Numbered from the whole stretch's first letter, positions 1-62,794 are shown. The stretch is DNA of 62,794 bases, filler included, from an uncultured Synergistales bacterium (GCA_937897575.1; 7 parts of 7 records of this genome joined end to end with filler, not necessarily neighbours in it); one strand, 5' to 3'. Made by a program: numbers and translations. The notes: generated by a model from the sequence alone, not told the origin.

Positions 1-128
1 CTGCCCCCGTTTACAGCCTCGTCCGGGCCCTCGAGCTCCTCGGCGGCAAACGGGGGCAGTCCGCTCTGAAGAAGGAGCGCGACGTGGGCGATGCCCCCGA
101 CGTTTCGGACGGTGAGCTCTTCAATCAT
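1..128 (-). CDS. recN: DNA repair protein RecN, N-terminal fragment (runs off contig)
   Basis: ATG at 128 gives MIEELTVRNVGGIAHVALLLQSGL, like the RecN N-terminus, and it follows nadK as in the usual xseB-ispA-dxs-tlyA-nadK-recN order. The expected Walker A is missing (contig end may be chimeric). Confidence 0.55.
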   Translation of the reverse strand, partial: MIEELTVRNVGGIAHVALLLQSGLPPFAAEELEGPDEAVNGG

Positions 129-134
129 GGGCCG

Positions 135-1016
135 CTACTCCTTTTCGTAGGTGACGATGCCCTTGCCCCATTGGAGTTTCTCGTGCAGAAGGTCGCAGTA
201 GCTTCTCGACGGCAGATGAATGACCCGGACCCCCTTCTCGAGGTTCAGGGCGATCTCGATCTTGTCCCCGGGCAGAATTTCGTACCCGAGCTGTCCGTCC
301 TGGGTCAGAAGCAGATCCCTGTGGTCCCCTCTCGGCACGAGGGTCACCACGTCCTTGTCCCCAGCGAGGACCGGTCGGGCGTAGAGCGTATGGGCGCAGA
401 TGGGGACGATGACCATGCAGTGGACGTGGGGCGGGACGATCGGGCCTCCGGCGGACAGGGCGTATGCCGTCGAGCCCGTGGGCGTGGAGACGATGACTCC
501 GTCCGCCGGGAGGACGTTGAGCAGCCTGTCCCCCAGGTGGACCTCCACGTGCAGCACCCGTGCGAGGGCCCCTCTGGCGAGGACGAGATCGTTGAGGGCG
601 TAGAGGGTGTAGGTCTCCTCCCCGTCCCGGGAGATCCTCCCCTCGAGGACGCTGTGGATCTGCACGGAGTACTTGCCCTTCAGTATGGCCTGGATGTCCT
701 CGGTGGCCTCGTGCTCCTTGCCTGCGGCCAGAAAGCCGAGATGCCCCAGGTTGATCCCGTAGAGCGCGATGGGCGCGCCGAGTATGTAGCGGGCCGCCCG
801 CAGAAATGTCCCGTCCCCTCCGATGACCACGGCGATGTCGACGATTTTCTTCCACTCCTCGTCGCTCGGGCCCTGAAGGCCCAGGATGGAGGCCTCGTAG
901 GGCGGCAGGTGGAAGGGGGCGCCGTTCTTCTTGCCCCACTCCACGAGGAATCTCGCCTTCGCGACGGCCCCCGGCTTCCGGGTGTTGACGAGCATGCCCA
1001 ATACAGGTTCCGCCAT
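135..1016 (-). CDS. nadK: NAD(+) kinase
   Basis: GGDGT, GINLGHLGFL, ND, DGVIVSTPTGSTAYALSAGGP motifs. Confidence 0.97.
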   Translation of the reverse strand: MAEPVLGMLVNTRKPGAVAKARFLVEWGKKNGAPFHLPPYEASILGLQGPSDEEWKKIVDIAVVIGGDGTFLRAARYILGAPIALYGINLGHLGFLAAGKEHEATEDIQAILKGKYSVQIHSVLEGRISRDGEETYTLYALNDLVLARGALARVLHVEVHLGDRLLNVLPADGVIVSTPTGSTAYALSAGGPIVPPHVHCMVIVPICAHTLYARPVLAGDKDVVTLVPRGDHRDLLLTQDGQLGYEILPGDKIEIALNLEKGVRVIHLPSRSYCDLLHEKLQWGKGIVTYEKE

Positions 1017-1022
1017 AGGTCT

Positions 1023-1838
1023 TTACCCTTCCTTTCGAAAAAAGTCGTGCGCCTCGTCCACCACGGCCTCCGGGTCCGGAACGCTCCGTTCCTTTCCGGA
1101 GCCGTCGGGGAGGAGGTGCAGAAGAAATTCGATGTTCCCCTTCGGGCCCGTCACCGGTGAAAAGGAGAGGCCGACGGGCTTGAGCCCCGTCTCCGCCGAA
1201 CAGAAGGCAAGGATCTCCCGGAGGACGGTCCGGTGGTCCTCCTTCGCCCGGACGACGCCCCCCTTCCCCACCCGGCCCTTGCCGATCTCGAACTGCGGTT
1301 TCACGAGCACGATGCTCTCGCCCTCGGGGGCCAGAATGGACCGGATGGCCGGCAGCACCAGCTTCAGCGAGATGAAGGAGAGGTCCGCCACGACCAGGCC
1401 GACGGCGCCGCCGAAGTCCTCGGGCGTTACGGCCCGGGCGTTCACCCGCTCCATGACCGTTACCCTCGGGTCCTGACGGAGCATCCACGCGAGCTGCCCG
1501 TACCCCACGTCCACGGCCCACACCCGCCGGGCCCCCCTTTCGAGAAGCACCTGGGTGAACCCGCCCGTGGACGCGCCGAGGTCCACGCAGTCCCTGCCCT
1601 CCGGCGACGTGCCGAAGACCTCGAGCCCCTTCAGGAGCTTGTGGGCCCCCCTGCTCACCCACCGGTCCCCGTCGCCCCGGACCGTCACCGAGGACGAGGA
1701 GGAGACCATGGTCCCGCTCTTCTCCACCCTCATGCCGTCGGCGAAGACCCGTCCCGCCGCGACGAGGGCCTGGGCCTTCGCCCTGGAGTCGGCGAGGCCC
1801 TCAGAGACCAGTCGTCTGTCGATCCGTTCCCGCTGCAT
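1023..1838 (-). CDS. tlyA: TlyA family rRNA (cytidine-2'-O)-methyltransferase
   Basis: Start reset to ATG 1838 (MQRERIDRRLV). S4 domain, VSRGAHKL, DLGASTGGFT, DVGYGQL, KPQFE, GPKGNIEFL. Confidence 0.95.
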   Translation of the reverse strand: MQRERIDRRLVSEGLADSRAKAQALVAAGRVFADGMRVEKSGTMVSSSSSVTVRGDGDRWVSRGAHKLLKGLEVFGTSPEGRDCVDLGASTGGFTQVLLERGARRVWAVDVGYGQLAWMLRQDPRVTVMERVNARAVTPEDFGGAVGLVVADLSFISLKLVLPAIRSILAPEGESIVLVKPQFEIGKGRVGKGGVVRAKEDHRTVLREILAFCSAETGLKPVGLSFSPVTGPKGNIEFLLHLLPDGSGKERSVPDPEAVVDEAHDFFRKEG

Positions 1839-3687
1839 GGCGCACATACCGCTCGACGATCCCCTCGGGCGTGAGGGCGCAGGCCCGCCTCTGCTCCTCC
1901 ACCGTCCCCTGGGGGACGAACCGGGCGGGGACGCCTGCGCAGGAGACCCGGCAGGGGTGATCCATTGTCTGGGCGAAGGCGGAGAGGGCCTCGCCGATCC
2001 CCCCGGCCGCATACCCCTCCTCGACGGCCACGGCGAAGGAGTGCCCCTCGAGCATTGCACGCAGGGTCCGGGCCGGAAAGGGTTGGATGCAGGCGAGGTC
2101 CACGACCGTCGGCACCGGAAGGTTGGAGCGTTCGGCGAGGGCTCTGGCCTCGAGCGCGAGGGGCACGCCTCCGCCGTAGCCGAAGAGGATCCACTCCGTG
2201 CCCTTCGTCAGGATCTCCGGCTCGAGGGGCGACGTCCGTGAAGTGCCCTCCACCCCCGGGATCTCCGCCGGGGCCTCGCCCCGCGGAAAGCGAAGGAGCG
2301 CGGGCGTCCCCTGGTGCAGGGCGAAGCGGAAGAGCGCCTCCAAGGTGCGCTCGTCCCGGGGAGCCGCCACGGTGAGGTTCGGAACGGCACGGCACCACGG
2401 AATGTCGAAGAGCCCCTGGTGGGTCTCCCCGTCCTCTCCGACGAAGCCCGCCCTGTCCACGGCGAAGAGGACGGGAAGGTTCTGGAGCGCCACGTCGTGG
2501 ACGAGCTGGTCCATGGCCCTCTGAAGGAAGGTGGAGTAGATGAAGACGATGGGTCTGAGCCCTCCGGCGGCCATCCCGGCCGCCATGGTGACCATGTGCC
2601 CCTCCTCGATGCCCACGTCGAAGATCCTGTCGGGGAATCGGTCGGCGAAGGCCTCGAGCTTGCACCCGCACTTCATGGCCGCCGTGAGGCAGACGACCCT
2701 CCGGTCCTCCTCGGCGAGACGCAGGGCGCCCAGCGCTGCCGAATCGCTCCACGTCCGGGGCGCTGCCTCGGTGCAGGGGCTCTCCCGGCGGGGCGAGACG
2801 CCGTGATAGCCCGTGGGGTTCTCCTCGGCCTCCCTCCACCCCTTGCCCTTGACGGTGACGACGTGGAGAAGCACGGGGCGGTCGTACCGCTTCGCGAGCT
2901 CGAAGACGCCGTCGAGCTCCTGGACGTTGTGTCCGTCGAAGGGCCCCCAGTAGTTGATCCCCATCTCGTCGAAGATGGTGGGCAGCCGCACGATGGACTT
3001 GAGGTGATCCTTTATCCTGCTCAGCAGGTTCTCCACGACCTCGCCCCTGGGAAAGGAGGAGCAGGAATCTTTGATGGCCTTCTTGAGCCAGTTGTACGTG
3101 CTGTTGGCGCTGAGGCGGGCGAGGTGCGTGGCGAAGCCGCCGATCCTCGGGCTGATGGACATGGTGTTGTCGTTGAGCACGTAGATGACCTTGGTCCCCG
3201 CATCCTTCGTGTAGTTGAGGGCCTCGAAGGAGAGCCCGTTCAGGAGGGCGGCGTCCCCGATCACGGCCACGGTGTGGTGCTTCTGGCCCAACATGTCCCT
3301 GGCCTTGGCGTACCCGAGGACGGCCGAGAGGGAGGTGCTGCTGTGCCCCGTGTCGAAGTGGTCGAAGGGGCTCTCCCGTCTCTTCGGAAAGCCGCTGATG
3401 CCGCCGGACCGGCGGAGGGTCGCGAAGGCGTCCTTCCGCCCCGTGAGGATCTTGTAGGCGTAGGTCTGATGCCCCACGTCGAAGACGATGCGGTCCACCT
3501 CCGGGTCGAAGCTGCGCAGCAGGGACAGCGTGAGCTCCACCGTCCCGAGGGAGGAGGCGAGGTGGCCTCCGTTCGTCAGGACCACGGAGACGATGTGCCC
3601 CCGGATATCCCGGGCGAGCTCCGTGAGCTCCTCGGGCGAGAGCTTCCCTATGTCCTTGTACCCTTCGATCCGGTCGAGCAGGGACAT
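1801..3687 (-). CDS. dxs: 1-deoxy-D-xylulose-5-phosphate synthase
   Basis: GGHLASSLG, DVGHQTY, TGHSSTS, GDAAL..N TPP motif, DVGIEE, DRAG..GEDGETHQG. Confidence 0.98.
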   Translation of the reverse strand: MSLLDRIEGYKDIGKLSPEELTELARDIRGHIVSVVLTNGGHLASSLGTVELTLSLLRSFDPEVDRIVFDVGHQTYAYKILTGRKDAFATLRRSGGISGFPKRRESPFDHFDTGHSSTSLSAVLGYAKARDMLGQKHHTVAVIGDAALLNGLSFEALNYTKDAGTKVIYVLNDNTMSISPRIGGFATHLARLSANSTYNWLKKAIKDSCSSFPRGEVVENLLSRIKDHLKSIVRLPTIFDEMGINYWGPFDGHNVQELDGVFELAKRYDRPVLLHVVTVKGKGWREAEENPTGYHGVSPRRESPCTEAAPRTWSDSAALGALRLAEEDRRVVCLTAAMKCGCKLEAFADRFPDRIFDVGIEEGHMVTMAAGMAAGGLRPIVFIYSTFLQRAMDQLVHDVALQNLPVLFAVDRAGFVGEDGETHQGLFDIPWCRAVPNLTVAAPRDERTLEALFRFALHQGTPALLRFPRGEAPAEIPGVEGTSRTSPLEPEILTKGTEWILFGYGGGVPLALEARALAERSNLPVPTVVDLACIQPFPARTLRAMLEGHSFAVAVEEGYAAGGIGEALSAFAQTMDHPCRVSCAGVPARFVPQGTVEEQRRACALTPEGIVERYVRHAAGTDRQTTGL

Positions 3688-4589
3688 CAGTTTGCCCTGT
3701 CCACGAGGGATTCGGCGAGGGCCGCGAAGAAGAAGGTGTCTCCCCGGACGGCCTTCAGCGCCTCCACGGCCCTCCGGCTTTCCTCCCGCGCGAGGGCCCG
3801 GGCTTCGTCGACGCCGAAGAGAGAGACGAAGGTCCGCTTGTTCTGCGCCTCGTCCTTGCCCGGCGTCTTCCCGAGCGCCTCGGGGGACGAGGTGACGTCC
3901 AGGATGTCGTCCTCTATCTGGAAGGCTGTGCCGAGGTGGTCCCCGTACCGCGCGAGACCGTCGACGGACGCGCCGTCCGCCCCGGCGAGGATCGCCCCCG
4001 TCAGCACGGCGGCCCGGATGAGGACGCCCGTCTTCTGTCGGGCGACGGCCCAGGGGTGCTCGTCCGACGGGATGGCGCTCTCGTCGTCCGTATCGAGGAC
4101 CTGCCCACCGCAGATGCCCGACGGCCCCAGCGCGTTGGCGAGGACGAGCAGGGCGCCGCAGATCCTGTCAGAGGGAATGGCGAGGCGGGCAAGCTCGGCG
4201 AGGGGGTACTCGAAGGCCCAGGCCATGAGGGCATCGCCCGCCAGAATGGCGATGGCCTCCCCGTAGCGCACGTGGTTCGTCGGCTTCCCCCGCCGGAGGA
4301 CGTCGTCGTCCATGGCCGGCAGGTCGTCGTGGATGAGGGAGGCCGTGTGGATCATCTCGAGGGCGAGGGCCATGGGGAGGCTCCTCTCCCGCGCCATGCC
4401 GAAGAGCGCCGCCGCCTGCACGGTGAGCACCGGACGAAGACGTTTCCCTCCCGCCGTCAGGGAGTAGGCCATGGACTCCATCAGCCGCTCCGGCGTGCCC
4501 TCGGGCCGACGGGCGCAGAGGTCCGCTATCCCCCGCTCCACGAAGGCCCGGGTGTCGGCGAAGGCGGCCGCAAAGTCCGGAGTGGTCAT
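3687..4589 (-). CDS. ispA: Polyprenyl (farnesyl) diphosphate synthase
   Basis: [35 protein letters not shown] motifs. Confidence 0.96.
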
Positions 4590-4795
4590 TCGTCCTCCTC
4601 CTGAAGGGGCTCTTCCCCGCCGTCGGACAGGAGGACGGAGACCCTCCGGGTGGCCTCGTCGAGGTAGGTCAGGCAGTCGTTGATGAGGGCGACGCCCTGT
4701 TCGAAAAGGGAGAGCGACTCCTCAAGAGGAAGGGGCTCCTTCTCCAAACGCGCGACGACCTTCTCTATGGCTTCCATTTTCTCGCTGAACTTCAT
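4586..4795 (-). CDS. xseB: Exodeoxyribonuclease VII small subunit
   Basis: [42 protein letters not shown] upstream of ATG 4795; upstream of ispA. Confidence 0.93.
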
Positions 4796-4834
4796 CGGAA
4801 CCCCTCCTTGTCCCATGAATTGTACAAAAAAAAT

Positions 4835-4863
4835 TTGCTCCCCGCACCCCTATGTGGTAGAAT
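4835..4863 (+). promoter_or_regulatory. sigma70-type promoter of rpmB
   Basis: TTGCTC-N17-TAGAAT with TG extended -10 and an A-tract upstream. Confidence 0.7.
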
Positions 4864-4906
4864 TCATCCGTTTGATCGAAAACGTTTGCTGCAAGGGGGA
4901 AGTACC

Positions 4907-5101
4907 ATGGCTAGAGTATGTGAATGTTGCGGACGGGGACCTGCCACGGGCAACGCCGTCAGCCATTCGAACCGCCATACCAGACGGCGCTGGCTCGTGA
5001 ACCTCAGAAGCGTGAAGGCGGACGTCGGCGGCGGAGAGTCTCTCAGGATGAGGGTCTGCACGCGGTGCCTGAAATCCGGAAGAGTGAAGCGGGCTGTGTA
5101 G
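4907..5101 (+). CDS. rpmB: 50S ribosomal protein L28 (Cys-containing form)
   Basis: [51 protein letters not shown]. Confidence 0.97.
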
Positions 5102-5120
5102 CGGCCCGCTTTTTTTATTA
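5088..5120 (+). terminator. Intrinsic terminator overlapping the rpmB stop codon
   Basis: AGCGGGC...GCCCGCT stem followed by a T run. Confidence 0.7.
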
Positions 5121-5849
5121 TTATTGCCACGTGAGGTACACCCCGAGCACCCCATCCCCCAGCGCCACCGAGGGCGTCCCGTTTTCGCCCGGCCTGTTGC
5201 TGACGGCATAGGGACGGCCCTGAAACAGATCGGTCCCCGATAAACCCCAGAACGTACCGGACAGCCGAACGTCGGAACAGACCTCCGAGAGGGGGAGCAG
5301 CGAGAGGACGGCTCCCTTTTTGCGCCCGAGGCGAAGGTCCATCCGCTCTCCGCCCCTGAGGAGGAGGAGGATCTCCCTGTGGTCGGCGAAGGCCCGGACC
5401 GTCGCCCCCCACTCCGAGGCCCAACGGGCGGAGAAGATCAGGGAGAAGAGGTGGTCGAACCGACCGCCCCAGCAGCCCGTCACCACGATGGGCTGCCCCG
5501 GCCTGTCCCTGCCCGCGGCAAACAGGGTGAGCTGAAGATCGGTCCAGTCCTTGTCGGCCGGGAACCGCTCCACGGCGGCGCCTCGCCGGACGGTCCGGTC
5601 CCAGGCCGCGCGGGGGGTGCTGTCGCCGTCGCCGATGAGGCGATGGGGCTCGAAACCGCCTTTAAGGCAGGCGACGAGCCCCGAGTCGGCACACCACAGC
5701 TCTTTTTTCGGGAAAAAGGAGGCCATCCACCGCAGCGAGGGCTGTCTTCCTCCTGCGACGACCACGAGAGGGGCCTCTCCATGGACCTCTCCCCGGTAGA
5801 CCGCCTGGACTCTGGGGAGTCGGAGCGTCCAGACGTCACTCGTCGTCAT
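5121..5849 (-). CDS. thiN: Thiamine diphosphokinase
   Basis: CADSG, IGDGDS, KDWTDLQL, GGRFDH, VSN motifs. Confidence 0.9.
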   Translation of the reverse strand: MTTSDVWTLRLPRVQAVYRGEVHGEAPLVVVAGGRQPSLRWMASFFPKKELWCADSGLVACLKGGFEPHRLIGDGDSTPRAAWDRTVRRGAAVERFPADKDWTDLQLTLFAAGRDRPGQPIVVTGCWGGRFDHLFSLIFSARWASEWGATVRAFADHREILLLLRGGERMDLRLGRKKGAVLSLLPLSEVCSDVRLSGTFWGLSGTDLFQGRPYAVSNRPGENGTPSVALGDGVLGVYLTWQ

Positions 5850-6403
5850 CGGAGCCGGAGCCCGTCAGGAGGTCCCGGGCCGTCTGTTCGTCCACCAGCA
5901 GCTCCCTTGGCCTCGAGCCGTCGGGAGGGCTGACGATACCGAGCTGCTGCAAGGTGTCCACAAGGCGGGCGGCCCGCGTGAACCCCACGCGCAGACGCCG
6001 CTGCAGGCCGCTGGCCGACGCGATCCCCGATTCGATGACGATGTCCAGGGCCTCCTTCAGCAGGGGGTCGTCGGTGTAGGCCGTATCGCCGCCAGAGGAC
6101 TGGTCGCTCCCCTGCTCCTCGATGTCCACGTATTCAGGGTCGCCGAAGACGTTCCGCAGATAGGCGATGATCTCCAGGTTCTTCCCGTCGTCGATGAAGG
6201 GCGACTGAAGCCTGAGGGGCCGGGGGTACTTCGAGCTGACGAAGAGCATGTCGCCCTTGCCGAGGAGCCGTTCCGCCCCCGAGACGTCGATGATCGTCCG
6301 GGAGTCCGTCTGGGACGGGAGGGTGAAGGCCACCCGGGCCGGGACGTTCGCCTTGATGAGCCCCGTGATGACGTTCACCGAGGGGCGCTGGGTCGCCAGG
6401 ATC
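5836..6403 (-). CDS. ftsK: FtsK/SpoIIIE DNA translocase, C-terminal fragment
   Basis: ILATQRPSVNVITGLIKAN.P.R.AF, GAERLLGKGDML, gamma domain LQRRLRVGFTRAARL; 5' end lost in gap. Confidence 0.95.
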
Positions 6404-6503
6404 NNNNNNNNNNNNNNNNNNNNNNNNNNNNNNNNNNNNNNNNNNNNTTAATTAATTAANNNNNNNNNNNNNNNNNNNNNNNNNNNNNNNNNNNNNNNNN
6501 NNN
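6404..6503. other. Artificial contig linker (N44-TTAATTAATTAA-N44); identical linkers at 8597-8696, 10446-10545, 27071-27170, 49500-49599, 57086-57185
   Basis: Six identical 100-nt spacers with stops in all six frames; genes are cut on both sides. Confidence 0.98.
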
Positions 6504-6735
6504 CCTGCCGTTAGACAGGCAGGCCAGGGAGGCCGCCGTGCTCCTGCTCCGGACCGCCAAGGGGATCGATTGCGAATACTTTGCGTCGCGCTACGGGGAT
6601 GAGGTGCTCGAAGACATCCTCTCGACCGTGAGGCGGGACGTGCCGGGGGACTGCCTCGCCTGGCGCAACGGGGGCGTCGCCCTGTCGCCCCGGGGGATGC
6701 GCGTCGGCAACGCCATATGGAGCCTCATCATCTGA
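6504..6735 (+). CDS. Radical SAM HemN/HemW family, C-terminal fragment
   Basis: EAAVLLLRTAKGID...F..RYG...LSPRGMRVGNAI resembles HemN_C. Confidence 0.7.
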
Positions 6736-6861
6736 GCCGGCCATAGCCCAGAGGTCCACAAACCCCGAGCCGGCCCATGGGCGCGGCTCAGGCTGGCCGC
6801 AGGCGAACGGACCACCGGGAAAACGCGCTACCGTCCGCCGTGCTTCATCCGGAAACAACGG

Positions 6862-7488
6862 CTAGATCGTGAGCACCTTTCCGGCTCCGAGGAGGGCCTC
6901 CGTGATCTCGAACATGTTCGAGACGGTCCCGACGCCGACATCCTGAGTGATGCCGAAATGGTTGGTGCACGTCCCGCAGACGAGCACGTTCGCCCCCTTG
7001 GACTGAAGGGCCGTCAGATGGTCGCACGTGGCGGTGTTGCCCAGCGCAAGCTTGACGCCCTCATTCATCAGCGCCACGGCCGAGGGGGGAGTGGGGAGCT
7101 GAGCCAGTGTGCCGAGGAAGCTCTTGATGAGGACCTCTCCGAGGACGGGGTCGTTCCCGCCGAGGACGCCTCGGGTTATCAGGACCGCCACGTCGCCGGA
7201 GCCCTCATGACACGGCGAAGGCCTCTCGCCCTTCGCCGAACCGTCGGGCGCGACGGCCGCGGCCGATTTTCCCGCGCCTGGAACTCTCGCGCCGCGGACG
7301 GTGATGACGCCGTCCTCGTCGCTCAGCTGCGGGGCATATCCGTTCTTTTCGAGAAAACGCTGCACGTTGGACGCCGAGATCGCATTGTCCAACACGACCT
7401 CGATGACCTCGTCCCCCGCCTCAACCCTGGCCTTCGTCATGATCACGGGCTGGGGGCAGCTTTTCCCCCGAGCGTCTATTCTGTTCAT
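6862..7488 (-). CDS. yedF: Sulfurtransferase-like selenium metabolism protein YedF (TusA/SirA + DsrE domains)
   Basis: IDARGKSCPQPVI (TusA CPxP), LGEVLIKSFL, LMNEGVKL, CGTC, GTVSNM; divergent from selA. Confidence 0.9.
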   Translation of the reverse strand: MNRIDARGKSCPQPVIMTKARVEAGDEVIEVVLDNAISASNVQRFLEKNGYAPQLSDEDGVITVRGARVPGAGKSAAAVAPDGSAKGERPSPCHEGSGDVAVLITRGVLGGNDPVLGEVLIKSFLGTLAQLPTPPSAVALMNEGVKLALGNTATCDHLTALQSKGANVLVCGTCTNHFGITQDVGVGTVSNMFEITEALLGAGKVLTI

Positions 7489-7640
7489 CCTCTCGCCTCC
7501 AACGCAAGAATGGGCTGCTTTTTCCACACAGTGTATTATTATAGAGTAGAATGAGAAGCAATACAAAATCGACGGCTGTACGGCCCGACGAAGGGACGAC
7601 ACAGGGCACAACGAGACCTTTTCCGGAAGGAGCAACCTTT

Positions 7641-8596
7641 ATGAAGACAGCATCAGGTGGAGCACAGGGGCTTCGGCAGATTCCCCCGATGGACGCCCTG
7701 CTTTCGGAGGGGCCCGTCGCGGCTTTTTTCCCCCATCTGGGGTGGGATACGGTGAAATCCGTCCTGGACGGCGCGCTCGCCGAGGAGCGAAAGGACATCC
7801 TGGACGGACGGCGGCGCGAATCCTCCGTGGCCTCCGTTCTGCGCCGGGCGCTCCCGACGCTGGAACGGCTGAAGCGGAACAGCCTGACCCCCGTGGTGAA
7901 CGCGACGGGCGTGGTGGTGCACACGAATCTGGGGCGCTCCTGTCTCGCCCAGAGGGCCATCGAGGAGGTCGTCGCCGTCGCCGGACGGTACAGCACCCTG
8001 GAGTTCGACCGTGAACTGGGCCGCAGGGGGCACAGGAGCGACCACGTCGAATGGCTGCTGAACAGAGTATCCGACTCCGAGGCCAGCCTCGTGGTGAACA
8101 ACAACGCCGGCGCGGTGCTGCTCGTCCTCTCCGGGCTCTGCGCCGGGCGTGAGGTCATCGTCTCCCGGGGCGAGCTCGTGGAGATCGGCGGCTCCTTCAG
8201 GATACCGGAGATCCTCTCCTTCTCGGGGGCGCGCCTCGTCGAGGTGGGGGCGACCAACCGGACGCACCGCGGCGATTTCGAGCGCGCCATCACCGAGAAC
8301 ACCGCCGCGATCCTCAAGGTGCACCCGTCCAACTTCCGGATGGAGGGCTTCACATCCGTCGTGCCGCGCCCCGAACTGGCCGCCCTTGCACAGGAGCGGG
8401 GCATCCTGTTTCTCGAGGACCTGGGCAGCGGGTCGCTCCTCGACATGACCCCTTCCGGCCTTCCGGGCGAGCCGACGGTGGGGCAGTGTCTCCGGGAGGG
8501 CGTGGACCTCGTGACCTACTCCGGCGACAAGATGCTCGGCGGCCCCCAGATCGGCGTCGTCGCCGGCGCCAAAAAACTTGTGGACAGGCTGCGAAC
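7641..8596 (+). CDS. selA: L-seryl-tRNA(Sec) selenium transferase, 3'-truncated by gap
   Basis: NATGVVVHTNLGR, VVNNNAGA, SRGELVEIGGSFRIP, EDLGSG, SGDKMLGGPQ. Confidence 0.97.
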
Positions 8597-8727
8597 NNNN
8601 NNNNNNNNNNNNNNNNNNNNNNNNNNNNNNNNNNNNNNNNTTAATTAATTAANNNNNNNNNNNNNNNNNNNNNNNNNNNNNNNNNNNNNNNNNNNNATGA
8701 TAATTTTATAGTTGAAGGTAAAATATA

Positions 8728-10134
8728 ATGAAAGATGATATAATTAATAATCAGGAGCTCTTTTGGGAGGGAGGGCAGGCGGTCTATCGCCCCGCCGGAG
8801 GGTATGCCGAGGTGGCTGCGCTGGTGAAGAGCATCCGGGCGGAGAAGGATCGCTCCGTTCTTTTCTTCGACTGCGGAGATACGATGCACGGGACGTATCC
8901 GGCGATCCAGACGAAGGGTGGCGCCATGGTGCCAGTGCTGAACGCCTTGGAGCTGGACGCCATGACGGTGCACTGGGAGTTCGCCTACGGACCGAAACGG
9001 CTCCTGGAGCTCGCTTCGCAGATGCGCTTCCCGGTTCTGGCGGCCAACGTCTTTTCCAAGGACACCGGCGCTCCGTTCCTTCCGCCCTACGCGATAAAGA
9101 CCGTCGGACCCCTCCGGATCGGCGTAATCGGACTGGCCTCCAACATCGTGGACAAGACGATGCCCCCTCATTTCAGCGAGGGAATTCGGTTCACCATGGG
9201 CGAGGAGGAGCTGCCCACCATCGTTGCGACGCTCAGGGAAAAGGAACGGGCCGACATGATCATCCTGATCTCGCACCTCGGTTTTCCTCAGGAGATGAAG
9301 CTGCTCTCCAAGGTTCCGGGGATCGACGTCTGCCTGAGCGGGCACACCCACAACAGGCTTCACGCCCCGGTCGTCCAGGGAGGAACAGTCGTGATGCAGT
9401 CCGGGTGTCACGGCTCTTTCATCGGCCGCCTCGATCTGGAGCTTCGGGGCGGGAAGATCACCCATGTTCTCCACCGCCTCATCGAGGTCACCGGCGAAAC
9501 GGGACGGGACGGCGACATGGCGGCGCTCATCGACAGCGTCGTTGCGCCCTATGAGGACGAGCTGAACGTCGTGGTCGGCGAGACGAGGACCGCGCTGAAC
9601 AGGAACAGAATGCTCGAGACGACCATGGACAACTTCCTCCTGGCGTCCATACGGGAGGCCTGCGGGACGCAGCTCGCCTTCTCGAACGGCTGGCGGTACG
9701 GGGCGCCCGTCGTTCAGGGGCCCATCCGCGTCAACGACCTCTACAACATGATCCCGATGAACCCTCCTCTTTCGACGGTGGAGCTGACGGGCCAGGAGAT
9801 CCTGGACATGCTTGAGGAAAACCTGGAGAGGACTTTTTCGCACGACCCCTACGGCCAGATGGGCGGGTACGTGAAAAGGGGCCTGGGGCTGACAGTCTTC
9901 CTCAAGATCGAAAACCCGGCGGGCCATCGAGTGCAGCAGATCTTCATCGGTTCCGAAGCGCTGCAACGGGATGCCACGTACACCGCCGCCTTCGTCACGG
10001 ACCAAGGGGTGGCGAAAAAGTACGGCCGCAACCGCAAGGACCTGCCCATCCGCGCCGTCGAGGCCATGACGAACTACCTCGCCGGACACAGCCCCCTGTC
10101 GGTTGAGCTTGCGGGGTCCTTCGTCGCGGTCTGA
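8728..10134 (+). CDS. Metallophosphoesterase/5'-nucleotidase family, SoxB-like; true N-terminus missing
   Basis: DCGDTMHG, HWEF, LISHLG, LSGHTH, SNGWRYG and a 5'-nucleotidase C-domain; first DxH motif absent at the contig edge. Confidence 0.85.
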   Translation: MKDDIINNQELFWEGGQAVYRPAGGYAEVAALVKSIRAEKDRSVLFFDCGDTMHGTYPAIQTKGGAMVPVLNALELDAMTVHWEFAYGPKRLLELASQMRFPVLAANVFSKDTGAPFLPPYAIKTVGPLRIGVIGLASNIVDKTMPPHFSEGIRFTMGEEELPTIVATLREKERADMIILISHLGFPQEMKLLSKVPGIDVCLSGHTHNRLHAPVVQGGTVVMQSGCHGSFIGRLDLELRGGKITHVLHRLIEVTGETGRDGDMAALIDSVVAPYEDELNVVVGETRTALNRNRMLETTMDNFLLASIREACGTQLAFSNGWRYGAPVVQGPIRVNDLYNMIPMNPPLSTVELTGQEILDMLEENLERTFSHDPYGQMGGYVKRGLGLTVFLKIENPAGHRVQQIFIGSEALQRDATYTAAFVTDQGVAKKYGRNRKDLPIRAVEAMTNYLAGHSPLSVELAGSFVAV

Positions 10135-10545
10135 ACAGCTCGGAGCGCTCGATCGCTTCTGAAAGACGGTCGAGAAGCGTATTTTTCGAAGTGATGGAGA
10201 AAAACGACCGACGGCAGATGTCTGAAGCCATCGCTCCGCATCTGGCATAGCCATCTCGCCGGAGAAAATGACAGGAAGCCTCTGCTAGAGGCATCCGGGC
10301 ATGTACTCTCTGCCTTTTACGCACGATGAAGTCGCCGCACCTCTGCGGCCTTTTTGATCCGAGGACAGGCCGTACGTGGGCGGTCGGAGCGCGTGATACG
10401 CCCTCTGCCTCCGAATCCTTCTCGCCGGGATATCCCTGAGAAGCCNNNNNNNNNNNNNNNNNNNNNNNNNNNNNNNNNNNNNNNNNNNNTTAATTAATTA
10501 ANNNNNNNNNNNNNNNNNNNNNNNNNNNNNNNNNNNNNNNNNNNN

Positions 10546-10682
10546 AGCCCCCGGACGAGGATCGCCCCGAGGCCGAAGTCTCCCGCGACGGCGAGCCCGC
10601 CGCCGAAGAGGGTGAAGAGGAGCCCCGAGGTGAAGGCGGCGAGGCCGGCGATGATGGTGAGCAGCAGTGCGACGATGTGCAT
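10546..10682 (-). CDS. Hypothetical membrane protein, N-terminal fragment
   Basis: AAAGGGGAG RBS then MHIVALLLTIIAGLAAFTSGLLFTLFGGG; hydrophobic; runs into gap. Confidence 0.65.
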
Positions 10683-10699
10683 GGTCGTCTCCCCTTTCT

Positions 10700-11692
10700 C
10701 TATCGTGCTTCTTCGAAGGGGCCGGTCACCGACGGAGCGGCGATGGCCGCCACGCGTGCGAGGTCCCGCTCCCCCATCCGTTCGTCGCATGGCAGGACGA
10801 CGAGCGCCTCGACATCCTCCGCCCCCGGGGCGCCGTCCCAGGAGAGGGGCGGCTCGTATCCGGCGGCGCGGAGGCGTCGTTCGAGCTCCGCCCTGCCGCC
10901 TTCGGCCCGGACGGGCAGGCCAAGGGGCACGGCCTCGTCAGGAGCGGCGGGGAGGCCGAGCAGTTGGGCGAGGGTCCGGGCGTTCGTCCGCCGCGCCTCG
11001 GGGATGTGCTCCCAGGGAGCCCTGTCCAGCAGGAAGCTCCCCATCTCCGACGGTGCGCGCATCTCTTCGTCGTCGTCGAGGAGGCGCTCGCTTCGCCGGA
11101 GGAGCTCCGGCGAGAGGCGGAGGCGCCCCAGGGTTGCCGCCGTGACGAAGGTCTCCAGGGGAGGCGCCAGGTCGGCGGCGATCGGGCGCCGCGAGAGGAG
11201 GAGCCCGCCGTCGGGGACGGGCAGGAACTTCCGGAAGCTGTAGAGGGCGAAGTCGCCGAAGTGGCCCGTGCCGGGGGTGAAGAGGGAATGGACGCAGTCC
11301 TCGACGACGATCGGCCGCGACCCCTCGGGCAGGCGGCTCAGAAAGGCCTCGGCCCTCCTGTTGGGAAGGCCGCAGAGGTGGATGTAGAGGAAGAGATCCC
11401 CCCGCCGGACATCCGGCGGCTCGCCGTCGAGCCGCCAGGGGTAGAAGCAAAGGGAGAGCCCCCGGCGGAGGATGGGCGGGGCCAGGGAGGCGCAGCAGAG
11501 GGAGGGGAGCCAGGCTCTGCCCGTCAACTCGGAGGCGTCGAGGGTTGCCAGGGCGGCCATGAGGGCCGATCGGCCCGTGGCCACAGAGAGGGAGTGCCGG
11601 TCCCCGAGGGGGAGGATCGAGAGGAGGGATCGGGCGAGGGGCGAAGCGGCGAGGAGGTCCTGCGTGATGGGGAGGGCCGCCGGGGCGATCAT
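10700..11692 (-). CDS. Divergent DegT/DnrJ/EryC1/StrS-like PLP-dependent protein
   Basis: ATG 11692 overlaps the ROK stop; TGRSAL, IVVEDCVHS, GDFALYSFRKFLPVPDGGLL, LVVLPCDER. Confidence 0.7.
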   Translation of the reverse strand: MIAPAALPITQDLLAASPLARSLLSILPLGDRHSLSVATGRSALMAALATLDASELTGRAWLPSLCCASLAPPILRRGLSLCFYPWRLDGEPPDVRRGDLFLYIHLCGLPNRRAEAFLSRLPEGSRPIVVEDCVHSLFTPGTGHFGDFALYSFRKFLPVPDGGLLLSRRPIAADLAPPLETFVTAATLGRLRLSPELLRRSERLLDDDEEMRAPSEMGSFLLDRAPWEHIPEARRTNARTLAQLLGLPAAPDEAVPLGLPVRAEGGRAELERRLRAAGYEPPLSWDGAPGAEDVEALVVLPCDERMGERDLARVAAIAAPSVTGPFEEAR

Positions 11693-12570
11693 GGAGCGGT
11701 CCTGGTCCCGGCGATCCGCGCGGCACCGAGCAGGGGGGCGTCGTCGCCCAGTAGGGCGGGCCGGAGGTCGAGGAGGTCTTGGAAGGGGGGCGCGAGCCGG
11801 GCCGCCACCCGCGGCCGGATCTCGTCGACGAAGCTGTCTCCCCGGCTCATGCCGCCGCCGAGGACCACGGCCCGGGGGTCCAGAAGCTGCACCGCCGAGG
11901 CGATAGCCCGGGCGAGGGGCTCGAGCGCCCTCTCCCAGAGGGCGGCGACGGAGCGGTCCGCCCGGCGGGCCCAGAGGGCCCGGACGTCCGGGGGCAGGCC
12001 CAGGGACAGGGCCGCCCGCTCGATGGCGTCGGCCCCGCAGAGGGCTTCCAGGTGCCCGATGACGCCGCAACCGCAGCGCCCCTCCTCCCCCGCGGCCATA
12101 TGGCCGGGCTCCCAGCCCATGCCGTGGAAGCCGGAGAGCAGGCGGCCGTCCACGACGGCACCGCCCCCTATGCCCGTGCCGAGGGTGAAGAGCAGGTAGT
12201 CCCGGAGCCCTTCGGCGGCCCCGCCCGCTCCCCCCTCGCCCAGGGCGTAGCAGTTGCCGTCGTTCTCGAGCGCGACGGGGGCGCCCAGCTCGTCCTCGAG
12301 GAGGCGGCGGAGGGGAAGGCCGTCCCACCCCGAGAAGTTCGGCATGAGCACGATCCGCTCCCTCGCCCCGTCCAGCATGGCGGGGACGCCGAGGCCGACG
12401 GGCGTCGGCGCTCCCTTCGAGAGGGCGGCGACGATGCGGGCTATCTGGGGGAGGACCTTGTCGGGGGTGCGCCCCGCCGTCCGCTCTCCGATGCGTTCGA
12501 GAAGGACGCCGTCGTCGACGAGGGCAGCAGAGACGGTGTGCCCGCCGAGGTCAACGCCCGTGACCCTCAT
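11689..12570 (-). CDS. ROK family sugar kinase (glucokinase-like)
   Basis: GVDLGG, LENDGNC, TLGTGIGGG, EPGH..CGCG..GHLEA zinc motif; no HTH. Confidence 0.92.
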   Translation of the reverse strand: MRVTGVDLGGHTVSAALVDDGVLLERIGERTAGRTPDKVLPQIARIVAALSKGAPTPVGLGVPAMLDGARERIVLMPNFSGWDGLPLRRLLEDELGAPVALENDGNCYALGEGGAGGAAEGLRDYLLFTLGTGIGGGAVVDGRLLSGFHGMGWEPGHMAAGEEGRCGCGVIGHLEALCGADAIERAALSLGLPPDVRALWARRADRSVAALWERALEPLARAIASAVQLLDPRAVVLGGGMSRGDSFVDEIRPRVAARLAPPFQDLLDLRPALLGDDAPLLGAARIAGTRTAP

Positions 12571-13348
12571 TCTGGTGGGAGCCCAGGGGGAAGGCGCGCC
12601 GCTCCGTGGTGCGCCGATGGACCGTCGGGCCCAGGAGGACGTAGAAGAAGCAGACGACCACGAGGAGGGCGGCGATGACGGCGGCGTAGGTCTCGCTGAG
12701 GAACCAGAGCAGGACCACGACGAGGCCTGCCGGGGCGAAGAACTTCACCTTGTTCGACGGCTTGGGGTACCGGAGGTTCGAGAGCTGAAGGACGAGCATG
12801 ACGCCCACCATTCCGAGGAAGAAGACGCCGGGAAGACCGGTGATGAGGACGGGCCGGTTGGGGTAGAATATCTGGTCCGCGAAGGCCCCCATGGCGATCC
12901 AGGTGGCGTTGACGGTGATGGGGAGCCCGATGAAGCCCCCCTGCCCCCGGAGAGGGTCCACGATCCGGAATTTGGACATGCGCAGTGCGCCTGAGAAGAT
13001 GACGAGGGCCGGCAGGGCCGTCCCCCAGAAGGATGAGCCGCCGTAGTACATGAGGGTGTAGAGCAGCACCGCGGGGGCGATGCCGAAGGCGGTGATGTCC
13101 ACGAAGGTGTCGAGCTCCGCCCCGAAGGCCGTGGAGCCGTGGAGCCACCGGGCGAGGTTGCCGTCGAGCCCGTCGAGGATCAGGGCGAGGATGACGTGCT
13201 GGGCGGCGCGGGGGACGAGGGAGAGGTCGCCGCGCCGCACGGACTCTATGGCGGCCAGGATGCTGGCGAAGCCGAAGAAGAGCGCGGCGAGGGTCACCAT
13301 GGTGGGCGCGATGCGGCGCCAGCTGGGGAAGGCGCGCGGGCCGGCCAT
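12551..13348 (-). CDS. pssA: CDP-diacylglycerol--serine O-phosphatidyltransferase
   Basis: DGLDGNLAR...FGAELDTFVD..AFGIAP CDP-alcohol motif; translationally coupled to psd. Confidence 0.9.
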   Translation of the reverse strand: MAGPRAFPSWRRIAPTMVTLAALFFGFASILAAIESVRRGDLSLVPRAAQHVILALILDGLDGNLARWLHGSTAFGAELDTFVDITAFGIAPAVLLYTLMYYGGSSFWGTALPALVIFSGALRMSKFRIVDPLRGQGGFIGLPITVNATWIAMGAFADQIFYPNRPVLITGLPGVFFLGMVGVMLVLQLSNLRYPKPSNKVKFFAPAGLVVVLLWFLSETYAAVIAALLVVVCFFYVLLGPTVHRRTTERRAFPLGSHQNEGHGR

Positions 13349-14031
13349 CACAGGGTCTCCGTCCTTCCAAGCAGGCGCGCGATGACCGTCTCGCCCGCCG
13401 TGACCTGCTGTCCGATCGTCGCGGTCATCTCGATATCCCCCTTCGGAAAGTACATGTCCAGGCGCGAGCCGAACTTCATCATCCCGAAGCGCTCCCCGCG
13501 CTTCACGGGGACCGTCCGGTCCGAGGGGGGCCAGTAGACCACCCGGCGGCAGACGGGGCCCACGATCTGGCGGATGAGGCACCTGGTCCCCTCGCCCTCG
13601 ACGAGGATGGCGTTGTGCTGGTTCACGTCCGAGGACTTCTCGTCGAAGGTGAAGAGGCGCTTGCCCGGGAAATAGCCGAGAAAGGTGGACTGCCCCGCGA
13701 TGGGGAAGCGGTTCACGTGGACGTCGAAGAGGCTCAGGAAGATGCTGATGCGGACGGTCTCCGTCTTCAGGTAGTCCTTCTCGTAGACCTCGGCGATCTT
13801 GGCCAGCTTGCCGCTGGCCGCTGCGACGACGATATCCGGGGCGTCGGGCGTGGCCATCTCGGGGTCGCGGAAGAAGAAGAGCATGTAGGCCGCCAGGACG
13901 CCGGCGACGATGAGCCCGGCGGACAGGGCCGCGCCGTTCGGCTGCCCGGCGGTGCGCATCAGAAAATAGACCACGGCGCCAAGAAGGGCCGAGGCCAGAA
14001 GAAAGGGCCTCACTTCGGGACGAAATTTCAT
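13348..14031 (-). CDS. psd: Phosphatidylserine decarboxylase proenzyme
   Basis: FFRDP, ISIFLS.FDVHVNR.P, MKFGSR self-cleavage motif. Confidence 0.95.
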   Translation of the reverse strand: MKFRPEVRPFLLASALLGAVVYFLMRTAGQPNGAALSAGLIVAGVLAAYMLFFFRDPEMATPDAPDIVVAAASGKLAKIAEVYEKDYLKTETVRISIFLSLFDVHVNRFPIAGQSTFLGYFPGKRLFTFDEKSSDVNQHNAILVEGEGTRCLIRQIVGPVCRRVVYWPPSDRTVPVKRGERFGMMKFGSRLDMYFPKGDIEMTATIGQQVTAGETVIARLLGRTETL

Positions 14032-14071
14032 GGGCAGATTCCCCCGCTGTTCAGGATGCCCTCATCATACT

Positions 14072-15658
14072 CTAAATTCGGGAGGAGGTCACCTGGATGC
14101 CGAACCGTTCGCCGAAGGTCTTGACGAAGTACTTCTGGTGCTCCTCAAGGGCCCAGACCTCGAGCTGGTGCTCCGACTCCGTCTCGACCCGGAGCAGGAG
14201 GACCCCCTTCTCCCGGACGAACCGGACGTGGCGCACGGCCTGCTTGTGGCTCCGGTCCAGGCTCTCGGCCATCCGGAGGAGCATGCTCAGGGGCAGGACG
14301 GTCCGTTGGGCCTTGCCGTCGAGGCCGGCGAACTCGGGGTCGCTCTTCCTCGGGGCGCGCTTGCGGTGGTAGAAGGCCAGAGCGGACAGGACGGCGATCT
14401 CCCGGCTGTGGAACCCCAGGAGCTCGGCGTTCTTGATGAGGTAGGCGCTATGGGCGTGGTGGTTGCTGAAGGACAGGAAGATGCCCACGTCGTGGAGCAG
14501 AGCGGCGTAGTGAAGGAGCTCGCGGTCCTCGTCGCCCAGGGCGTGGAGCTCCAGGCTCCTGGCGCTGTCGAAGAGCTCGCCGCAGAGGTGTCCCAGGTGG
14601 CGGGAGTGCTCCTCGTAGAACCCGCAGGACCGCCCCAGCTGGAGGACGCTCCGCTCCCGGACGGAGCAGGTGGTGTCCAGATACCCCCAGGTGCCCCTGG
14701 TGAGATAGTCCATCAGAAGGCCGTTGCGGAGTCCCCTGGGGCTGATCTGAATCTTCTCCAGGCCCAGGTCCTCCATGAGGGTGTGGATGATGGCCGTCCC
14801 GGCGATGATGATGTCCGCCCGCTCGGGGGTCATGCCGGGGACCCTCTTCCGATCCTTCAGCGGGAGGGAGCACAGGAGCTTCGCGAGCTCCTCCATCTGC
14901 TTGAAGGTCACCGTCCGGACGCCGTCGTCCTCGTCGTGCTTCTGTTTTCGCTGGTTCATCCGGGCGGCCATCTCGCCCAGGGCCTCCATGGTGCCCGAGC
15001 TGCCCACCGTGAGGTCGAGGGCGAACTCCCGAAGCCGCTGCACGCTCCGGAGGGAGGCGTTCCGGACATACTGCTGGAGCAGGGCGTACCGGTCCGGCGT
15101 CACGGGCCCCGTCTCGTCGGGCAGGAAGAAGAGGGACGAGAGGCGCACGGAGCCGAGCTTCAGGGAGTCCAGGTGGAAGTGCTCCGCCTGGTTCCCCACG
15201 ATGAGCTCGGTACTGCCGCCTCCGATGTCGATGAAGAGGGCCGTGCTGTCCCGGAGGTGCATGCCGCTCGAGACGCCCAGGTAGATGAGCCGCGCCTCCT
15301 CGAGGCCCGAGATGACCTTGAGGTCGATCCCCGCCTCCCGGCGCACCCGCTCGAGAAAGGCGTCCCTGTTCTCGGCGTCCCGCGTCGCCGACGTGGCCAC
15401 GGCGTAGATCTCCTCGGCGCCGAGGTTCCGCGCCATGGCGGCGAACCGGGAGAGGACGAGGATCGTCCGCTCCATGGCCTCCTTCTTGAGGCGGTGTTTG
15501 AGGAACTCCCCCTCGCCGAGGCGGACCATGATCCGGTGCTGGTTCAGGATGGTGTAGGACTTGTTGTCGTTGATGCGCACCACCAGCAGGCGCGCCGAGT
15601 TGGTCCCCAGATCGATGAGCCCGGCCACGTGGCCGGCGCCGTTCAGACGCGTTTCCAT
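14072..15658 (-). CDS. ppx: Ppx/GppA exopolyphosphatase with C-terminal HD domain
   Basis: IDLGTNSARL, ATSATRDAEN, EEARLIY, DIGGGSTE, RADII, GLRNG, LHDVG. Confidence 0.95.
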   Translation of the reverse strand: METRLNGAGHVAGLIDLGTNSARLLVVRINDNKSYTILNQHRIMVRLGEGEFLKHRLKKEAMERTILVLSRFAAMARNLGAEEIYAVATSATRDAENRDAFLERVRREAGIDLKVISGLEEARLIYLGVSSGMHLRDSTALFIDIGGGSTELIVGNQAEHFHLDSLKLGSVRLSSLFFLPDETGPVTPDRYALLQQYVRNASLRSVQRLREFALDLTVGSSGTMEALGEMAARMNQRKQKHDEDDGVRTVTFKQMEELAKLLCSLPLKDRKRVPGMTPERADIIIAGTAIIHTLMEDLGLEKIQISPRGLRNGLLMDYLTRGTWGYLDTTCSVRERSVLQLGRSCGFYEEHSRHLGHLCGELFDSARSLELHALGDEDRELLHYAALLHDVGIFLSFSNHHAHSAYLIKNAELLGFHSREIAVLSALAFYHRKRAPRKSDPEFAGLDGKAQRTVLPLSMLLRMAESLDRSHKQAVRHVRFVREKGVLLLRVETESEHQLEVWALEEHQKYFVKTFGERFGIQVTSSRI

Positions 15659-16938
15659 CGCATGTCGAGCTTCTTTCCGAAGACCTTCTCGAAGAGGGCG
15701 CCCTTCTCCGTTGCCTTGGCGAGCTCCGGCGACGGGTCCTCGGGCGCGGCGCAGAGCAGAGTCACCCTGTCCTCCTCCACGGAGCACTCCAGCCCCTGGA
15801 CGATCCGCCGGTGGGAGCAGTCCAGCCCGTCGGCCACGCGTAAAATGGCCGACAGGGCGCGGACGCTGTCCCTGTCCCGGACGGAGAGGTGTTCGAAGTA
15901 GGCGTCGCTGTCCTTGGGCTCGCACTTCCGGTGGTAGCGGGCCGTGCAGGCGATGATGGTCCGCTCCCGCTCGTCGGGCAGGACGTTCTTCATGCCCAGG
16001 ATGAACTCCAGGGCCTCCTTGTGGTGCCCCTTGCGCCCGCCGCTCCACCCCACGTCGTGGAGCGTGGCGGCGATCTGGAGGTGGAACCGTCCGTCGCCGT
16101 CCATGCCGTGGAGTCCGTCGAGCTGGTCGAAGAGGGCGAGGGCCAGGGAGGCCACGTGGCGGCTGTGGTTCACATGCTGCGGCACGGTCCTCTCCAGAGT
16201 CTCCTCGGCGGCCTCGTCCGCGGGGACGGCCGTTCGTTTCTCCTCGGCCAGGAAGGCCTCGGGCACGATGCAGGGCACGCCCCGGTACATGGCCGTGTCG
16301 GCGTTCTTCGTCCGGTCGTAGTCCACTGAGTAGTGGTTGACCCGGAAGTACCCCGGCTGGATGTGAAGGATGGCGTAGGACGCCCTGGGGTCGTCGCCGA
16401 GCGGGCGGCCCACGGTGCCCGGGTTGATGAACCAGGTGCCCCGCACCTTCTTCGCGAAGGGGGCGTGGGTGTGCCCCGAGCACAGGATGTCGGCGCCCGA
16501 GGCGTCGGCGAGCTCCGTCAGGCGCTCGGGCGGCGTCTCGCCGGAGATGTTCTCCTCGATGTCGTCGGGGCTGCCGTGGGTCAGGAGGACGGTCTTGCCG
16601 GCGAGGAAGAAGCGCCGGACCTTCGGAAGGCGCTCGAGGTACCGCACGCTCTCCCGGGAGAGGCGGTCGAGGTTCCAGCGGTGCAGGTCCGCCTTCCCGC
16701 CCTTCTTCTTTCCGGGCTTCCTGTCCGCCGAGCGGAGCACGTTCCGGTCGAAGTTGCCGAGCACGCCCGCCGCCTCGACGGAGCGCAACAGCTCCACCGT
16801 CTCGTCGGGAAAGGGCCCCTGGCCCACGTAGTCCCCCGTGTTGAGCACGATCTCGCCGCCCCGCTTCCTCCCGTCCTTCAGCACCGCCTCGAGGGCCGGC
16901 AGGTTTCCGTGGACGTCCCCCAGCAGGATGATCTTCAT
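15643..16938 (-). CDS. YfcE-type metallophosphoesterase fused to a Ppx-type HD domain
   Basis: N-half GDVHGN, TGD, GNFD, THGSP, GHTH, NPGTVG; C-half HSRHVA, LHDVG, HHK, RYHRK, ILRVADGLD. Confidence 0.88.
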   Translation of the reverse strand: MKIILLGDVHGNLPALEAVLKDGRKRGGEIVLNTGDYVGQGPFPDETVELLRSVEAAGVLGNFDRNVLRSADRKPGKKKGGKADLHRWNLDRLSRESVRYLERLPKVRRFFLAGKTVLLTHGSPDDIEENISGETPPERLTELADASGADILCSGHTHAPFAKKVRGTWFINPGTVGRPLGDDPRASYAILHIQPGYFRVNHYSVDYDRTKNADTAMYRGVPCIVPEAFLAEEKRTAVPADEAAEETLERTVPQHVNHSRHVASLALALFDQLDGLHGMDGDGRFHLQIAATLHDVGWSGGRKGHHKEALEFILGMKNVLPDERERTIIACTARYHRKCEPKDSDAYFEHLSVRDRDSVRALSAILRVADGLDCSHRRIVQGLECSVEEDRVTLLCAAPEDPSPELAKATEKGALFEKVFGKKLDMRWKRV

Positions 16939-17909
16939 CCCTTCCCCACCCCTCTCTCTCCGGAGGGCGAGAGGGTCTCCCCCTCCGTCTTCAGATCGTT
17001 CCAGAAGCCCTCTTTCGCCAGGGCGTCCCATTCGTCCAGGAAGAGAGCGTATTCGCGGCTCCGCAGGGCCTTTTTCTTCTCCAGCAGCCCGGCGATCCCC
17101 GGCCGCAGGGCGCCGAAGGAACGCCCGTGGCCGTAGAAGCGCAGCGAGCGGAGGCGCTCCTCCTCGAGAAACCCGGGGAGGAGGTCGATCCACACATCCC
17201 GGTCGTGGATCGAGCCCAGGAGGTCCTGCATCTTCTTCGCCCGCCGTATGAAGGGGTCGAGGGCGCCGTCGTAGAGGGGGCCCAGTATCTCCAGGGCGTA
17301 CCGCAGCCGCTTCATGGCCTTGCGAAGCTCGTGGAGCTCCGTCACGGCCTCGGGGTTCCGCACGAACCGGTCGTAGCTCACGGCCTCGGCGATTCGCCGG
17401 CGGATCTCCTCGGGGCAGACGGCGAAGGAGACGCGCTCCCCCTCGCCCAGGACCTCCCGCTCGGCGGCCGTTCGAAGCCCCTCGGCCATGTCCGCCAGGG
17501 GCGCCTTGACGGCGTCGGAGTCAAGGAGGGCCCTGATCCGCCCCTGGAGCTTGTCCCGCCGCTGCCGGAGGCGAAGCCGGAGGCGGGCGATGCCCCGCTC
17601 CTCCTTGGGGCCCGCGGACCGGAGCTCCTCATCGAGGTACTCCATCTGGACGTCCAGGTCCCGCGCCTCGCCGAGAGTTCGCGTCAGCCGCGAAATCCCC
17701 CTGTTCCACCGTTTCGCGTCCCCGTCGGGAAAACAGTCGGCGAAGAGGGGCAGCGCCGAGCGGAGGCGCCTGGTGGCCACCCTGGTCCTGTGGAGATACT
17801 CCAGGTCCTCGGCGGCCCGGAGCCCCGTGAACTGGGACTGGAGGGCGTCCAGGAGGGACACGATGGTGTCCACGGCGAAGGAACAGAAGGTTCTCCCTGG
17901 GGTCGTCAC
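16935..17909 (-). CDS. CHAD domain (polyphosphate-binding) protein
   Basis: LHRTRVATRRLRS, LGEARDLDV, LHELRKAMKRLRYALE, LGSIHDRDV. Confidence 0.93.
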   Translation of the reverse strand: MTTPGRTFCSFAVDTIVSLLDALQSQFTGLRAAEDLEYLHRTRVATRRLRSALPLFADCFPDGDAKRWNRGISRLTRTLGEARDLDVQMEYLDEELRSAGPKEERGIARLRLRLRQRRDKLQGRIRALLDSDAVKAPLADMAEGLRTAAEREVLGEGERVSFAVCPEEIRRRIAEAVSYDRFVRNPEAVTELHELRKAMKRLRYALEILGPLYDGALDPFIRRAKKMQDLLGSIHDRDVWIDLLPGFLEEERLRSLRFYGHGRSFGALRPGIAGLLEKKKALRSREYALFLDEWDALAKEGFWNDLKTEGETLSPSGERGVGKG

Positions 17910-20013
17910 GGCAGATCACTCCCCTCGGGCGGATTCCAGCCGTCGTTGCGCAGGAGCATGATCCTCTGGGAGTCCACCTCGGGCTCTCCGGGGCCCGGGC
18001 TGTTCCGGACGTAGGAGCCGTCCTCGAGCAAGGTCCAGGACTTCCGGTTGTCCGCCAGATGAACGTCGAGGATGTCCGTGCGGATGCTGTCCCGAAGCGC
18101 CTTGTTCCGTATGGGGGCCAGGATTTCGACCCGCCGGTCGAGGTTGCGGGGCATGAGGTCGGCGCTGCCGATGTACATCTCGTCCTCCCCTCCGTTCCGG
18201 AAGTAGAAGATCCGGGCGTGCTCCAGAAAGCGGCCCACGATGGACGTGACGGTGATGTTGTCGCTGACGCCCGGCACGCCGGGCCGGAGGCAGCAGATGC
18301 CCCGGACCTGAAGGCGGATCGTCACGCCGGCCATGGAGGCCCGGTACAGCGCCCGGATGCACTCGTCGTCCACAAGCTGGTTCATCTTGAAGGCGATATA
18401 CCCGTCCCCCGCCTCCCTGTGCCGCTTGATCTCCCGGTCGATGCGGGCGATGATGCCGGGGCGCGTGGTGGTCGGCGAGACGAGAAGCTGACGGTAGTCC
18501 TCCTTCTTGGAGTAGCCCGTCATGGCGTTGAAGAGGTCCGTCACGTCGGCGCAGATGGCCTTGTCGGAGGTGAAGAGCCCGAGGTCGGCGTAGGTCTTGG
18601 CCGTGGAGGGGTTGTAGTTCCCCGTGCCGATGTGGACGTACCGCGAGATGCCCTCCGCCTCGCGGCGCACCACGAGGCAGAGCTTCGCGTGGATCTTGAA
18701 ACCCACGAGGCCGTAGACGACGTGGACGCCCACGTCCTCGAGGGCCTCGGCCCAGGTGATGTTCCGCTCCTCGTCGAAGCGGGCCTTCAGCTCCACCACG
18801 GCCGTCACCTGCTTGCCGTTCTTGCGGGCGGTCATGAGCGCATCCACGATGGGCGACTCGCTGCCCACGCGGTAGAGGGTCTGCTTGATGGCCACCACCT
18901 TGGGGTCCGAGGCGGCGCGGCGAATGAAGTCCAGAACCGGGACGAAGCTGTCGTAGGGGTGGTAGAGGATCACGTCCCGCCTCCGGAGCGTGGAGAACTG
19001 GGGCGCCCCCGAGGTGCAGGGCGACGGGATTCGGGGGATGAAGGGCTCGTCCTTCAGGTCCGGGCGGTCGACGCTCGTCAGGTCCATCATGTCGGCGAAG
19101 GCCAGGGGCCCCTTCCGCCGGTAGATCTGGAAGGGGGCGATGCGGAAGTTCCGCACCAGGAAGGAGAAGATCGCCTTGGGGATGTGGTCCTCCACCTCGA
19201 GGCGGACCACCTCGCCGAAGGGCCGGCGGTCCACCAGGTCCTTCACGGCCTCGAGGAGGTCCGAGGACTCGTCCTCGGTGATCTCCACGTCGGTGTTCCT
19301 GGTGATCCGGAAGAGGGCCGTGGACACCACCTGAAGGCCCGGGAAGAGGCGGTCGAGGTGATGGGCGACGAGGCTCTCCACGGGCAGGATGTCCACGTGG
19401 CGCACGTTGGACGAGAAGCCCAGGCTCTCGTAGGTCTTGGCCTCCTTGTTCCTGGGGATGAAGATGAACCGCGGGACGTTCTTCGGGATCTTCACCCGGG
19501 CGAACCGCGTCCCCTTCTGAGGGTCCGCGAGCTCGACGAGGACGTTCAGGCTGAGGTTCGAGATCATGGGGAAGGGGCGGCCGGGGTCGATGGCCTGGGG
19601 CGTCAGGATCGGGTAGATCTCGTTCTTGAAGTACCCCTCGAGGTACTTTCTGCTCTTCTCGCTGAGCTCGTCGTAGTCGGCGATGCGGACCTCGGCGCTT
19701 CTCAGGCCCGGGCGGAGGGTCTTGAGCCAGTGCGCCTCGGCCTCGGCGATCTGGGGCAGGAGAGTCCGTCGGGCGACGAGCCGGCCACCCGGTTCCGGTA
19801 CTGCTTCAGGATGCCCGAGACGCGGACCATGAAGAACTCGTCCAGGTTGTTGAAGAAGATGGCGAGGAACTTGAGCTGCTCCAGCAGGGGAACGGCCGGG
19901 TCCAGGGCCTCCTTCAGGACCTTGACGTTGAAGTCGATCCAGTTGATCTCCCTGTTGAGATAGAGGTCCCTGTCGTTCAGATCCCTGTCCGGCGCCGTTG
20001 GGGCGGAGACCAT
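17906..20013 (-). pseudogene. ppk1: Polyphosphate kinase 1, frameshifted near 19760 (or assembly error)
   Basis: N-terminus (ATG 20013: [29 protein letters not shown]) is in a different frame from the body (HPY, IKQTLYR, ELKARFDE, KIHAK, GTGNYN, GRFLEH, SADLMPRNLDRRVE). Confidence 0.92.
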
Positions 20014-20107
20014 GGGCAACACCTCGCATTTTCGGTGCGAATCGCACGGGAAGAAATTGTCCATAATTTTAACACTCCGGACGGGGTCTGTGGCGGAAAA
20101 AAGCGGC

Positions 20108-20135
20108 CGGTACGAAAGTGTTACAGTACCGTAAG
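20108..20135 (-). promoter_or_regulatory. Candidate Pho-box-like 11-bp-period direct repeats upstream of ppk1
   Basis: Minus strand CTTACG-N5-GTAACA-N5-GTACCG; extended -10 TGTTAAAAT at 20074-20066. Confidence 0.5.
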
Positions 20136-20264
20136 GTTCCTTGCGGCCCTCTCCCCCGACATTCGAGGGGGCGCGCACGGAGGCCGGAGGGGGTTGACGG
20201 TGCGGGTGTCCTCCCGCCTTGCGGTGGGCGCGGGAGAGCGTCGCCGAGGGGTGGCAAGGGCGGT

Positions 20265-21068
20265 CTACGCGACTGCGGCGGGCGGCGCCGGCAGAGACTG
20301 GTCGAGGAAGACGACCGCCTCGTCGTCCTCCCTGGATGCCGCTCGTTCGGGCCACCGGAGTATCTCCATGGTGCCGTCCAGGTTCTCCACGAGGGCGGTG
20401 CAGTTTTCCACCCAGTCGCCGCAGTTGAGGTACCGGATGCCCTGAAACTCCCGGATGGCCGGCGAGTGGATGTGCCCGCAGATGATGCCGTCGGCGCCGC
20501 TCTCCCGGACGGACCGGAGGACGCACAGCTCGTAGTGCCCGATGTACTTCACGGCATCCTTGACCTTCCTCTTGAGAAAGTCCGAGAGGGACCAGTACCC
20601 GAAGCCCAGGAGGGAGCGGACGCGGTCGAGCCACAGGTTGAGGGAGAGGGAGAGGTCGTAGGCCCTGTCCCCCAGATGGGCGAGCCGGTTGCTGCAGAAG
20701 GCGGCGCTGTCGTACTCGTGTCCGTGGACGATGAGGTAGTCCCGGCCGTCGAGCCCCTTGTGGCGGGCTTTGCGGCAGACGGTGACCCCTCCGAAGGAGT
20801 ATCCGTCGAACTCGGACAGGAACTCGTCGTGGTTGCCGACGATATACCGCACGTCGGTCTTCTTCGAGAGCTTCAGGATCTTCCGTATCACGGCGTTGTG
20901 GGAGTTGGGCCACCCCGGTTTTCTCTTCAGCTTCCAGCCGTCGATGATGTCCCCCACGAGGTAGAGCTGCTCGCACTCGATCCCCGAGAGGAACGAGGAG
21001 AGACACTTTGCCCGGCACCACTTCGTCCCGAGGTGCACATCGGAGAGAAATACAGCCCGATACTTCAC
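20265..21068 (-). CDS. LpxH2/PlcP-like metallophosphoesterase (usually annotated UDP-2,3-diacylglucosamine diphosphatase)
   Basis: [63 protein letters not shown] before GTG. Confidence 0.88.
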
Positions 21069-21100
21069 GCGGTCGCCTCCTTCGTCGTTCTCTACCCAGA

Positions 21101-21143
21101 AGGATAGGGCGCCTCGGTGACGGGTGTGTTACGGCACTGTGCC
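21101..21143 (-). promoter_or_regulatory. Candidate Pho-box promoter of the PlcP-like gene
   Basis: Minus strand GGCACA-N5-GTAACA-N5-GTCACC, then 9 nt, then -10-like TATCCT. Confidence 0.6.
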
Positions 21144-21152
21144 GGTTCCGTA

Positions 21153-24100
21153 TCAATAGTCGTAGGGGTCGTTGGGGGAGAGGGAGTCCTCCGAGGTGCC
21201 CGACGGGACGATCTGCCGGAGGATGTTCTGCAGGATCTGCTGTTTGACCTGGTCCTCCGTGCTCTTGGTGGTGTTCGCGCCCTCCCCCACGGGGAACTCG
21301 AGGGTGACGGTGATCTTCTGTTCGTCCCGCCCCGGGCTCGTCGGCCTCGGGAAGGAGATGGGCTTCTGCTGGTTCATCACAAGAAGGTCCGAGAGCGCCG
21401 GGTCCTGCCAGGTCCCCTTGAGGTTGAAGGTGAGCTCCCGGAAGTCGTTGTTCGATATGCCGCCCACGAGGCCCGAGAGGAGATTCTGGAAGAACTCGGG
21501 CGAGAGGGGGTTGCCGTCCACGGACAGGATGCCCTGGAGGGCGCCGAGCACGGTGTTGAGGGCCCGGATGTTCACGTCTCCGGCGCACCGGAGGTCCAGC
21601 GGGGTGTCCCGGAACCCGACGGAGCCGCTGGCCGAGAGGTAGCGGTAGATCTTGTCCCCAATGGGGGCCGTCACCCGGCTTCCGGGCATGAGGTAGATGT
21701 TCCGGCCGTCCACGCTGAAGTGCGACAGGGCGGAGGCGAAGCGCACCGTGCCGTCCTTCGCCAGGGCGTCCAGCCCCTCGAAGCCCGACAGGGCCCCGTC
21801 CTTGGCCGAGAACTCGCCGCTTCCGAACATGAGGCCCACCATGCCCCCCGTGCCGCTCCCCGTGACGGAGAGGTCGGCGATGCCCGTGAGGCGCCCCGCC
21901 CCCGCGAAGAAGCTCTCCGTCGCCTTGTCCAGGTCCATCCCACGGATGGCGAGGGTCCCGTTCCAGCGCATGGTGGCGGGGTCCACCTCCGCCGCCACGG
22001 AGAACTTGCCGCCGTGGCTGTCCCCCCGGCCGTCGGAGATGATCACGCTCTTCCCGCGCCAGGTGAAGGGGACGACCACGTTCGTGACGGCGACGCCGTA
22101 GACCTGGACGCTCTTCGAGGTGACCGTCCCGTCGGCCTGGACGGTCCCGTCCCCGAGGCGTCCCCGCACCTCGAGGTCGACGCCTCCGCGGAGGCCGTTC
22201 GTCGTCTGGGACGAGACGCCCGCCATGGCCCGGTCGAGGTCGATCGCGCCCCTGTTCTTCACGGTGAAGGTCACGGCGTCCTTCGCGCGGACGAAGTCGC
22301 CCTCCAGGGCGATGGGACCGCGCCCCAGGGAGCCCTCGAGGTCGACGTGCACCCCGTTCTGTCCCGTCGAGCGCGCCGTGAGCCTGACCCGCTCCATCAG
22401 GGTGCCGTAGACGGACAGGATGGACGAGTCGGCGGAGAGCGCGATCGAGGCGGGCTTCCCCGCCCCCGTCGTCAGCGTGAAGTTTCCGTTCATCTGGCCG
22501 CTGACCGTGGCCGAGGGGAAGAAGCGGTCCCGGACGGTGGCGATGTCCAGGCTCCGGACGGTCCCCTTCAGGGTGCCCGTCGAGCTCCCCGCCAGGGCGA
22601 GCTCCCCCTGCAAAGCAAGGGGGGCGCCGAAGACGTTGCCCGAGAACGCCGTCAGCTTCAGAGCGGCGGAGTTGCCCGCCGCCTCCGCCCGGACCTTGGC
22701 GACGGGCACGCCCAGGACGGTGGCCTCGTTCGTCTCCATCGTCACGGCGATCGTCGGATCCGACGCCTTTCCCGCCAGGGAGAAGGTCCCCGAGAGGGCG
22801 CCGGAGAACTCGCCGGGGTTCATCCCCTGCGCCGAGGCGATCCGCTGCACGGAGAGCCCGGAGAAACGCCCCTTCACGTCGATGGCCTGGTCCCGGGCGA
22901 GGGAGCCACCTCCGCTGAACTCCACCCGCCCTCCGAAGAGGGCGGCCGACCCTCCGGTGACGGAGAGCCGCCCGTTGTCGAGGCGTCCGCCGAAGGCGAG
23001 GTTGCGGAGGGGCAGAGTGGGCGAGAGGGAGGCGTCCTGTCCGCGGACGGAGAAGGTCACGTCGGGCTCCCGCAGCGGGCCCTCGGCCCTCCAGGTGAGG
23101 TCGTAGACGCCGCCGAGGGCGAGCCCCTTCGCTCCCTTTCCGAGAAGGGTCTGGACGGCCTCGCCCCGGATCCCCTTCCCCTCGCCGGACAGAGCCATGG
23201 AGCCCGGGCCCTTCTCGAGCCCCGAGAGGCTCCCGCCGCCCGTGACCGTTCCGCCCGCCGGGAGGGAGACGGTGAAGGAGGGCAGGCGGAGCGTCCCGTC
23301 GGCCAGGGAGAAGGCCACCTTCAGCTTTCGGCCTTCGGCCCCGAGGGCGAAGATCTTGGGGGCCGAGAGGGTCCCCTCGGCGGAGATGGCGTTGTCCGCG
23401 CCGAAGGAGAGCGCCGCGTCCAGGGCCCCCGTGCCGCCGAGGTTCATGCCCGGGGCGTAGAGGATCCCCGCGGACTTGATGTCCAGGCGGTCCGTCGTCA
23501 GCCGCACCGTCAGAGGGCCGCCGCCTCCGAGGGAGATGTCGCCCCGCACCGTCAGGGGCGTCCCGTTCCACTGACCCGAGGCGGCGAGGGCGACGGACGC
23601 CCCGTCGACCAGCGTCGCCGTCCCGGAGACGGCCTGCACGGGGAACTCGCCGATCCGGAGGGCGGGCGCCTCGAAGGTCACGGGGCCGCCGAGCCGCGAC
23701 ATGGGGCCCTCCAGAGCGACCTTCAGCGTGGAGAGGGTCCCGCTCCAGGTGGACAGCCAGGGGAGGAGCCCCCTCCACTCGCCGAGGGCGACCTGCTCGA
23801 GGGCGAGGGTCACCGTTGCCCGGGGTGCCGCTTCGCCGAAGGCGAGGGCGACGGAGCCCTGGACGGGGGACGAGAAGACCCGCCCGTTGTGAAAGGACGC
23901 CGTCATGGCCTTGGGGTCGGCGGTCCAGTGAAAGTCCCCCTCCGCGTCGATGCCGGCGATGTGCCCCCCCTCGAGGCGCCCCTCGCCAGAGAGGAGGACC
24001 TGCCCCTCCCGAACGCTGGCCGAGAGGGAGGACGTGACGCCCCCCTTCAGCGGGACGTCCAGCCCGGCGGCGGAGACGATCTGCTCGAGCCGGAGGCCCT

Positions 24101-24767
24101 CCATGGTCCCCTTCACGTCCAGGGGCGTCAGGGCGCCGGAGAGGGCCACCACTGTGTCCCCCGCCCGGAGGAAGGCGTCGGTGACGGTGAGGGCGTCGTC
24201 GGCCACCACGGAGCCGCCGACGTCGAAGGGGATGCCCAGGAAGGTCCCCGAGGCGGAGACCGTGGCGCTCCCCTCCCCCGGAGAGAGCCGGGCACTCTTC
24301 ATGATGAAGTCCCCGCTCGCCGTGCCGATGGTGACCGGTTCGAAACGGATCACGGGGAAATTTTTCAGGGAGAAGGCCTTGCCCGTGGAGGGGGCTCTGG
24401 CCCGGAGGGCGGCCAGGAGCCCTTCGGCCGAGAGGGCCCCGTTCCGGACGGTGATGCTCCTGGGCAGAGGGTCGCCCCGGAGCAGGGAGGGCAGCAGCAG
24501 GCGCAGCACGACGACGGGGGCCCGGGCGATCTCGCCCTCTGGGCTCGTAATCGTGATGTCCCGCACCCTGTAGCCCGTGATGGGGTTGCCCGAGACGCTC
24601 CCCACCTCGAGCGTGCTGCCGGGCAGGGCCGACACGGCATCCTTCAGGGCGGCCACAATCTGGTCCGTCCCGATATCCTGCCTCGGAAGGACGAAAAAGG
24701 CCAGTACCATGACGATCAGGGCAAGGGCCGAGAGGCCGATTGCCCACCATCGCTTCCCTTTTGCCAT
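21153..24767 (-). CDS. AsmA/TamB-like large periplasmic beta-taco protein
   Basis: N-terminal basic+TM anchor ([19 protein letters not shown]), about 1200 aa of Gly-rich amphipathic beta repeats, AsmA-like C-terminus ([12 protein letters not shown]). Confidence 0.8.
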
Positions 24768-24908
24768 CCGGGTTCCCTCACTCCTCGCTCTCCCCGCTTT
24801 TATGCTCATTCTACGGGATTCTCGGCATGATACGCAACCGGAGAGCGGGATACCAGCGCATTTCTACTGAAACAGGCGAACATGGCCGTCCTAGTGCCCT
24901 CCTTTGAA

Positions 24909-25015
24909 TGTGAAAAATGTGCATATGTGGACAAGGCGGTGGACAGGAGGGTGAAAAAGAGGCGTTTGCACGGCGGACAGGACGTTTTGTGCATAACTTG
25001 TTCGCCTGTGGAGCA
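24909..25015. promoter_or_regulatory. Cluster of co-oriented DnaA boxes (candidate oriC)
   Basis: TGTGAAAAA 24909, TGTGCATAT 24918, TGTGGACAA 24926, GGTGAAAAA 24950, TGTGCATAA 24988 versus consensus TGTGNAWAA; noncoding; about 1 kb from rsmG-parA. Confidence 0.65.
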
Positions 25016-25079
25016 TAGTTTGCCGTCACACTAGAGGAGGTTCGGAGGCGGAAAATGAGGCACAGAACGAAAAAGAGGA

Positions 25080-25829
25080 CTAGTCCGAAAGGCTCAAAAT
25101 TTGCTCCGCCGAGGTGAGCCGAATTTCACATCTTCCCCGGGAGAGCAGGACCTTCCCCAGGGCATGGACCGTCTGGCCGGGACGAAGGGTCCAGAGGGGC
25201 TCCGTGTCCTCATTGCGGTGGGCCGAGAGCGTCACCCTGTCCCCCGTCAGGAGGAGTCGGTCGCCCGAGACATCGGCCCGTTCGATGGTGAGGCGGACCG
25301 TCACGAAGGCCCCGGCGAGGTAGGGCGCCTCGCTCCAGAGCTGGTTCGCCGTGAAGACCTTCCGCCGTCCGTCGCTCCAGAGGCCTGCCCCCCTGGCCTT
25401 CGCCCCGCGGAGGGCGTCCAGGATCTTCTTGCGGTGCCGTTCGTTCGGAGGGATGAATAAAGGAAGGGCAAGGCCGGCACGGACGAGCTCGGCGTTCACG
25501 AGCAGCTCGCCTCCGGGCGCCTCCACCCAGAGGTAGGCGAGGCGTCGGCCGTAGACGTCGTAGGTCTCCTCGTCGAAGGTGACCCGCAGCGGCCCAAGGG
25601 CGAGCAGGCGGGCGTTCAGGTCCCGAGCCTCCCGGCCGAGCTCCTCCTCGGGGCGGGCGGGGTGGTGAAGCTCCGGCGCGTCGATGAGGAGGTACCGTAC
25701 CGTCTGGCGGTCGCCCTCCACCGTCAGGGTGATGGTGTCGCCGTCGTGCACCTCCACGGCCGCCACGGGCAGCCGTGTCTCCGCTCCCGGCGGGGACGCC
25801 GCGAGGAGCGCGAGAAGCAGGGCGAGCAA
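25080..25829 (-). CDS. Secreted thermonuclease (SNase family) with C-terminal extension
   Basis: VHDGDTI, VRYLLIDAPE, DVYGRRLAY, NAELVRAGLA, GLW; signal-like N-terminus. Start uncertain (TTG 25829 after GGAGG). Confidence 0.88.
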   Translation of the reverse strand: MLALLLALLAASPPGAETRLPVAAVEVHDGDTITLTVEGDRQTVRYLLIDAPELHHPARPEEELGREARDLNARLLALGPLRVTFDEETYDVYGRRLAYLWVEAPGGELLVNAELVRAGLALPLFIPPNERHRKKILDALRGAKARGAGLWSDGRRKVFTANQLWSEAPYLAGAFVTVRLTIERADVSGDRLLLTGDRVTLSAHRNEDTEPLWTLRPGQTVHALGKVLLSRGRCEIRLTSAEQILSLSD

Positions 25830-25963
25830 CAGAACGCCTCCGGTCCGACGGGATATGGCCGTTCCCCCCTTTCGGAGGATTGTACCCCCACGCCTCCCCG
25901 GGGAAAAGGCCGTGAGGGTATATAATGAAACACGCAACGGGGAGAACGGGAAAAAGGAGCTGA

Positions 25964-26638
25964 TTGCCCGTGGCCATGAACGGCCTGACGACGGGACAGG
26001 AGGAGACGCTCCGACGGTACGGCGAGCTGCTCGCCTCCTACAGGGGGCGTGTCCGCCTGACGGGCCCCCAGGAGGAGGGCGCGCTCTGGGAGGACCACAT
26101 CCTCGACTGCGCGGCGTCGGTGCCCCATCTGCCCCCATCGGGGCGGATCGTGGACGTGGGGTCCGGGGGCGGGCTGCCGGGCCTCGTATGGGCCATCCTC
26201 CGTCCGGATCTCGATGTGACGCTGCTGGACAGCGTCCGGAAGAAGTGCGACGCCCTCTCGGAGATGGCGGACGTTCTCAAGCTCCGCAACGTTCGGGTCG
26301 TCTGGAGCCGCTGCGAGGACTACGCCCGCGGGGAGCGGGAGTCCTTCGATCTCGCCGGGGCCCGGGCCCTGGCCCAGGCGGGTGTGCTCACCGAGCTCCT
26401 CGCCCCTCTCGTGCGGGTGGAGGGTCGTCTTCTCGCCTTCAAGGGGCCGCTCCACGGGGAGGAGACGGCCCCCGTGGTTGGGCGCTGGGGCGACCTGGGC
26501 TTGTCAGCTCCGGCCGTCATGGCCTATCATGGAGACGGGGACGGGCGCGTCCTTCTCCTCTGGACGAAGGAGGCCCCCTGCCCCGGAAGATTCCCCAGAC
26601 GGGCGGGCGTGGCGGAAAAAACACACTGGTGGAGGTGA
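25964..26638 (+). CDS. rsmG: 16S rRNA m7G527 methyltransferase RsmG (GidB)
   Basis: HILD, DVGSGGGLPG, LLDSVRKK, ARALA, FKG, FPRRAG; TATAAT at 25921. Confidence 0.95.
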   Translation: MPVAMNGLTTGQEETLRRYGELLASYRGRVRLTGPQEEGALWEDHILDCAASVPHLPPSGRIVDVGSGGGLPGLVWAILRPDLDVTLLDSVRKKCDALSEMADVLKLRNVRVVWSRCEDYARGERESFDLAGARALAQAGVLTELLAPLVRVEGRLLAFKGPLHGEETAPVVGRWGDLGLSAPAVMAYHGDGDGRVLLLWTKEAPCPGRFPRRAGVAEKTHWWR

Positions 26639-26645
26639 CGCTCCT

Positions 26646-27070
26646 GTGCTTGTGATAACCGTCTCGAATCAGAAGGGCGGCGTGGGGAAGACCACCACCT
26701 GTGTGAACCTCGCCGCGGAGCTGGGACGGCGGAGGTACGCCACTCTGGTGGTGGACATCGACCCCCAGGCCAACTCGACGAGCGGGCTCGGGATCGCCCC
26801 CGGGAGCGTCGAGACCAGCATCTACGACGTGCTCCTCGGAGAGGCGGCGGTTGCCGAGTCCGTCGTGCGCACGCGCTGGGAGGGCGTCTCGCTCCTGCCG
26901 AGCACCATCGACCTCGCCGGCGCCGAAATCGAGCTGGCGAGCGCCATGAGCCGGGAGACGAAGCTCCGCCGCCAGCTCGAGGCCCTGAAGGGGTACGACG
27001 TGGCCATCGTGGACTGCCCCCCCTCCCTCGGGCTCCTCACGATCAACGGTCTGGTCGCGGCGGACAGGCT
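26646..27070 (+). CDS. parA: ParA/Soj chromosome partition ATPase, 3'-truncated
   Basis: NQKGGVGKTTT, DIDPQANSTSGLG, DCPPSLGLLT; GGAGG RBS. Confidence 0.95.
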
Positions 27071-27170
27071 NNNNNNNNNNNNNNNNNNNNNNNNNNNNNN
27101 NNNNNNNNNNNNNNTTAATTAATTAANNNNNNNNNNNNNNNNNNNNNNNNNNNNNNNNNNNNNNNNNNNN

Positions 27171-27488
27171 GATGCCGAGATCGCCCTCGTGGGCTACGGG
27201 AGCGAGGTCCGACCCGCCCTGGACGCGGCCCTTTCCGCCCGCGACAAGGGGATCAAGGTCGGAGTCCTGAAGATCGACGTCCCGTGGCCCTTCCCCGAGG
27301 AGGCCGTTGCCGAGGTGGCATCGGGAGTGAGAACCATGGTCACCGTGGAGATGAACATCGGAAAATACGCCGGCGAGATCGAGCGGGTCGTCTGCGGACG
27401 ATGCCGGACGGCCAGGGCGACGAAGAACCTCGGAGAGCCCCATACGCCGGAGGAGATCCTGACGGTGATCGAGGAGGTGCGGTCATGA
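27171..27488 (+). CDS. 2-oxoacid:ferredoxin oxidoreductase alpha subunit, C-terminal fragment
   Basis: DAEIALVGYGS, GIKVG, WPFP, VEMNIG; upstream of beta subunit. Confidence 0.9.
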   Translation, partial: DAEIALVGYGSEVRPALDAALSARDKGIKVGVLKIDVPWPFPEEAVAEVASGVRTMVTVEMNIGKYAGEIERVVCGRCRTARATKNLGEPHTPEEILTVIEEVRS

Positions 27489-28336
27489 GCGTTTCGACGA
27501 TGCCTGAGAAGGGCAACCCCCTTCTGAAGTACATGCGGCAGGATAAACTGCCCCACTTTTTCTGCCCTGGGTGCGGGTGCGGCCAGGTTGTCAGCGCCTT
27601 CCTGAGGGCCGTCGAGGCACTCAAGCTGGACCTCGGCACCATGGTGGGCATCGGAGGGGTGGGGTGCACCGCCCGCATTCCGGTGTACCTTCATATGGAC
27701 TGCCTGCACGGAGTGCACGGCCGGACCCTCGCGTGGGCCACGGGCATCAAACTCCACAAGCCGGACACGAAGGTCGTGGTCTTCGCCGGGGACGGCGACG
27801 CCATGTCCATAGGGGGCAACCACTTCATCCACGCGGCGCGGCGAAACCTCGACGTCACCTTCATCGTGGTGAACAACTTCAACTTCGCCATGACCGGCGG
27901 TCAAGTGGCTCCCATGACGCCCGGCGGAGCGGTCACCATGACCACGCCGTACGGCAGCAGCGAGCCCCCCTTCGACCTCTGCGCCATGGCGGTCACCTCG
28001 GGGGCCACCTACGTGGCCCGAACCCTCACGTCCAACCCGGCCCAGATGACCTCCTACATCAAGACCGCCCTGGACCACAAGGGCTTCTCCGTGGTGGAGA
28101 TCCTCTCCCAGTGCCCCACCCATTTCGGGCGGTATGCCTTGGGGAGCGGCAGCCCGAAGAACCTCGTGACGTGGATAAAGGACCACACGGTCCCCCTGAC
28201 CGCGGCGGACAAGATGAAGGCGGAGGAGCTCGAGGGAAAGTACCGGACGGGCGAGTTCATCAAGACGGAGCGCCCCGTCTTCATGGGAAGCACCGTCTGC
28301 AGCGCACCCTGCGCCGAGAAGGAGGGAAAGGCATGA
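27485..28336 (+). CDS. 2-oxoacid:ferredoxin oxidoreductase beta subunit
   Basis: FCPGCG, GVGC, HGR, GDGD..SIGGNH, NN..AMTGGQ, QCPT. Confidence 0.95.
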   Translation: MSVSTMPEKGNPLLKYMRQDKLPHFFCPGCGCGQVVSAFLRAVEALKLDLGTMVGIGGVGCTARIPVYLHMDCLHGVHGRTLAWATGIKLHKPDTKVVVFAGDGDAMSIGGNHFIHAARRNLDVTFIVVNNFNFAMTGGQVAPMTPGGAVTMTTPYGSSEPPFDLCAMAVTSGATYVARTLTSNPAQMTSYIKTALDHKGFSVVEILSQCPTHFGRYALGSGSPKNLVTWIKDHTVPLTAADKMKAEELEGKYRTGEFIKTERPVFMGSTVCSAPCAEKEGKA

Positions 28337-28884
28337 AACGCACCAGCATCCGATTCTGCGGCGTTGGCGGACAGGGCATCATCCTCTCCTCCGTGCTCCT
28401 CGGCGAGGCGGCGGTGACCCGGGAGGGGCTCTACGCCGCCCAGTCCCAGTCCTACGGCTCCGAGGCCCGGGGCGGGCAGTGCCAGTCCGAGGTGGTCCTC
28501 TCGGGCGAGCCCATCGGGACGCCCACGAGCACCGAGAACGACATCCTCGTGGCCATGTTCCAGACGGCCTACGACAGCCACAAGAATCAGGTAAAGCGGG
28601 GCGGCACCCTCTTCGTCGACGGCGGACTCGTGACGAACCTCGGCGACGTGGACCCCTCGGTCACCGTCTGGAAGGTGCCGGCCACCGAGTCGGCCATCCG
28701 GATGGGCAGCAGGATGGCGGGGAACATGGTCATGCTCGGCTTCGTCCAGGAGAAGACGAAGCTCGTCTCTCGGGAGAGCATCCTGGCCGCCATGGCGGAT
28801 TCGATCAAGGAGAAGTTCGTGCCCATCAACACGAAGGCCTTTGACGAAGGCGTCCGTCTCGCCAGGGAGGCGACGGGCGAATGA
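28333..28884 (+). CDS. 2-oxoacid:ferredoxin oxidoreductase gamma subunit
   Basis: GVGGQG, QSYGSEARGG, NMVMLG, NTKAF. Confidence 0.95.
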   Translation: MKRTSIRFCGVGGQGIILSSVLLGEAAVTREGLYAAQSQSYGSEARGGQCQSEVVLSGEPIGTPTSTENDILVAMFQTAYDSHKNQVKRGGTLFVDGGLVTNLGDVDPSVTVWKVPATESAIRMGSRMAGNMVMLGFVQEKTKLVSRESILAAMADSIKEKFVPINTKAFDEGVRLAREATGE

Positions 28885-30002
28885 AGCTCTACGAATTCCA
28901 GGGCAAGGCCCTCTTCAGAGAGGCCGGAATTCCTGTGCCGAAGGGGACGGTCTGCACCGCCGGCGACACCGGCGGGCTCTTCGCCCCGTCGGTGGTGAAG
29001 GCCCAGGTCCTCTCGGGCGGCAGAGGCAAGGCCGGGGCCGTTCAGATCGTCGAGACGCGCGACGAGGCGTCCCGGGCCGCCGAGGCCATCCTTTCCATGA
29101 CGCTGCGGGACGAACCGGTGCGCGCCGTCCTCGTGGAGGAGAAGGCCAAGATCCTGAAGGAGTACTACCTCGCGGTCACCTTCGACGGCGAGGCCGGAAC
29201 GCCGCTCTTCATAGCGAGCGCCTCCGGCGGGATGGACATCGAGTCCGTGGCGGACCAGACGCCTGAGAGAATCCTGAAGGTCCCCGTGGACGCCCTGTGG
29301 GGGCCGACGGACTACAAGATACGGGCTATGTGCGACTTTCTGGGGTACGGCGACAGACGGGAGTTTGCCTCTCTGGTCCGCGCGCTGTGGAGGCTCTTCC
29401 GCGAGAAAGACGCCGTGCTCGTGGAGATCAACCCTCTTGTCGCCACGGAGTCGGGCCTCGTGGCCCTGGACTCGAAGATCGAGATCGACTCCGACGCCGA
29501 AGGCCGCCAAAAGGCCCTCTTCGACCGATTCCGGGACGAACAGGCGCGAATAACGGGCCGGAGGGACGAGGGCGGACAGGACACCATCACCTACGTCCCC
29601 CTGGACGGCGACGTGGGGCTCATCTCCGACGGTGCCGGGACGGGAATGCTCTCCCTGGACCTCATCCGGGACTTCGGCGGCTCGGCGGCGGACTTCTGCG
29701 AGATGGGCGGGCTCACGAGCCCCGAGGTGATGTACTCCGCGATGGATCAGGTCTTCACGAAGGCGCCGGGTATCAAGAGCCTCCTGGTGGTCCTCATCGG
29801 CGGCTTCAACCGGATGGACGAGATGGCCGAAGGGATCGTCCGGTACCTTGAGGAACACCCCACCTCCGTTCCCCTGGTGGTCCGCCTCTGCGGCACTATG
29901 GAGGAGGAGGGGAAGACCATCATGCGGAGAGCGGGGCTCGCCGTATACGACGATCTTCGAACCGCCGTGTCCGACGCCGTGCGGTTCGCGAAAGGGGCAT
30001 AG
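28881..30002 (+). CDS. sucC: ADP-forming succinyl-CoA-synthetase-like beta subunit
   Basis: MKLYEFQGK, KAQVLSGGRGKAG, GGMDIE, EINPL, GAGTGM, VRLCGT. Confidence 0.9.
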   Translation: MKLYEFQGKALFREAGIPVPKGTVCTAGDTGGLFAPSVVKAQVLSGGRGKAGAVQIVETRDEASRAAEAILSMTLRDEPVRAVLVEEKAKILKEYYLAVTFDGEAGTPLFIASASGGMDIESVADQTPERILKVPVDALWGPTDYKIRAMCDFLGYGDRREFASLVRALWRLFREKDAVLVEINPLVATESGLVALDSKIEIDSDAEGRQKALFDRFRDEQARITGRRDEGGQDTITYVPLDGDVGLISDGAGTGMLSLDLIRDFGGSAADFCEMGGLTSPEVMYSAMDQVFTKAPGIKSLLVVLIGGFNRMDEMAEGIVRYLEEHPTSVPLVVRLCGTMEEEGKTIMRRAGLAVYDDLRTAVSDAVRFAKGA

Positions 30003-30006
30003 GAAT

Positions 30007-30873
30007 ATGGCCATTCTCGTGAACAGGGAGACGAGGGTGCTCGTCCAGGGGATCACCGGCAAGTCCGGACTCCTTCAGACCAAATCTCTCGTGGACTTCG
30101 GGACCACCGTGGTCGGCGGAGTGACGCCGGGCAAGGGCGGCACCGAGTCGGCGGGAGTGCCCGTGTTCAACTCCGTGGCGGAGGCTGTGGAGGCCGTCGC
30201 ACCGAACGCCGCCATCAGCTTCGTTCCGCCCCTCTTCGCCAGGGATGCCGCCATGGAGGCCATGGAGTCGGGCATCAAACTGCTGGTGCTCACCATGGAG
30301 GGCATCCCGAAGCACGATGTACTCGACGTCCTGGCCTACGCGAAGGGCAGGGGCATCCGAGTGCTCGGCCCCGGCACGGCGGGGATCATCTCCCCCGGCA
30401 AGTGCAAGCTGGGCGCCCACCCCTCGCGGATGTTCATCGAGGGGCATGTGGGAGTGGTCTCGAAGAGCGGCGCCCTCTCCTACGAGGTGGGGAAGACGCT
30501 GACAGATGCGGGGATAGGACAGTCCACCGTGGTGGCCCTCGGGGGAGGGCCCATCTGGGGCATGACCCACAGGGACGCCGTGGAACTCTTCAATGACGAC
30601 CCGGAGACGGAGATCATCGTCCTTCTCGGGGAGATCGGCGGAAGTACGGAGATCGCCGCCGCCGAGTACATCGCGGACCATGTCCGCAAGCCCGTCGTCT
30701 CGCTGATCGTGGGGCGGTCGGCACCCGAAGGGAAGTCCCTCGGGCATGCCGGGGCCATCATCCGGGGCAACAAGGGGACGGCGGACTCAAAGACGGCCGC
30801 CCTCCGGGAGGCCGGAGCGCACATCGCGTCGTCCCCCGCCGAGATCGTCCAACTTGTCCGGAAGCTGAGGTGA
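30007..30873 (+). CDS. sucD: Succinyl-CoA-synthetase-like alpha subunit
   Basis: VQGITG, GVTPGKGG, SKSGALSYE, GEIGG, GHAGA phospho-His motif. Confidence 0.93.
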   Translation: MAILVNRETRVLVQGITGKSGLLQTKSLVDFGTTVVGGVTPGKGGTESAGVPVFNSVAEAVEAVAPNAAISFVPPLFARDAAMEAMESGIKLLVLTMEGIPKHDVLDVLAYAKGRGIRVLGPGTAGIISPGKCKLGAHPSRMFIEGHVGVVSKSGALSYEVGKTLTDAGIGQSTVVALGGGPIWGMTHRDAVELFNDDPETEIIVLLGEIGGSTEIAAAEYIADHVRKPVVSLIVGRSAPEGKSLGHAGAIIRGNKGTADSKTAALREAGAHIASSPAEIVQLVRKLR

Positions 30874-30880
30874 AAAAGAA

Positions 30881-31114
30881 ATGGCCGTTCATGTGAACAA
30901 AAGGCTCTGCAAGGGGTGCGGGTTGTGCATGACCGTGTGCCCGAAGAACGTCTACGAGCTGTCCGACGAGGTGAACCAGAAGGGGTTCGCCGTCATCTCC
31001 GCCGTCCGGGCATCGGACTGCATCAAGTGCAAACGATGCGAGATCAACTGCCCCGACATGGCGCTCTGGATCGAGGACGACGAGACGTCGTCGAAAGAAG
31101 AATCGGCGCGCTGA
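30881..31114 (+). CDS. 2[4Fe-4S] ferredoxin (oxidoreductase delta subunit)
   Basis: CKGCGLCMTVCP and CIKCKRCEINCP. Confidence 0.93.
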   Translation: MAVHVNKRLCKGCGLCMTVCPKNVYELSDEVNQKGFAVISAVRASDCIKCKRCEINCPDMALWIEDDETSSKEESAR

Positions 31115-31140
31115 TGGGCGCGCGGGGAGGGTATGAGACG

Positions 31141-32118
31141 ATGGTACGGATCATTGGACTGAAGGACATCAAAAAAGCGGCGGAGCGGATTGCGGGGCGG
31201 GTGCATCGAACGCCGATCCTCCGGGGGGACAAGCTGGACGACCTGTTCGGGGCGGCAGTTTACTTCAAACCCGAGAACCTCCAGCGCACGGGCTCCTTCA
31301 AGATACGGGGGGCGACGAACAAGATCCTCTCCCTCTCCGATGAGGAGCGGGCGAAGGGGATCATCGCCTCGTCGTCGGGCAACCACGCCCAGGGCGTCGC
31401 CTACGCGGCGAAGGCGCTCGGCATCAAGGCGACCCTCGTCCTGCCGGAGAACGCCCCCAAGGCGAAGATCGAGGGCACGAGAAGCCTCGGGGCCGAGGTG
31501 GTCCTCTACGGCTTCGATTCGGTGCAGCGGTACAAGAAGCTCTACGAGATCAAGGCCGAGAAGGGGTACACCCTCGTCCACTCCTTCGACGACCCCGAGC
31601 TCATCGCGGGGCAGGGCACGTCTGGCCTTGAGATCATGGAGGACCTTCCCGACGTGGACACGGTGGTGGTTCCCCTCGGCGGCGGCGGTCTGCTCGCCGG
31701 CGTGGCGGCGGCCGTGAAAGAAACCCGCCCTGGAACCCGCGTTGTCGGTGTGGAACCGGCGACCATCCAGCGATATGCCGAGAGCCGCAAGGCGGGGCAT
31801 CCGGTGGAGGTCCCCATGGGCGCGACGCTGGCCGACGGCCTCATGCTCACGAAGACGGGGGAGCACAACTACCCGCTGATCGACAAGTACGTGGACGAGA
31901 TCGTGCCGGCAACGGATGATTTCATCGTGAAAGGGCTCATGGAAATCATCTTCAGGAGCAAACTGCTCATCGAACCGTCCGCTGCCGTGGGCGTCGCCGC
32001 AGCCCTCGAAGGGAACTTCAAAGTTCGAAAGGGAGAAAAGGTCTGTTTCTTCCTCTCCGGCGGCAACATCGACCCGGACAAGCTGGCCTCCTTCATCATG
32101 AAGGGACAAAACGTATAA
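31141..32118 (+). CDS. Catabolic threonine/serine dehydratase (fold-type II PLP, no ACT domain)
   Basis: KPENLQRTGSFKIRGA, SSGNHAQG, PLGGGGL, EPSAA, LSGGN. Confidence 0.92.
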   Translation: MVRIIGLKDIKKAAERIAGRVHRTPILRGDKLDDLFGAAVYFKPENLQRTGSFKIRGATNKILSLSDEERAKGIIASSSGNHAQGVAYAAKALGIKATLVLPENAPKAKIEGTRSLGAEVVLYGFDSVQRYKKLYEIKAEKGYTLVHSFDDPELIAGQGTSGLEIMEDLPDVDTVVVPLGGGGLLAGVAAAVKETRPGTRVVGVEPATIQRYAESRKAGHPVEVPMGATLADGLMLTKTGEHNYPLIDKYVDEIVPATDDFIVKGLMEIIFRSKLLIEPSAAVGVAAALEGNFKVRKGEKVCFFLSGGNIDPDKLASFIMKGQNV

Positions 32119-32246
32119 AGAGGGCATCGGAGAGATCAATGCCGCAAATGATCTGAAAAACGAACGGGATGTTGTCAAGTTCAGAAGAATAACGAATTAC
32201 CAACGCATGGCAACGAATATTTTCACAAGGGGAGGGCTATTCATTC

Positions 32247-33251
32247 ATGGGAAAGCAAGGTGCTATGATTAAAAAAATTGCGAGAATAACTTGTCTATTG
32301 ATGACTTTGCTCTTGGTTTTTATCAGTGCTCCCTGCTGGGCGGACTATCCTTCCAAGAACATGTCGATCATTGTCCCCACGGGAGAAGGGGGGGCCATGG
32401 ACAGGGTCATTCGAGCCGTTACTAATGTATGGAGAGACCATCTCGGAGTGAACTTTCAAAGCACGTTCCACCCCGGTGCGTCCGGAGAGGTGGGGTACAT
32501 GTTTTTCTGTAAGCGCCCTGCAGATGGCCATACGCTCCTTGCGGGGAATATCGCTCCGGAGATGATGATGTATGTGCTCCAGGAACCGGATTTCAAGTTC
32601 CCGGACGATTTCGTTTATTTCGCAAGCATGGATTCAGACCCGGCAGTACTTTGGGTGCGCAAGAACGGCCCGATTCAATCCATACAGGATCTTGTAGCCG
32701 AGGGCAAGAAAAGACCCGTGAATATTGCGACCAGCCGTTTCCCGCACCCGTCAACCCTTGCCGTTTTGCTTCTTGGAGAGGCGACCGGCGCGCAATTCAA
32801 TATTATTCCGTACGGAGGCGGGAATCCGGCTCGGACAGCGGGGCTCACCGGAGAAGTGGATGCCGTGACCACGTTCCTTTCCTCCTCTTTGGATTTTACT
32901 TCTGAGATCAACTTTATCGTAATGTTCCAAAACGAAAATAAATGGAAGGATATTTCGCAGCATGCCCCTACTCCCCAGGAAGCGTTGGGGGTGACGATTC
33001 CGGAGTTCGGAGGTAACCGTGCATGGGCGGTATCCAGAGAATTTAAGGACAAGAATCCTGCGGAATATGAAAAACTGGTCTCTTCGTTTAAAAGCGCTTT
33101 TGAGGACCCGAAATTGCAGGAAGAATGGAAGAAGGTAGGGATGGATCCCCAGTTTCTGGAATTTAGAGACGAGGAGGAGAGCACGAAGTTGGCATTCGAG
33201 ATAATCGAAACGGCAAAGAAGTATCAAGAAATCCTGAAAGGGAAAAAATAG
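32247..33251 (+). CDS. Tripartite tricarboxylate transporter substrate-binding protein (TctC/Bug)
   Basis: Signal peptide, YPSK...IVPTGEGGAMD, PGASG, PADGHTL, IPYGGG. Confidence 0.92.
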   Translation: MGKQGAMIKKIARITCLLMTLLLVFISAPCWADYPSKNMSIIVPTGEGGAMDRVIRAVTNVWRDHLGVNFQSTFHPGASGEVGYMFFCKRPADGHTLLAGNIAPEMMMYVLQEPDFKFPDDFVYFASMDSDPAVLWVRKNGPIQSIQDLVAEGKKRPVNIATSRFPHPSTLAVLLLGEATGAQFNIIPYGGGNPARTAGLTGEVDAVTTFLSSSLDFTSEINFIVMFQNENKWKDISQHAPTPQEALGVTIPEFGGNRAWAVSREFKDKNPAEYEKLVSSFKSAFEDPKLQEEWKKVGMDPQFLEFRDEEESTKLAFEIIETAKKYQEILKGKK

Positions 33252-33394
33252 CGCAGCAGAGGGTATGGACAGCAATCTATAATCACCTCGATATAAAAAA
33301 AGAATTCCGATAACCGGAACGATGGCGCACAATAGCACGGATGCGTACCCTTCTATCGTTCCGGTTTCACATTGAAGTACGCAAGAGGGAGGAA

Positions 33395-33892
33395 ATGATG
33401 GCCAAGAAATCAGTGCAATGGGCACCAGGTGACCTTCTCGTCCCCGGATTGGGAATGCTCCTCGGATTGTATTATTTATATACAGTAAGAGGGTTACCGT
33501 TTCTGGCCCAATTTTATGGAGGGGCATTGAGTATAATCTGTATACTGCTTTTCCTTGTGGCGTTTTTCATGGTTCTGTTAAAAAATAAGGGTAAGTTTCT
33601 CTCTGTAAAACTCACTGATAAATTAGCGTCTATTGCAGTCACTTATAAAAACCTCATTATACTCACAGCTTTCACCGCGCTTTTCATAGCGTTGATATCG
33701 ATCGTCGGATACTTCGTAGCAAGTTTCTTCTTCGTGGTCATAACCACCAGCTATCTTCGATATGGCGATCTTAAGAAAAACATGAAGGTCGGCCTTATCG
33801 TCACGCTCGTTGGTTTTGTGCTCTTCTTCCTTTTCTTAAAGGTAGACCTGCCCCTTGATTTTATTACGGCTAAAGTGAAGGGGGTTTTTTAA
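33395..33892 (+). CDS. TctB family small membrane subunit
   Basis: Four to five hydrophobic helices, ends FLKVDLP; lies between TctC and TctA. Confidence 0.85.
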   Translation: MMAKKSVQWAPGDLLVPGLGMLLGLYYLYTVRGLPFLAQFYGGALSIICILLFLVAFFMVLLKNKGKFLSVKLTDKLASIAVTYKNLIILTAFTALFIALISIVGYFVASFFFVVITTSYLRYGDLKKNMKVGLIVTLVGFVLFFLFLKVDLPLDFITAKVKGVF

Positions 33893-33893
33893 G

Positions 33894-35393
33894 ATGTGGG
33901 AGATGACGCTCAATTCTCTGAGCCAGGTGATGAGCTCTTGGTGGCTCATCCCGTTGGGTGTTGCACTGGGAATTTTCGTAGGAGCTGTCCCTGGGTTTAG
34001 TTCGACGAATGTGCTCATTATTCTCCTCCCCTTTACTCTCGGAATGGAAACCGGCCCGGCCATGGCCTTCATGTCCAGCCTCTACTCCGGGTCGCATATG
34101 GGCGGCTCAATTCCCGCTGTCCTTTTCAATGTGCCAGGAACGGGCGCTGCAGCCGCAACCTGCTTTGACGGCTACCCCATGACCCAACAGGGGAGAGGGC
34201 AAGAAGCTCTCGCGATCGCTTTCGTCGCATCCGCCATTGGGGGCCTTTTTACCACGGTTATCACTTATGGCGCTCTTCCCTACCTCTCCAAGATGGTGTA
34301 TTACTTCGGGAGCATCGAGAATTTCATAATAATTCTTTTCGGTGTCGCCCTTATTGGTCAAATTACAGGAGAGAGCGCTTTGAAGGGGCTGATGGCAGGG
34401 ATGTTCGGCCTTCTTCTCGGAGCAATCGGGTATGACCATGTATATAGTGTTCCCCGAGCGACATTCGATATCGTGTACCTTTTTGACGGAGTGCCGCGTA
34501 TTCCTGCCATAGTGGGTCTTTTCGCGATTTCAGAGGCGATGAGGATGATAGAAAAGGATACCATCATCGATGCCTCTCAGCTTTCAACCTCTCTCAAAGA
34601 GGGATGGCAGGGCACCTTGAGAGGTATAAGAGTTTCTTTTCAAAAGATCGGAGCGATTATCAGGTCGTCTCTGATCGGTTTCGTGGTGGGAATCATCCCT
34701 GGTGCTGGCGCCACCATAGGAAGCTTCGTAAGTTATCAGCAAGCCATGGTCTTTTCAAAGGATAAAGATCAGTTTGGCAAAGGGGCTCCAGAGGGCGTCA
34801 TTGCGTCCGAAGCCGCAAACAACGGGCTCACAAGCGGAACGCTCATTCCTCTTTTGACGCTCGGGATCCCAGGCGGTGGCACTGCCGCAGTTATGCTCAT
34901 CGTGCTTCAGACTCATGGAGTCCCCGTAGGCCCCAGATTGTTTCAGGTGATGCCTCATCTGGCCTATGAAGTCGTGATGGCCATGCTGTTGGCTTATATC
35001 GTCATGGTTATCATCGGTGTTCCCCTAGCCAAGTCTCTTGCAAGAATGTCCTTTTTCCCAACCAAGGCATTGGCTCCGACGATCATCTCTTTTACGCTCA
35101 TCGGATCTTTTGTCGCAAGAGGTTATCTCTTTGACATGTGGGTCGCCCTGTTCTTCGGAGTGCTTGGGTATATTTTAAAACGCACGGGATACTCCCCTCA
35201 CGCCATCCTTATAGGGGTAATCCTTGGTCCAATGGCAGAACAGTATTTTCTGCGATCGATGCTTCTTGGCAATGGGAATCTGTCGATTCTTTTCTCCCGG
35301 CCGCTGGGAAATTTCCTCTGGGTTCTCCTGGTGATGTCCATGGTATTGCCGACATTGACGAATTTCCTACGTTCCAGGAGGGCATCTCGGTAA
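33894..35393 (+). CDS. TctA family permease
   Basis: VGAVPG, GGSIPAVLFNVPGT, DGYPM, GIIPGAG, EAANN, LTLGIPG. Confidence 0.95.
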   Translation: MWEMTLNSLSQVMSSWWLIPLGVALGIFVGAVPGFSSTNVLIILLPFTLGMETGPAMAFMSSLYSGSHMGGSIPAVLFNVPGTGAAAATCFDGYPMTQQGRGQEALAIAFVASAIGGLFTTVITYGALPYLSKMVYYFGSIENFIIILFGVALIGQITGESALKGLMAGMFGLLLGAIGYDHVYSVPRATFDIVYLFDGVPRIPAIVGLFAISEAMRMIEKDTIIDASQLSTSLKEGWQGTLRGIRVSFQKIGAIIRSSLIGFVVGIIPGAGATIGSFVSYQQAMVFSKDKDQFGKGAPEGVIASEAANNGLTSGTLIPLLTLGIPGGGTAAVMLIVLQTHGVPVGPRLFQVMPHLAYEVVMAMLLAYIVMVIIGVPLAKSLARMSFFPTKALAPTIISFTLIGSFVARGYLFDMWVALFFGVLGYILKRTGYSPHAILIGVILGPMAEQYFLRSMLLGNGNLSILFSRPLGNFLWVLLVMSMVLPTLTNFLRSRRASR

Positions 35394-35432
35394 CAGATAG
35401 GAACTATAGATTGTCTTTTAGGAGGAGGTCAT

Positions 35433-36584
35433 ATGTTACTTAGTGATCATAGAGAACACAGGAAAAATGTTCGTCTGATCAGCAGAACGAAGATAGCCTC
35501 AGTCGGAGCGGGGCAGATTATTGTCGACAAGGGAACGGCGTATATCGCTCATTTATGCGACGAAGGGGTCACGTTGGTAGACGTGCGAAACCCGTATGCA
35601 CCCAAAGTGCTTAGTAAGATTGGAGCGCCTCTGAAAGGGCATTCCCATAAAGTTCAAGTCAGCGGAAATATTATGATAGTCAATAACGAGCGGTATAAAC
35701 AGTATCAGCCGTGGGTCGCCGGCGTTCGGATCTACGACGTATCGTCTCGTGACAACCCCACTGAGATTGGTTTTTTCGAAACAAAAGGCAAGGGTGTCCA
35801 TCGTATGTGGTTCGTCGACGGTCAATTCGCTCATATAACCGCTACGGCGGAGGGGTATACGGATCAGATATATATGGTTCTCGATCTTAGCGACCCCCGT
35901 AACCCTCAAGAATATTCCCGGTGGTGGATGCCGGGAATGTGGCATGGCGGGGGCGAACAACCTTCGTGGCCAGATGGAGTTCGCGTCCGGGCTCATGGGC
36001 CGGCCTACGTTTGCGGCAATAGAGTGTATTTGGGTTGGACGGACGGAGGGTTCACTATACTTGATATCACTGATCTCAAGAACCCGCAATTGATAGCGAA
36101 GTTTAATTGCTGTCCTCCCTTCGGTGGACTTACGCACACGGTTTTGCCTTTACCGCAAAGAGAGTTGTTGGTGGTGTCCGACGAAGCCCATGCCGATCTC
36201 TGCGATGAGCCCGAGAAATACGTATGGCTTTTTGATGTGAGGAACGAAAGAAACCCCATTCCTGTTTCCACGGTGCAGGTGGAGGATAGGGGATTTTGCG
36301 AAAAAGGAGGACGATTCGGACCTCATAATGTGCATGAAAATCGTCCTGGAAGCTTAATTGATGATCAGCTTATCTATATCGCCTATTTCAATGGAGGATT
36401 ACGTATCGTCGACATCGCCAATAAATATCGCCCCGAAGAGGTTGGGTATTTTATTCCCGAATGTCCTGCGGGACAAAAAGCCGTCCAGACCAATGACGTT
36501 TTTGTGGATTCTGACGGTTTGATTTATATCGTGGACCGCCTTGACGGGACAATGTATGTGCTTGAATACACGGGACCGCGATAA
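35433..36584 (+). CDS. LVIVD-repeat beta-propeller protein, His-rich, no signal peptide
   Basis: Repeats GVTLVDVRNP, GVRIYDVS, MVLDLSDP, GFTILDITD, GLRIVDIA; AGGAGG RBS. Confidence 0.85.
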   Translation: MLLSDHREHRKNVRLISRTKIASVGAGQIIVDKGTAYIAHLCDEGVTLVDVRNPYAPKVLSKIGAPLKGHSHKVQVSGNIMIVNNERYKQYQPWVAGVRIYDVSSRDNPTEIGFFETKGKGVHRMWFVDGQFAHITATAEGYTDQIYMVLDLSDPRNPQEYSRWWMPGMWHGGGEQPSWPDGVRVRAHGPAYVCGNRVYLGWTDGGFTILDITDLKNPQLIAKFNCCPPFGGLTHTVLPLPQRELLVVSDEAHADLCDEPEKYVWLFDVRNERNPIPVSTVQVEDRGFCEKGGRFGPHNVHENRPGSLIDDQLIYIAYFNGGLRIVDIANKYRPEEVGYFIPECPAGQKAVQTNDVFVDSDGLIYIVDRLDGTMYVLEYTGPR

Positions 36585-36950
36585 GGTTCCCCTTGTTTGG
36601 GTATGGCAATAAAAGATCCGTTTTGCTCAACAAGACACCGATTAAAAGTTGTGAACACACATTTATGTTTTGGGGAATCCAAGCCGTAGTCATGCTGTAC
36701 CTGTGACACGTGATCGCGATGTATTTTTTCGAAGGATATATTCCCTGAAGTGTTATGTGCTCTTCAGATAGTAATCGGGAATTTCACAGGTCGAAATGCT
36801 CGCATCGCAACCTGCCTGAATAGTACGGAGCTTGTCTCGATTCGACAGCATGCATGTTAAACCGCTTCACTGAGGACACATGTCTCTTATCGAGGTATAA
36901 TGCATGATATATTCGCCGAAGTTTACCGTCTTTATGAAGGGGGATTCGGA

Positions 36951-38927
36951 ATGGCGGAACAGACTGTTCAGACCGAGCAAGAACTTCTCGAACAGGGAGA
37001 AAAGGTCCTCAGGAAAGCCTCGAAGGAGAACAGATACAGGACAAATCTTGATCCGATGTGGTCCTACGCCGTGGTCTTTCTCTCCTGCGTCTTTGTCCTC
37101 TATCACCTGGTCACATCGCGGTACGGCATGCCCCCCATGTTCAAACACAGGGCTGTGCACCTGGCGTTTATCCTGTGCCTGACATGGCTCTACTACCCGG
37201 CGGGGAAAGGGTCCCCCTTCAATCGTCCCAGCGCCCTCGACATGGTTCTTATTGCCGCCTCCATCGCGGTGAACGTCTACACCGTTTTTAACGTGGACGC
37301 TTTCGCCCTTCGCGGAGGCGTGGCTCTGCCAAGAGACTACGTCTTCGGGGCTGTGGCGATCGTCCTTGTGCTGGAGGCCTGCCGGCGCGTCGCCGGGCGA
37401 GGTCTCTTCGTCCTGGCCATTCTGTTCCTTCTGTATGCCTGGCTTGGGGAGTACATGCCGGGTATCCTGTCTCACCGAGGGTACTCCTACCAGAGGGTCA
37501 TCTACCAGATGTACCTCACCACTGAGGGCATCTACGGACTTCCCGTGGGGATCGCCGCAACGTATCTCGTGCTGTTCATCGTGTTCTCGTCCCTCCTCGA
37601 GAAGAGCGGGTTGGGGACCCTGTTCAACGATGTCGCCATGGTTCTGGGAGGCGGTCTCGTGGGAGGCCCCGCCAAAGTGGCGGTCATCGGCAGCGCCCTT
37701 GTGGGGACCATAAGCGGCAGCGCGGCGACGAACGTCGCGACGTCCGGGGCGTTCACCATACCCTTGATGAAAAAAGTGGGGTACAAGCCCTATTTCGCCG
37801 GCGCCGTCGAGGCGGCGGCCTCCACGGGCGGACAGATCATGCCGCCCATCATGGGGACGGGCGCCTTCATCATGGCCGAGTTTCTCGGCGTCCGGTATAT
37901 CTCCATCGCCGCGGCGGCAGTCATCCCGGCCATCCTCTATTTCGCCGGGGTGTACTTCCAGGTGGACCTCAGGGCGAGAAAGATCGGCCTCAGGGGCGTT
38001 TCCAAAGAGGAGATGCCCGACGCGAAAAAGACCATCGCCCGGTACGGGCACATGTTCATCCCCATCATCATCCTCGTGGTCCTGCTCATGCGGGGCTTCA
38101 CACCGCTCTACTCGGCGTTCTACTGCATCATCGTCACCTGGGCGCTCTCCTTCCTCCGGAAGGAGACGCGGATGGGGCCCAAGAAACTCATCGACCTTTC
38201 AGTAGTGTCGGCCCGGTCGTGCATCAGCCTCAGCGTGGCCATGGCCACCGCTGGGTTCGTCATGGCGGTGCTCTCCATGACAGGCATCGGCATCATCCTG
38301 GCCGATAACATCGTCGCCCTGTCCTACGGAAAACTCTTCCTCACCCTGATCCTGTGCATGGTGGTGTGCATCATCCTCGGCATGGGGCTCCCCACGAGCG
38401 CGTGCTACATCATCGCCGCCACCATCGCCATCCCCATCCTGAACGAGTTCAAGATCCCCGGCCTCCAGTCCCACTTCTTCGTCTTCTACTTCTCCTGCCT
38501 GTCCACCGTGACGCCTCCTGTCGCCCTGGCGTCCTACGTGGCGGCGGGCATGTCGGGGGCGACCACGAACGAAGTGGGGTGGGCGGCGTTCAAACTCGCC
38601 CTCGCCGGGTTCATCGTGCCGTTCTTCTTCATCTATTCGCCGGCCATGCTCCTCGTGGCCGACAGCACCATGACCATCGCGTGGAGCGTCGTGACGGGGC
38701 TCATCGGTACGGCGCTTCTTGCAGTCGCCGCGGAGGGGTATCTCACGGTTCATCTGCCCTTCGTTCTCCGAGTCATGTTCTTCGCCGCCGCCGTGACACT
38801 CATCATGCCGGGTCTGGCCACGGACCTTGCGGGATTCGCCATCTGTGTCGCAGCGTTCGGCTGGATTTACTACCTGAGACGAAACAAGGGGGTGGAACAA
38901 GAGAAATCCGCGATATCGGGGAAATAG
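36951..38927 (+). CDS. TRAP transporter fused 4TM/12TM permease (TAXI type)
   Basis: EGIYG, GGPAKVAV, ISGSA..NV, EAAASTGGQIMPPIMG, LGMGLPT, TPPVA; promoter-like AGGACA-N17-TATAAT at 36873-36901. Confidence 0.95.
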   Translation: MAEQTVQTEQELLEQGEKVLRKASKENRYRTNLDPMWSYAVVFLSCVFVLYHLVTSRYGMPPMFKHRAVHLAFILCLTWLYYPAGKGSPFNRPSALDMVLIAASIAVNVYTVFNVDAFALRGGVALPRDYVFGAVAIVLVLEACRRVAGRGLFVLAILFLLYAWLGEYMPGILSHRGYSYQRVIYQMYLTTEGIYGLPVGIAATYLVLFIVFSSLLEKSGLGTLFNDVAMVLGGGLVGGPAKVAVIGSALVGTISGSAATNVATSGAFTIPLMKKVGYKPYFAGAVEAAASTGGQIMPPIMGTGAFIMAEFLGVRYISIAAAAVIPAILYFAGVYFQVDLRARKIGLRGVSKEEMPDAKKTIARYGHMFIPIIILVVLLMRGFTPLYSAFYCIIVTWALSFLRKETRMGPKKLIDLSVVSARSCISLSVAMATAGFVMAVLSMTGIGIILADNIVALSYGKLFLTLILCMVVCIILGMGLPTSACYIIAATIAIPILNEFKIPGLQSHFFVFYFSCLSTVTPPVALASYVAAGMSGATTNEVGWAAFKLALAGFIVPFFFIYSPAMLLVADSTMTIAWSVVTGLIGTALLAVAAEGYLTVHLPFVLRVMFFAAAVTLIMPGLATDLAGFAICVAAFGWIYYLRRNKGVEQEKSAISGK

Positions 38928-39036
38928 CGGAGGACAGACAGTTTGAAAAAGCGGAGCAAGAAGTTATTCTTGTCGATTGCCTTTGGCTTCGGCAAAATAC
39001 AATCCGGGCACGATGCCCGAAGGAGGGGAATCATTG

Positions 39037-40008
39037 ATGAAGCGGAATAAGAGAGTTTTCGCTGCAATGTTGACCATTGGTGCGCTCCTTCTGTTTTCCG
39101 GCAGTGCGTTCGCCGTGACGCACATCACCATGGGAACCGCCGGTGTCGGCGGAATGAACTATCCCGTCGGCATGGCCATGGCGAAAATCTGGAACGCTAA
39201 CATTCCGGATGTCAAAGCCGTTGCCATAGCAACCGCCGGAGCGGTGCAGAACATCGACATGATCCGGACGAAGGACATCGAAGTGGCCGTATGTCGGGCG
39301 AACGAGGCCTACAGGGCACTCAACGGCCTCGAGAAGTACAAGGACAAACCCCATACGTGGCTTCGGGCGCTGACCGGCGGCGTCATGTTCGATGCGAAAC
39401 AGGTTCTGGCGCTGAAGGACAAGGGAATAAACTCCATCTCGGACTTCCGCGGGAAGAGAGTTGCGGTGGGCCCCGTGGGCAGCGGCGGCGAGCTTGACGC
39501 CCGCGAAATCCTCGCGGCATACGGTCTGACCTACAACGACATCACCCCGGAGTACATCGAGGCGAGCCAGGCGACGGACATGATGTCCGACGGCCTCATC
39601 GAGGGCGCCATTCTTGGTTTCACCCCGGGCGCGTCGGCCATCAGCGAGCTCATGATCACGAACAAGGTCGTCATCCTCCCCATCGACGCCGCCGGCTTGG
39701 AGAGCCTGAAGAAGATCAACCCCCACGTGAGCCGAAGGGTCCTTCCCGCCGACACATACCCCAACCAGTTCTATGAAGTGGAGACCTGCGGCGACCCGGC
39801 GGACCTCATCATCACGAGGGAGGATGTCCCCGAGGAGCTCGTCTACCAGATGACGAAGTCTCTCTACGAGCACAAGGAAGACGTTCAGGCCGTGGCAGCG
39901 GCGGTCCGGCAGTTCGGTCCCGGGCTCGTCGCCCCGCCGGAAGAGATGCTCATCCCCTACCACCCAGGCGCGCTGCGTTACTTCAAGGAGGCAGGAATAC
40001 TGAAGTAA
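39037..40008 (+). CDS. TAXI family TRAP solute-binding protein
   Basis: Signal peptide, MGTAGVGGMNYPVG, GAVQN, GPVGSG, IPYHPGALRYFKEAG. Confidence 0.95.
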   Translation: MKRNKRVFAAMLTIGALLLFSGSAFAVTHITMGTAGVGGMNYPVGMAMAKIWNANIPDVKAVAIATAGAVQNIDMIRTKDIEVAVCRANEAYRALNGLEKYKDKPHTWLRALTGGVMFDAKQVLALKDKGINSISDFRGKRVAVGPVGSGGELDAREILAAYGLTYNDITPEYIEASQATDMMSDGLIEGAILGFTPGASAISELMITNKVVILPIDAAGLESLKKINPHVSRRVLPADTYPNQFYEVETCGDPADLIITREDVPEELVYQMTKSLYEHKEDVQAVAAAVRQFGPGLVAPPEEMLIPYHPGALRYFKEAGILK

Positions 40009-40047
40009 ATTTCTCCGCTTCATAAACATCGCAGGTATGTGCTATTC

Positions 40048-40090
40048 GGAGGGGGCGAGAGATATTCGTCCCCTCCTCGTTATGTTTTGT
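40048..40090 (+). terminator. Probable terminator hairpin after the TAXI gene
   Basis: GGAGGGGGCGA...TCGTCCCCTCC stem followed by a T-rich tail. Confidence 0.5.
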
Positions 40091-40229
40091 CCGGTTACGT
40101 GAGGGAGTTAGAAAACGGGAGACCAAGAGTAAAAATCCACTTTGGTTAATGCTCGTGTAGCAAGCTGGACAGTGACATAGTTATGAAAAGAAGACTTGCG
40201 AAAACGGATACAGAAACATTATCACAGAG

Positions 40230-40780
40230 AGGACGCACGGAAAAGACCGGATACGATAACGGTAGCTGCCTCGAACCCGGGGTCTATCACGCGCTTGGGC
40301 CTCCAGCTCCTCGAGGTGAAAGAGGACGTGAAGTTCAAGATCGCGAGCCAATCGGGCGGAGAATCCAAAGGACCTTCCCTTGTCGCGGGAGGACATGTGG
40401 ATGCGTGCCAGGCTGCCCCGGTTACAGCTAAATCCCTTTACGAGGCCGGCGAGATCCGACCCCTGGGCGTGATGAGCGAGGTCCGTGTCGAAGCCTTCCC
40501 GGACATCCCGACCTTCATGGAACAGGGTTACGATGTGGTCATGCACAACACGCGGCAGATCCTGGCCCCAAAAGGGACGCCCAAAGAAGTGGTGGACAAG
40601 TTGTACAGTGCTTTCAAGGCGGCTACCGAAAGTGAGACCTTCAAGAGGTTTATGAACGAATCCGGCTCGATGATCCTGAGCTGGAACTCCGAGGAGTCCA
40701 AAGAGTTTTTGACCAAACAGGATGCCCAGTTCAAGGACCTATTGCAGCAGGTTGGGCTGTATAAAGAGGTCAGCAAGTAG
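40230..40780 (+). pseudogene. 5'-truncated TctC/Bug solute-binding protein
   Basis: C-terminal half only (EDARKRPDTIT, RPLGV..R...FPDIPTFMEQGYDV, APKGTPKEVV); no signal peptide or N-lobe. Confidence 0.8.
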
Positions 40781-41455
40781 CAGCACACGGCACATTCGCT
40801 CAAGCGACAGTCTCCGCCGCATGGTTACACAGATTCCTTGCGATCATGCGGCGGAGACTGTTTTGTGGACTCTTCACGGGGAAAGTTGCGCAGTACAAAC
40901 GTACACGAAAAATGGGCGAGAAGCCTTTTGATATGTTTACAGCGGAGTGCAGCGGAAAGATGAAAGACAGTGGCATTGGGCTGCGTACGTCTTTTTGTCA
41001 ATCGTATGAGACGGACGTAACGGAGTACATTTACCAAAGGGTTCTGGTGGTGCGCATCTCTTTACTATGCGCTTGTTACAGTCTTCAATCCGAAGTATGT
41101 TATTATCGTTAGTATTAAGTACGGTAACCATGCTATTCACGAAAACGCAGGATGAGGAGAGAACACGTAGGCGACCTCCCGGAGGCGACGGGATGGTTAT
41201 CTGCGGCACAGGCGAAAGATCGAGAGACGAGGCGTGGATGGGACGGTATTTCGAATCAGGAAGAGTGGGCTCTTTTCTTGCCTCGCAGTGAGGTGTTCGA
41301 TCATCAACGGAGTATTTCTGCCGCACGCTGCTTGCTCTATGGTCCGATGACAAGCCTGACGGACGTGATGTGGTATGTATGATATGATAAGCGGGCTGCG
41401 TATGGTATACCACCACAGGTGGACATGTGGATCTGCTCCACAGGAGGACTCTGCA

Positions 41456-42772
41456 TTGAAATACAGCATCCCATATGGTGACGACGTTATTTCGTTTGAT
41501 ACGTTCGCAAACAAGGTGCTTTTCGAGGGGGATATGGTCAGCATCCCTCCTGTTTGTGATTTTAAAAGTGAGCTTCTCCGGTCGCTGGACTCCCCGATCG
41601 CCTCGGTCTCTCTTGCGACCCTTGCCAAGGGAAAGAGGGACATTCTTATTCTCGTGGAGGACAATACGCGGGACACTCCGCTGACGGATATTCTGCCCGT
41701 TGTCACGGACTACCTCAAGGCTTCCGGTGTACCTGCAAGCGCCATACGGTTCATGATCGCCCACGGGACCCACCGTCTGATGACCGACGAAGAGATCCGT
41801 AAAAAACTCGGGGATTTCATCGTCGACAACTTCACCGTCTATCAGCACGAGGCAGCAGACGCAAATCAGATGGAGGACCTCGGCGAAATCGAAATGGAGG
41901 GATACAACCTCCCCGTCCGAATCAATCGCCGCGCATTGGAGGCCGATCTTCTCATAGGCATAGGCAATATCATCCCCCACAGCGACGCGGGGTTTTCCGG
42001 AGGCGCGAAGATCGTCCAGCCCGGAATATGTGACTTCGTGACGACGCAGGCGACCCACAGAAGCGCGGGTTTTTGCCCCGACATCCCTCTCGGGATGCTT
42101 GACGGCAACCCATGCCGCGCGGGAATCGACGCCGTCGGTCGTGTGGCGAAGCTTGCTTTCATCATCAACGTGGTAAAAAATTGCGATGGTGAAGTGGCGG
42201 GTTTTTTCTGCGGCGATTATATGAAAGCGCACCGCGCAGGAGTGGAGCTCTCGCGAAAATCGTACAGCGTGGAGCTCGATGAACTCGCTGACATAGTGAT
42301 AGTCAGCTCCTCGCCCGCCGATATGGATTACTGGCAGGGTATCAAAGGGCTGACGTCCGCCTACTTTGCTGTGAAGCAGGGCGGTGCTGTGATTCTTGCC
42401 GCACCGTGCTATGAGGGGTTGGCCCATAACCACCCGCTGTACGCCCACTGGCTGGCACAACCGACGCATGTTCTTGTGGAGGCGATACAGGCCGCCTCTC
42501 CCCATGATCTGGAGACGGATATTATCTCCGCCGTGGTTGCACTCGGCAGTCGCCGCACTCTTGAAAGAGCCGAAGTGTACATGGTCAGTGACGGCCTTTC
42601 GGATCAGGAGATACGAGACATGGGGTATACTCCGACGGCTACCGTACAGGAGGCCTTGGATGCGGCGCTGACAAAACGCCCGGAGGCCACCATCGGCATT
42701 CTGCCTCTTGGCGGCATTTCCTTGCCTTTTTTGGCGAAGAACAGTATTCTTAAAAATAATTGTGGGGACTAA
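41456..42772 (+). CDS. larA: LarA family nickel-pincer 2-hydroxyacid racemase/epimerase (copy 1)
   Basis: AGGAGG + TTG start; EDNTR, HGTHR, PHSDAGFSGGAK, GGAVILAAPCYEG. Confidence 0.92.
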   Translation: MKYSIPYGDDVISFDTFANKVLFEGDMVSIPPVCDFKSELLRSLDSPIASVSLATLAKGKRDILILVEDNTRDTPLTDILPVVTDYLKASGVPASAIRFMIAHGTHRLMTDEEIRKKLGDFIVDNFTVYQHEAADANQMEDLGEIEMEGYNLPVRINRRALEADLLIGIGNIIPHSDAGFSGGAKIVQPGICDFVTTQATHRSAGFCPDIPLGMLDGNPCRAGIDAVGRVAKLAFIINVVKNCDGEVAGFFCGDYMKAHRAGVELSRKSYSVELDELADIVIVSSSPADMDYWQGIKGLTSAYFAVKQGGAVILAAPCYEGLAHNHPLYAHWLAQPTHVLVEAIQAASPHDLETDIISAVVALGSRRTLERAEVYMVSDGLSDQEIRDMGYTPTATVQEALDAALTKRPEATIGILPLGGISLPFLAKNSILKNNCGD

Positions 42773-43366
42773 AATTTTCAGTAGCGAGCTGGAATGTCGA
42801 TTCATCAGGAGTTCCAGGTTTTGTGGAGTCTTGACAGCGGGAAATTATCGCAAGTACTGCGGTAAGACGAGGACGATTTCCTGGTTGCATGCTGGCAGCC
42901 ATGAGGAAACTCCGCCGCGAAAAGTTTCTCCCGAATGTCACCCTGAACTGCAAGCCTTCGATACTTTGGTTTCTGTTCTATCGCACAATGGTTTGTCTCG
43001 TGGGAACTGTCAATTTTTAACCGACCGATGATATTCGGGGTGCTGGTCAAACAGGATTCCTCTCCTCTTGAGGGAGTTTTTTAATTTCTATGAGATGTAA
43101 TTCATGGAGAATCCTTGCGAACGAAGTGTATTTTTTCTCGAGTCATTGAACAGCCGAGATAATTTCTGCTGCGCACCAGGACGACGTTTTTCGATATTTT
43201 CCTTTTGAGCGCACCGCCGATCGATCATCGAAGGCCGCTTCTCTCGGCACGATGGGCCACGTTTTCGGTGTGCGATACGTCAGAGGACCATAGAAGGGTA
43301 CCATGCGGAGCTGTTGGAATACCCGACGATGGCTCATGAAAATAACGCAGAGAAAGGCGGTTTGAA

Positions 43367-44584
43367 ATGTACCTATCGGATGAAGAGAAACGAATACTTG
43401 ACGGTGCGCAAGGAGCGGGGAAACAGAAGGCCATGGAATTGCTCTATGCCCTTGGCCTTACCTTCGACGCGGAGAAGCTCATTCCCGTGAAGCGAGCCCA
43501 TGTGGCGCTCAGCGGGCAGGAGGGCGATACCTACTGGTGCGAACTCCTTCTCAACGGCGGCGCAACCTGTGTTGTTCCGCCGACGACGAACCCCTACTGG
43601 GACACGGCGTACCTGACGAAGTTCTTCGACGTGACGAAAGAAGAGCTCGATCTTGCAGAGCGCACGGGCGACGTCTACCGGCGCATCGGTGCGAAGCTGA
43701 CCTACCACTGTGCCCCAGGGCTCGGCACGAACGTCCCCTTCTTCGGTGAACACGTCGCCTTTTCGGAGTCCAGCGCTACTCCCTACGTCAACGGGGCGCT
43801 CGGCGCGCGCTCAAACCGCGAGTCCTCCGTGAGCGCCCTCGCGGCGGCGGTCATAGGCAAGACGCCCTATTACGGCTACCATCTCGACGAGTACCGGCTG
43901 GGAGACTTCCTCATCGACGTGGATGCGGATGTGAAAGACTGTTACGACTGGGGGATACTCGGTTATTGCGTGGGCAAGATAGCGGGGTCCCGCAACCCCG
44001 TTCTCCGCTTCAAAAAGGCAGTTCTTCCCACGGCGGAGGATTTCCTCTACTTTGGAGCTGAAGCGGCCACGAGCGGGGCTGTCGCCATGTACCACATGGT
44101 GGGCATCACTCCGGAGGCTCCTACGATTCAGGCGGCCTTCGGAGGCAAGCAAGTACCCTCCGCGGAGTATGTGATCACCGACAAAGAGCTTAAAGCCGAG
44201 GAGAACTCCCTGACACCCGCGACGGGCAAGATAAACCTCGTTATGCTCGGTTGCCCGCACTACACCTATAATCAGCTTCTGGAGGTCGAAAAACTTTTTG
44301 CGGGCAGGCATGTATCCCATGACACCGCCTTCTGGATACTGGCGGCTGCCGACGCGGTGGAGCTCGCGGAACGATCCTACCTGCGCCAACGCCTTGAATT
44401 GCTCGGAGTGCGCATGGTGGGCAACACCTGCATCGACGAACCCTGTTGGAAGTCCTTCGAGGGGGCTCTCGGCGTGACGGACTCGCCGAAATGCGCCTAT
44501 TACAGAGAACGTCGGGGACAGCCCTTCGCGATCCGAAGGCTCTCCGTGTGCGTCGAAGCTGCGATTAAAGGGAGGCTCGACTGA
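43367..44584 (+). CDS. Aconitase X catalytic (large) subunit
   Basis: MYLSDEEKRILDG, TTNP, HCAP, SESSA, LGARSNRE, YHMVGITPEA, LGCPH, NTC, TDSPK. Confidence 0.93.
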   Translation: MYLSDEEKRILDGAQGAGKQKAMELLYALGLTFDAEKLIPVKRAHVALSGQEGDTYWCELLLNGGATCVVPPTTNPYWDTAYLTKFFDVTKEELDLAERTGDVYRRIGAKLTYHCAPGLGTNVPFFGEHVAFSESSATPYVNGALGARSNRESSVSALAAAVIGKTPYYGYHLDEYRLGDFLIDVDADVKDCYDWGILGYCVGKIAGSRNPVLRFKKAVLPTAEDFLYFGAEAATSGAVAMYHMVGITPEAPTIQAAFGGKQVPSAEYVITDKELKAEENSLTPATGKINLVMLGCPHYTYNQLLEVEKLFAGRHVSHDTAFWILAAADAVELAERSYLRQRLELLGVRMVGNTCIDEPCWKSFEGALGVTDSPKCAYYRERRGQPFAIRRLSVCVEAAIKGRLD

Positions 44585-45018
44585 TGGCCGACAACATGAA
44601 GGTGTACAAGTGCCGCTCCATAGTGCGCGGAAGCGGCTCAGGCGAAGCTGTGGTCTCAAGGGATGCCATGTGTTTCTATCTCATCGACCCCGCCACCGGC
44701 ACGGTGATCGAGAGAAACCACGCGATACAGGGGAAGAGTGTGACGGGGAAGGTGCTCGTGGTCCAGTCGGGGAAAGGGAGCTCCGTTGTTCAGGTGGATG
44801 GGTTCTACCAGCTTTGGGTCAAGAACAATCTGCCGAGCGCCATCATCGTCAAGGAGGCGGAGCCGGTCATCGTCTCCTCCGCGGTCGTAGTGGGACTCAC
44901 CATGGTGGATCGTCTCGAGGAGGATCCTTTTGAGATTATCGCGGACGGGGACTACGTGGAAGTGGATGCTGACTCTCAAGAGGTACGGGTGTGGAAAGGG
45001 GGAAAATCTACGGACTGA
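44584..45018 (+). CDS. Aconitase X swivel (small) subunit, DUF126
   Basis: GSGSGEAVVS, IDPATGTV, GKSVTGKVL, GKGSS catalytic Ser motif; coupled to large subunit. Confidence 0.93.
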   Translation: MADNMKVYKCRSIVRGSGSGEAVVSRDAMCFYLIDPATGTVIERNHAIQGKSVTGKVLVVQSGKGSSVVQVDGFYQLWVKNNLPSAIIVKEAEPVIVSSAVVVGLTMVDRLEEDPFEIIADGDYVEVDADSQEVRVWKGGKSTD

Positions 45019-45076
45019 ACTTTGCAGTGTTTCTGCGTACATGTTTCCACGTGACAAAAACTAAGGAGGGAAAAGG

Positions 45077-46060
45077 ATGAAGAAGATTCTATCGGCAGTT
45101 GTATTCCTGGCAATCATGGCGGCAGGCGCGGCGTTCGCCGCTCCCGAGTACACCATTAAAGTCGGCTACATCGGTTCCGAGAGTCACCCCACCATGAAGG
45201 CCATGCAGGTCTTCGCCCAGGATGTGGAGACCGGTTCAAGCGGAAAGATCAAGGTGGAGCTCTACCCGAACGCGCAGCTCGGCGGCGACCGCGAGCTGGT
45301 CGAAGGGGTCCAGCTGGGGACCATCCAGATGGCCATTCCCTCCACGTCCGCTCTTGCGGGATTCGATAAGAGAATCCAGGTTCTCGACCTGCCGTACCTC
45401 TTCACCACGAGAGAAGCCGCTTTCGAGGCTGTTGACGGCGAGCTCGGGGAGATGCTCAACTCGTATCTCGCCAAGAAGGGGTTCGAAGTACTCGGATATC
45501 AGGAGAACGGTTTCCGTCATGTGACGAACAGCAAGCAGCCCATCAAAACCCCGGCGGACCTCAAGGGGCTCAAGATCCGTACCATGGAGAACCCCATGCA
45601 CCTCGCTTTCTTCAAGGAGCTTGGCGCGAACCCCACTCCCATGAGCTGGGGCGAACTCTACACGGCGCTGCAGCAGAAGACGGTGGACGCTCAGGAGAAC
45701 CCCTACGCCATGATCGACGACGGCAAGTTCTATGAAGTCCAGAAGTACGTCTCCGAGACCGGCCACGTCTTCTCCTATGAAATTCTCATCGCGAACAAGA
45801 AGTTCATGGAGAAGCTTCCGGAAGACCTCCGGGCCCTTGTTGTCAACGAAGCCCGAAAGGCCATAATGACCCAGCGCAGCAGCATGGAGAAGGAAGAGGC
45901 CGCGTTCAAGGCGAAGGTCATCGAGGCCGGACTCGAGGCGAACGATCTTACCGCTGAGGACAAAAAGCCTTTCGTCGAGGCCACGAAAAAGGTGTACTCT
46001 CAGTTCGAGGGAGACCTTGGAACGGAGATTATGGACATCGTAAAGAGAGTTCAGAAGTAA
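45077..46060 (+). CDS. dctP: TRAP substrate-binding protein DctP
   Basis: Signal peptide, YPNAQLGGD, ENGFRH, GLKIRTM, ELYTALQ..TVDAQENP. Confidence 0.95.
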   Translation: MKKILSAVVFLAIMAAGAAFAAPEYTIKVGYIGSESHPTMKAMQVFAQDVETGSSGKIKVELYPNAQLGGDRELVEGVQLGTIQMAIPSTSALAGFDKRIQVLDLPYLFTTREAAFEAVDGELGEMLNSYLAKKGFEVLGYQENGFRHVTNSKQPIKTPADLKGLKIRTMENPMHLAFFKELGANPTPMSWGELYTALQQKTVDAQENPYAMIDDGKFYEVQKYVSETGHVFSYEILIANKKFMEKLPEDLRALVVNEARKAIMTQRSSMEKEEAAFKAKVIEAGLEANDLTAEDKKPFVEATKKVYSQFEGDLGTEIMDIVKRVQK

Positions 46061-46083
46061 CTTTTTTGAGATGGAACATGGAC

Positions 46084-46109
46084 GGCGCGTCCCCGCAAGG
46101 GGACGCGCC
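46084..46109 (+). terminator. Perfect 11-bp hairpin with GCAA tetraloop between dctP and dctQ
   Basis: GGCGCGTCCCC-GCAA-GGGGACGCGCC with no downstream U-tract. Confidence 0.65.
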
Positions 46110-46143
46110 ATTATGAATGTCGCAACAGGAGGTTGTCATCGCA

Positions 46144-46629
46144 ATGACCATCAAGAAATTCCTGAATAATTTCGAGGAGTATTTTTGTGTCTGGACTATG
46201 GCCATTATGACCGTTCTGGTCTTCATCCAAGTCGTCATGAGATATGTCTTCTCGAACTCCCTGTCCTGGAGCGAGGAGCTCGCGCGCTTCATTTTTCTCT
46301 GGCTTTCCTGGATCGGAGCGAGTTACGCCGTGAAGGAACGCAGCCATTTTCGCGTTGAGATGTTCGCCAATATGATCAAAGGTCCGAACCGCAAGTACTT
46401 CGAGTACGGTATTCTTGCGGTCTGGTTTGTCTTCAGTTTCATCCTTACATGGCTCGGGACCAAACTCGTTCTTTTTATCTATGACACGGGGCAAGCTTCC
46501 GCCGCCATGGACATCCCCATGACGTGGCCCTACGCTTCGGTACCCGTCGGATGCGCACTTATGTGCATCCGTCTCCTTATCGAGGCGTACACAATATTCA
46601 AAAGCAAGCCTGCCGACTTCGCGAAGTAG
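46144..46629 (+). CDS. dctQ: TRAP small permease DctQ
   Basis: QVVMRY, WSEELAR, HFRVE; AGGAGG upstream of ATG 46144. Confidence 0.93.
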   Translation: MTIKKFLNNFEEYFCVWTMAIMTVLVFIQVVMRYVFSNSLSWSEELARFIFLWLSWIGASYAVKERSHFRVEMFANMIKGPNRKYFEYGILAVWFVFSFILTWLGTKLVLFIYDTGQASAAMDIPMTWPYASVPVGCALMCIRLLIEAYTIFKSKPADFAK

Positions 46630-46656
46630 CAAGGAAGAATTGGAGGATATAGACAA

Positions 46657-47937
46657 ATGGAGGCAGTTATTCTCTTCTCTCTGCTCATTGTGACTATAGG
46701 ACTCAGCATTCCCATCGGGATCACCCTGGGGCTCTCTACGGGTATTGCGATGTGGCTCACATCGGACATCCCCATGACGATGCTCGCACAGAAATCGGTA
46801 ACGGGGCTCGATTCATTTCCTCTCCTCGCTATTCCGTTCTTCATTCTCGCGGGAGCACTCATGTGCAACGGAGGCATCTCCCGACGCCTCGTCAACCTCG
46901 CCGAGAGCCTCGTGGGCTATATAACGGGCGGCCTCGCCATGGTCACCGTGCTCGCCTGCATGTTCTTTGCCGCGATCTCCGGCTCGGGACCCGCCACCGT
47001 GTCGGCCATCGGTTCCTTTATGATCCCCTCCATGAAAGAGCGGAAGTACGATGCGGGCTTCGCCGCGGCGATCACGGCGGCGGCGGGGACCATCGGGGTC
47101 ATCATCCCGCCCTCGATACCTTTTGTCATCTACTGCATCGTCGCCCAGTGCTCCATCGGAGACATGTTCATCGCAGGAATCATCCCGGGTATTATGATCG
47201 GCGTCGCTCTCATGCTTGTCTGCTACTTCACGGCGAAGAAGCACAACTATGTAAGCGTTTCCGAACGACCGAAGTTTGCCACGGTGTGGGTCGCTTTCAA
47301 GGAGGCTTTCTGGGCTCTGTTGGTCCCCGTCATCATTCTCGGTGGCATCTATGGCGGAATCTTTACGCCCACCGAAGCGGCGGTTGTAGCCGTCGTGTAC
47401 TCCATAATAATCGGCAAGTTTATCTATAAAGAACTGGACGGCAAGACAATCTACGAGTGTCTGCGCACGACAGGACTTATCAATGGAGCGACGGAGTTCA
47501 TGATCGGTCTTTCCATGGCATTCGCGAGCTATCTTGCCATGGCTCAGATACCGGTTCATATTGCCTCATGGATGATGGGTCTGGCTGACAGTCCTTTCAT
47601 CCTGATGCTGGCGATCAATATTTTTCTGCTCATCCTTGGGTGTTTCGTGGATAACATCGCTGCAGTCATCATTCTCACACCGATACTGCTGCCGGTAGTG
47701 AAGTCCATAGGCATCGACCCTATCCACTTCGGGCTGATAGTCACGGTGAACCTTGCCTGCGGTTTTATCTCGCCGCCCTACGGGATAAACCTCTTCGTAG
47801 CGTCGGCGATATCAGGAGAGAGTATAGAGCGTATCTCGCGAGCTATACTTCCCGCTTTTCTTGCCATGGTGGTTTGTTTGTTCATCTTCACGTATTTCCC
47901 TGTTTTCAGTTTGGGGCTGCTTAATCTCTTGAGATAG
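46657..47937 (+). CDS. dctM: TRAP large permease DctM
   Basis: LLAIPFFILAG, ISGSGPA, IIPPSI, FTPTEA, PPYGINLF. Confidence 0.96.
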   Translation: MEAVILFSLLIVTIGLSIPIGITLGLSTGIAMWLTSDIPMTMLAQKSVTGLDSFPLLAIPFFILAGALMCNGGISRRLVNLAESLVGYITGGLAMVTVLACMFFAAISGSGPATVSAIGSFMIPSMKERKYDAGFAAAITAAAGTIGVIIPPSIPFVIYCIVAQCSIGDMFIAGIIPGIMIGVALMLVCYFTAKKHNYVSVSERPKFATVWVAFKEAFWALLVPVIILGGIYGGIFTPTEAAVVAVVYSIIIGKFIYKELDGKTIYECLRTTGLINGATEFMIGLSMAFASYLAMAQIPVHIASWMMGLADSPFILMLAINIFLLILGCFVDNIAAVIILTPILLPVVKSIGIDPIHFGLIVTVNLACGFISPPYGINLFVASAISGESIERISRAILPAFLAMVVCLFIFTYFPVFSLGLLNLLR

Positions 47938-48222
47938 TTGCGTCGCTTGTCCTGATGTTTTGAATTGGGACGAATCGGTGTTTCCTGTGCCGTTACGGAA
48001 TTTGACTTGTCCCGGACGATGGATGTGCTGGGCAAGAGAAGGAGATGCCACAAGCGGCGGGCAGAGTTTTTTGTCATGCGCTCGCCGGGAAAGACTGTAT
48101 GCAACGCTCTGGACCAAACCATGGGCTACTTACTTTTCATGCGCAGAGCATGCCGTGGAGAGCTTCAGCGAACATATGTGACAGATGTCTGTGTAGTGCC
48201 AGACTTTTATGACAGGCACCCG

Positions 48223-49460
48223 CTACCTCTCCTGATATTCCAGGGCGATGTCCCCTCCCAGGACGAAGGAGAGCTCCAGCCCATCCGGGCCGACTGCAAA
48301 GGTGTCGAGGTCAAGGGACGCGACCCGGCCGTCGGATGTGAGCTCGGGGGAGAGGCGTTGTCCCTGGAAGGCCGATTCCAGGGCGTCCATGGCATCCTGG
48401 CGCAGGTCGCCGAGGGGGAAGACGAGTTTCTCTTCAATGGCGCTCGCGAGATAGGGCTTTGCCAGCCATGCCGCGGCCTTCAGGAGCCCCTTCGTGGTGT
48501 TCTCCTCGTAGGTCAGATCTGTTATGCGAAGCACGCGTTCCTCCCGGTCGTACCGAGGCGTCCCATGAAGGTATATCCTGCCCGACACGGGGCGGCTGAG
48601 CAGGGCCTTCCCCGAGATGTCCGCGGCGGCGACAAGCCTTCCCCGACTGGCGTAGAAGGCGAGCTTGTCCACGGTCACCGTTCCTCCCCCCGGAAGATCG
48701 ACGGGGGGAATGCCCTCTCTGGCGACGTACGCCGCAAGGGCCTTGTAGGAGAGAAGGGCCTCCACGTTGAGCAGGAAGCCCGTCGTCGTACCCTTGGGCA
48801 TGGCGTGCAGCCGGGGAAGTGGCGGTGAGGGAAGAGGCTCGGGGCGCTCCGACGCGATGGAGAGGGTGCTCCGGAGGGACAGGGTGGCGGTGAGCCGGCC
48901 GTCCTGGACGGTGACGGGCGGCGTCCCAGTCGAAAGAGGATGGATGAGGAGCCAAAGCTCCGGCGCGTCGTTCAGTCGGAAGGGGTGGTGCAGCCGTTCC
49001 CACTGGACCTGGGCATGCTCCTTGACCTTTGCCGAGGCGTTGAGGGCATCCTCCGCCCTCTTGACAAGCTTCGAGGCCTCCTTGTCCAGCATGGAGGAGA
49101 GCATGTTCGCGACGCCGATGGACTGGCCGAGGACGGTGAGGGACGGCTTGCTGTCCCACCGGAGGGTCACGGCGGGGTCGTTGAGGCGGATGGACCACCC
49201 CTCGTCGAGCCCTGGCGTGACCGCGACGGTGAGGACCCCGCTGCCGAAGGTCTCCTGCCGTGTTCTGGCGGGGATCTGCAGGACCTTTCCCTTCCAGGCG
49301 ATCATGGCCTCGAAGCGAAAGGGCAGCGAGAAGGCGGCCTTCCCATCCCGCAGATGCACAGCGAGAGGCCCCGTCTTCTCCAGCAGGATATCCGCCGTCC
49401 CTTCGCCGTAGCCGAGGCTCAGCCTCTCACCCTTCGCCTCGTACAGCGGGTTCGCGAGCT
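48223..49460 (-). CDS. DUF4403-like protein, 5'-truncated
   Basis: Frame stays open to the contig end; WERLHHPF.L...PELWLLIHP, GRIYLHGTPRYD...LRITDL pattern. Confidence 0.6.
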
Positions 49461-49694
49461 GGGTGTTTTCTGCGAGGTATTGCCTTTTGATACGCCGGTN
49501 NNNNNNNNNNNNNNNNNNNNNNNNNNNNNNNNNNNNNNNNNNNTTAATTAATTAANNNNNNNNNNNNNNNNNNNNNNNNNNNNNNNNNNNNNNNNNNNNC
49601 TATATTGCACAGAATTCTTTGTACAGGGAGCCGATGAAAACTTGACTATTCAGCCTTCTGAAACAGTCGCTCGTACGTCATGCTCCGGCGCCTG

Positions 49695-50288
49695 CTATCT
49701 GTTGTGGCTGTTGTGTCCCGGGTTCGCCACGGGGTCGATGGTGCTCACCCACCGGTTCGTGTAGTTGAAGTACCCCGCGACGAAGGCAGCCTCCAGGATC
49801 TCGTGGTCGTTGAACCCCGCCTCCCGAAGGTTCTCCACCTGCTGCTCCGTTATCTCCCTCGGGCGGGCCGTCACGAAGTAGGCGTAGTCGCACAGCGCGC
49901 GCTGCTTCTTCGTCAGCTTCGCCGACCGGTAGTTGTAGGTCAGCTGGTCCACCCAGACGGGGTCGCCGGTGAGCCCGCGGAGGACGTCGCTGTGGGTGGT
50001 CAGACAGTAGTTGCATCCGTTGGTGGACGAGACGACGAGCCCGATCATCTCCTTGTCGGCGTTGCTCAGGTGGCACGTCTCCGGCGTGAAAAGCGAAGCC
50101 TTCAGCTTCAGGAAGCCCATATACTGGGAGGCGTTGAGCGGCAACACCTTGAAGAGGTTGTTGATGAACCCCCAGTTCTTCTCCATGAACGCCACGTTCT
50201 CCTCAAAGAGCTTGAACTCCTCGTCCGTCATGTCGTCGCGGGACGGTTTTCGCAGAAGCGACAGCTGCTCGTCGAAGACCAGACTCAC
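49695..50288 (-). CDS. AhpD/CMD family peroxidase-related enzyme
   Basis: GFINN, LSNADKEMIG.VVS..NGCNYC..H, LREAGF.D.EI, YFNYTNR. Confidence 0.9.
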   Translation of the reverse strand: MSLVFDEQLSLLRKPSRDDMTDEEFKLFEENVAFMEKNWGFINNLFKVLPLNASQYMGFLKLKASLFTPETCHLSNADKEMIGLVVSSTNGCNYCLTTHSDVLRGLTGDPVWVDQLTYNYRSAKLTKKQRALCDYAYFVTARPREITEQQVENLREAGFNDHEILEAAFVAGYFNYTNRWVSTIDPVANPGHNSHNR

Positions 50289-50400
50289 ATCGATTCCCCC
50301 TTGAATAGAGTATTTCAGAAATGATACGGCCTCGCCTCATCTTTTGCAAGATTTCGTTTCCTGTTCCCGCAAGAGAAAACACGGACTCGGGCGTCCATGC

Positions 50401-50430
50401 AAAAAAAGAGACGGCCCTCACGACCGTCTC
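50401..50430 (-). terminator. Intrinsic terminator of the Na/Pi cotransporter gene
   Basis: Minus strand GAGACGG...CCGTCTC followed by T7. Confidence 0.8.
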
Positions 50431-50467
50431 CCGAGCGCTCCTCGAATCAACCGCAGAAGATCGTCTC

Positions 50468-52078
50468 CTACCCGTGCAGCTTGGCGATGTCCTGGGCGAT
50501 GAAGCTCAGGTTGTGGGCGTGGTCGCAGACCCGTTCCAGATTGCTGACGATGTCGATGTAGACGACGCCGCCCATGGGGGAACAGTCGCCCTTGTTCAGC
50601 CGATGGATGTGGTTCTTCCTGATGTCTTTCTCCATGCGGTCCACCTCCGCCTCGATCTTGTCCACGGCGAAGGCCTTCGCCAGGTCTTCGTCCCGGATGG
50701 ACTCGAGGCTCAGCCGGACGGCCCCGTCCACGGCGTCGAACATACGCAGAAATTCATTCGTTGCCACCTCGGAGAACTCGATGCAGTGGTCGATCTTGTA
50801 CTCGTACATCTCCATGAGGTTCGTGGCATGGTCCCCTATTCGTTCGACATCCCCCACGCCGTTCACGTAGGACCCGAGGACTGTGGAGAGCTCGCTGGAG
50901 AGCCCCCTCTGCCATATCTCCGAGGCATAGGACGAGATGCTTCTGTTGATCTCGTTCACGGCCTTCTCCGTCTGCTCCACCTCGTCGATCATCTTCGAGT
51001 CGCTCTCGACGAAGGCCTTCCGAACGAACCGGAGCATGGACATGGCAAGATCGCCCATGTGCAGGATCTCCAGCTTGACGGCGTCCACCGCCGCGGCGGG
51101 CGACGCGTCGAGCAGCTTGTGGTCGAGGTACATGGGGCCGATGGTGAGCCCCGACTCCTTGCTGGGGACGATCTTCCGGATGAGCCAGGCGTAGGGTTTG
51201 ACAAAGGGGATGAAGAGCAGGGTGTTCGTAACGTTGAAGATGGTATGGGCGTTGGCGATCTGTCGGCCGATGTCGTTCGACGTGGCGCTCACGATCCTGA
51301 AGTACAGCGGAAAGGCGGAGAGGAAGATGAAGGCCCCGATGACGTTGAAGAAGACGTGGGCGGCGGCGGCCTGTTTCGCGGACCGGTTGGACCCCAGAGA
51401 CGCCAGGACGGCGGTGATGGTGGTGCCGATATTGTCGCCGAGGAGGATGGGCAGGGCGGCCTCGAGGCCGAGCAGCCCCTGGGAGGCGAGCGCCATGGTC
51501 AGACCGATGGTGGCGGAGCTCGCCTGGACGATCATGGTGACCACGGTTCCGGCGAGAAGGCCCAGCAAGGGGTTCCGGCTGAAGGCGACGAAGATCTCCT
51601 TCTGGTCATTCAAAAAGGAGACGGAGGCCTCCATGGTCTGCATGCCGAGGAAGAGGAGACCGAAGCCCACCAGTCCGTTGCCCAGGTATCGCTGGCGCTT
51701 GGACGTCCCGAGAAAGACGAAGAGGACGCCGAGGCCGAGGACGGGCAGCGCGAAGTTCTTGATCTTGAAGGCCACGATCTGGGCCGTGATCGTCGTCCCG
51801 ATGTTGGCCCCCATGATGACGCCGATGGCCTGTTCCAAGCTCATGAGCCCGGCGTGGACGAAGCTGACCGTCATGACCGTAGTTCCGCTGCTGCTCTGGA
51901 TGAGCATCGCCACGACGGCTCCGATGATGACGCCGCGCACGGGGGTCTTCGTCAGAGAGCCTATGAGCTGCCGCATCCTGTCGCCTGCGGCGAACTGCAG
52001 CGCCTCGCTCATAAGCTTTATCCCGTAGAGGAAGAGCCCCACTCCTCCGAGCACCTGAAAAACTGCACCCCACTCCAT
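50468..52078 (-). CDS. Na/Pi cotransporter family protein with C-terminal PhoU domains
   Basis: IQSSS, GANIGTT, VQASSA, GDNIGTT, ERIGDHA, ERVCDHA. Confidence 0.95.
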   Translation of the reverse strand: MEWGAVFQVLGGVGLFLYGIKLMSEALQFAAGDRMRQLIGSLTKTPVRGVIIGAVVAMLIQSSSGTTVMTVSFVHAGLMSLEQAIGVIMGANIGTTITAQIVAFKIKNFALPVLGLGVLFVFLGTSKRQRYLGNGLVGFGLLFLGMQTMEASVSFLNDQKEIFVAFSRNPLLGLLAGTVVTMIVQASSATIGLTMALASQGLLGLEAALPILLGDNIGTTITAVLASLGSNRSAKQAAAAHVFFNVIGAFIFLSAFPLYFRIVSATSNDIGRQIANAHTIFNVTNTLLFIPFVKPYAWLIRKIVPSKESGLTIGPMYLDHKLLDASPAAAVDAVKLEILHMGDLAMSMLRFVRKAFVESDSKMIDEVEQTEKAVNEINRSISSYASEIWQRGLSSELSTVLGSYVNGVGDVERIGDHATNLMEMYEYKIDHCIEFSEVATNEFLRMFDAVDGAVRLSLESIRDEDLAKAFAVDKIEAEVDRMEKDIRKNHIHRLNKGDCSPMGGVVYIDIVSNLERVCDHAHNLSFIAQDIAKLHG

Positions 52079-52235
52079 GCAGTACCCCCCTGACTGTCCG
52101 TCGTTTCGCTTCCTTTACATTGTCGAAACAAACGTAGCCAGAGTACACCATAAGGGACTTTCCTGCAACCGGAACGTCTGTTCCGCCACCGCCGGTCGCT
52201 CCCCTGCGATGCCACCTTTCTCCGCCCGTCGGCCC

Positions 52236-52529
52236 TCAGCGAGCCCCTTCGTCCTCTCCCCCACCGCTCGGTTCGCTCTCCCCAGCGGACCGCAGGTCAT
52301 ACAGGACAAGCAACGCGCTTTCAGAGGCCAAGGCCTTCCTCATGAAGACCGCCACGGCCTCGAAGGGCAGCCCTTCGTCGGCCACCCTGGCCGTCACCTC
52401 GTCCCCGACCCGTTTCATCAGGGCGTCCCGTCTCTTGCGGGAGAGCCCCTCGTCCACCGGGGGCAGGCGGTACACCTCCCGCGCCCCCGGGGGCACCTCA
52501 TCGCCGCTTCGCACAAGAAACTCAGCCAT
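52236..52529 (-). CDS. Hypothetical protein (97 aa)
   Basis: GAGGAG RBS and ATG; fills the intergenic space; no recognised motif. Confidence 0.6.
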   Translation of the reverse strand: MAEFLVRSGDEVPPGAREVYRLPPVDEGLSRKRRDALMKRVGDEVTARVADEGLPFEAVAVFMRKALASESALLVLYDLRSAGESEPSGGGEDEGAR

Positions 52530-52611
52530 AGCGTCGGCTCCTCTCAGTCATATCGTCGAGTATGATACTATGTCCCTGGAGCAGTGCATTTTTGTCTTGG
52601 GAGGAAGCCCC

Positions 52612-54195
52612 CTGAATACTTTTCAGTTCTACCCCTGGCAGAAGAAGGCCTACCGCGCCATCAGCGGGAAGAACGCCGTCCTCTCCGCCCCCACGGGCTC
52701 GGGGAAGACCCTTGTCGCCTACCTGTGGGCCGGGATCCTGGGCGACGACGGCAACGTGCTCTTCCCCGACTGCAACCGCATCATCTTCACCGCCCCCATC
52801 AAGGCCCTGAGCAACGAGCGGTACCTCGACATCCGGAAGCTCGGCCTCGATGTGGGCATCGAGACGGGCGACTTCAAGAAGAACGAAGGGGCGCGGATCA
52901 TCTGCTGCACCCAGGAGATCTACTCCCTCAAGTACGCCCACGTGCCGGGGCAGAAGCTCATCGTGGACGAGTTCCACTACATCTTCGACGATCCGGACAG
53001 AGCCCGCGCCTACATCGACGGCATCCGGACCACCGACCCCACCACGAACATCCTCGTCATGTCCGCCACCCTCGGCGGAGCGTCGTCGGTGGCGAAGTAC
53101 CTTGAGATGGTGACGGAGCGCCCCTTCCTGCTCTACGAGAGCACGCGGCGCGAGACGGAGCTCATCTTCACCCCGAACAAGGGCGCCCACGTGGACAAAC
53201 TGAAGGATGCCCTCGTCTTCCTCTTCTCTCAGAAGGGGGCCGTGGAGCTCGCCTTCATGGCGGCGAAGAACAGAAAGCGCGTCTCCGCTGAAGGGCGGGA
53301 CCGTCTGTCGGAGCTCGCCGCGATCCTGGAGGTCCGGAAGATCGCGTCGCCGCTGTTCAAAGGCGTGGGCATCTACCACGGCGGCATGTTGCCCAAGGAG
53401 AAGCTGCTGGTGGAGGCGGCCTTCCGCGAGCGGATCCTGGACGTGGTCTGCGGCACGAACGCCCTCGCCCTGGGCGTGAATCTTCCCGCCGAGAAGGTGG
53501 TCTTCGCCCAGCTCGTCCACTACCACTCCGACCAGCCCATATCGAAGAACGAGTTCTCCCAGATGGCCGGCCGCGCCGGACGCAAGGGGCTCTTCGACCC
53601 CGGCTACGTCACGTGGCTCGCCAAATCGCCCTTTGAGAAGAGGGGCTTCTCCACGAAGGAGGTCTTCGCCGAGCTCGTGGCGGCGGAGAGCGAACCGGCC
53701 GCCGTGACGCTGCGGCCCTCCTACGGTCATCTCCTCCGGCTGGAGGTCCACCCCGAGGAGGAGGCGGAGTACATCGCCCGCTACTCCTGGCCGCCGGCGG
53801 ACCCCTACCTGACGGAGACCATCATCCGGTCCGGGCTGCACAAGATCGACCGCGCCATCAAGAAGATGACCGTCGGCGGGGAGCGGAAGAAGTACCGCAA
53901 GGTCCTGGCGGCCCTCTGGTACGACGAGATGGATATCGACGAGAATATCGAGATGGCCTTCCTCTTCCACCTGGAGGGGACGCCGAGCGCCATGACGGCG
54001 GCCCAGGTCATCCTCCCCTACGAGCGGAACTACCTTCAGGCCCTCCTCAAGGTCAAGCGGTTCGAGAACCGCCTGCCGAGGGGCTACTCCTTCCGCTGTC
54101 TGAGCGAACTGAACAGGGCCGTGGACGAGATCGACCCCACGATCTACGGGTTCGAGGAGAAAATCAACGAGATAGAGGACTCCCTTCCGTCCTGA
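52612..54195 (+). CDS. Short SF2 Ski2-like DExH helicase (probable CTG start; alternative ATG 52570)
   Basis: WQ Q-motif, APTGSGKT, PIKALSNE, DEFH, MSAT, YHGGM, LALGVNLPA, QMAGRAGRKG. Confidence 0.92.
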   Translation: MNTFQFYPWQKKAYRAISGKNAVLSAPTGSGKTLVAYLWAGILGDDGNVLFPDCNRIIFTAPIKALSNERYLDIRKLGLDVGIETGDFKKNEGARIICCTQEIYSLKYAHVPGQKLIVDEFHYIFDDPDRARAYIDGIRTTDPTTNILVMSATLGGASSVAKYLEMVTERPFLLYESTRRETELIFTPNKGAHVDKLKDALVFLFSQKGAVELAFMAAKNRKRVSAEGRDRLSELAAILEVRKIASPLFKGVGIYHGGMLPKEKLLVEAAFRERILDVVCGTNALALGVNLPAEKVVFAQLVHYHSDQPISKNEFSQMAGRAGRKGLFDPGYVTWLAKSPFEKRGFSTKEVFAELVAAESEPAAVTLRPSYGHLLRLEVHPEEEAEYIARYSWPPADPYLTETIIRSGLHKIDRAIKKMTVGGERKKYRKVLAALWYDEMDIDENIEMAFLFHLEGTPSAMTAAQVILPYERNYLQALLKVKRFENRLPRGYSFRCLSELNRAVDEIDPTIYGFEEKINEIEDSLPS

Positions 54196-55336
54196 CCGCC
54201 CCATCGGCATGTTCCGCCATAGCGCCGCCGTGGGGGCGGTGCTCCCCCAGAACTCTGTCGATCACCGTGTTGGCCGCGTTGGGCAGGGCGATGGACGAGG
54301 CCGCCTCCTCCATGGCCGCCAGACGCTTTCTGTCGGCGTGGAAGAGCGAGACCATATCCCGAACGGCCCCGGCGTTCCGGGCGAGGATGCCGGCCCCGTT
54401 CTCCTCGAGGTAGACGGCGTTGTTCACCTCCTGCTTCGGGATGGGGTTCACGAGGATCATGGGGACGGAGGCGCAGAGCGCCTCGCTGACCGTCAGCCCC
54501 CCCGGCTTCGTGATGAGCAGCGAGGACCGGGCCATGAGTTCGTCCAGATTGTGCACGAACCCCAGCACATTCAGGGACAGATTTTCCGAGAGGGTCAGGG
54601 ATTCGATGTCGGCGATGAGGTCCCTGTTCCGCCCCGTGACCACGGTGATATCCAGGGGCAGCCCCGTTGCGGAGAGCTTTCTGAGGATGCCGACGGCCAT
54701 GGAGTTCGACACGCTGCTGCTGATGAAGAGGACGGAGAGCCTCTCCGCCGAGAAGTCCCGCTTCGTGGGCCAGATACGGGAGTACTTCGAGAGCACGGGG
54801 ATGCCCGACAAGACGATCCGGTCCCCCCGGACGCCCAGGGACAGAAGTTCGTTCCGCACGGCGTCGTTCGGGACGAAGTAGCAGTCCACGTGGTCGTTCA
54901 CCCACATGCGATGCAGGCCGTAGTCCGTGACCAGCGAGTAGAGCTTTCCGCCGTAGAGCCCCTGCCCCTTCATGCGGGACAGGACGTTCAGCGGAAAGAA
55001 GTGGGTGCAGATGCACTCCTCCGGGGCGTTCTCCGACACGTAGCGCATGAACTTCTTCACGTTCTCGACGGAGACCTTTTCGTAGAGGCGAAGGACGGCG
55101 CTCTCGCGCTTGTCCTTGTTCGTGAGGTCGTACATGATGCGGCACGCCAGATGGGCGTGCTCACTTACGAAGGCGTAGACGTCGCTGTAGGACCACTTGA
55201 AGAGATCGCTCGAAAAATCGAGCAGGTCCATGATGACGTTGGGGACGTGGCGCATGTCCAAGGACTCCCTCAGAGCCTTTGCCGCCATCCGGTGGCCGTT
55301 TCCGGCGGTGACGTACACTATGTGAACGGGGCGCAT
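54164..55336 (-). CDS. MGDG synthase/UgtP-like diacylglycerol glycosyltransferase (GT28)
   Basis: AGNGH, ICTHF, VTDY..H..W, GIPV, ITKPGGLTVSEA, PIPKQEVNNA. Confidence 0.9.
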   Translation of the reverse strand: MRPVHIVYVTAGNGHRMAAKALRESLDMRHVPNVIMDLLDFSSDLFKWSYSDVYAFVSEHAHLACRIMYDLTNKDKRESAVLRLYEKVSVENVKKFMRYVSENAPEECICTHFFPLNVLSRMKGQGLYGGKLYSLVTDYGLHRMWVNDHVDCYFVPNDAVRNELLSLGVRGDRIVLSGIPVLSKYSRIWPTKRDFSAERLSVLFISSSVSNSMAVGILRKLSATGLPLDITVVTGRNRDLIADIESLTLSENLSLNVLGFVHNLDELMARSSLLITKPGGLTVSEALCASVPMILVNPIPKQEVNNAVYLEENGAGILARNAGAVRDMVSLFHADRKRLAAMEEAASSIALPNAANTVIDRVLGEHRPHGGAMAEHADGAVRTEGSPLSR

Positions 55337-55422
55337 ACCCTTCCCTCCCGGGGCACGATAAATTTTCCCGCAGCCCGCCGCGGGTGCCTCTATTGTACCC
55401 CAAGGAGGGGGGTACGGGGGGA

Positions 55423-56685
55423 TCACTCTACAACAGGCAGCACGATCCCTCCCTGAGGGATGACGTAGGACGTGAAGTCCTCGCCGTACTTCTTCCTGAG
55501 CTTCGTCAGGATCTCTTCGAAGTCCTCCACCTTCTCGCAGAACATGAGCCGGCTGTCCTCCGCCCCCGACCTGGACCAGAGCATGACGGAGCACTCCTTC
55601 GCCAGAGAGGCGAGGTAGAAGACTTTGTGGGCCCCGAAGCGGAAGTCCGCGTTGAAGGCCGCGATGGCACCGTCGGGCCCCAGGTCCCGTTTCGCCCACT
55701 CCTCGAAGACCGGGTGGCCGTAGCCCTCGGCCAGTTCGGCGAAGAAGACGATGGTGCCTCCGGGCCGGACGGCCCGCGAGCCCATGTAGAGGGCCTTGTG
55801 GGCCTGGTACATGTTGATGTCCTTCGGAAAACCGCCGGCGGAGAGAAAGACCACGTCCGCCTGCTTCGCTATGGGGGCGAAGTTGTACTTCCGGAAGGTG
55901 GCGATGCCCTCCCGCCAGGCGTCGTAGAAGTGGCCGCCGACGATGCGGACGATGTGCTTCGCGCTGTCCGAGACGCAGTTCAGGATGAAGTGGAGCGGGC
56001 AGAGATCTCGCACGGCCTCCACCATCTCGTCGCTCAGGACGTTGCCGTCCACGACGCCGATCCCGACGCCCGGAGCGGTCATCATCCGGTGGTTCGCCAT
56101 GACCGTCTCCTTGCCCGCCACGCCGGGGAACACGCTCTTCCGCCCTCCGGCGAAGCCCGCGTAGTAGTGGAGCAGGACCTCGCCGATCGCGATCCGGAGG
56201 TCCGCCTCGGCCACGGTCCTGTTTACGAGAAAGTGATTGCCCGTGGAGAGGGCTCCGAGGTCCACGAGGTCTTCCGCCTCGCAGTCGTGGTTCTCAACCC
56301 GGTACTTCTCGAAGACGGCCGACCCCACCGTTTCCCTCGTCTCGTCGTCGGACATGGGGCGGTGGGTGCCCGTCGCCACGACGACCGTCGTCCCGTCGAC
56401 GGGGACGCCCAGACGCTCGAGCTCCTCGAGGACCGGGGGCAGCATCTCGGCGCTGGGTGTGGACCGGGTCATGTCGTTCACGATGATGACGGCCCTCTTC
56501 GGCCTCATCTCCCGCACGATCTTCTCCAGGGACGGGCCCGCCGTGGGCGTCTTCAGCAACCGGGCCGACTCCGCCGCCAGGTCGGCGACAGGTTCGCCCC
56601 CCTTCGGCTCGAGCACCGCCAGAACGTTCCTATCGGGGATGGAGAGCGTCAGCTCCTCTCTGCCCCAGCGCATCCTCGTCTCCAT
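55423..56685 (-). CDS. larA: LarA family nickel-pincer racemase/epimerase (copy 2)
   Basis: NDMTR, ATGTHR, HYYAGFAGGRKS, ANH, GGFPKDINMYQAHK, GAHK. Confidence 0.93.
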   Translation of the reverse strand: METRMRWGREELTLSIPDRNVLAVLEPKGGEPVADLAAESARLLKTPTAGPSLEKIVREMRPKRAVIIVNDMTRSTPSAEMLPPVLEELERLGVPVDGTTVVVATGTHRPMSDDETRETVGSAVFEKYRVENHDCEAEDLVDLGALSTGNHFLVNRTVAEADLRIAIGEVLLHYYAGFAGGRKSVFPGVAGKETVMANHRMMTAPGVGIGVVDGNVLSDEMVEAVRDLCPLHFILNCVSDSAKHIVRIVGGHFYDAWREGIATFRKYNFAPIAKQADVVFLSAGGFPKDINMYQAHKALYMGSRAVRPGGTIVFFAELAEGYGHPVFEEWAKRDLGPDGAIAAFNADFRFGAHKVFYLASLAKECSVMLWSRSGAEDSRLMFCEKVEDFEEILTKLRKKYGEDFTSYVIPQGGIVLPVVE

Positions 56686-56710
56686 GACGGGACACCTCCT
56701 TTTTCGTCTC

Positions 56711-57085
56711 CTATACGGCGACGCCCTCTTTCATCGACGCCTTCTGCCACAGGTACACCGATCCGGCAAGGACGACCCCCATGATATCCGTCGTGAGGCC
56801 CGGGAAGATCAGGAGGATGGAGCCGACGAACATCATCGCCCGCTGCAGGAGGTTCATGGGCCGCAGGAAGTAGTTCTGCAGCGCCGCGGCGAGGATGAGC
56901 ACTCCGACGAAGCTCGTCGCGGTGCTCACGATCCTCGAGAGGGTGGTTCCCCCGACGAGGAGCAGTTCAGGGTTGTTGACGAAGGTAAAGGGGATCAGGA
57001 AGCCCGCAAGGGAGATACGGAAGCCCGTCCACCCGACCTTCGACGGGTTCTGGCCCGACAGTCCCGCGGCCCCGTAGGATGCGAT
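56711..57085 (-). CDS. TRAP fused 4TM/12TM permease, C-terminal fragment
   Basis: ASYGAAGLSG.NPSKVGWTGFRISLAGFLIPF...NPELL, parallel to the 36951 permease C-terminus. Confidence 0.85.
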   Translation of the reverse strand: MASYGAAGLSGQNPSKVGWTGFRISLAGFLIPFTFVNNPELLLVGGTTLSRIVSTATSFVGVLILAAALQNYFLRPMNLLQRAMMFVGSILLIFPGLTTDIMGVVLAGSVYLWQKASMKEGVAV

Positions 57086-57185
57086 NNNNNNNNNNNNNNN
57101 NNNNNNNNNNNNNNNNNNNNNNNNNNNNNTTAATTAATTAANNNNNNNNNNNNNNNNNNNNNNNNNNNNNNNNNNNNNNNNNNNN

Positions 57186-57662
57186 CAGTTCGTCCTCAAA
57201 GGGCTCCGTGCCTCGAAGACCTACGGGCTCCCCGGGCTCCGGCTCGGCTGGCTCTCGTCGGCGGACCGCGGGGTCATCGACCGGGTCCTTGCCCTGAAGG
57301 ACTACACCACCATCTGCACCCCCGCCCCTTCGGAGATTTTGGCTATCGCCGCCCTCAGACGTGCGGAGGAGATCGGGGAGCGCAACCGGTCCATCGTGCG
57401 GGCGAACCTCTCCCTCGCCAGCGACTTTTTCACGAGGAGAGGGAGCATGTTCCAGTGGTTCGAGCCATTGGGCGGATCAACGGCTTTTCCGAGGCTGATC
57501 GGCGATCGGGCGGAGGACTTCTGCGAGCGCACCGTCCGAGATCATGGGCTCATGATCGTGCCCGACAGGGTCTTCGACGTGGATTGGAATCACTTTCGGG
57601 TGGGCATGGGGCGCAAGAACTTCCCCGAGGCTCTCGCCATCCTGGAGAAGATCGTCGGCTGA
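57186..57662 (+). CDS. Class I/II PLP aminotransferase, C-terminal fragment
   Basis: SKTYGLPGLRLGW, KDYTTIC, HFRVGMG. Confidence 0.88.
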   Translation, partial: QFVLKGLRASKTYGLPGLRLGWLSSADRGVIDRVLALKDYTTICTPAPSEILAIAALRRAEEIGERNRSIVRANLSLASDFFTRRGSMFQWFEPLGGSTAFPRLIGDRAEDFCERTVRDHGLMIVPDRVFDVDWNHFRVGMGRKNFPEALAILEKIVG

Positions 57663-57673
57663 GAGGGGAGGGG

Positions 57674-58434
57674 TCAGTCCTCCCCCGGGGCGGTCCCCGC
57701 CTCCGCGGTGAAGAAGTTGGACGCCGAGGCGACACGCCCCATATCCACAAGCACCTCGATGGTGCGCTGCAGGTGCACCTCCGAGGCGCGCCTGGCCTCC
57801 CCGGAATCGCCCCTTGCTATGGCGGCCACGATGGTCCGATGCTGTTCCAGGGTCTCCGTCGTCTTCTCGGGGCGGGAGGAATCGAGGACATCCATCCGCA
57901 TGGCCGATATCCCCGTCTTCGTCATGTCCAGCAGCGTCTCGTACATGCGCGAGAGCAGCGCGTTGCGCGCCGCGGCGACGATGGTGCCGTGAAGGGCCAC
58001 GTTCCAGTAGGCCCCGAGGTCCGCCTTCTCCGGGCCGCCGGCCCGTTCGACGGACTCGAGCTCGTCGATACAGCGTTTCAGCCTGGCCATATCCCGATCC
58101 GTCCTGCGGACGGCCGCAATGGCCGCCGCCGGCGGATCCAGCAGCTGACGGATCTCCATGACCTGGGAGAGGACGTCCATGGGCCAGACCTTTGCCTGAC
58201 CCAGGGCGATGTTCATCCGCTCCGCGTCGTCCTGGGCCAGGTAGACGCCCTGCCGGTCCCGGATATCCAGGATGCCCAGGGCCTCCAGGGCGATCTCAGC
58301 CTCCCGGAGGGCCGGCTCGCGCCGAGCATTTCGGCGAGCTCCCGCTCGGGGGGAAGTTTGCCGCCGACGAGCGCGTCGCCCCGTGATACGAGCTCCGCGA
58401 GCCGCTCGATCAGTTTTTTCCTCGACTCGTTCAT
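57674..58434 (-). pseudogene. FadR-subfamily GntR regulator with frameshift near 58310 (or assembly error)
   Basis: KLPPERELAEMLGASRP in one frame continues as ALREA..ALEALG...G plus FCD domain (LH..I..AARN, EQH..I) in another. Confidence 0.88.
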
Positions 58435-58514
58435 GATGTTCACCTCTCCGGCGTGCTCTCACTAAAATATTGAGCATTATTCGATGATTCCCCTTGTTTT
58501 TAATTGCCCTTCCA

Positions 58515-58558
58515 TGATACTATACGCTCATCCTGATTGGAAGACCTTGGTCTACCAG
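58515..58558 (+). promoter_or_regulatory. Extended -10 promoter and tandem FadR-type operator
   Basis: TGATACTAT (58515) followed by TGGAAGACCT and TGGTCTACCA (TGGT-N2-ACCA palindrome, 58548-58557). Confidence 0.6.
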
Positions 58559-58592
58559 ATTGCATCCCTGAGTTGCGGAGAGGTGGTATGCG

Positions 58593-60080
58593 ATGGTCCG
58601 GATGTACGACGTTCTTGTTGTGGGGGGCGGCGTCGTGGGGTGCTCGGTAGCCCGCGAACTGTCCCGGTTCTCGCTGCGCACGGCGGTGCTCGAGAAGGAA
58701 CTGGACGTTGGATTGGGCACGAGCTGCAGGAACAGCGGCGTGCTCCACGCGGGGTTCAACTATGCCCCCGGCTCCACGCGAGCCCTTCTCGACGTGCAGG
58801 GCAACAGGATGATGGACGATCTGTGCCGGGATCTGAAGGTGAAGATCAAGCGAATCGGCAAGCTGACCGTCGCCTTCGACGACGAAGAGGTCGCCGAGCT
58901 GCATCGGCTGAAGGAACAGGGCGAGGTCAACGGCGTTCCGGGGCTCGAACTCGTCGGCCACGATCGGATGCAGACGATCCAGCACGGCGTGGAGGGCGTC
59001 CTGGCCCTCTACTCGCCCTCAAGCTCCATCATCTCGCCCTACGGCCTCACCATCGGACTTGCGGAGAACGCTCTGGCAAACGGGGCGCACTTCCACCTCG
59101 GACAGAGGGTCACGTCCATAGCGTCGCAGGAGAGGGGAGGGTGGGCCGTCACGACGGCCTCGGGCGACCGGTTCTCGGCCGCCGTGCTGGTGAACGCCGC
59201 CGGCCTCTTCGCCGCGGACGTCTGCCGGATGGCCGGGATCACCGAGCACGAGATATACCCCTGCCGGGGCGAGTACTACGTCCTGGACAGGCGCCTCGAC
59301 GGGATCGTGAAGACCCTCGTCTACCCCGTTCCGAAGAAGAACTCCCCCGGTCTCGGTATCCACCTGACCCCCACGGTGGACGGCAACCTGCTCGTCGGAC
59401 CGAGCGCCGAGTACCTGGACGACCCCGAGGACTGCGCATGCTCCAGGGACGTCATGAAAGACCTGCGCCGGGAGGCTCATCACCTGATGCCCGAGATCCA
59501 CGTGACGGATTATATCCGCAGCTTCTCCGGCATCCGCGCGAAGCAGACACCGCCCTCCGTAGGAGGAAACAAGGACTTCGTCGTCGAGGACCGGAAGGAC
59601 GTCAAGGGGTTCATCAACCTCCTCGGGATCGAGAGCCCCGGGCTCACGTCCGCTCCGGCCATTGCGGCGATGGTGCGCGCAATGGTGGAACACCATCTGC
59701 CTTTGGCCCCGAACCCGACCTTCAACCCCGTCCGTCCCGGGTCCGCCCTCCTCTTCTCCGACCGACCGGCGGAGGAGCGGGCGGACCTCATCGCCCAAAA
59801 CCCCGACTACGGCGAGATCATCTGCCGGTGCGAGAAGATCACGAAGCAGGAGATCATCGACGCGGTCCGCAATCCACTGGGAGCCAGGACCATGGTGAGC
59901 ATCAAGTACCGGGCCCGGGCCTCCATGGGGCGGTGTCAGGGCGGGTTCTGCATCCCGCGCATCGTGCGGATCCTGCGGAACGAGTTCGGGTGGAGCACGG
60001 CGGATTTCCTGAAGAGAAGCACGTCGTCGCCGCTCTTTGTGGGCACCGTTCGCCCCGGAGGGGAGGGGACGGAGCGATGA
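58593..60080 (+). CDS. FAD-dependent oxidoreductase (GlpA/LhgO-like) with C-terminal BFD-like [2Fe-2S] domain
   Basis: VVGGGVVG, TSCRNSGVLHAG, GIESPGLTSAPA, ICRCE...MGRCQGGFC. Confidence 0.92.
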   Translation: MVRMYDVLVVGGGVVGCSVARELSRFSLRTAVLEKELDVGLGTSCRNSGVLHAGFNYAPGSTRALLDVQGNRMMDDLCRDLKVKIKRIGKLTVAFDDEEVAELHRLKEQGEVNGVPGLELVGHDRMQTIQHGVEGVLALYSPSSSIISPYGLTIGLAENALANGAHFHLGQRVTSIASQERGGWAVTTASGDRFSAAVLVNAAGLFAADVCRMAGITEHEIYPCRGEYYVLDRRLDGIVKTLVYPVPKKNSPGLGIHLTPTVDGNLLVGPSAEYLDDPEDCACSRDVMKDLRREAHHLMPEIHVTDYIRSFSGIRAKQTPPSVGGNKDFVVEDRKDVKGFINLLGIESPGLTSAPAIAAMVRAMVEHHLPLAPNPTFNPVRPGSALLFSDRPAEERADLIAQNPDYGEIICRCEKITKQEIIDAVRNPLGARTMVSIKYRARASMGRCQGGFCIPRIVRILRNEFGWSTADFLKRSTSSPLFVGTVRPGGEGTER

Positions 60081-61336
60081 ACGGGCGCGAGAGAATTCCC
60101 GCGGAACACAGGAGCGTCGTGGTCGTGGGCGGAGGCCCAGCCGGCCTCGCGGCGGCCATCGCGGCGAAGGAGCATGGGTGCGACGACGTCCTGCTCGTGG
60201 AGCGGGACCACATTCTGGGCGGCATCCTGAACCAGTGCATCCACGACGGCTTCGGCCTGCACACCTTCAAGGAGGCCCTGTCGGGCCCCGAGTACGCCGA
60301 CCGCTTCATCCGGAAACTTCGGGGCCTGCACATCGAGACGGCCGAGGGGACCATCGTGCTGAGCCTCTCGCCGGACCGGGTGCTCGAGGTGAGCACGAGA
60401 GGGGCGCTCCGGAGGATCGAGGCCGACGCCGTGGTGCTCGCCATGGGGTGCAGGGAGCGCACCAGGGGCGCCATCTCCATCCCTGGGCGGAGGCCCTCGG
60501 GGGTCTACACCGCCGGTGCCGCGCAGAACTTCATGAACCTGGAGAACATCATGGTGGGCAGGAACGTGGCCATCCTCGGATCGGGGGATATCGGCCTCAT
60601 CATGGCCCGACGGATGACCCTCGAAGGGGCCCGGGTGGAGGCGGTCTTCGAGATTCTTCCCTACTCGAGCGGCTTGCCCAGGAACATCCAGCAGTGCCTG
60701 AACGACTACAACATCCCGCTCTTCCTGAACACCACCGTGACGGAGATCCTCGGGGCGGGGCGCCTCGAGGGAATCAAAGTGGCCCAGGTGGGTTCGGACC
60801 GCGCCCCGATCTGCGACACGGAGCGGTTCGTCCCCTGCGATACGCTGCTGCTCTCCGTGGGGCTCATCCCCGAGAACGAGCTGACCCGGGAGGCCGGGGT
60901 CGCCATCGACCCCGTGACGAGCGGGGCCGTCGTGGACGACCGCTTCATGACCTCCGTCCCGGGGATCTTTTCCTGCGGAAACGTGCTCCACGTCCACGAC
61001 CTCGTGGACTGGGTCTCCGTCGAGGCGGCCCAAGCTGGAGCCTTCGCCGCCGAGTACGCCGGATCGGGACGGAGAACGGCGGAGCGCACTATCTCCGTCG
61101 TGCCGGGCGCCGGGGTCCGCTACACGCTGCCTCAGGCCCTGTCGGGCGATCAAGCCTGCACCCTGTCCCTTCGGGTGCAGGAACCCTGGCGGGACCGGTC
61201 CGTCGTGGTGACGGACAACGGGCGCGAGGTGGCCAGAAAGAGGATGATGCGCCTTCACCCGGCGGAGATGATCCGGCTGGATATCGCGGTGGAGGCGCTT
61301 TCGGGGTGTTCTTCGCTGGAGGTGTCCGTCGGATGA
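60077..61336 (+). CDS. NAD(P)/FAD-dependent pyridine nucleotide-disulfide-type oxidoreductase
   Basis: GGGPAGLAAA, GGILNQCIH.GFG, MGCRER, GSGDIGLIMARR, CGNVLHVHDLVD. Confidence 0.92.
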   Translation: MNGRERIPAEHRSVVVVGGGPAGLAAAIAAKEHGCDDVLLVERDHILGGILNQCIHDGFGLHTFKEALSGPEYADRFIRKLRGLHIETAEGTIVLSLSPDRVLEVSTRGALRRIEADAVVLAMGCRERTRGAISIPGRRPSGVYTAGAAQNFMNLENIMVGRNVAILGSGDIGLIMARRMTLEGARVEAVFEILPYSSGLPRNIQQCLNDYNIPLFLNTTVTEILGAGRLEGIKVAQVGSDRAPICDTERFVPCDTLLLSVGLIPENELTREAGVAIDPVTSGAVVDDRFMTSVPGIFSCGNVLHVHDLVDWVSVEAAQAGAFAAEYAGSGRRTAERTISVVPGAGVRYTLPQALSGDQACTLSLRVQEPWRDRSVVVTDNGREVARKRMMRLHPAEMIRLDIAVEALSGCSSLEVSVG

Positions 61337-61755
61337 GCGCGAGAGAGTTCACCTGCGTCGTCTGCCCCAACGGGTGCTCCATCGTCGTCGAGGTGGACGA
61401 CGACGAAACGCCGGTGGTGGCGAAGGTCCGGGGCAACGTCTGCAAGAGGGGCGAGGAGTGGGCCCGGCAGGAGGTGGAGAACCCTCTGCGCACCATCGCG
61501 TCGAGCGTCTCCGTCTCGGGCGGCGATTTTCCCCTCGCCAGCGTCCGGACGACGCGTCCTATTCCGCTGGGGAAGATCCGGGACGTCATGGAGACAATCC
61601 GACAGGTCACCCTTGCTGCCCCCGTCGAAATTGGCGATGTGGTGCTCGTCTCGCCCGCGGGGTGCGACACGGAGGTCATCGCCACGCGAGGCGTGGGATC
61701 CGCTTCCCGGGACGTTCGACGAGCCGCGAAGGCGAAGGGCGGAATGAAGGAATAG
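61333..61755 (+). CDS. DUF1667 family Cys-rich protein
   Basis: TCVVCPNGC..GNVCKRG, NPLRTI, APVEIGDV. Confidence 0.88.
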   Translation: MSAREFTCVVCPNGCSIVVEVDDDETPVVAKVRGNVCKRGEEWARQEVENPLRTIASSVSVSGGDFPLASVRTTRPIPLGKIRDVMETIRQVTLAAPVEIGDVVLVSPAGCDTEVIATRGVGSASRDVRRAAKAKGGMKE

Positions 61756-61993
61756 GCAAAATGCACGATGCAATAAATTTTATGCTATGGTAGTTACGAG
61801 ATATGTGGTAAAAAGGAGAGCGGACAACCTGATTTCTGCGGAGAGATTCTTCACCTGACAGAGGAACGGATCGTGCCGCAGGACCTGAAGGACCTGCGAT
61901 CATCGATGTCGGCGCGGAGGAGACCGGTCCGGCGATTCTAGGCAGGAGAGGTTCTCTGCCGTGCGATCGATTCAAAGGGGGAGGATGGAAAAA

Positions 61994-62794
61994 ATGGGCT
62001 ACAGGAAATGGGATCACGGGACGCTGGTGAGGCTCTGCCATGACGCCTTCGAGAAGTTCGGCTTCACGAAGGAGGAGAGCCGCATCATCACCGACGTCCT
62101 GCTGCTGAGCGATCTCTACGGGATAGAGAGCCACGGGATGCAGCGCATGGCGCGGTACTACAAGAGCATCCAGAAGGGCATGATCAAAGTGGACGCCAAG
62201 CCCGAGGTCGTCTTCGAGACGCCACTGTCCGCCGTTATCGACGGTCACGACGGCATGGGGCAGCTGATCGGCCACAGGGCGATGGAGTTGGCGATTCAGA
62301 AGGCCAGGAAGAGCGGTGTGGGCCTGGTCACGGCGCGGGAGTCGAACCACTACGGCATCGCCGGCTACTACGCGAAGATGGCCTGCGACGAGGGGCTTAT
62401 GGGCATGAGCTTCACGAACAGCACGGCCATCATGGTGCCGACCTACGGCCGGATGGCCATGCTGGGGAGCAACCCCGTGGCCTGCTCCATGCCCGCCGAG
62501 CCCTACCCCTTCTTTTTCGACGCCTCCACGACGGTGGTCACGAGAGGGAAGCTCGAGGTGTACAACAAGATGGGCGAGCCCCTGCCCGACGGCTGGGCCC
62601 TCGACAAGGACGGTCACCCGTCGACGGACGCGTCGGATGTCCTGAAGAACATCGTGGGCAAGAAGGGCGGCGGCATCATGCCCCTCGGCGGCAGCACGGA
62701 GCTGCTCGGAAGCCACAAGGGCTACGGCTTCGGGATGCTCAGCGAGATCTTCTCGGCCATTCTCTCCCTGGGGATGACGAGCAACCACACATCC
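61994..62794 (+). CDS. Ldh_2 family (type 2 malate/L-lactate/ureidoglycolate-like) dehydrogenase, runs off window; not in the ORF track
   Basis: MGYRKWD..DLYGIESHG, DGHDGMG, SNHYG.AGYY, GSNP, GWALD..G, PLGG...GSHKGYG. Confidence 0.93.
   Translation, partial: MGYRKWDHGTLVRLCHDAFEKFGFTKEESRIITDVLLLSDLYGIESHGMQRMARYYKSIQKGMIKVDAKPEVVFETPLSAVIDGHDGMGQLIGHRAMELAIQKARKSGVGLVTARESNHYGIAGYYAKMACDEGLMGMSFTNSTAIMVPTYGRMAMLGSNPVACSMPAEPYPFFFDASTTVVTRGKLEVYNKMGEPLPDGWALDKDGHPSTDASDVLKNIVGKKGGGIMPLGGSTELLGSHKGYGFGMLSEIFSAILSLGMTSNHTS

Follow-up and report, generated by a model that had tools for sequence, protein, structure and literature searches.

What pathway is encoded by a gene cluster in which a homologue of the racemase LarA (LarAH) lies beside a two-subunit aconitase X (AcnX) and a TRAP transporter? 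The window, by which we mean the whole stretch of 62,794 nucleotides that was analysed, is made up of several MAG contigs with N spacers between them, and the cluster occupies positions 41456-47937 on a single contig that extends only from 27171 to 49499. The first-pass annotation had described co-oriented larA, acnX large and small, and dctPQM genes, and the ORFs together with Pfam and NCBIfam profiles bear this out, all six genes being intact, on the plus strand and with their catalytic residues kept. LarAH (41456..42772; ORF 41375/41456-42772; Lar_N 1.2e-46, LarA_C 3.2e-12) has 438 aa when read from a TTG start at 41456, seven bases 3′ of AGGAGG. It is followed by an unusually long spacer of 594 bp (42773..43366), that of relatives being about 20-100 bp, in which a terminator-like hairpin lies at 43057-43075; this spacer contains no sequence repeated in the genome, and neither Rfam nor the DNA of related loci gave a match to it. 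The large, catalytic subunit of AcnX (43367..44584; PF04412, 2e-115; 405 aa) belongs to the X1 clade of a subclass marked by the motif SGQEGDTYW, and its stop codon overlaps the start of the small, swivel subunit (44584..45018; PF01989, 7.6e-24; 144 aa) by one base in TGATG, so that the small subunit is translationally coupled to the large. The genes for DctP (45077..46060; PF03480, 7.3e-97; TIGR00787, 275 bits against a 175-bit cut-off), a solute-binding protein with a hydrophobic, signal-like N-terminal segment, for the small permease DctQ (46117..46629; PF04290, 3.8e-36) and for the large permease DctM (46657..47937; PF06808, 2.6e-118; TIGR00786, 440 bits against 268) then make up a complete TRAP gene set. 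As had been noted earlier, the organism has dxs (1801-3687, minus strand), and neither UbiD nor proline racemase occurs among the annotated ORFs of the cluster's contig; dxs and the other LarA copy both fall outside the limits of that contig and have no physical linkage to the cluster.

LarAH has equivalents of D72, R75, H108, H174, K184, H200, Q295 and K298, and thereby the complete catalytic set of the superfamily (His108, His174, Lys184, His200, Arg75 and Gln295/Lys298). The set is also complete in 22 of the 23 other full-length members of its clade, the exception being L023, in which Pro stands in the column of His108; three more rows of the alignment (L016, L079 and L080) are ORF fragments in which some catalytic columns are gapped. 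The HSDAG/GGAK-type motifs said to distinguish this protein from the other LarA copy of the window (55423-56685, minus strand) are present, with PHSDAGFSGGAK in LarAH and, in that copy, H-Y-Y and R-K in the corresponding columns. At the specificity positions LarAH has S-D at 175/176, Ala at 183 and Trp at 294; throughout the clade Asp176 is invariant, residue 175 is Ser, Cys or Ala, and small hydrophobic residues occupy 358/359 in place of the Trp358 of lactate racemases and the His/Gln-Lys pair of malate racemases. Alignment confirms that these residues fit none of the LAR, MAR, HGR, GntE and HHR patterns (specificity rules from PMC11770544). Lactate racemase (LarA: Phe175, Phe176, Trp358, Glu/Gln359) was rejected on Ser175, Asp176, the lack of Trp in the 358 segment and a score of 265 bits against a 460-bit cut-off. 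Malate racemase (LarAH5/LarAH6) was rejected because none of His, Gln and Lys occurs in DIISAVVALG, the segment at the LarA1 Trp358/Thr359 positions, and both equivalog scores fall below cut-off (287 bits against 500 for LarAH6, the best NCBIfam match, and 238 against 462); the malate-racemase His-Lys is carried by the paralogue at 55423-56685. LarAH likewise lacks the E-V-A-H set of gluconate epimerases. It is predicted to be a nickel-pincer 2-hydroxyacid racemase or epimerase outside the assigned clades, and the genome encodes a complete NPN cofactor pathway (LarB, 280 bits, cut-off 175; LarC, PF01969, 443 bits; LarE, 312 bits, cut-off 150).

The nearest solved structure to the AcnX large subunit is that of TkAcnX (7cnr, 196 bits), and the small subunit matches 7cnr_B at 6.3e-20. 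The three Cys motifs with CAPG and TDSPK variants reported earlier are readily seen, as HCAPG (C115) and TDSPK (K375). C115, C296 and C355 align with Cys110, Cys283 and Cys342 of TkAcnX (numbering from PMC8184944), the ligands of its [4Fe-4S]/[3Fe-4S] cluster; they are invariant in the 40 X1 rows of the alignment, and among the 42 X2 rows C115 and C296 are invariant and C355 occurs in 38, the remaining 4 being gapped. Glu129-Ser130-Ser131, Lys361 and Tyr365 of TkAcnX are matched by E134-S135-S136, K375 and Y379, and GKGSSV of the small subunit (S66) aligns with the GKGSTV that bears the catalytic Ser62. Adjacent large and small genes, three Cys and core catalytic residues are the features of a heterodimeric type II AcnX. 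The residues diagnostic for the two known activities (PMC8184944) are, by comparison, replaced. At the TkAcnX phosphate-binding loop (Gly48-Val49-Ser50/Asn53) Gly48 has no counterpart and Asn53 is replaced by Glu, a Q51-E52-x-D54 loop common to X1 and X2 sitting where phosphate is bound. Of the residues that hold the ring nitrogen in the hydroxyproline enzyme (Asp203, Thr72, Trp35 and Ile206), Asp203 is replaced by Ala47, and Val68 stands at the Thr72/Val64 position. Mevalonate-5-phosphate dehydratase (AcnX type IIb) was rejected on the lost phosphate loop, the absence from the contig of UbiD, part of the UbiD/UbiX decarboxylase that partners this activity, and the presence of dxs. cis-3-Hydroxyproline dehydratase was rejected on the Ala at the Asp203 position, a score of 204 bits against the 700-bit cut-off of equivalog NF051439, and the existence of another candidate in the genome: a second AcnX, 28% identical to that of the cluster, lies on contig C58 beside two ornithine-cyclodeaminase-family genes and is the proper candidate for that activity. 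With equivalog scores far below cut-off and diagnostic residues replaced, the residue comparison confirms that the cluster AcnX belongs to no characterised clade.

Comparison with other genomes confirmed that the gene cluster is real and conserved across Synergistota. We collected 84 AcnX large-subunit genes of this subclass, comprising 41 at least 56% identical to that of the window (X1) and 43 others (X2). A member of this LarAH clade lies within 3 kb of 23 of the 41 X1 genes, whose neighbours include any LarA-family gene in 31, a LarA-family gene or a D-2-hydroxyacid dehydrogenase (2HADH) in 34, and DctP/DctM in 27. Conversely, when the 29 best loci of the LarAH clade were taken from 268 Synergistota genomes, AcnX adjoined 25 of them, two of the other four being interrupted by contig ends. 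Over the whole subclass, 70 of the 84 genes stand beside a LarA-family enzyme or a 2HADH, and the partner changes between close orthologues: L021 has LarAH where L044 has 2HADH, and L012, L013 and L020 carry an NPN isomerase that scores 510 bits for group 22 (cut-off 400). That the neighbour is nearly always an enzyme of the C2 hydroxyl or keto group, the two kinds being interchangeable, suggests that AcnX takes one enantiomer of a 2-hydroxy acid. Because the linkage of larA and acnX is kept in both directions and AcnX falls outside the characterised clades, the co-occurrence data support the earlier proposal that an organic acid is taken up, epimerised and dehydrated through an uncharacterised pathway.

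Which acid this might be is suggested by a further neighbour. A hutU, hutI, ftcD or hutF-like gene lies within 10 kb of 41 of the 84 subclass genes (10 of 41 X1 and 31 of 43 X2), a linkage to histidine utilisation (hut) that favours a hydroxy acid bearing an imidazole over a generic sugar acid. The hutI and hutU genes of L071 score above their equivalog cut-offs (454 against 298 and 433 against 375 bits), and L030 is a single co-oriented run of GntR-X2-LarAH-Fhs-X1-DctPQM-HutU-HutI-cyclodeaminase-FtcD; X1, and not X2 alone, occurs in hut clusters (L030, L031, L033 and L035-L040). Histidine ammonia-lyase (HutH), by contrast, lies inside only 7 of 77 loci, and it was not found anywhere in 11 of the 17 non-Synergistota genomes carrying these operons, many of which are drafts or MAGs in which failure to find HutH is not proof of its absence. 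Agrilactobacillus composti and Pectinatus haikarae are examples of carriers for which no HutH was recorded. The occurrence of the pair in operons with urocanase, imidazolonepropionase and formiminoglutamate enzymes, and without histidase, implies that the product should be urocanate. In addition, acidic residues in both pockets (LarAH Asp176 and the AcnX Q51-E52-x-D54 loop) would suit a protonated imidazole.

For the substrate, the direction of reaction and the product, we infer a conserved catabolic module in which DctPQM would import a 2-hydroxy carboxylic acid, the nickel-pincer LarAH would invert the configuration of this acid at C2, and AcnX, an iron-sulfur enzyme of two subunits, would dehydrate it, with imidazole-lactate as the most likely substrate and urocanate as the product; we hold this to be plausible at somewhat less than an even chance. 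The fuller scheme is more tentative and, on balance, somewhat unlikely: AcnX would make urocanate from imidazole-lactate, with the right enantiomer supplied by LarAH or, elsewhere, by 2HADH acting on imidazole-pyruvate, providing a histidase-independent entry into the Hut pathway.

Several observations count against imidazole-lactate. Its hydroxyl is on C2 and the proton to be removed is on C3, whereas both characterised AcnX reactions abstract the C2 proton next to the carboxylate and remove the 3-hydroxyl (PMC8184944). The conserved carboxylate-binding Ser/Ser/Lys and catalytic Ser likewise argue for the canonical binding mode. There is no hut gene on the cluster's own 22-kb contig (hutU, hutH, hutI and ftcD are present in the genome away from the cluster) or within 10 kb in 31 of the 41 X1 loci. 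The long spacer and its hairpin split larAH from acnX here, and the cluster has no GntR regulator. Finally, the solved chains nearest to DctP (4p9k, 4pdh, 4p47 and 8t9t; 213-222 bits) bind small aliphatic hydroxy acids, namely D-erythronate, pantoate or isethionate.

Such observations bear on the possibility, unlikely though far from negligible, that the module acts on a small acid, polyhydroxy or dicarboxylic, that has nothing to do with histidine, such as erythronate/threonate, glycerate, tartrate or 2,3-dihydroxybutyrate. LarAH would then serve as a C2 epimerase, and loss of the 3-hydroxyl through AcnX would yield a 2-keto-3-deoxy or central 2-oxo acid, the hut linkage applying to paralogues only. 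This would match canonical AcnX regiochemistry and the X1 loci lacking hut genes; LarAHs are known to epimerise 2,3-dihydroxybutyrates, glycerate and tartrate, and acidic pocket residues bind sugar hydroxyls too, as does Glu175 of gluconate epimerases (PMC11770544). Malate racemase is the best LarAH profile match, and 8 of 77 loci of the AcnX neighbourhood set and 9 of 29 of the LarAH-clade set carry an IlvD/Edd-family dehydratase next to GntR. Against it, no annotated locus has an aldolase, kinase or other sugar-acid gene with the module, X1 too lies in hut clusters and shares its pocket loop with X2, and LarAH has neither the malate-racemase pair nor the gluconate-epimerase set.

Distinctly improbable is imidazole-glycerate as the substrate, with LarAH setting C2 and AcnX removing the 3-hydroxyl canonically to yield imidazole-pyruvate, which would be transaminated to histidine and enter Hut through histidase. 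The conserved carboxylate pocket and catalytic Ser would suit such a reaction, as would an acidic loop towards the C3 substituent; aminotransferase genes occur in L013 and L030, the stretch from AcnX to FtcD in L036 contains genes for an SDR, an Fe-ADH and a histidinol-dehydrogenase-like protein, and HutH adjoins the module in L026, L030, L031 and L033 and is present in the window's genome. The route would nevertheless dead-end in the 11 carriers in which HutH was not found, and 2HADH as the alternative partner would require an unusual 3-hydroxy-2-oxo acid. We also know of no natural source of imidazole-glycerate.

There is, in our estimate, only a slight chance that the genes are not one working unit here, larAH having lost its coupling to acnX-dctPQM following lateral transfer, or the contig being an assembly or binning chimera. 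Besides the spacer, its hairpin and the missing GntR, the cluster forms a region of atypical GC (GC3 0.65-0.78, against 0.85-0.93 in the genome's other genes), the nearest LarAH relatives (78-80% identity) come from another family, with an orthologue in only 3 of 106 own-family genomes, and MAG contamination is 3.9%. However, the six genes are intact, gene order and orientation are as in relatives, whose DNA is collinear with that of the cluster (about 70% for larAH, 75-78% for acnX-dctM), genome-typical GC3 is seen in oxoacid:ferredoxin oxidoreductase and sucCD, the 5′ genes of the contig, and the consensus terminator scan is weak, with 14 sites found against 6.4 expected. Scarcely credible is an already characterised activity, mevalonate-5-phosphate or hydroxyproline dehydratase: the Pfam families are identical and the closest structure is the Thermococcus kodakarensis mevalonate-5-phosphate enzyme, but the equivalog score, the landmark residues, the dxs gene, the UbiD-free contig and the separate AcnX in a classic hydroxyproline context all speak against it.

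If the conversion of imidazole-lactate to urocanate is correct, it would constitute a histidase-independent entry into the Hut pathway, a route so far undescribed in bacteria, by which anaerobes could scavenge imidazole-lactate and HutH-less Firmicutes could degrade histidine. It would also add a third activity, reversed in regiochemistry, to those known for AcnX, and to LarA a new class of substrate. What is new here is the pairing of an AcnX subclass with swapping C2 enzymes, its linkage to hut genes and the failure to find histidase in 11 of 17 non-Synergistota carriers.

Among known systems, AcnX type IIb (T. kodakarensis/A. pernix; PDB 7cnr/7cns) shares with the window AcnX its two subunits, three cluster Cys, Glu-Ser-Ser, Lys361/Tyr365 equivalents and small-subunit catalytic Ser. 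It differs in the phosphate loop, which is replaced in the window (Gly48 deleted, Asn53 to Glu; SGQEGDTYW invariant in X1), in host, ours being a bacterium with dxs and without adjacent UbiD, and in partners, here a LarA homologue and a TRAP transporter. The hydroxyproline enzyme has the same superfamily fold and Glu/Ser/Lys core, and the bacterial type IIa form is likewise split in two subunits (PMC8184944); unlike it, the window AcnX (135 bits to A. tumefaciens AtAcnX) has Ala at the Asp203 position and keeps all three [4Fe-4S]-type Cys. According to Watanabe et al., 2021 (PMC8184944), types IIc-IIf are uncharacterised split bacterial or archaeal AcnX proteins lacking either activity's landmark residues, a description that the window AcnX fits, X1 and X2 being compared with these lettered subclasses by description only. 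Mar2/LarAH6 malate racemase (6d6z) and LarA lactate racemase (5huq) have in common with LarAH both catalytic His, the Lys184 NPN anchor, His200, Arg75 and Gln295/Lys298, and LarAH departs from them in S/C/A175, D176, A183, W294 and small hydrophobics at 358/359, with all equivalog scores under cut-off. HutH, a protein unrelated to those of the module, removes ammonia from an amino acid by means of its MIO cofactor, whereas the module would remove water from a hydroxy acid; by supplying urocanate to HutU and HutI in hut operons without hutH, the module may, by analogy, be a functional counterpart of histidase.

Inspection of the open reading frames and their sequences confirmed both the coordinates and the motifs that the first-pass annotation had assigned to the cluster at 41456-47937, in which six plus-strand genes encode a LarA homologue (LarAH, 41456-42772), the large (43367-44584) and small (44584-45018) subunits of aconitase X (AcnX), and the transporter components DctP (45077-46060), DctQ (46117-46629) and DctM (46657-47937). 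The source genome is a MAG of 2.37 Mb in 173 contigs, 96% complete and 3.9% contaminated. Paired 44-N spacers occur in the window at 6404-6503, 8597-8696, 10446-10545, 27071-27170, 49500-49599 and 57086-57185, and because the window thus consists of at least seven concatenated MAG contigs, features on opposite sides of a spacer are not physically linked; the whole cluster lies within a single contig, at 27171-49499. This contig carries, in order and on the plus strand, genes for 2-oxoacid:ferredoxin oxidoreductase subunits, sucCD and a threonine-dehydratase-like PLP enzyme, followed by a TctCBA transporter with an LVIVD-repeat protein, a TAXI-TRAP permease and binding protein, and a truncated TctC that precedes LarAH. 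A DUF4403 gene follows dctM on the opposite strand.

Two features of this contig deserve separate mention. The TctC-TctB-TctA and LVIVD-repeat genes at 32247-36584 have a GC content of 0.42-0.52 and a GC3 of 0.50-0.58, well under the rest of the contig, and give the impression of a distinct island, acquired more recently, beside the TAXI-TRAP genes. The TctC-family reading frame at 40196-40780, which borders the LarAH cluster on the left, in the place of the GntR regulator of relatives, covers only profile positions 100-274 of 274, and since stops occur in all three upstream frames it is probably a 5′-truncated pseudogene. On contig C147 of the same genome (G000:C147:7520-8542, locus L092), an aspartate-semialdehyde-dehydrogenase-like gene occurs as two adjacent reading frames corresponding to its N-terminal and C-terminal domains, a split attributable to a frameshift or to faulty assembly.

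The cluster differs from its host in composition, with GC3 values of 0.65-0.78 versus 0.85-0.93 in other genes of the genome. The closest relatives of LarAH (78-80% identity) belong to another family, a LarAH orthologue is present in only 3 of 106 genomes of its own family, and collinearity of the DNA with loci of the Cloacibacillus type extends over acnX-dctM (75-78%) and larAH (about 70%). Judged from these sequence comparisons, lateral acquisition of the cluster appears likeliest, although the contig holding it may instead be chimeric. The spacers of the cluster showed no DNA homology in related loci and no genomic repeat other than one short inverted match located within the upstream gap, and an Rfam search of them at E values up to 1 returned no family, the sole match being a viral, chance-level one inside acnX. 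The GntR/FCD regulator found upstream in relatives is absent upstream in the window, a search of which revealed no GntR remnant, and the spacer between larAH and acnX spans 594 bp and contains a terminator-like hairpin, an arrangement that differs in relatives. For these reasons, co-transcription of larAH with the rest of the cluster is uncertain in this genome.

Using a profile built from 18 aligned homologues of the AcnX large subunit (AcnX-L), we scanned GTDB at one genome per species and recovered 77 loci containing 84 AcnX-L genes of the subclass. A quick maximum-likelihood search divided these into two clades (SH-aLRT 98 and 99): X1, nearly all from Synergistota and sharing 56% identity or more with the window AcnX-L, and X2, at 39-47% identity. 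The window's LarAH clade is encoded within 3 kb of 23 of the 41 X1 genes and 9 of the 43 X2 genes; locus L041 falls outside the 23, as its LarAH-clade gene lies 3.1 kb off, beyond dctPQM. Any LarA-family gene accompanies 31/41 X1 and 14/43 X2 genes, a D-2-hydroxyacid dehydrogenase 3/41 and 23/43, and one or the other of these partners 34/41 and 36/43, respectively. Transporters likewise divide by clade, with DctP or DctM nearby for 27/41 X1 and 7/43 X2 genes, and an NMT1-type ABC binding protein for 0/41 and 22/43. Among the 23 X1 loci flanked by 3 kb or more of sequence in each direction, 21 include a partner and 20 include TRAP genes. The window AcnX itself belongs to a group of 24 rows (support 100); all but five of these adjoin a gene of the LarAH clade. 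In the reverse direction, a search with the window LarAH at E values up to 1e-60 gave matches in 68 of 268 Synergistota genomes, that of the window included, and among the best 29 loci besides the window's, 25 directly adjoin AcnX, two are cut off by the end of the contig, and in two the next gene is that for DctP. Counted from either gene (23/41 X1 genes; 25/29 best reciprocal loci), larA and AcnX are therefore linked elsewhere, and the proviso of the first-pass annotation that larA might stand apart from AcnX in other genomes does not hold.

AcnX orthologues at 81-85% identity to that of the window are found with three alternative types of partner: the window's LarAH clade, an 'NPN isomerase group 22' LarA homologue (L012, L013 and L020; 510 bits against a 400-bit cut-off), and a D-2-hydroxyacid dehydrogenase in L044, sister to the LarAH-bearing L021. 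Another AcnX clade pairs with a third LarA type. All of these partners act on C2 of either a 2-hydroxy or a 2-oxo acid, which is most simply explained if AcnX takes one enantiomer of a 2-hydroxy acid, supplied by racemization or by keto-acid reduction.

Relative to L. plantarum LarA, whose numbering we use, LarAH retains the set of NPN-racemase residues (equivalents of Asp72, Arg75, His108, His174, Lys184, His200, Gln295 and Lys298), and LarB, LarC and LarE are all encoded in the genome. LarAH scores under all six NCBIfam cut-offs for LarA families, the highest being malate racemase (287 versus 500 bits). Urdiain-Arraiza et al. (PMC11770544) describe four positions that predict specificity in the LarA family, the second pair being Trp-Glu/Gln in lactate racemases and His/Gln-Lys in malate racemases. 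LarAH has Ser175 and Asp176, followed at the second pair by small hydrophobic residues whose placement could be off by one or two residues, two PDB alignments being in disagreement at this point. All 26 other sequences of the clade, which span Synergistota, Bacillota and Bacteroidota, have Asp176, Lys184 and His200; Ala183 occurs in 25 (Gly in L081), and Trp294 in all 25 that cover the column. The genome contains five LarA-family genes in all; a gene on another contig of the window (55423-56685, minus strand) has the malate-racemase His-Lys pair, and the remaining three have the Phe-Phe/Trp-Gln pattern of lactate racemases (contig C143), Glu-Phe at 175/176 (C5), and 40% identity to the 'NPN isomerase group 22' type (C78).

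Genes of histidine utilization (hutU, hutI, ftcD or a hutF-like amidohydrolase) lie within 10 kb of 10/41 X1 and 31/43 X2 genes. A common order, comprising RpiR, an M20 amidohydrolase, a HutF-like deiminase, the two AcnX subunits (large, then small), a 2-hydroxyacid dehydrogenase, an ABC transporter, HutU, HutI and HutD, recurs in Pectinatus, Propionispira, Megamonas, Faecalispora, Caproicibacter, Agrilactobacillus, Liquorilactobacillus and Bifidobacterium, and the hutU and hutI genes of L071 exceed equivalog cut-offs. In L030, from Synergistaceae, the genes are co-oriented as GntR-X2-LarAH-Fhs-X1-DctPQM-HutU-HutI-cyclodeaminase-FtcD-aminotransferase. Histidase is encoded inside only 7 of the 77 loci, and a whole-genome Pfam search found none in 11 of 17 non-Synergistota carriers (L077, L060, L059, L073, L076, L083, L084, L085, L054, L075 and L063), some of which are drafts or MAGs in which absence is unproven. 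It is present in L071, L082, L064, L069, L078 and L061, in all four Synergistota genomes searched, and in the genome of the window. A urocanate-degrading operon that lacks histidase, always in the company of AcnX and a C2-acting partner, implies that this pair produces urocanate. The candidate substrate is imidazole-lactate, the only 2-hydroxy acid that a single dehydration would turn into urocanate.

Several loci have additional neighbours. UbiD and UbiX flank TAXI-TRAP genes upstream of two LarA homologues, AcnX, HutU and FtcD in an Ignavibacteriales MAG (L052:186-15500); this echoes the archaeal logic of AcnX followed by UbiD, the unsaturated acid made by AcnX possibly being decarboxylated. 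Between AcnX and FtcD/HutI in a Synergistales MAG (L036:11300-19586) lie genes for an SDR, a histidinol-dehydrogenase-family protein, a sugar-type ABC transporter and an Fe-alcohol dehydrogenase, which hints at oxidation of an imidazole alcohol or polyol to the acid substrate of AcnX. In an Aminobacteriaceae MAG (L026:3306-6099), GntR-X2-LarAH-X1-DctPQM is directly preceded by the citrate-lyase accessory genes citC, an ACP gene and a citX-citG fusion and followed by IlvD and HutH.

We propose, with somewhat less than even confidence, that the module imports a 2-hydroxy acid, inverts it at C2 and dehydrates it, most likely converting imidazole-lactate to urocanate. DctP would bind imidazole-lactate for import by DctQM, LarAH would interconvert its D and L forms by the usual proton-coupled hydride transfer via the keto acid, and the [4Fe-4S] AcnX heterodimer would remove water to yield urocanate, which HutU (contig C147) and HutI and FtcD (contigs C169 and C11) would convert to glutamate. 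Asp176 of LarAH and Glu52/Asp54 of the AcnX loop give both pockets acidic residues, which would suit a protonated imidazole. The proposal is weakest in its regiochemistry. The two established AcnX enzymes, as described in PMC8184944, take the carboxylate-adjacent proton and expel the 3-hydroxyl, and the residues that hold the carboxylate are kept in the window protein; dehydration of imidazole-lactate would require the ring, not the carboxylate, to stabilize the carbanion, together with a flipped binding mode.

This difficulty keeps two rival substrates in play. A small aliphatic polyhydroxy acid with no tie to histidine, which we consider unlikely, would be consistent with AcnX chemistry and would account for the lack of hut genes at 31 X1 loci, but not for the linkage to hut genes seen at others. 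The other rival, conversion of an imidazole-bearing 2,3-dihydroxy acid to imidazole-pyruvate, would also suit the AcnX active site, yet this route dead-ends in carriers without histidase and seems to us quite improbable. Conversion of 2-hydroxyglutarate to glutaconate, 3-sulfolactate, carnitine and 3-hydroxyaspartate as substrates, and isomerization of cis-urocanate were set aside by inference on chemical or residue grounds.

To our knowledge, just two activities of aconitase X have been established, and we know of no physiological role assigned to most LarA homologues. The LarA and AcnX gene families themselves are not new; what is new is the conserved coupling of an uncharacterized AcnX subclass with an uncharacterized LarA clade, in one operon with a transporter, along with the swapping of partners and the tie to hut operons that lack histidase. 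The transporter-equipped module is present in dozens of Synergistota species, and the sister clade occurs in bifidobacteria and in Firmicutes of the gut, beer spoilage and fermented beverages. Literature searches found nothing joining LarA with aconitase X, aconitase X with urocanate, or imidazole lactate, urocanate and a dehydratase; those for AcnX returned the known hydroxyproline and mevalonate work and mentions in genomics and nothing else, and those for DUF521/DUF126 nothing relevant. Two supplementary files of Desguin et al. (2020) contain no COG1679, COG1786 or 'aconitase'. If dehydration of imidazole-lactate is indeed the reaction, it would account for hut operons without histidase, provide a microbial sink for a compound described from many host and fermentation metabolomes, and represent an aconitase-type enzyme that activates a proton via a heteroaromatic ring rather than a carboxylate. 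Even with another substrate, the exchange of a nickel-pincer enzyme for an NAD-dependent dehydrogenase offers a clean natural experiment on the role of a LarA homologue in vivo.

The genome encodes a second split AcnX on contig C58 (G000:C58:13900-25200, L091), after RpiR, two ornithine-cyclodeaminase/mu-crystallin genes and two DctPQM sets, with an ethanolamine-utilization microcompartment operon on its 3′ side. Its 28-31% identity and ornithine-cyclodeaminase-family neighbours rule it out as an X2 paralogue, and in this classic hydroxyproline context it is likely to be a cis-3-hydroxyproline dehydratase module. For the AcnX large subunit of the cluster, the top alignment is to that of the T. 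kodakarensis mevalonate-5-phosphate dehydratase (TkAcnX; 196 bits), followed by the A. tumefaciens hydroxyproline dehydratase at 135 bits. Watanabe et al. describe AcnX groups IIc-IIf as uncharacterized and devoid of the landmark residues of both activities (PMC8184944), and by its residues the AcnX of the cluster belongs among these. It shares with TkAcnX the three cluster cysteines, a Glu-Ser-Ser motif, a lysine and a tyrosine, as well as the catalytic serine of the small subunit, residues whose roles are set out in the same study. In place of the phosphate-binding loop of TkAcnX, however, this AcnX has an invariant SGQEGDTYW, and the substrate-binding Asp203 of the hydroxyproline enzyme is replaced by alanine.
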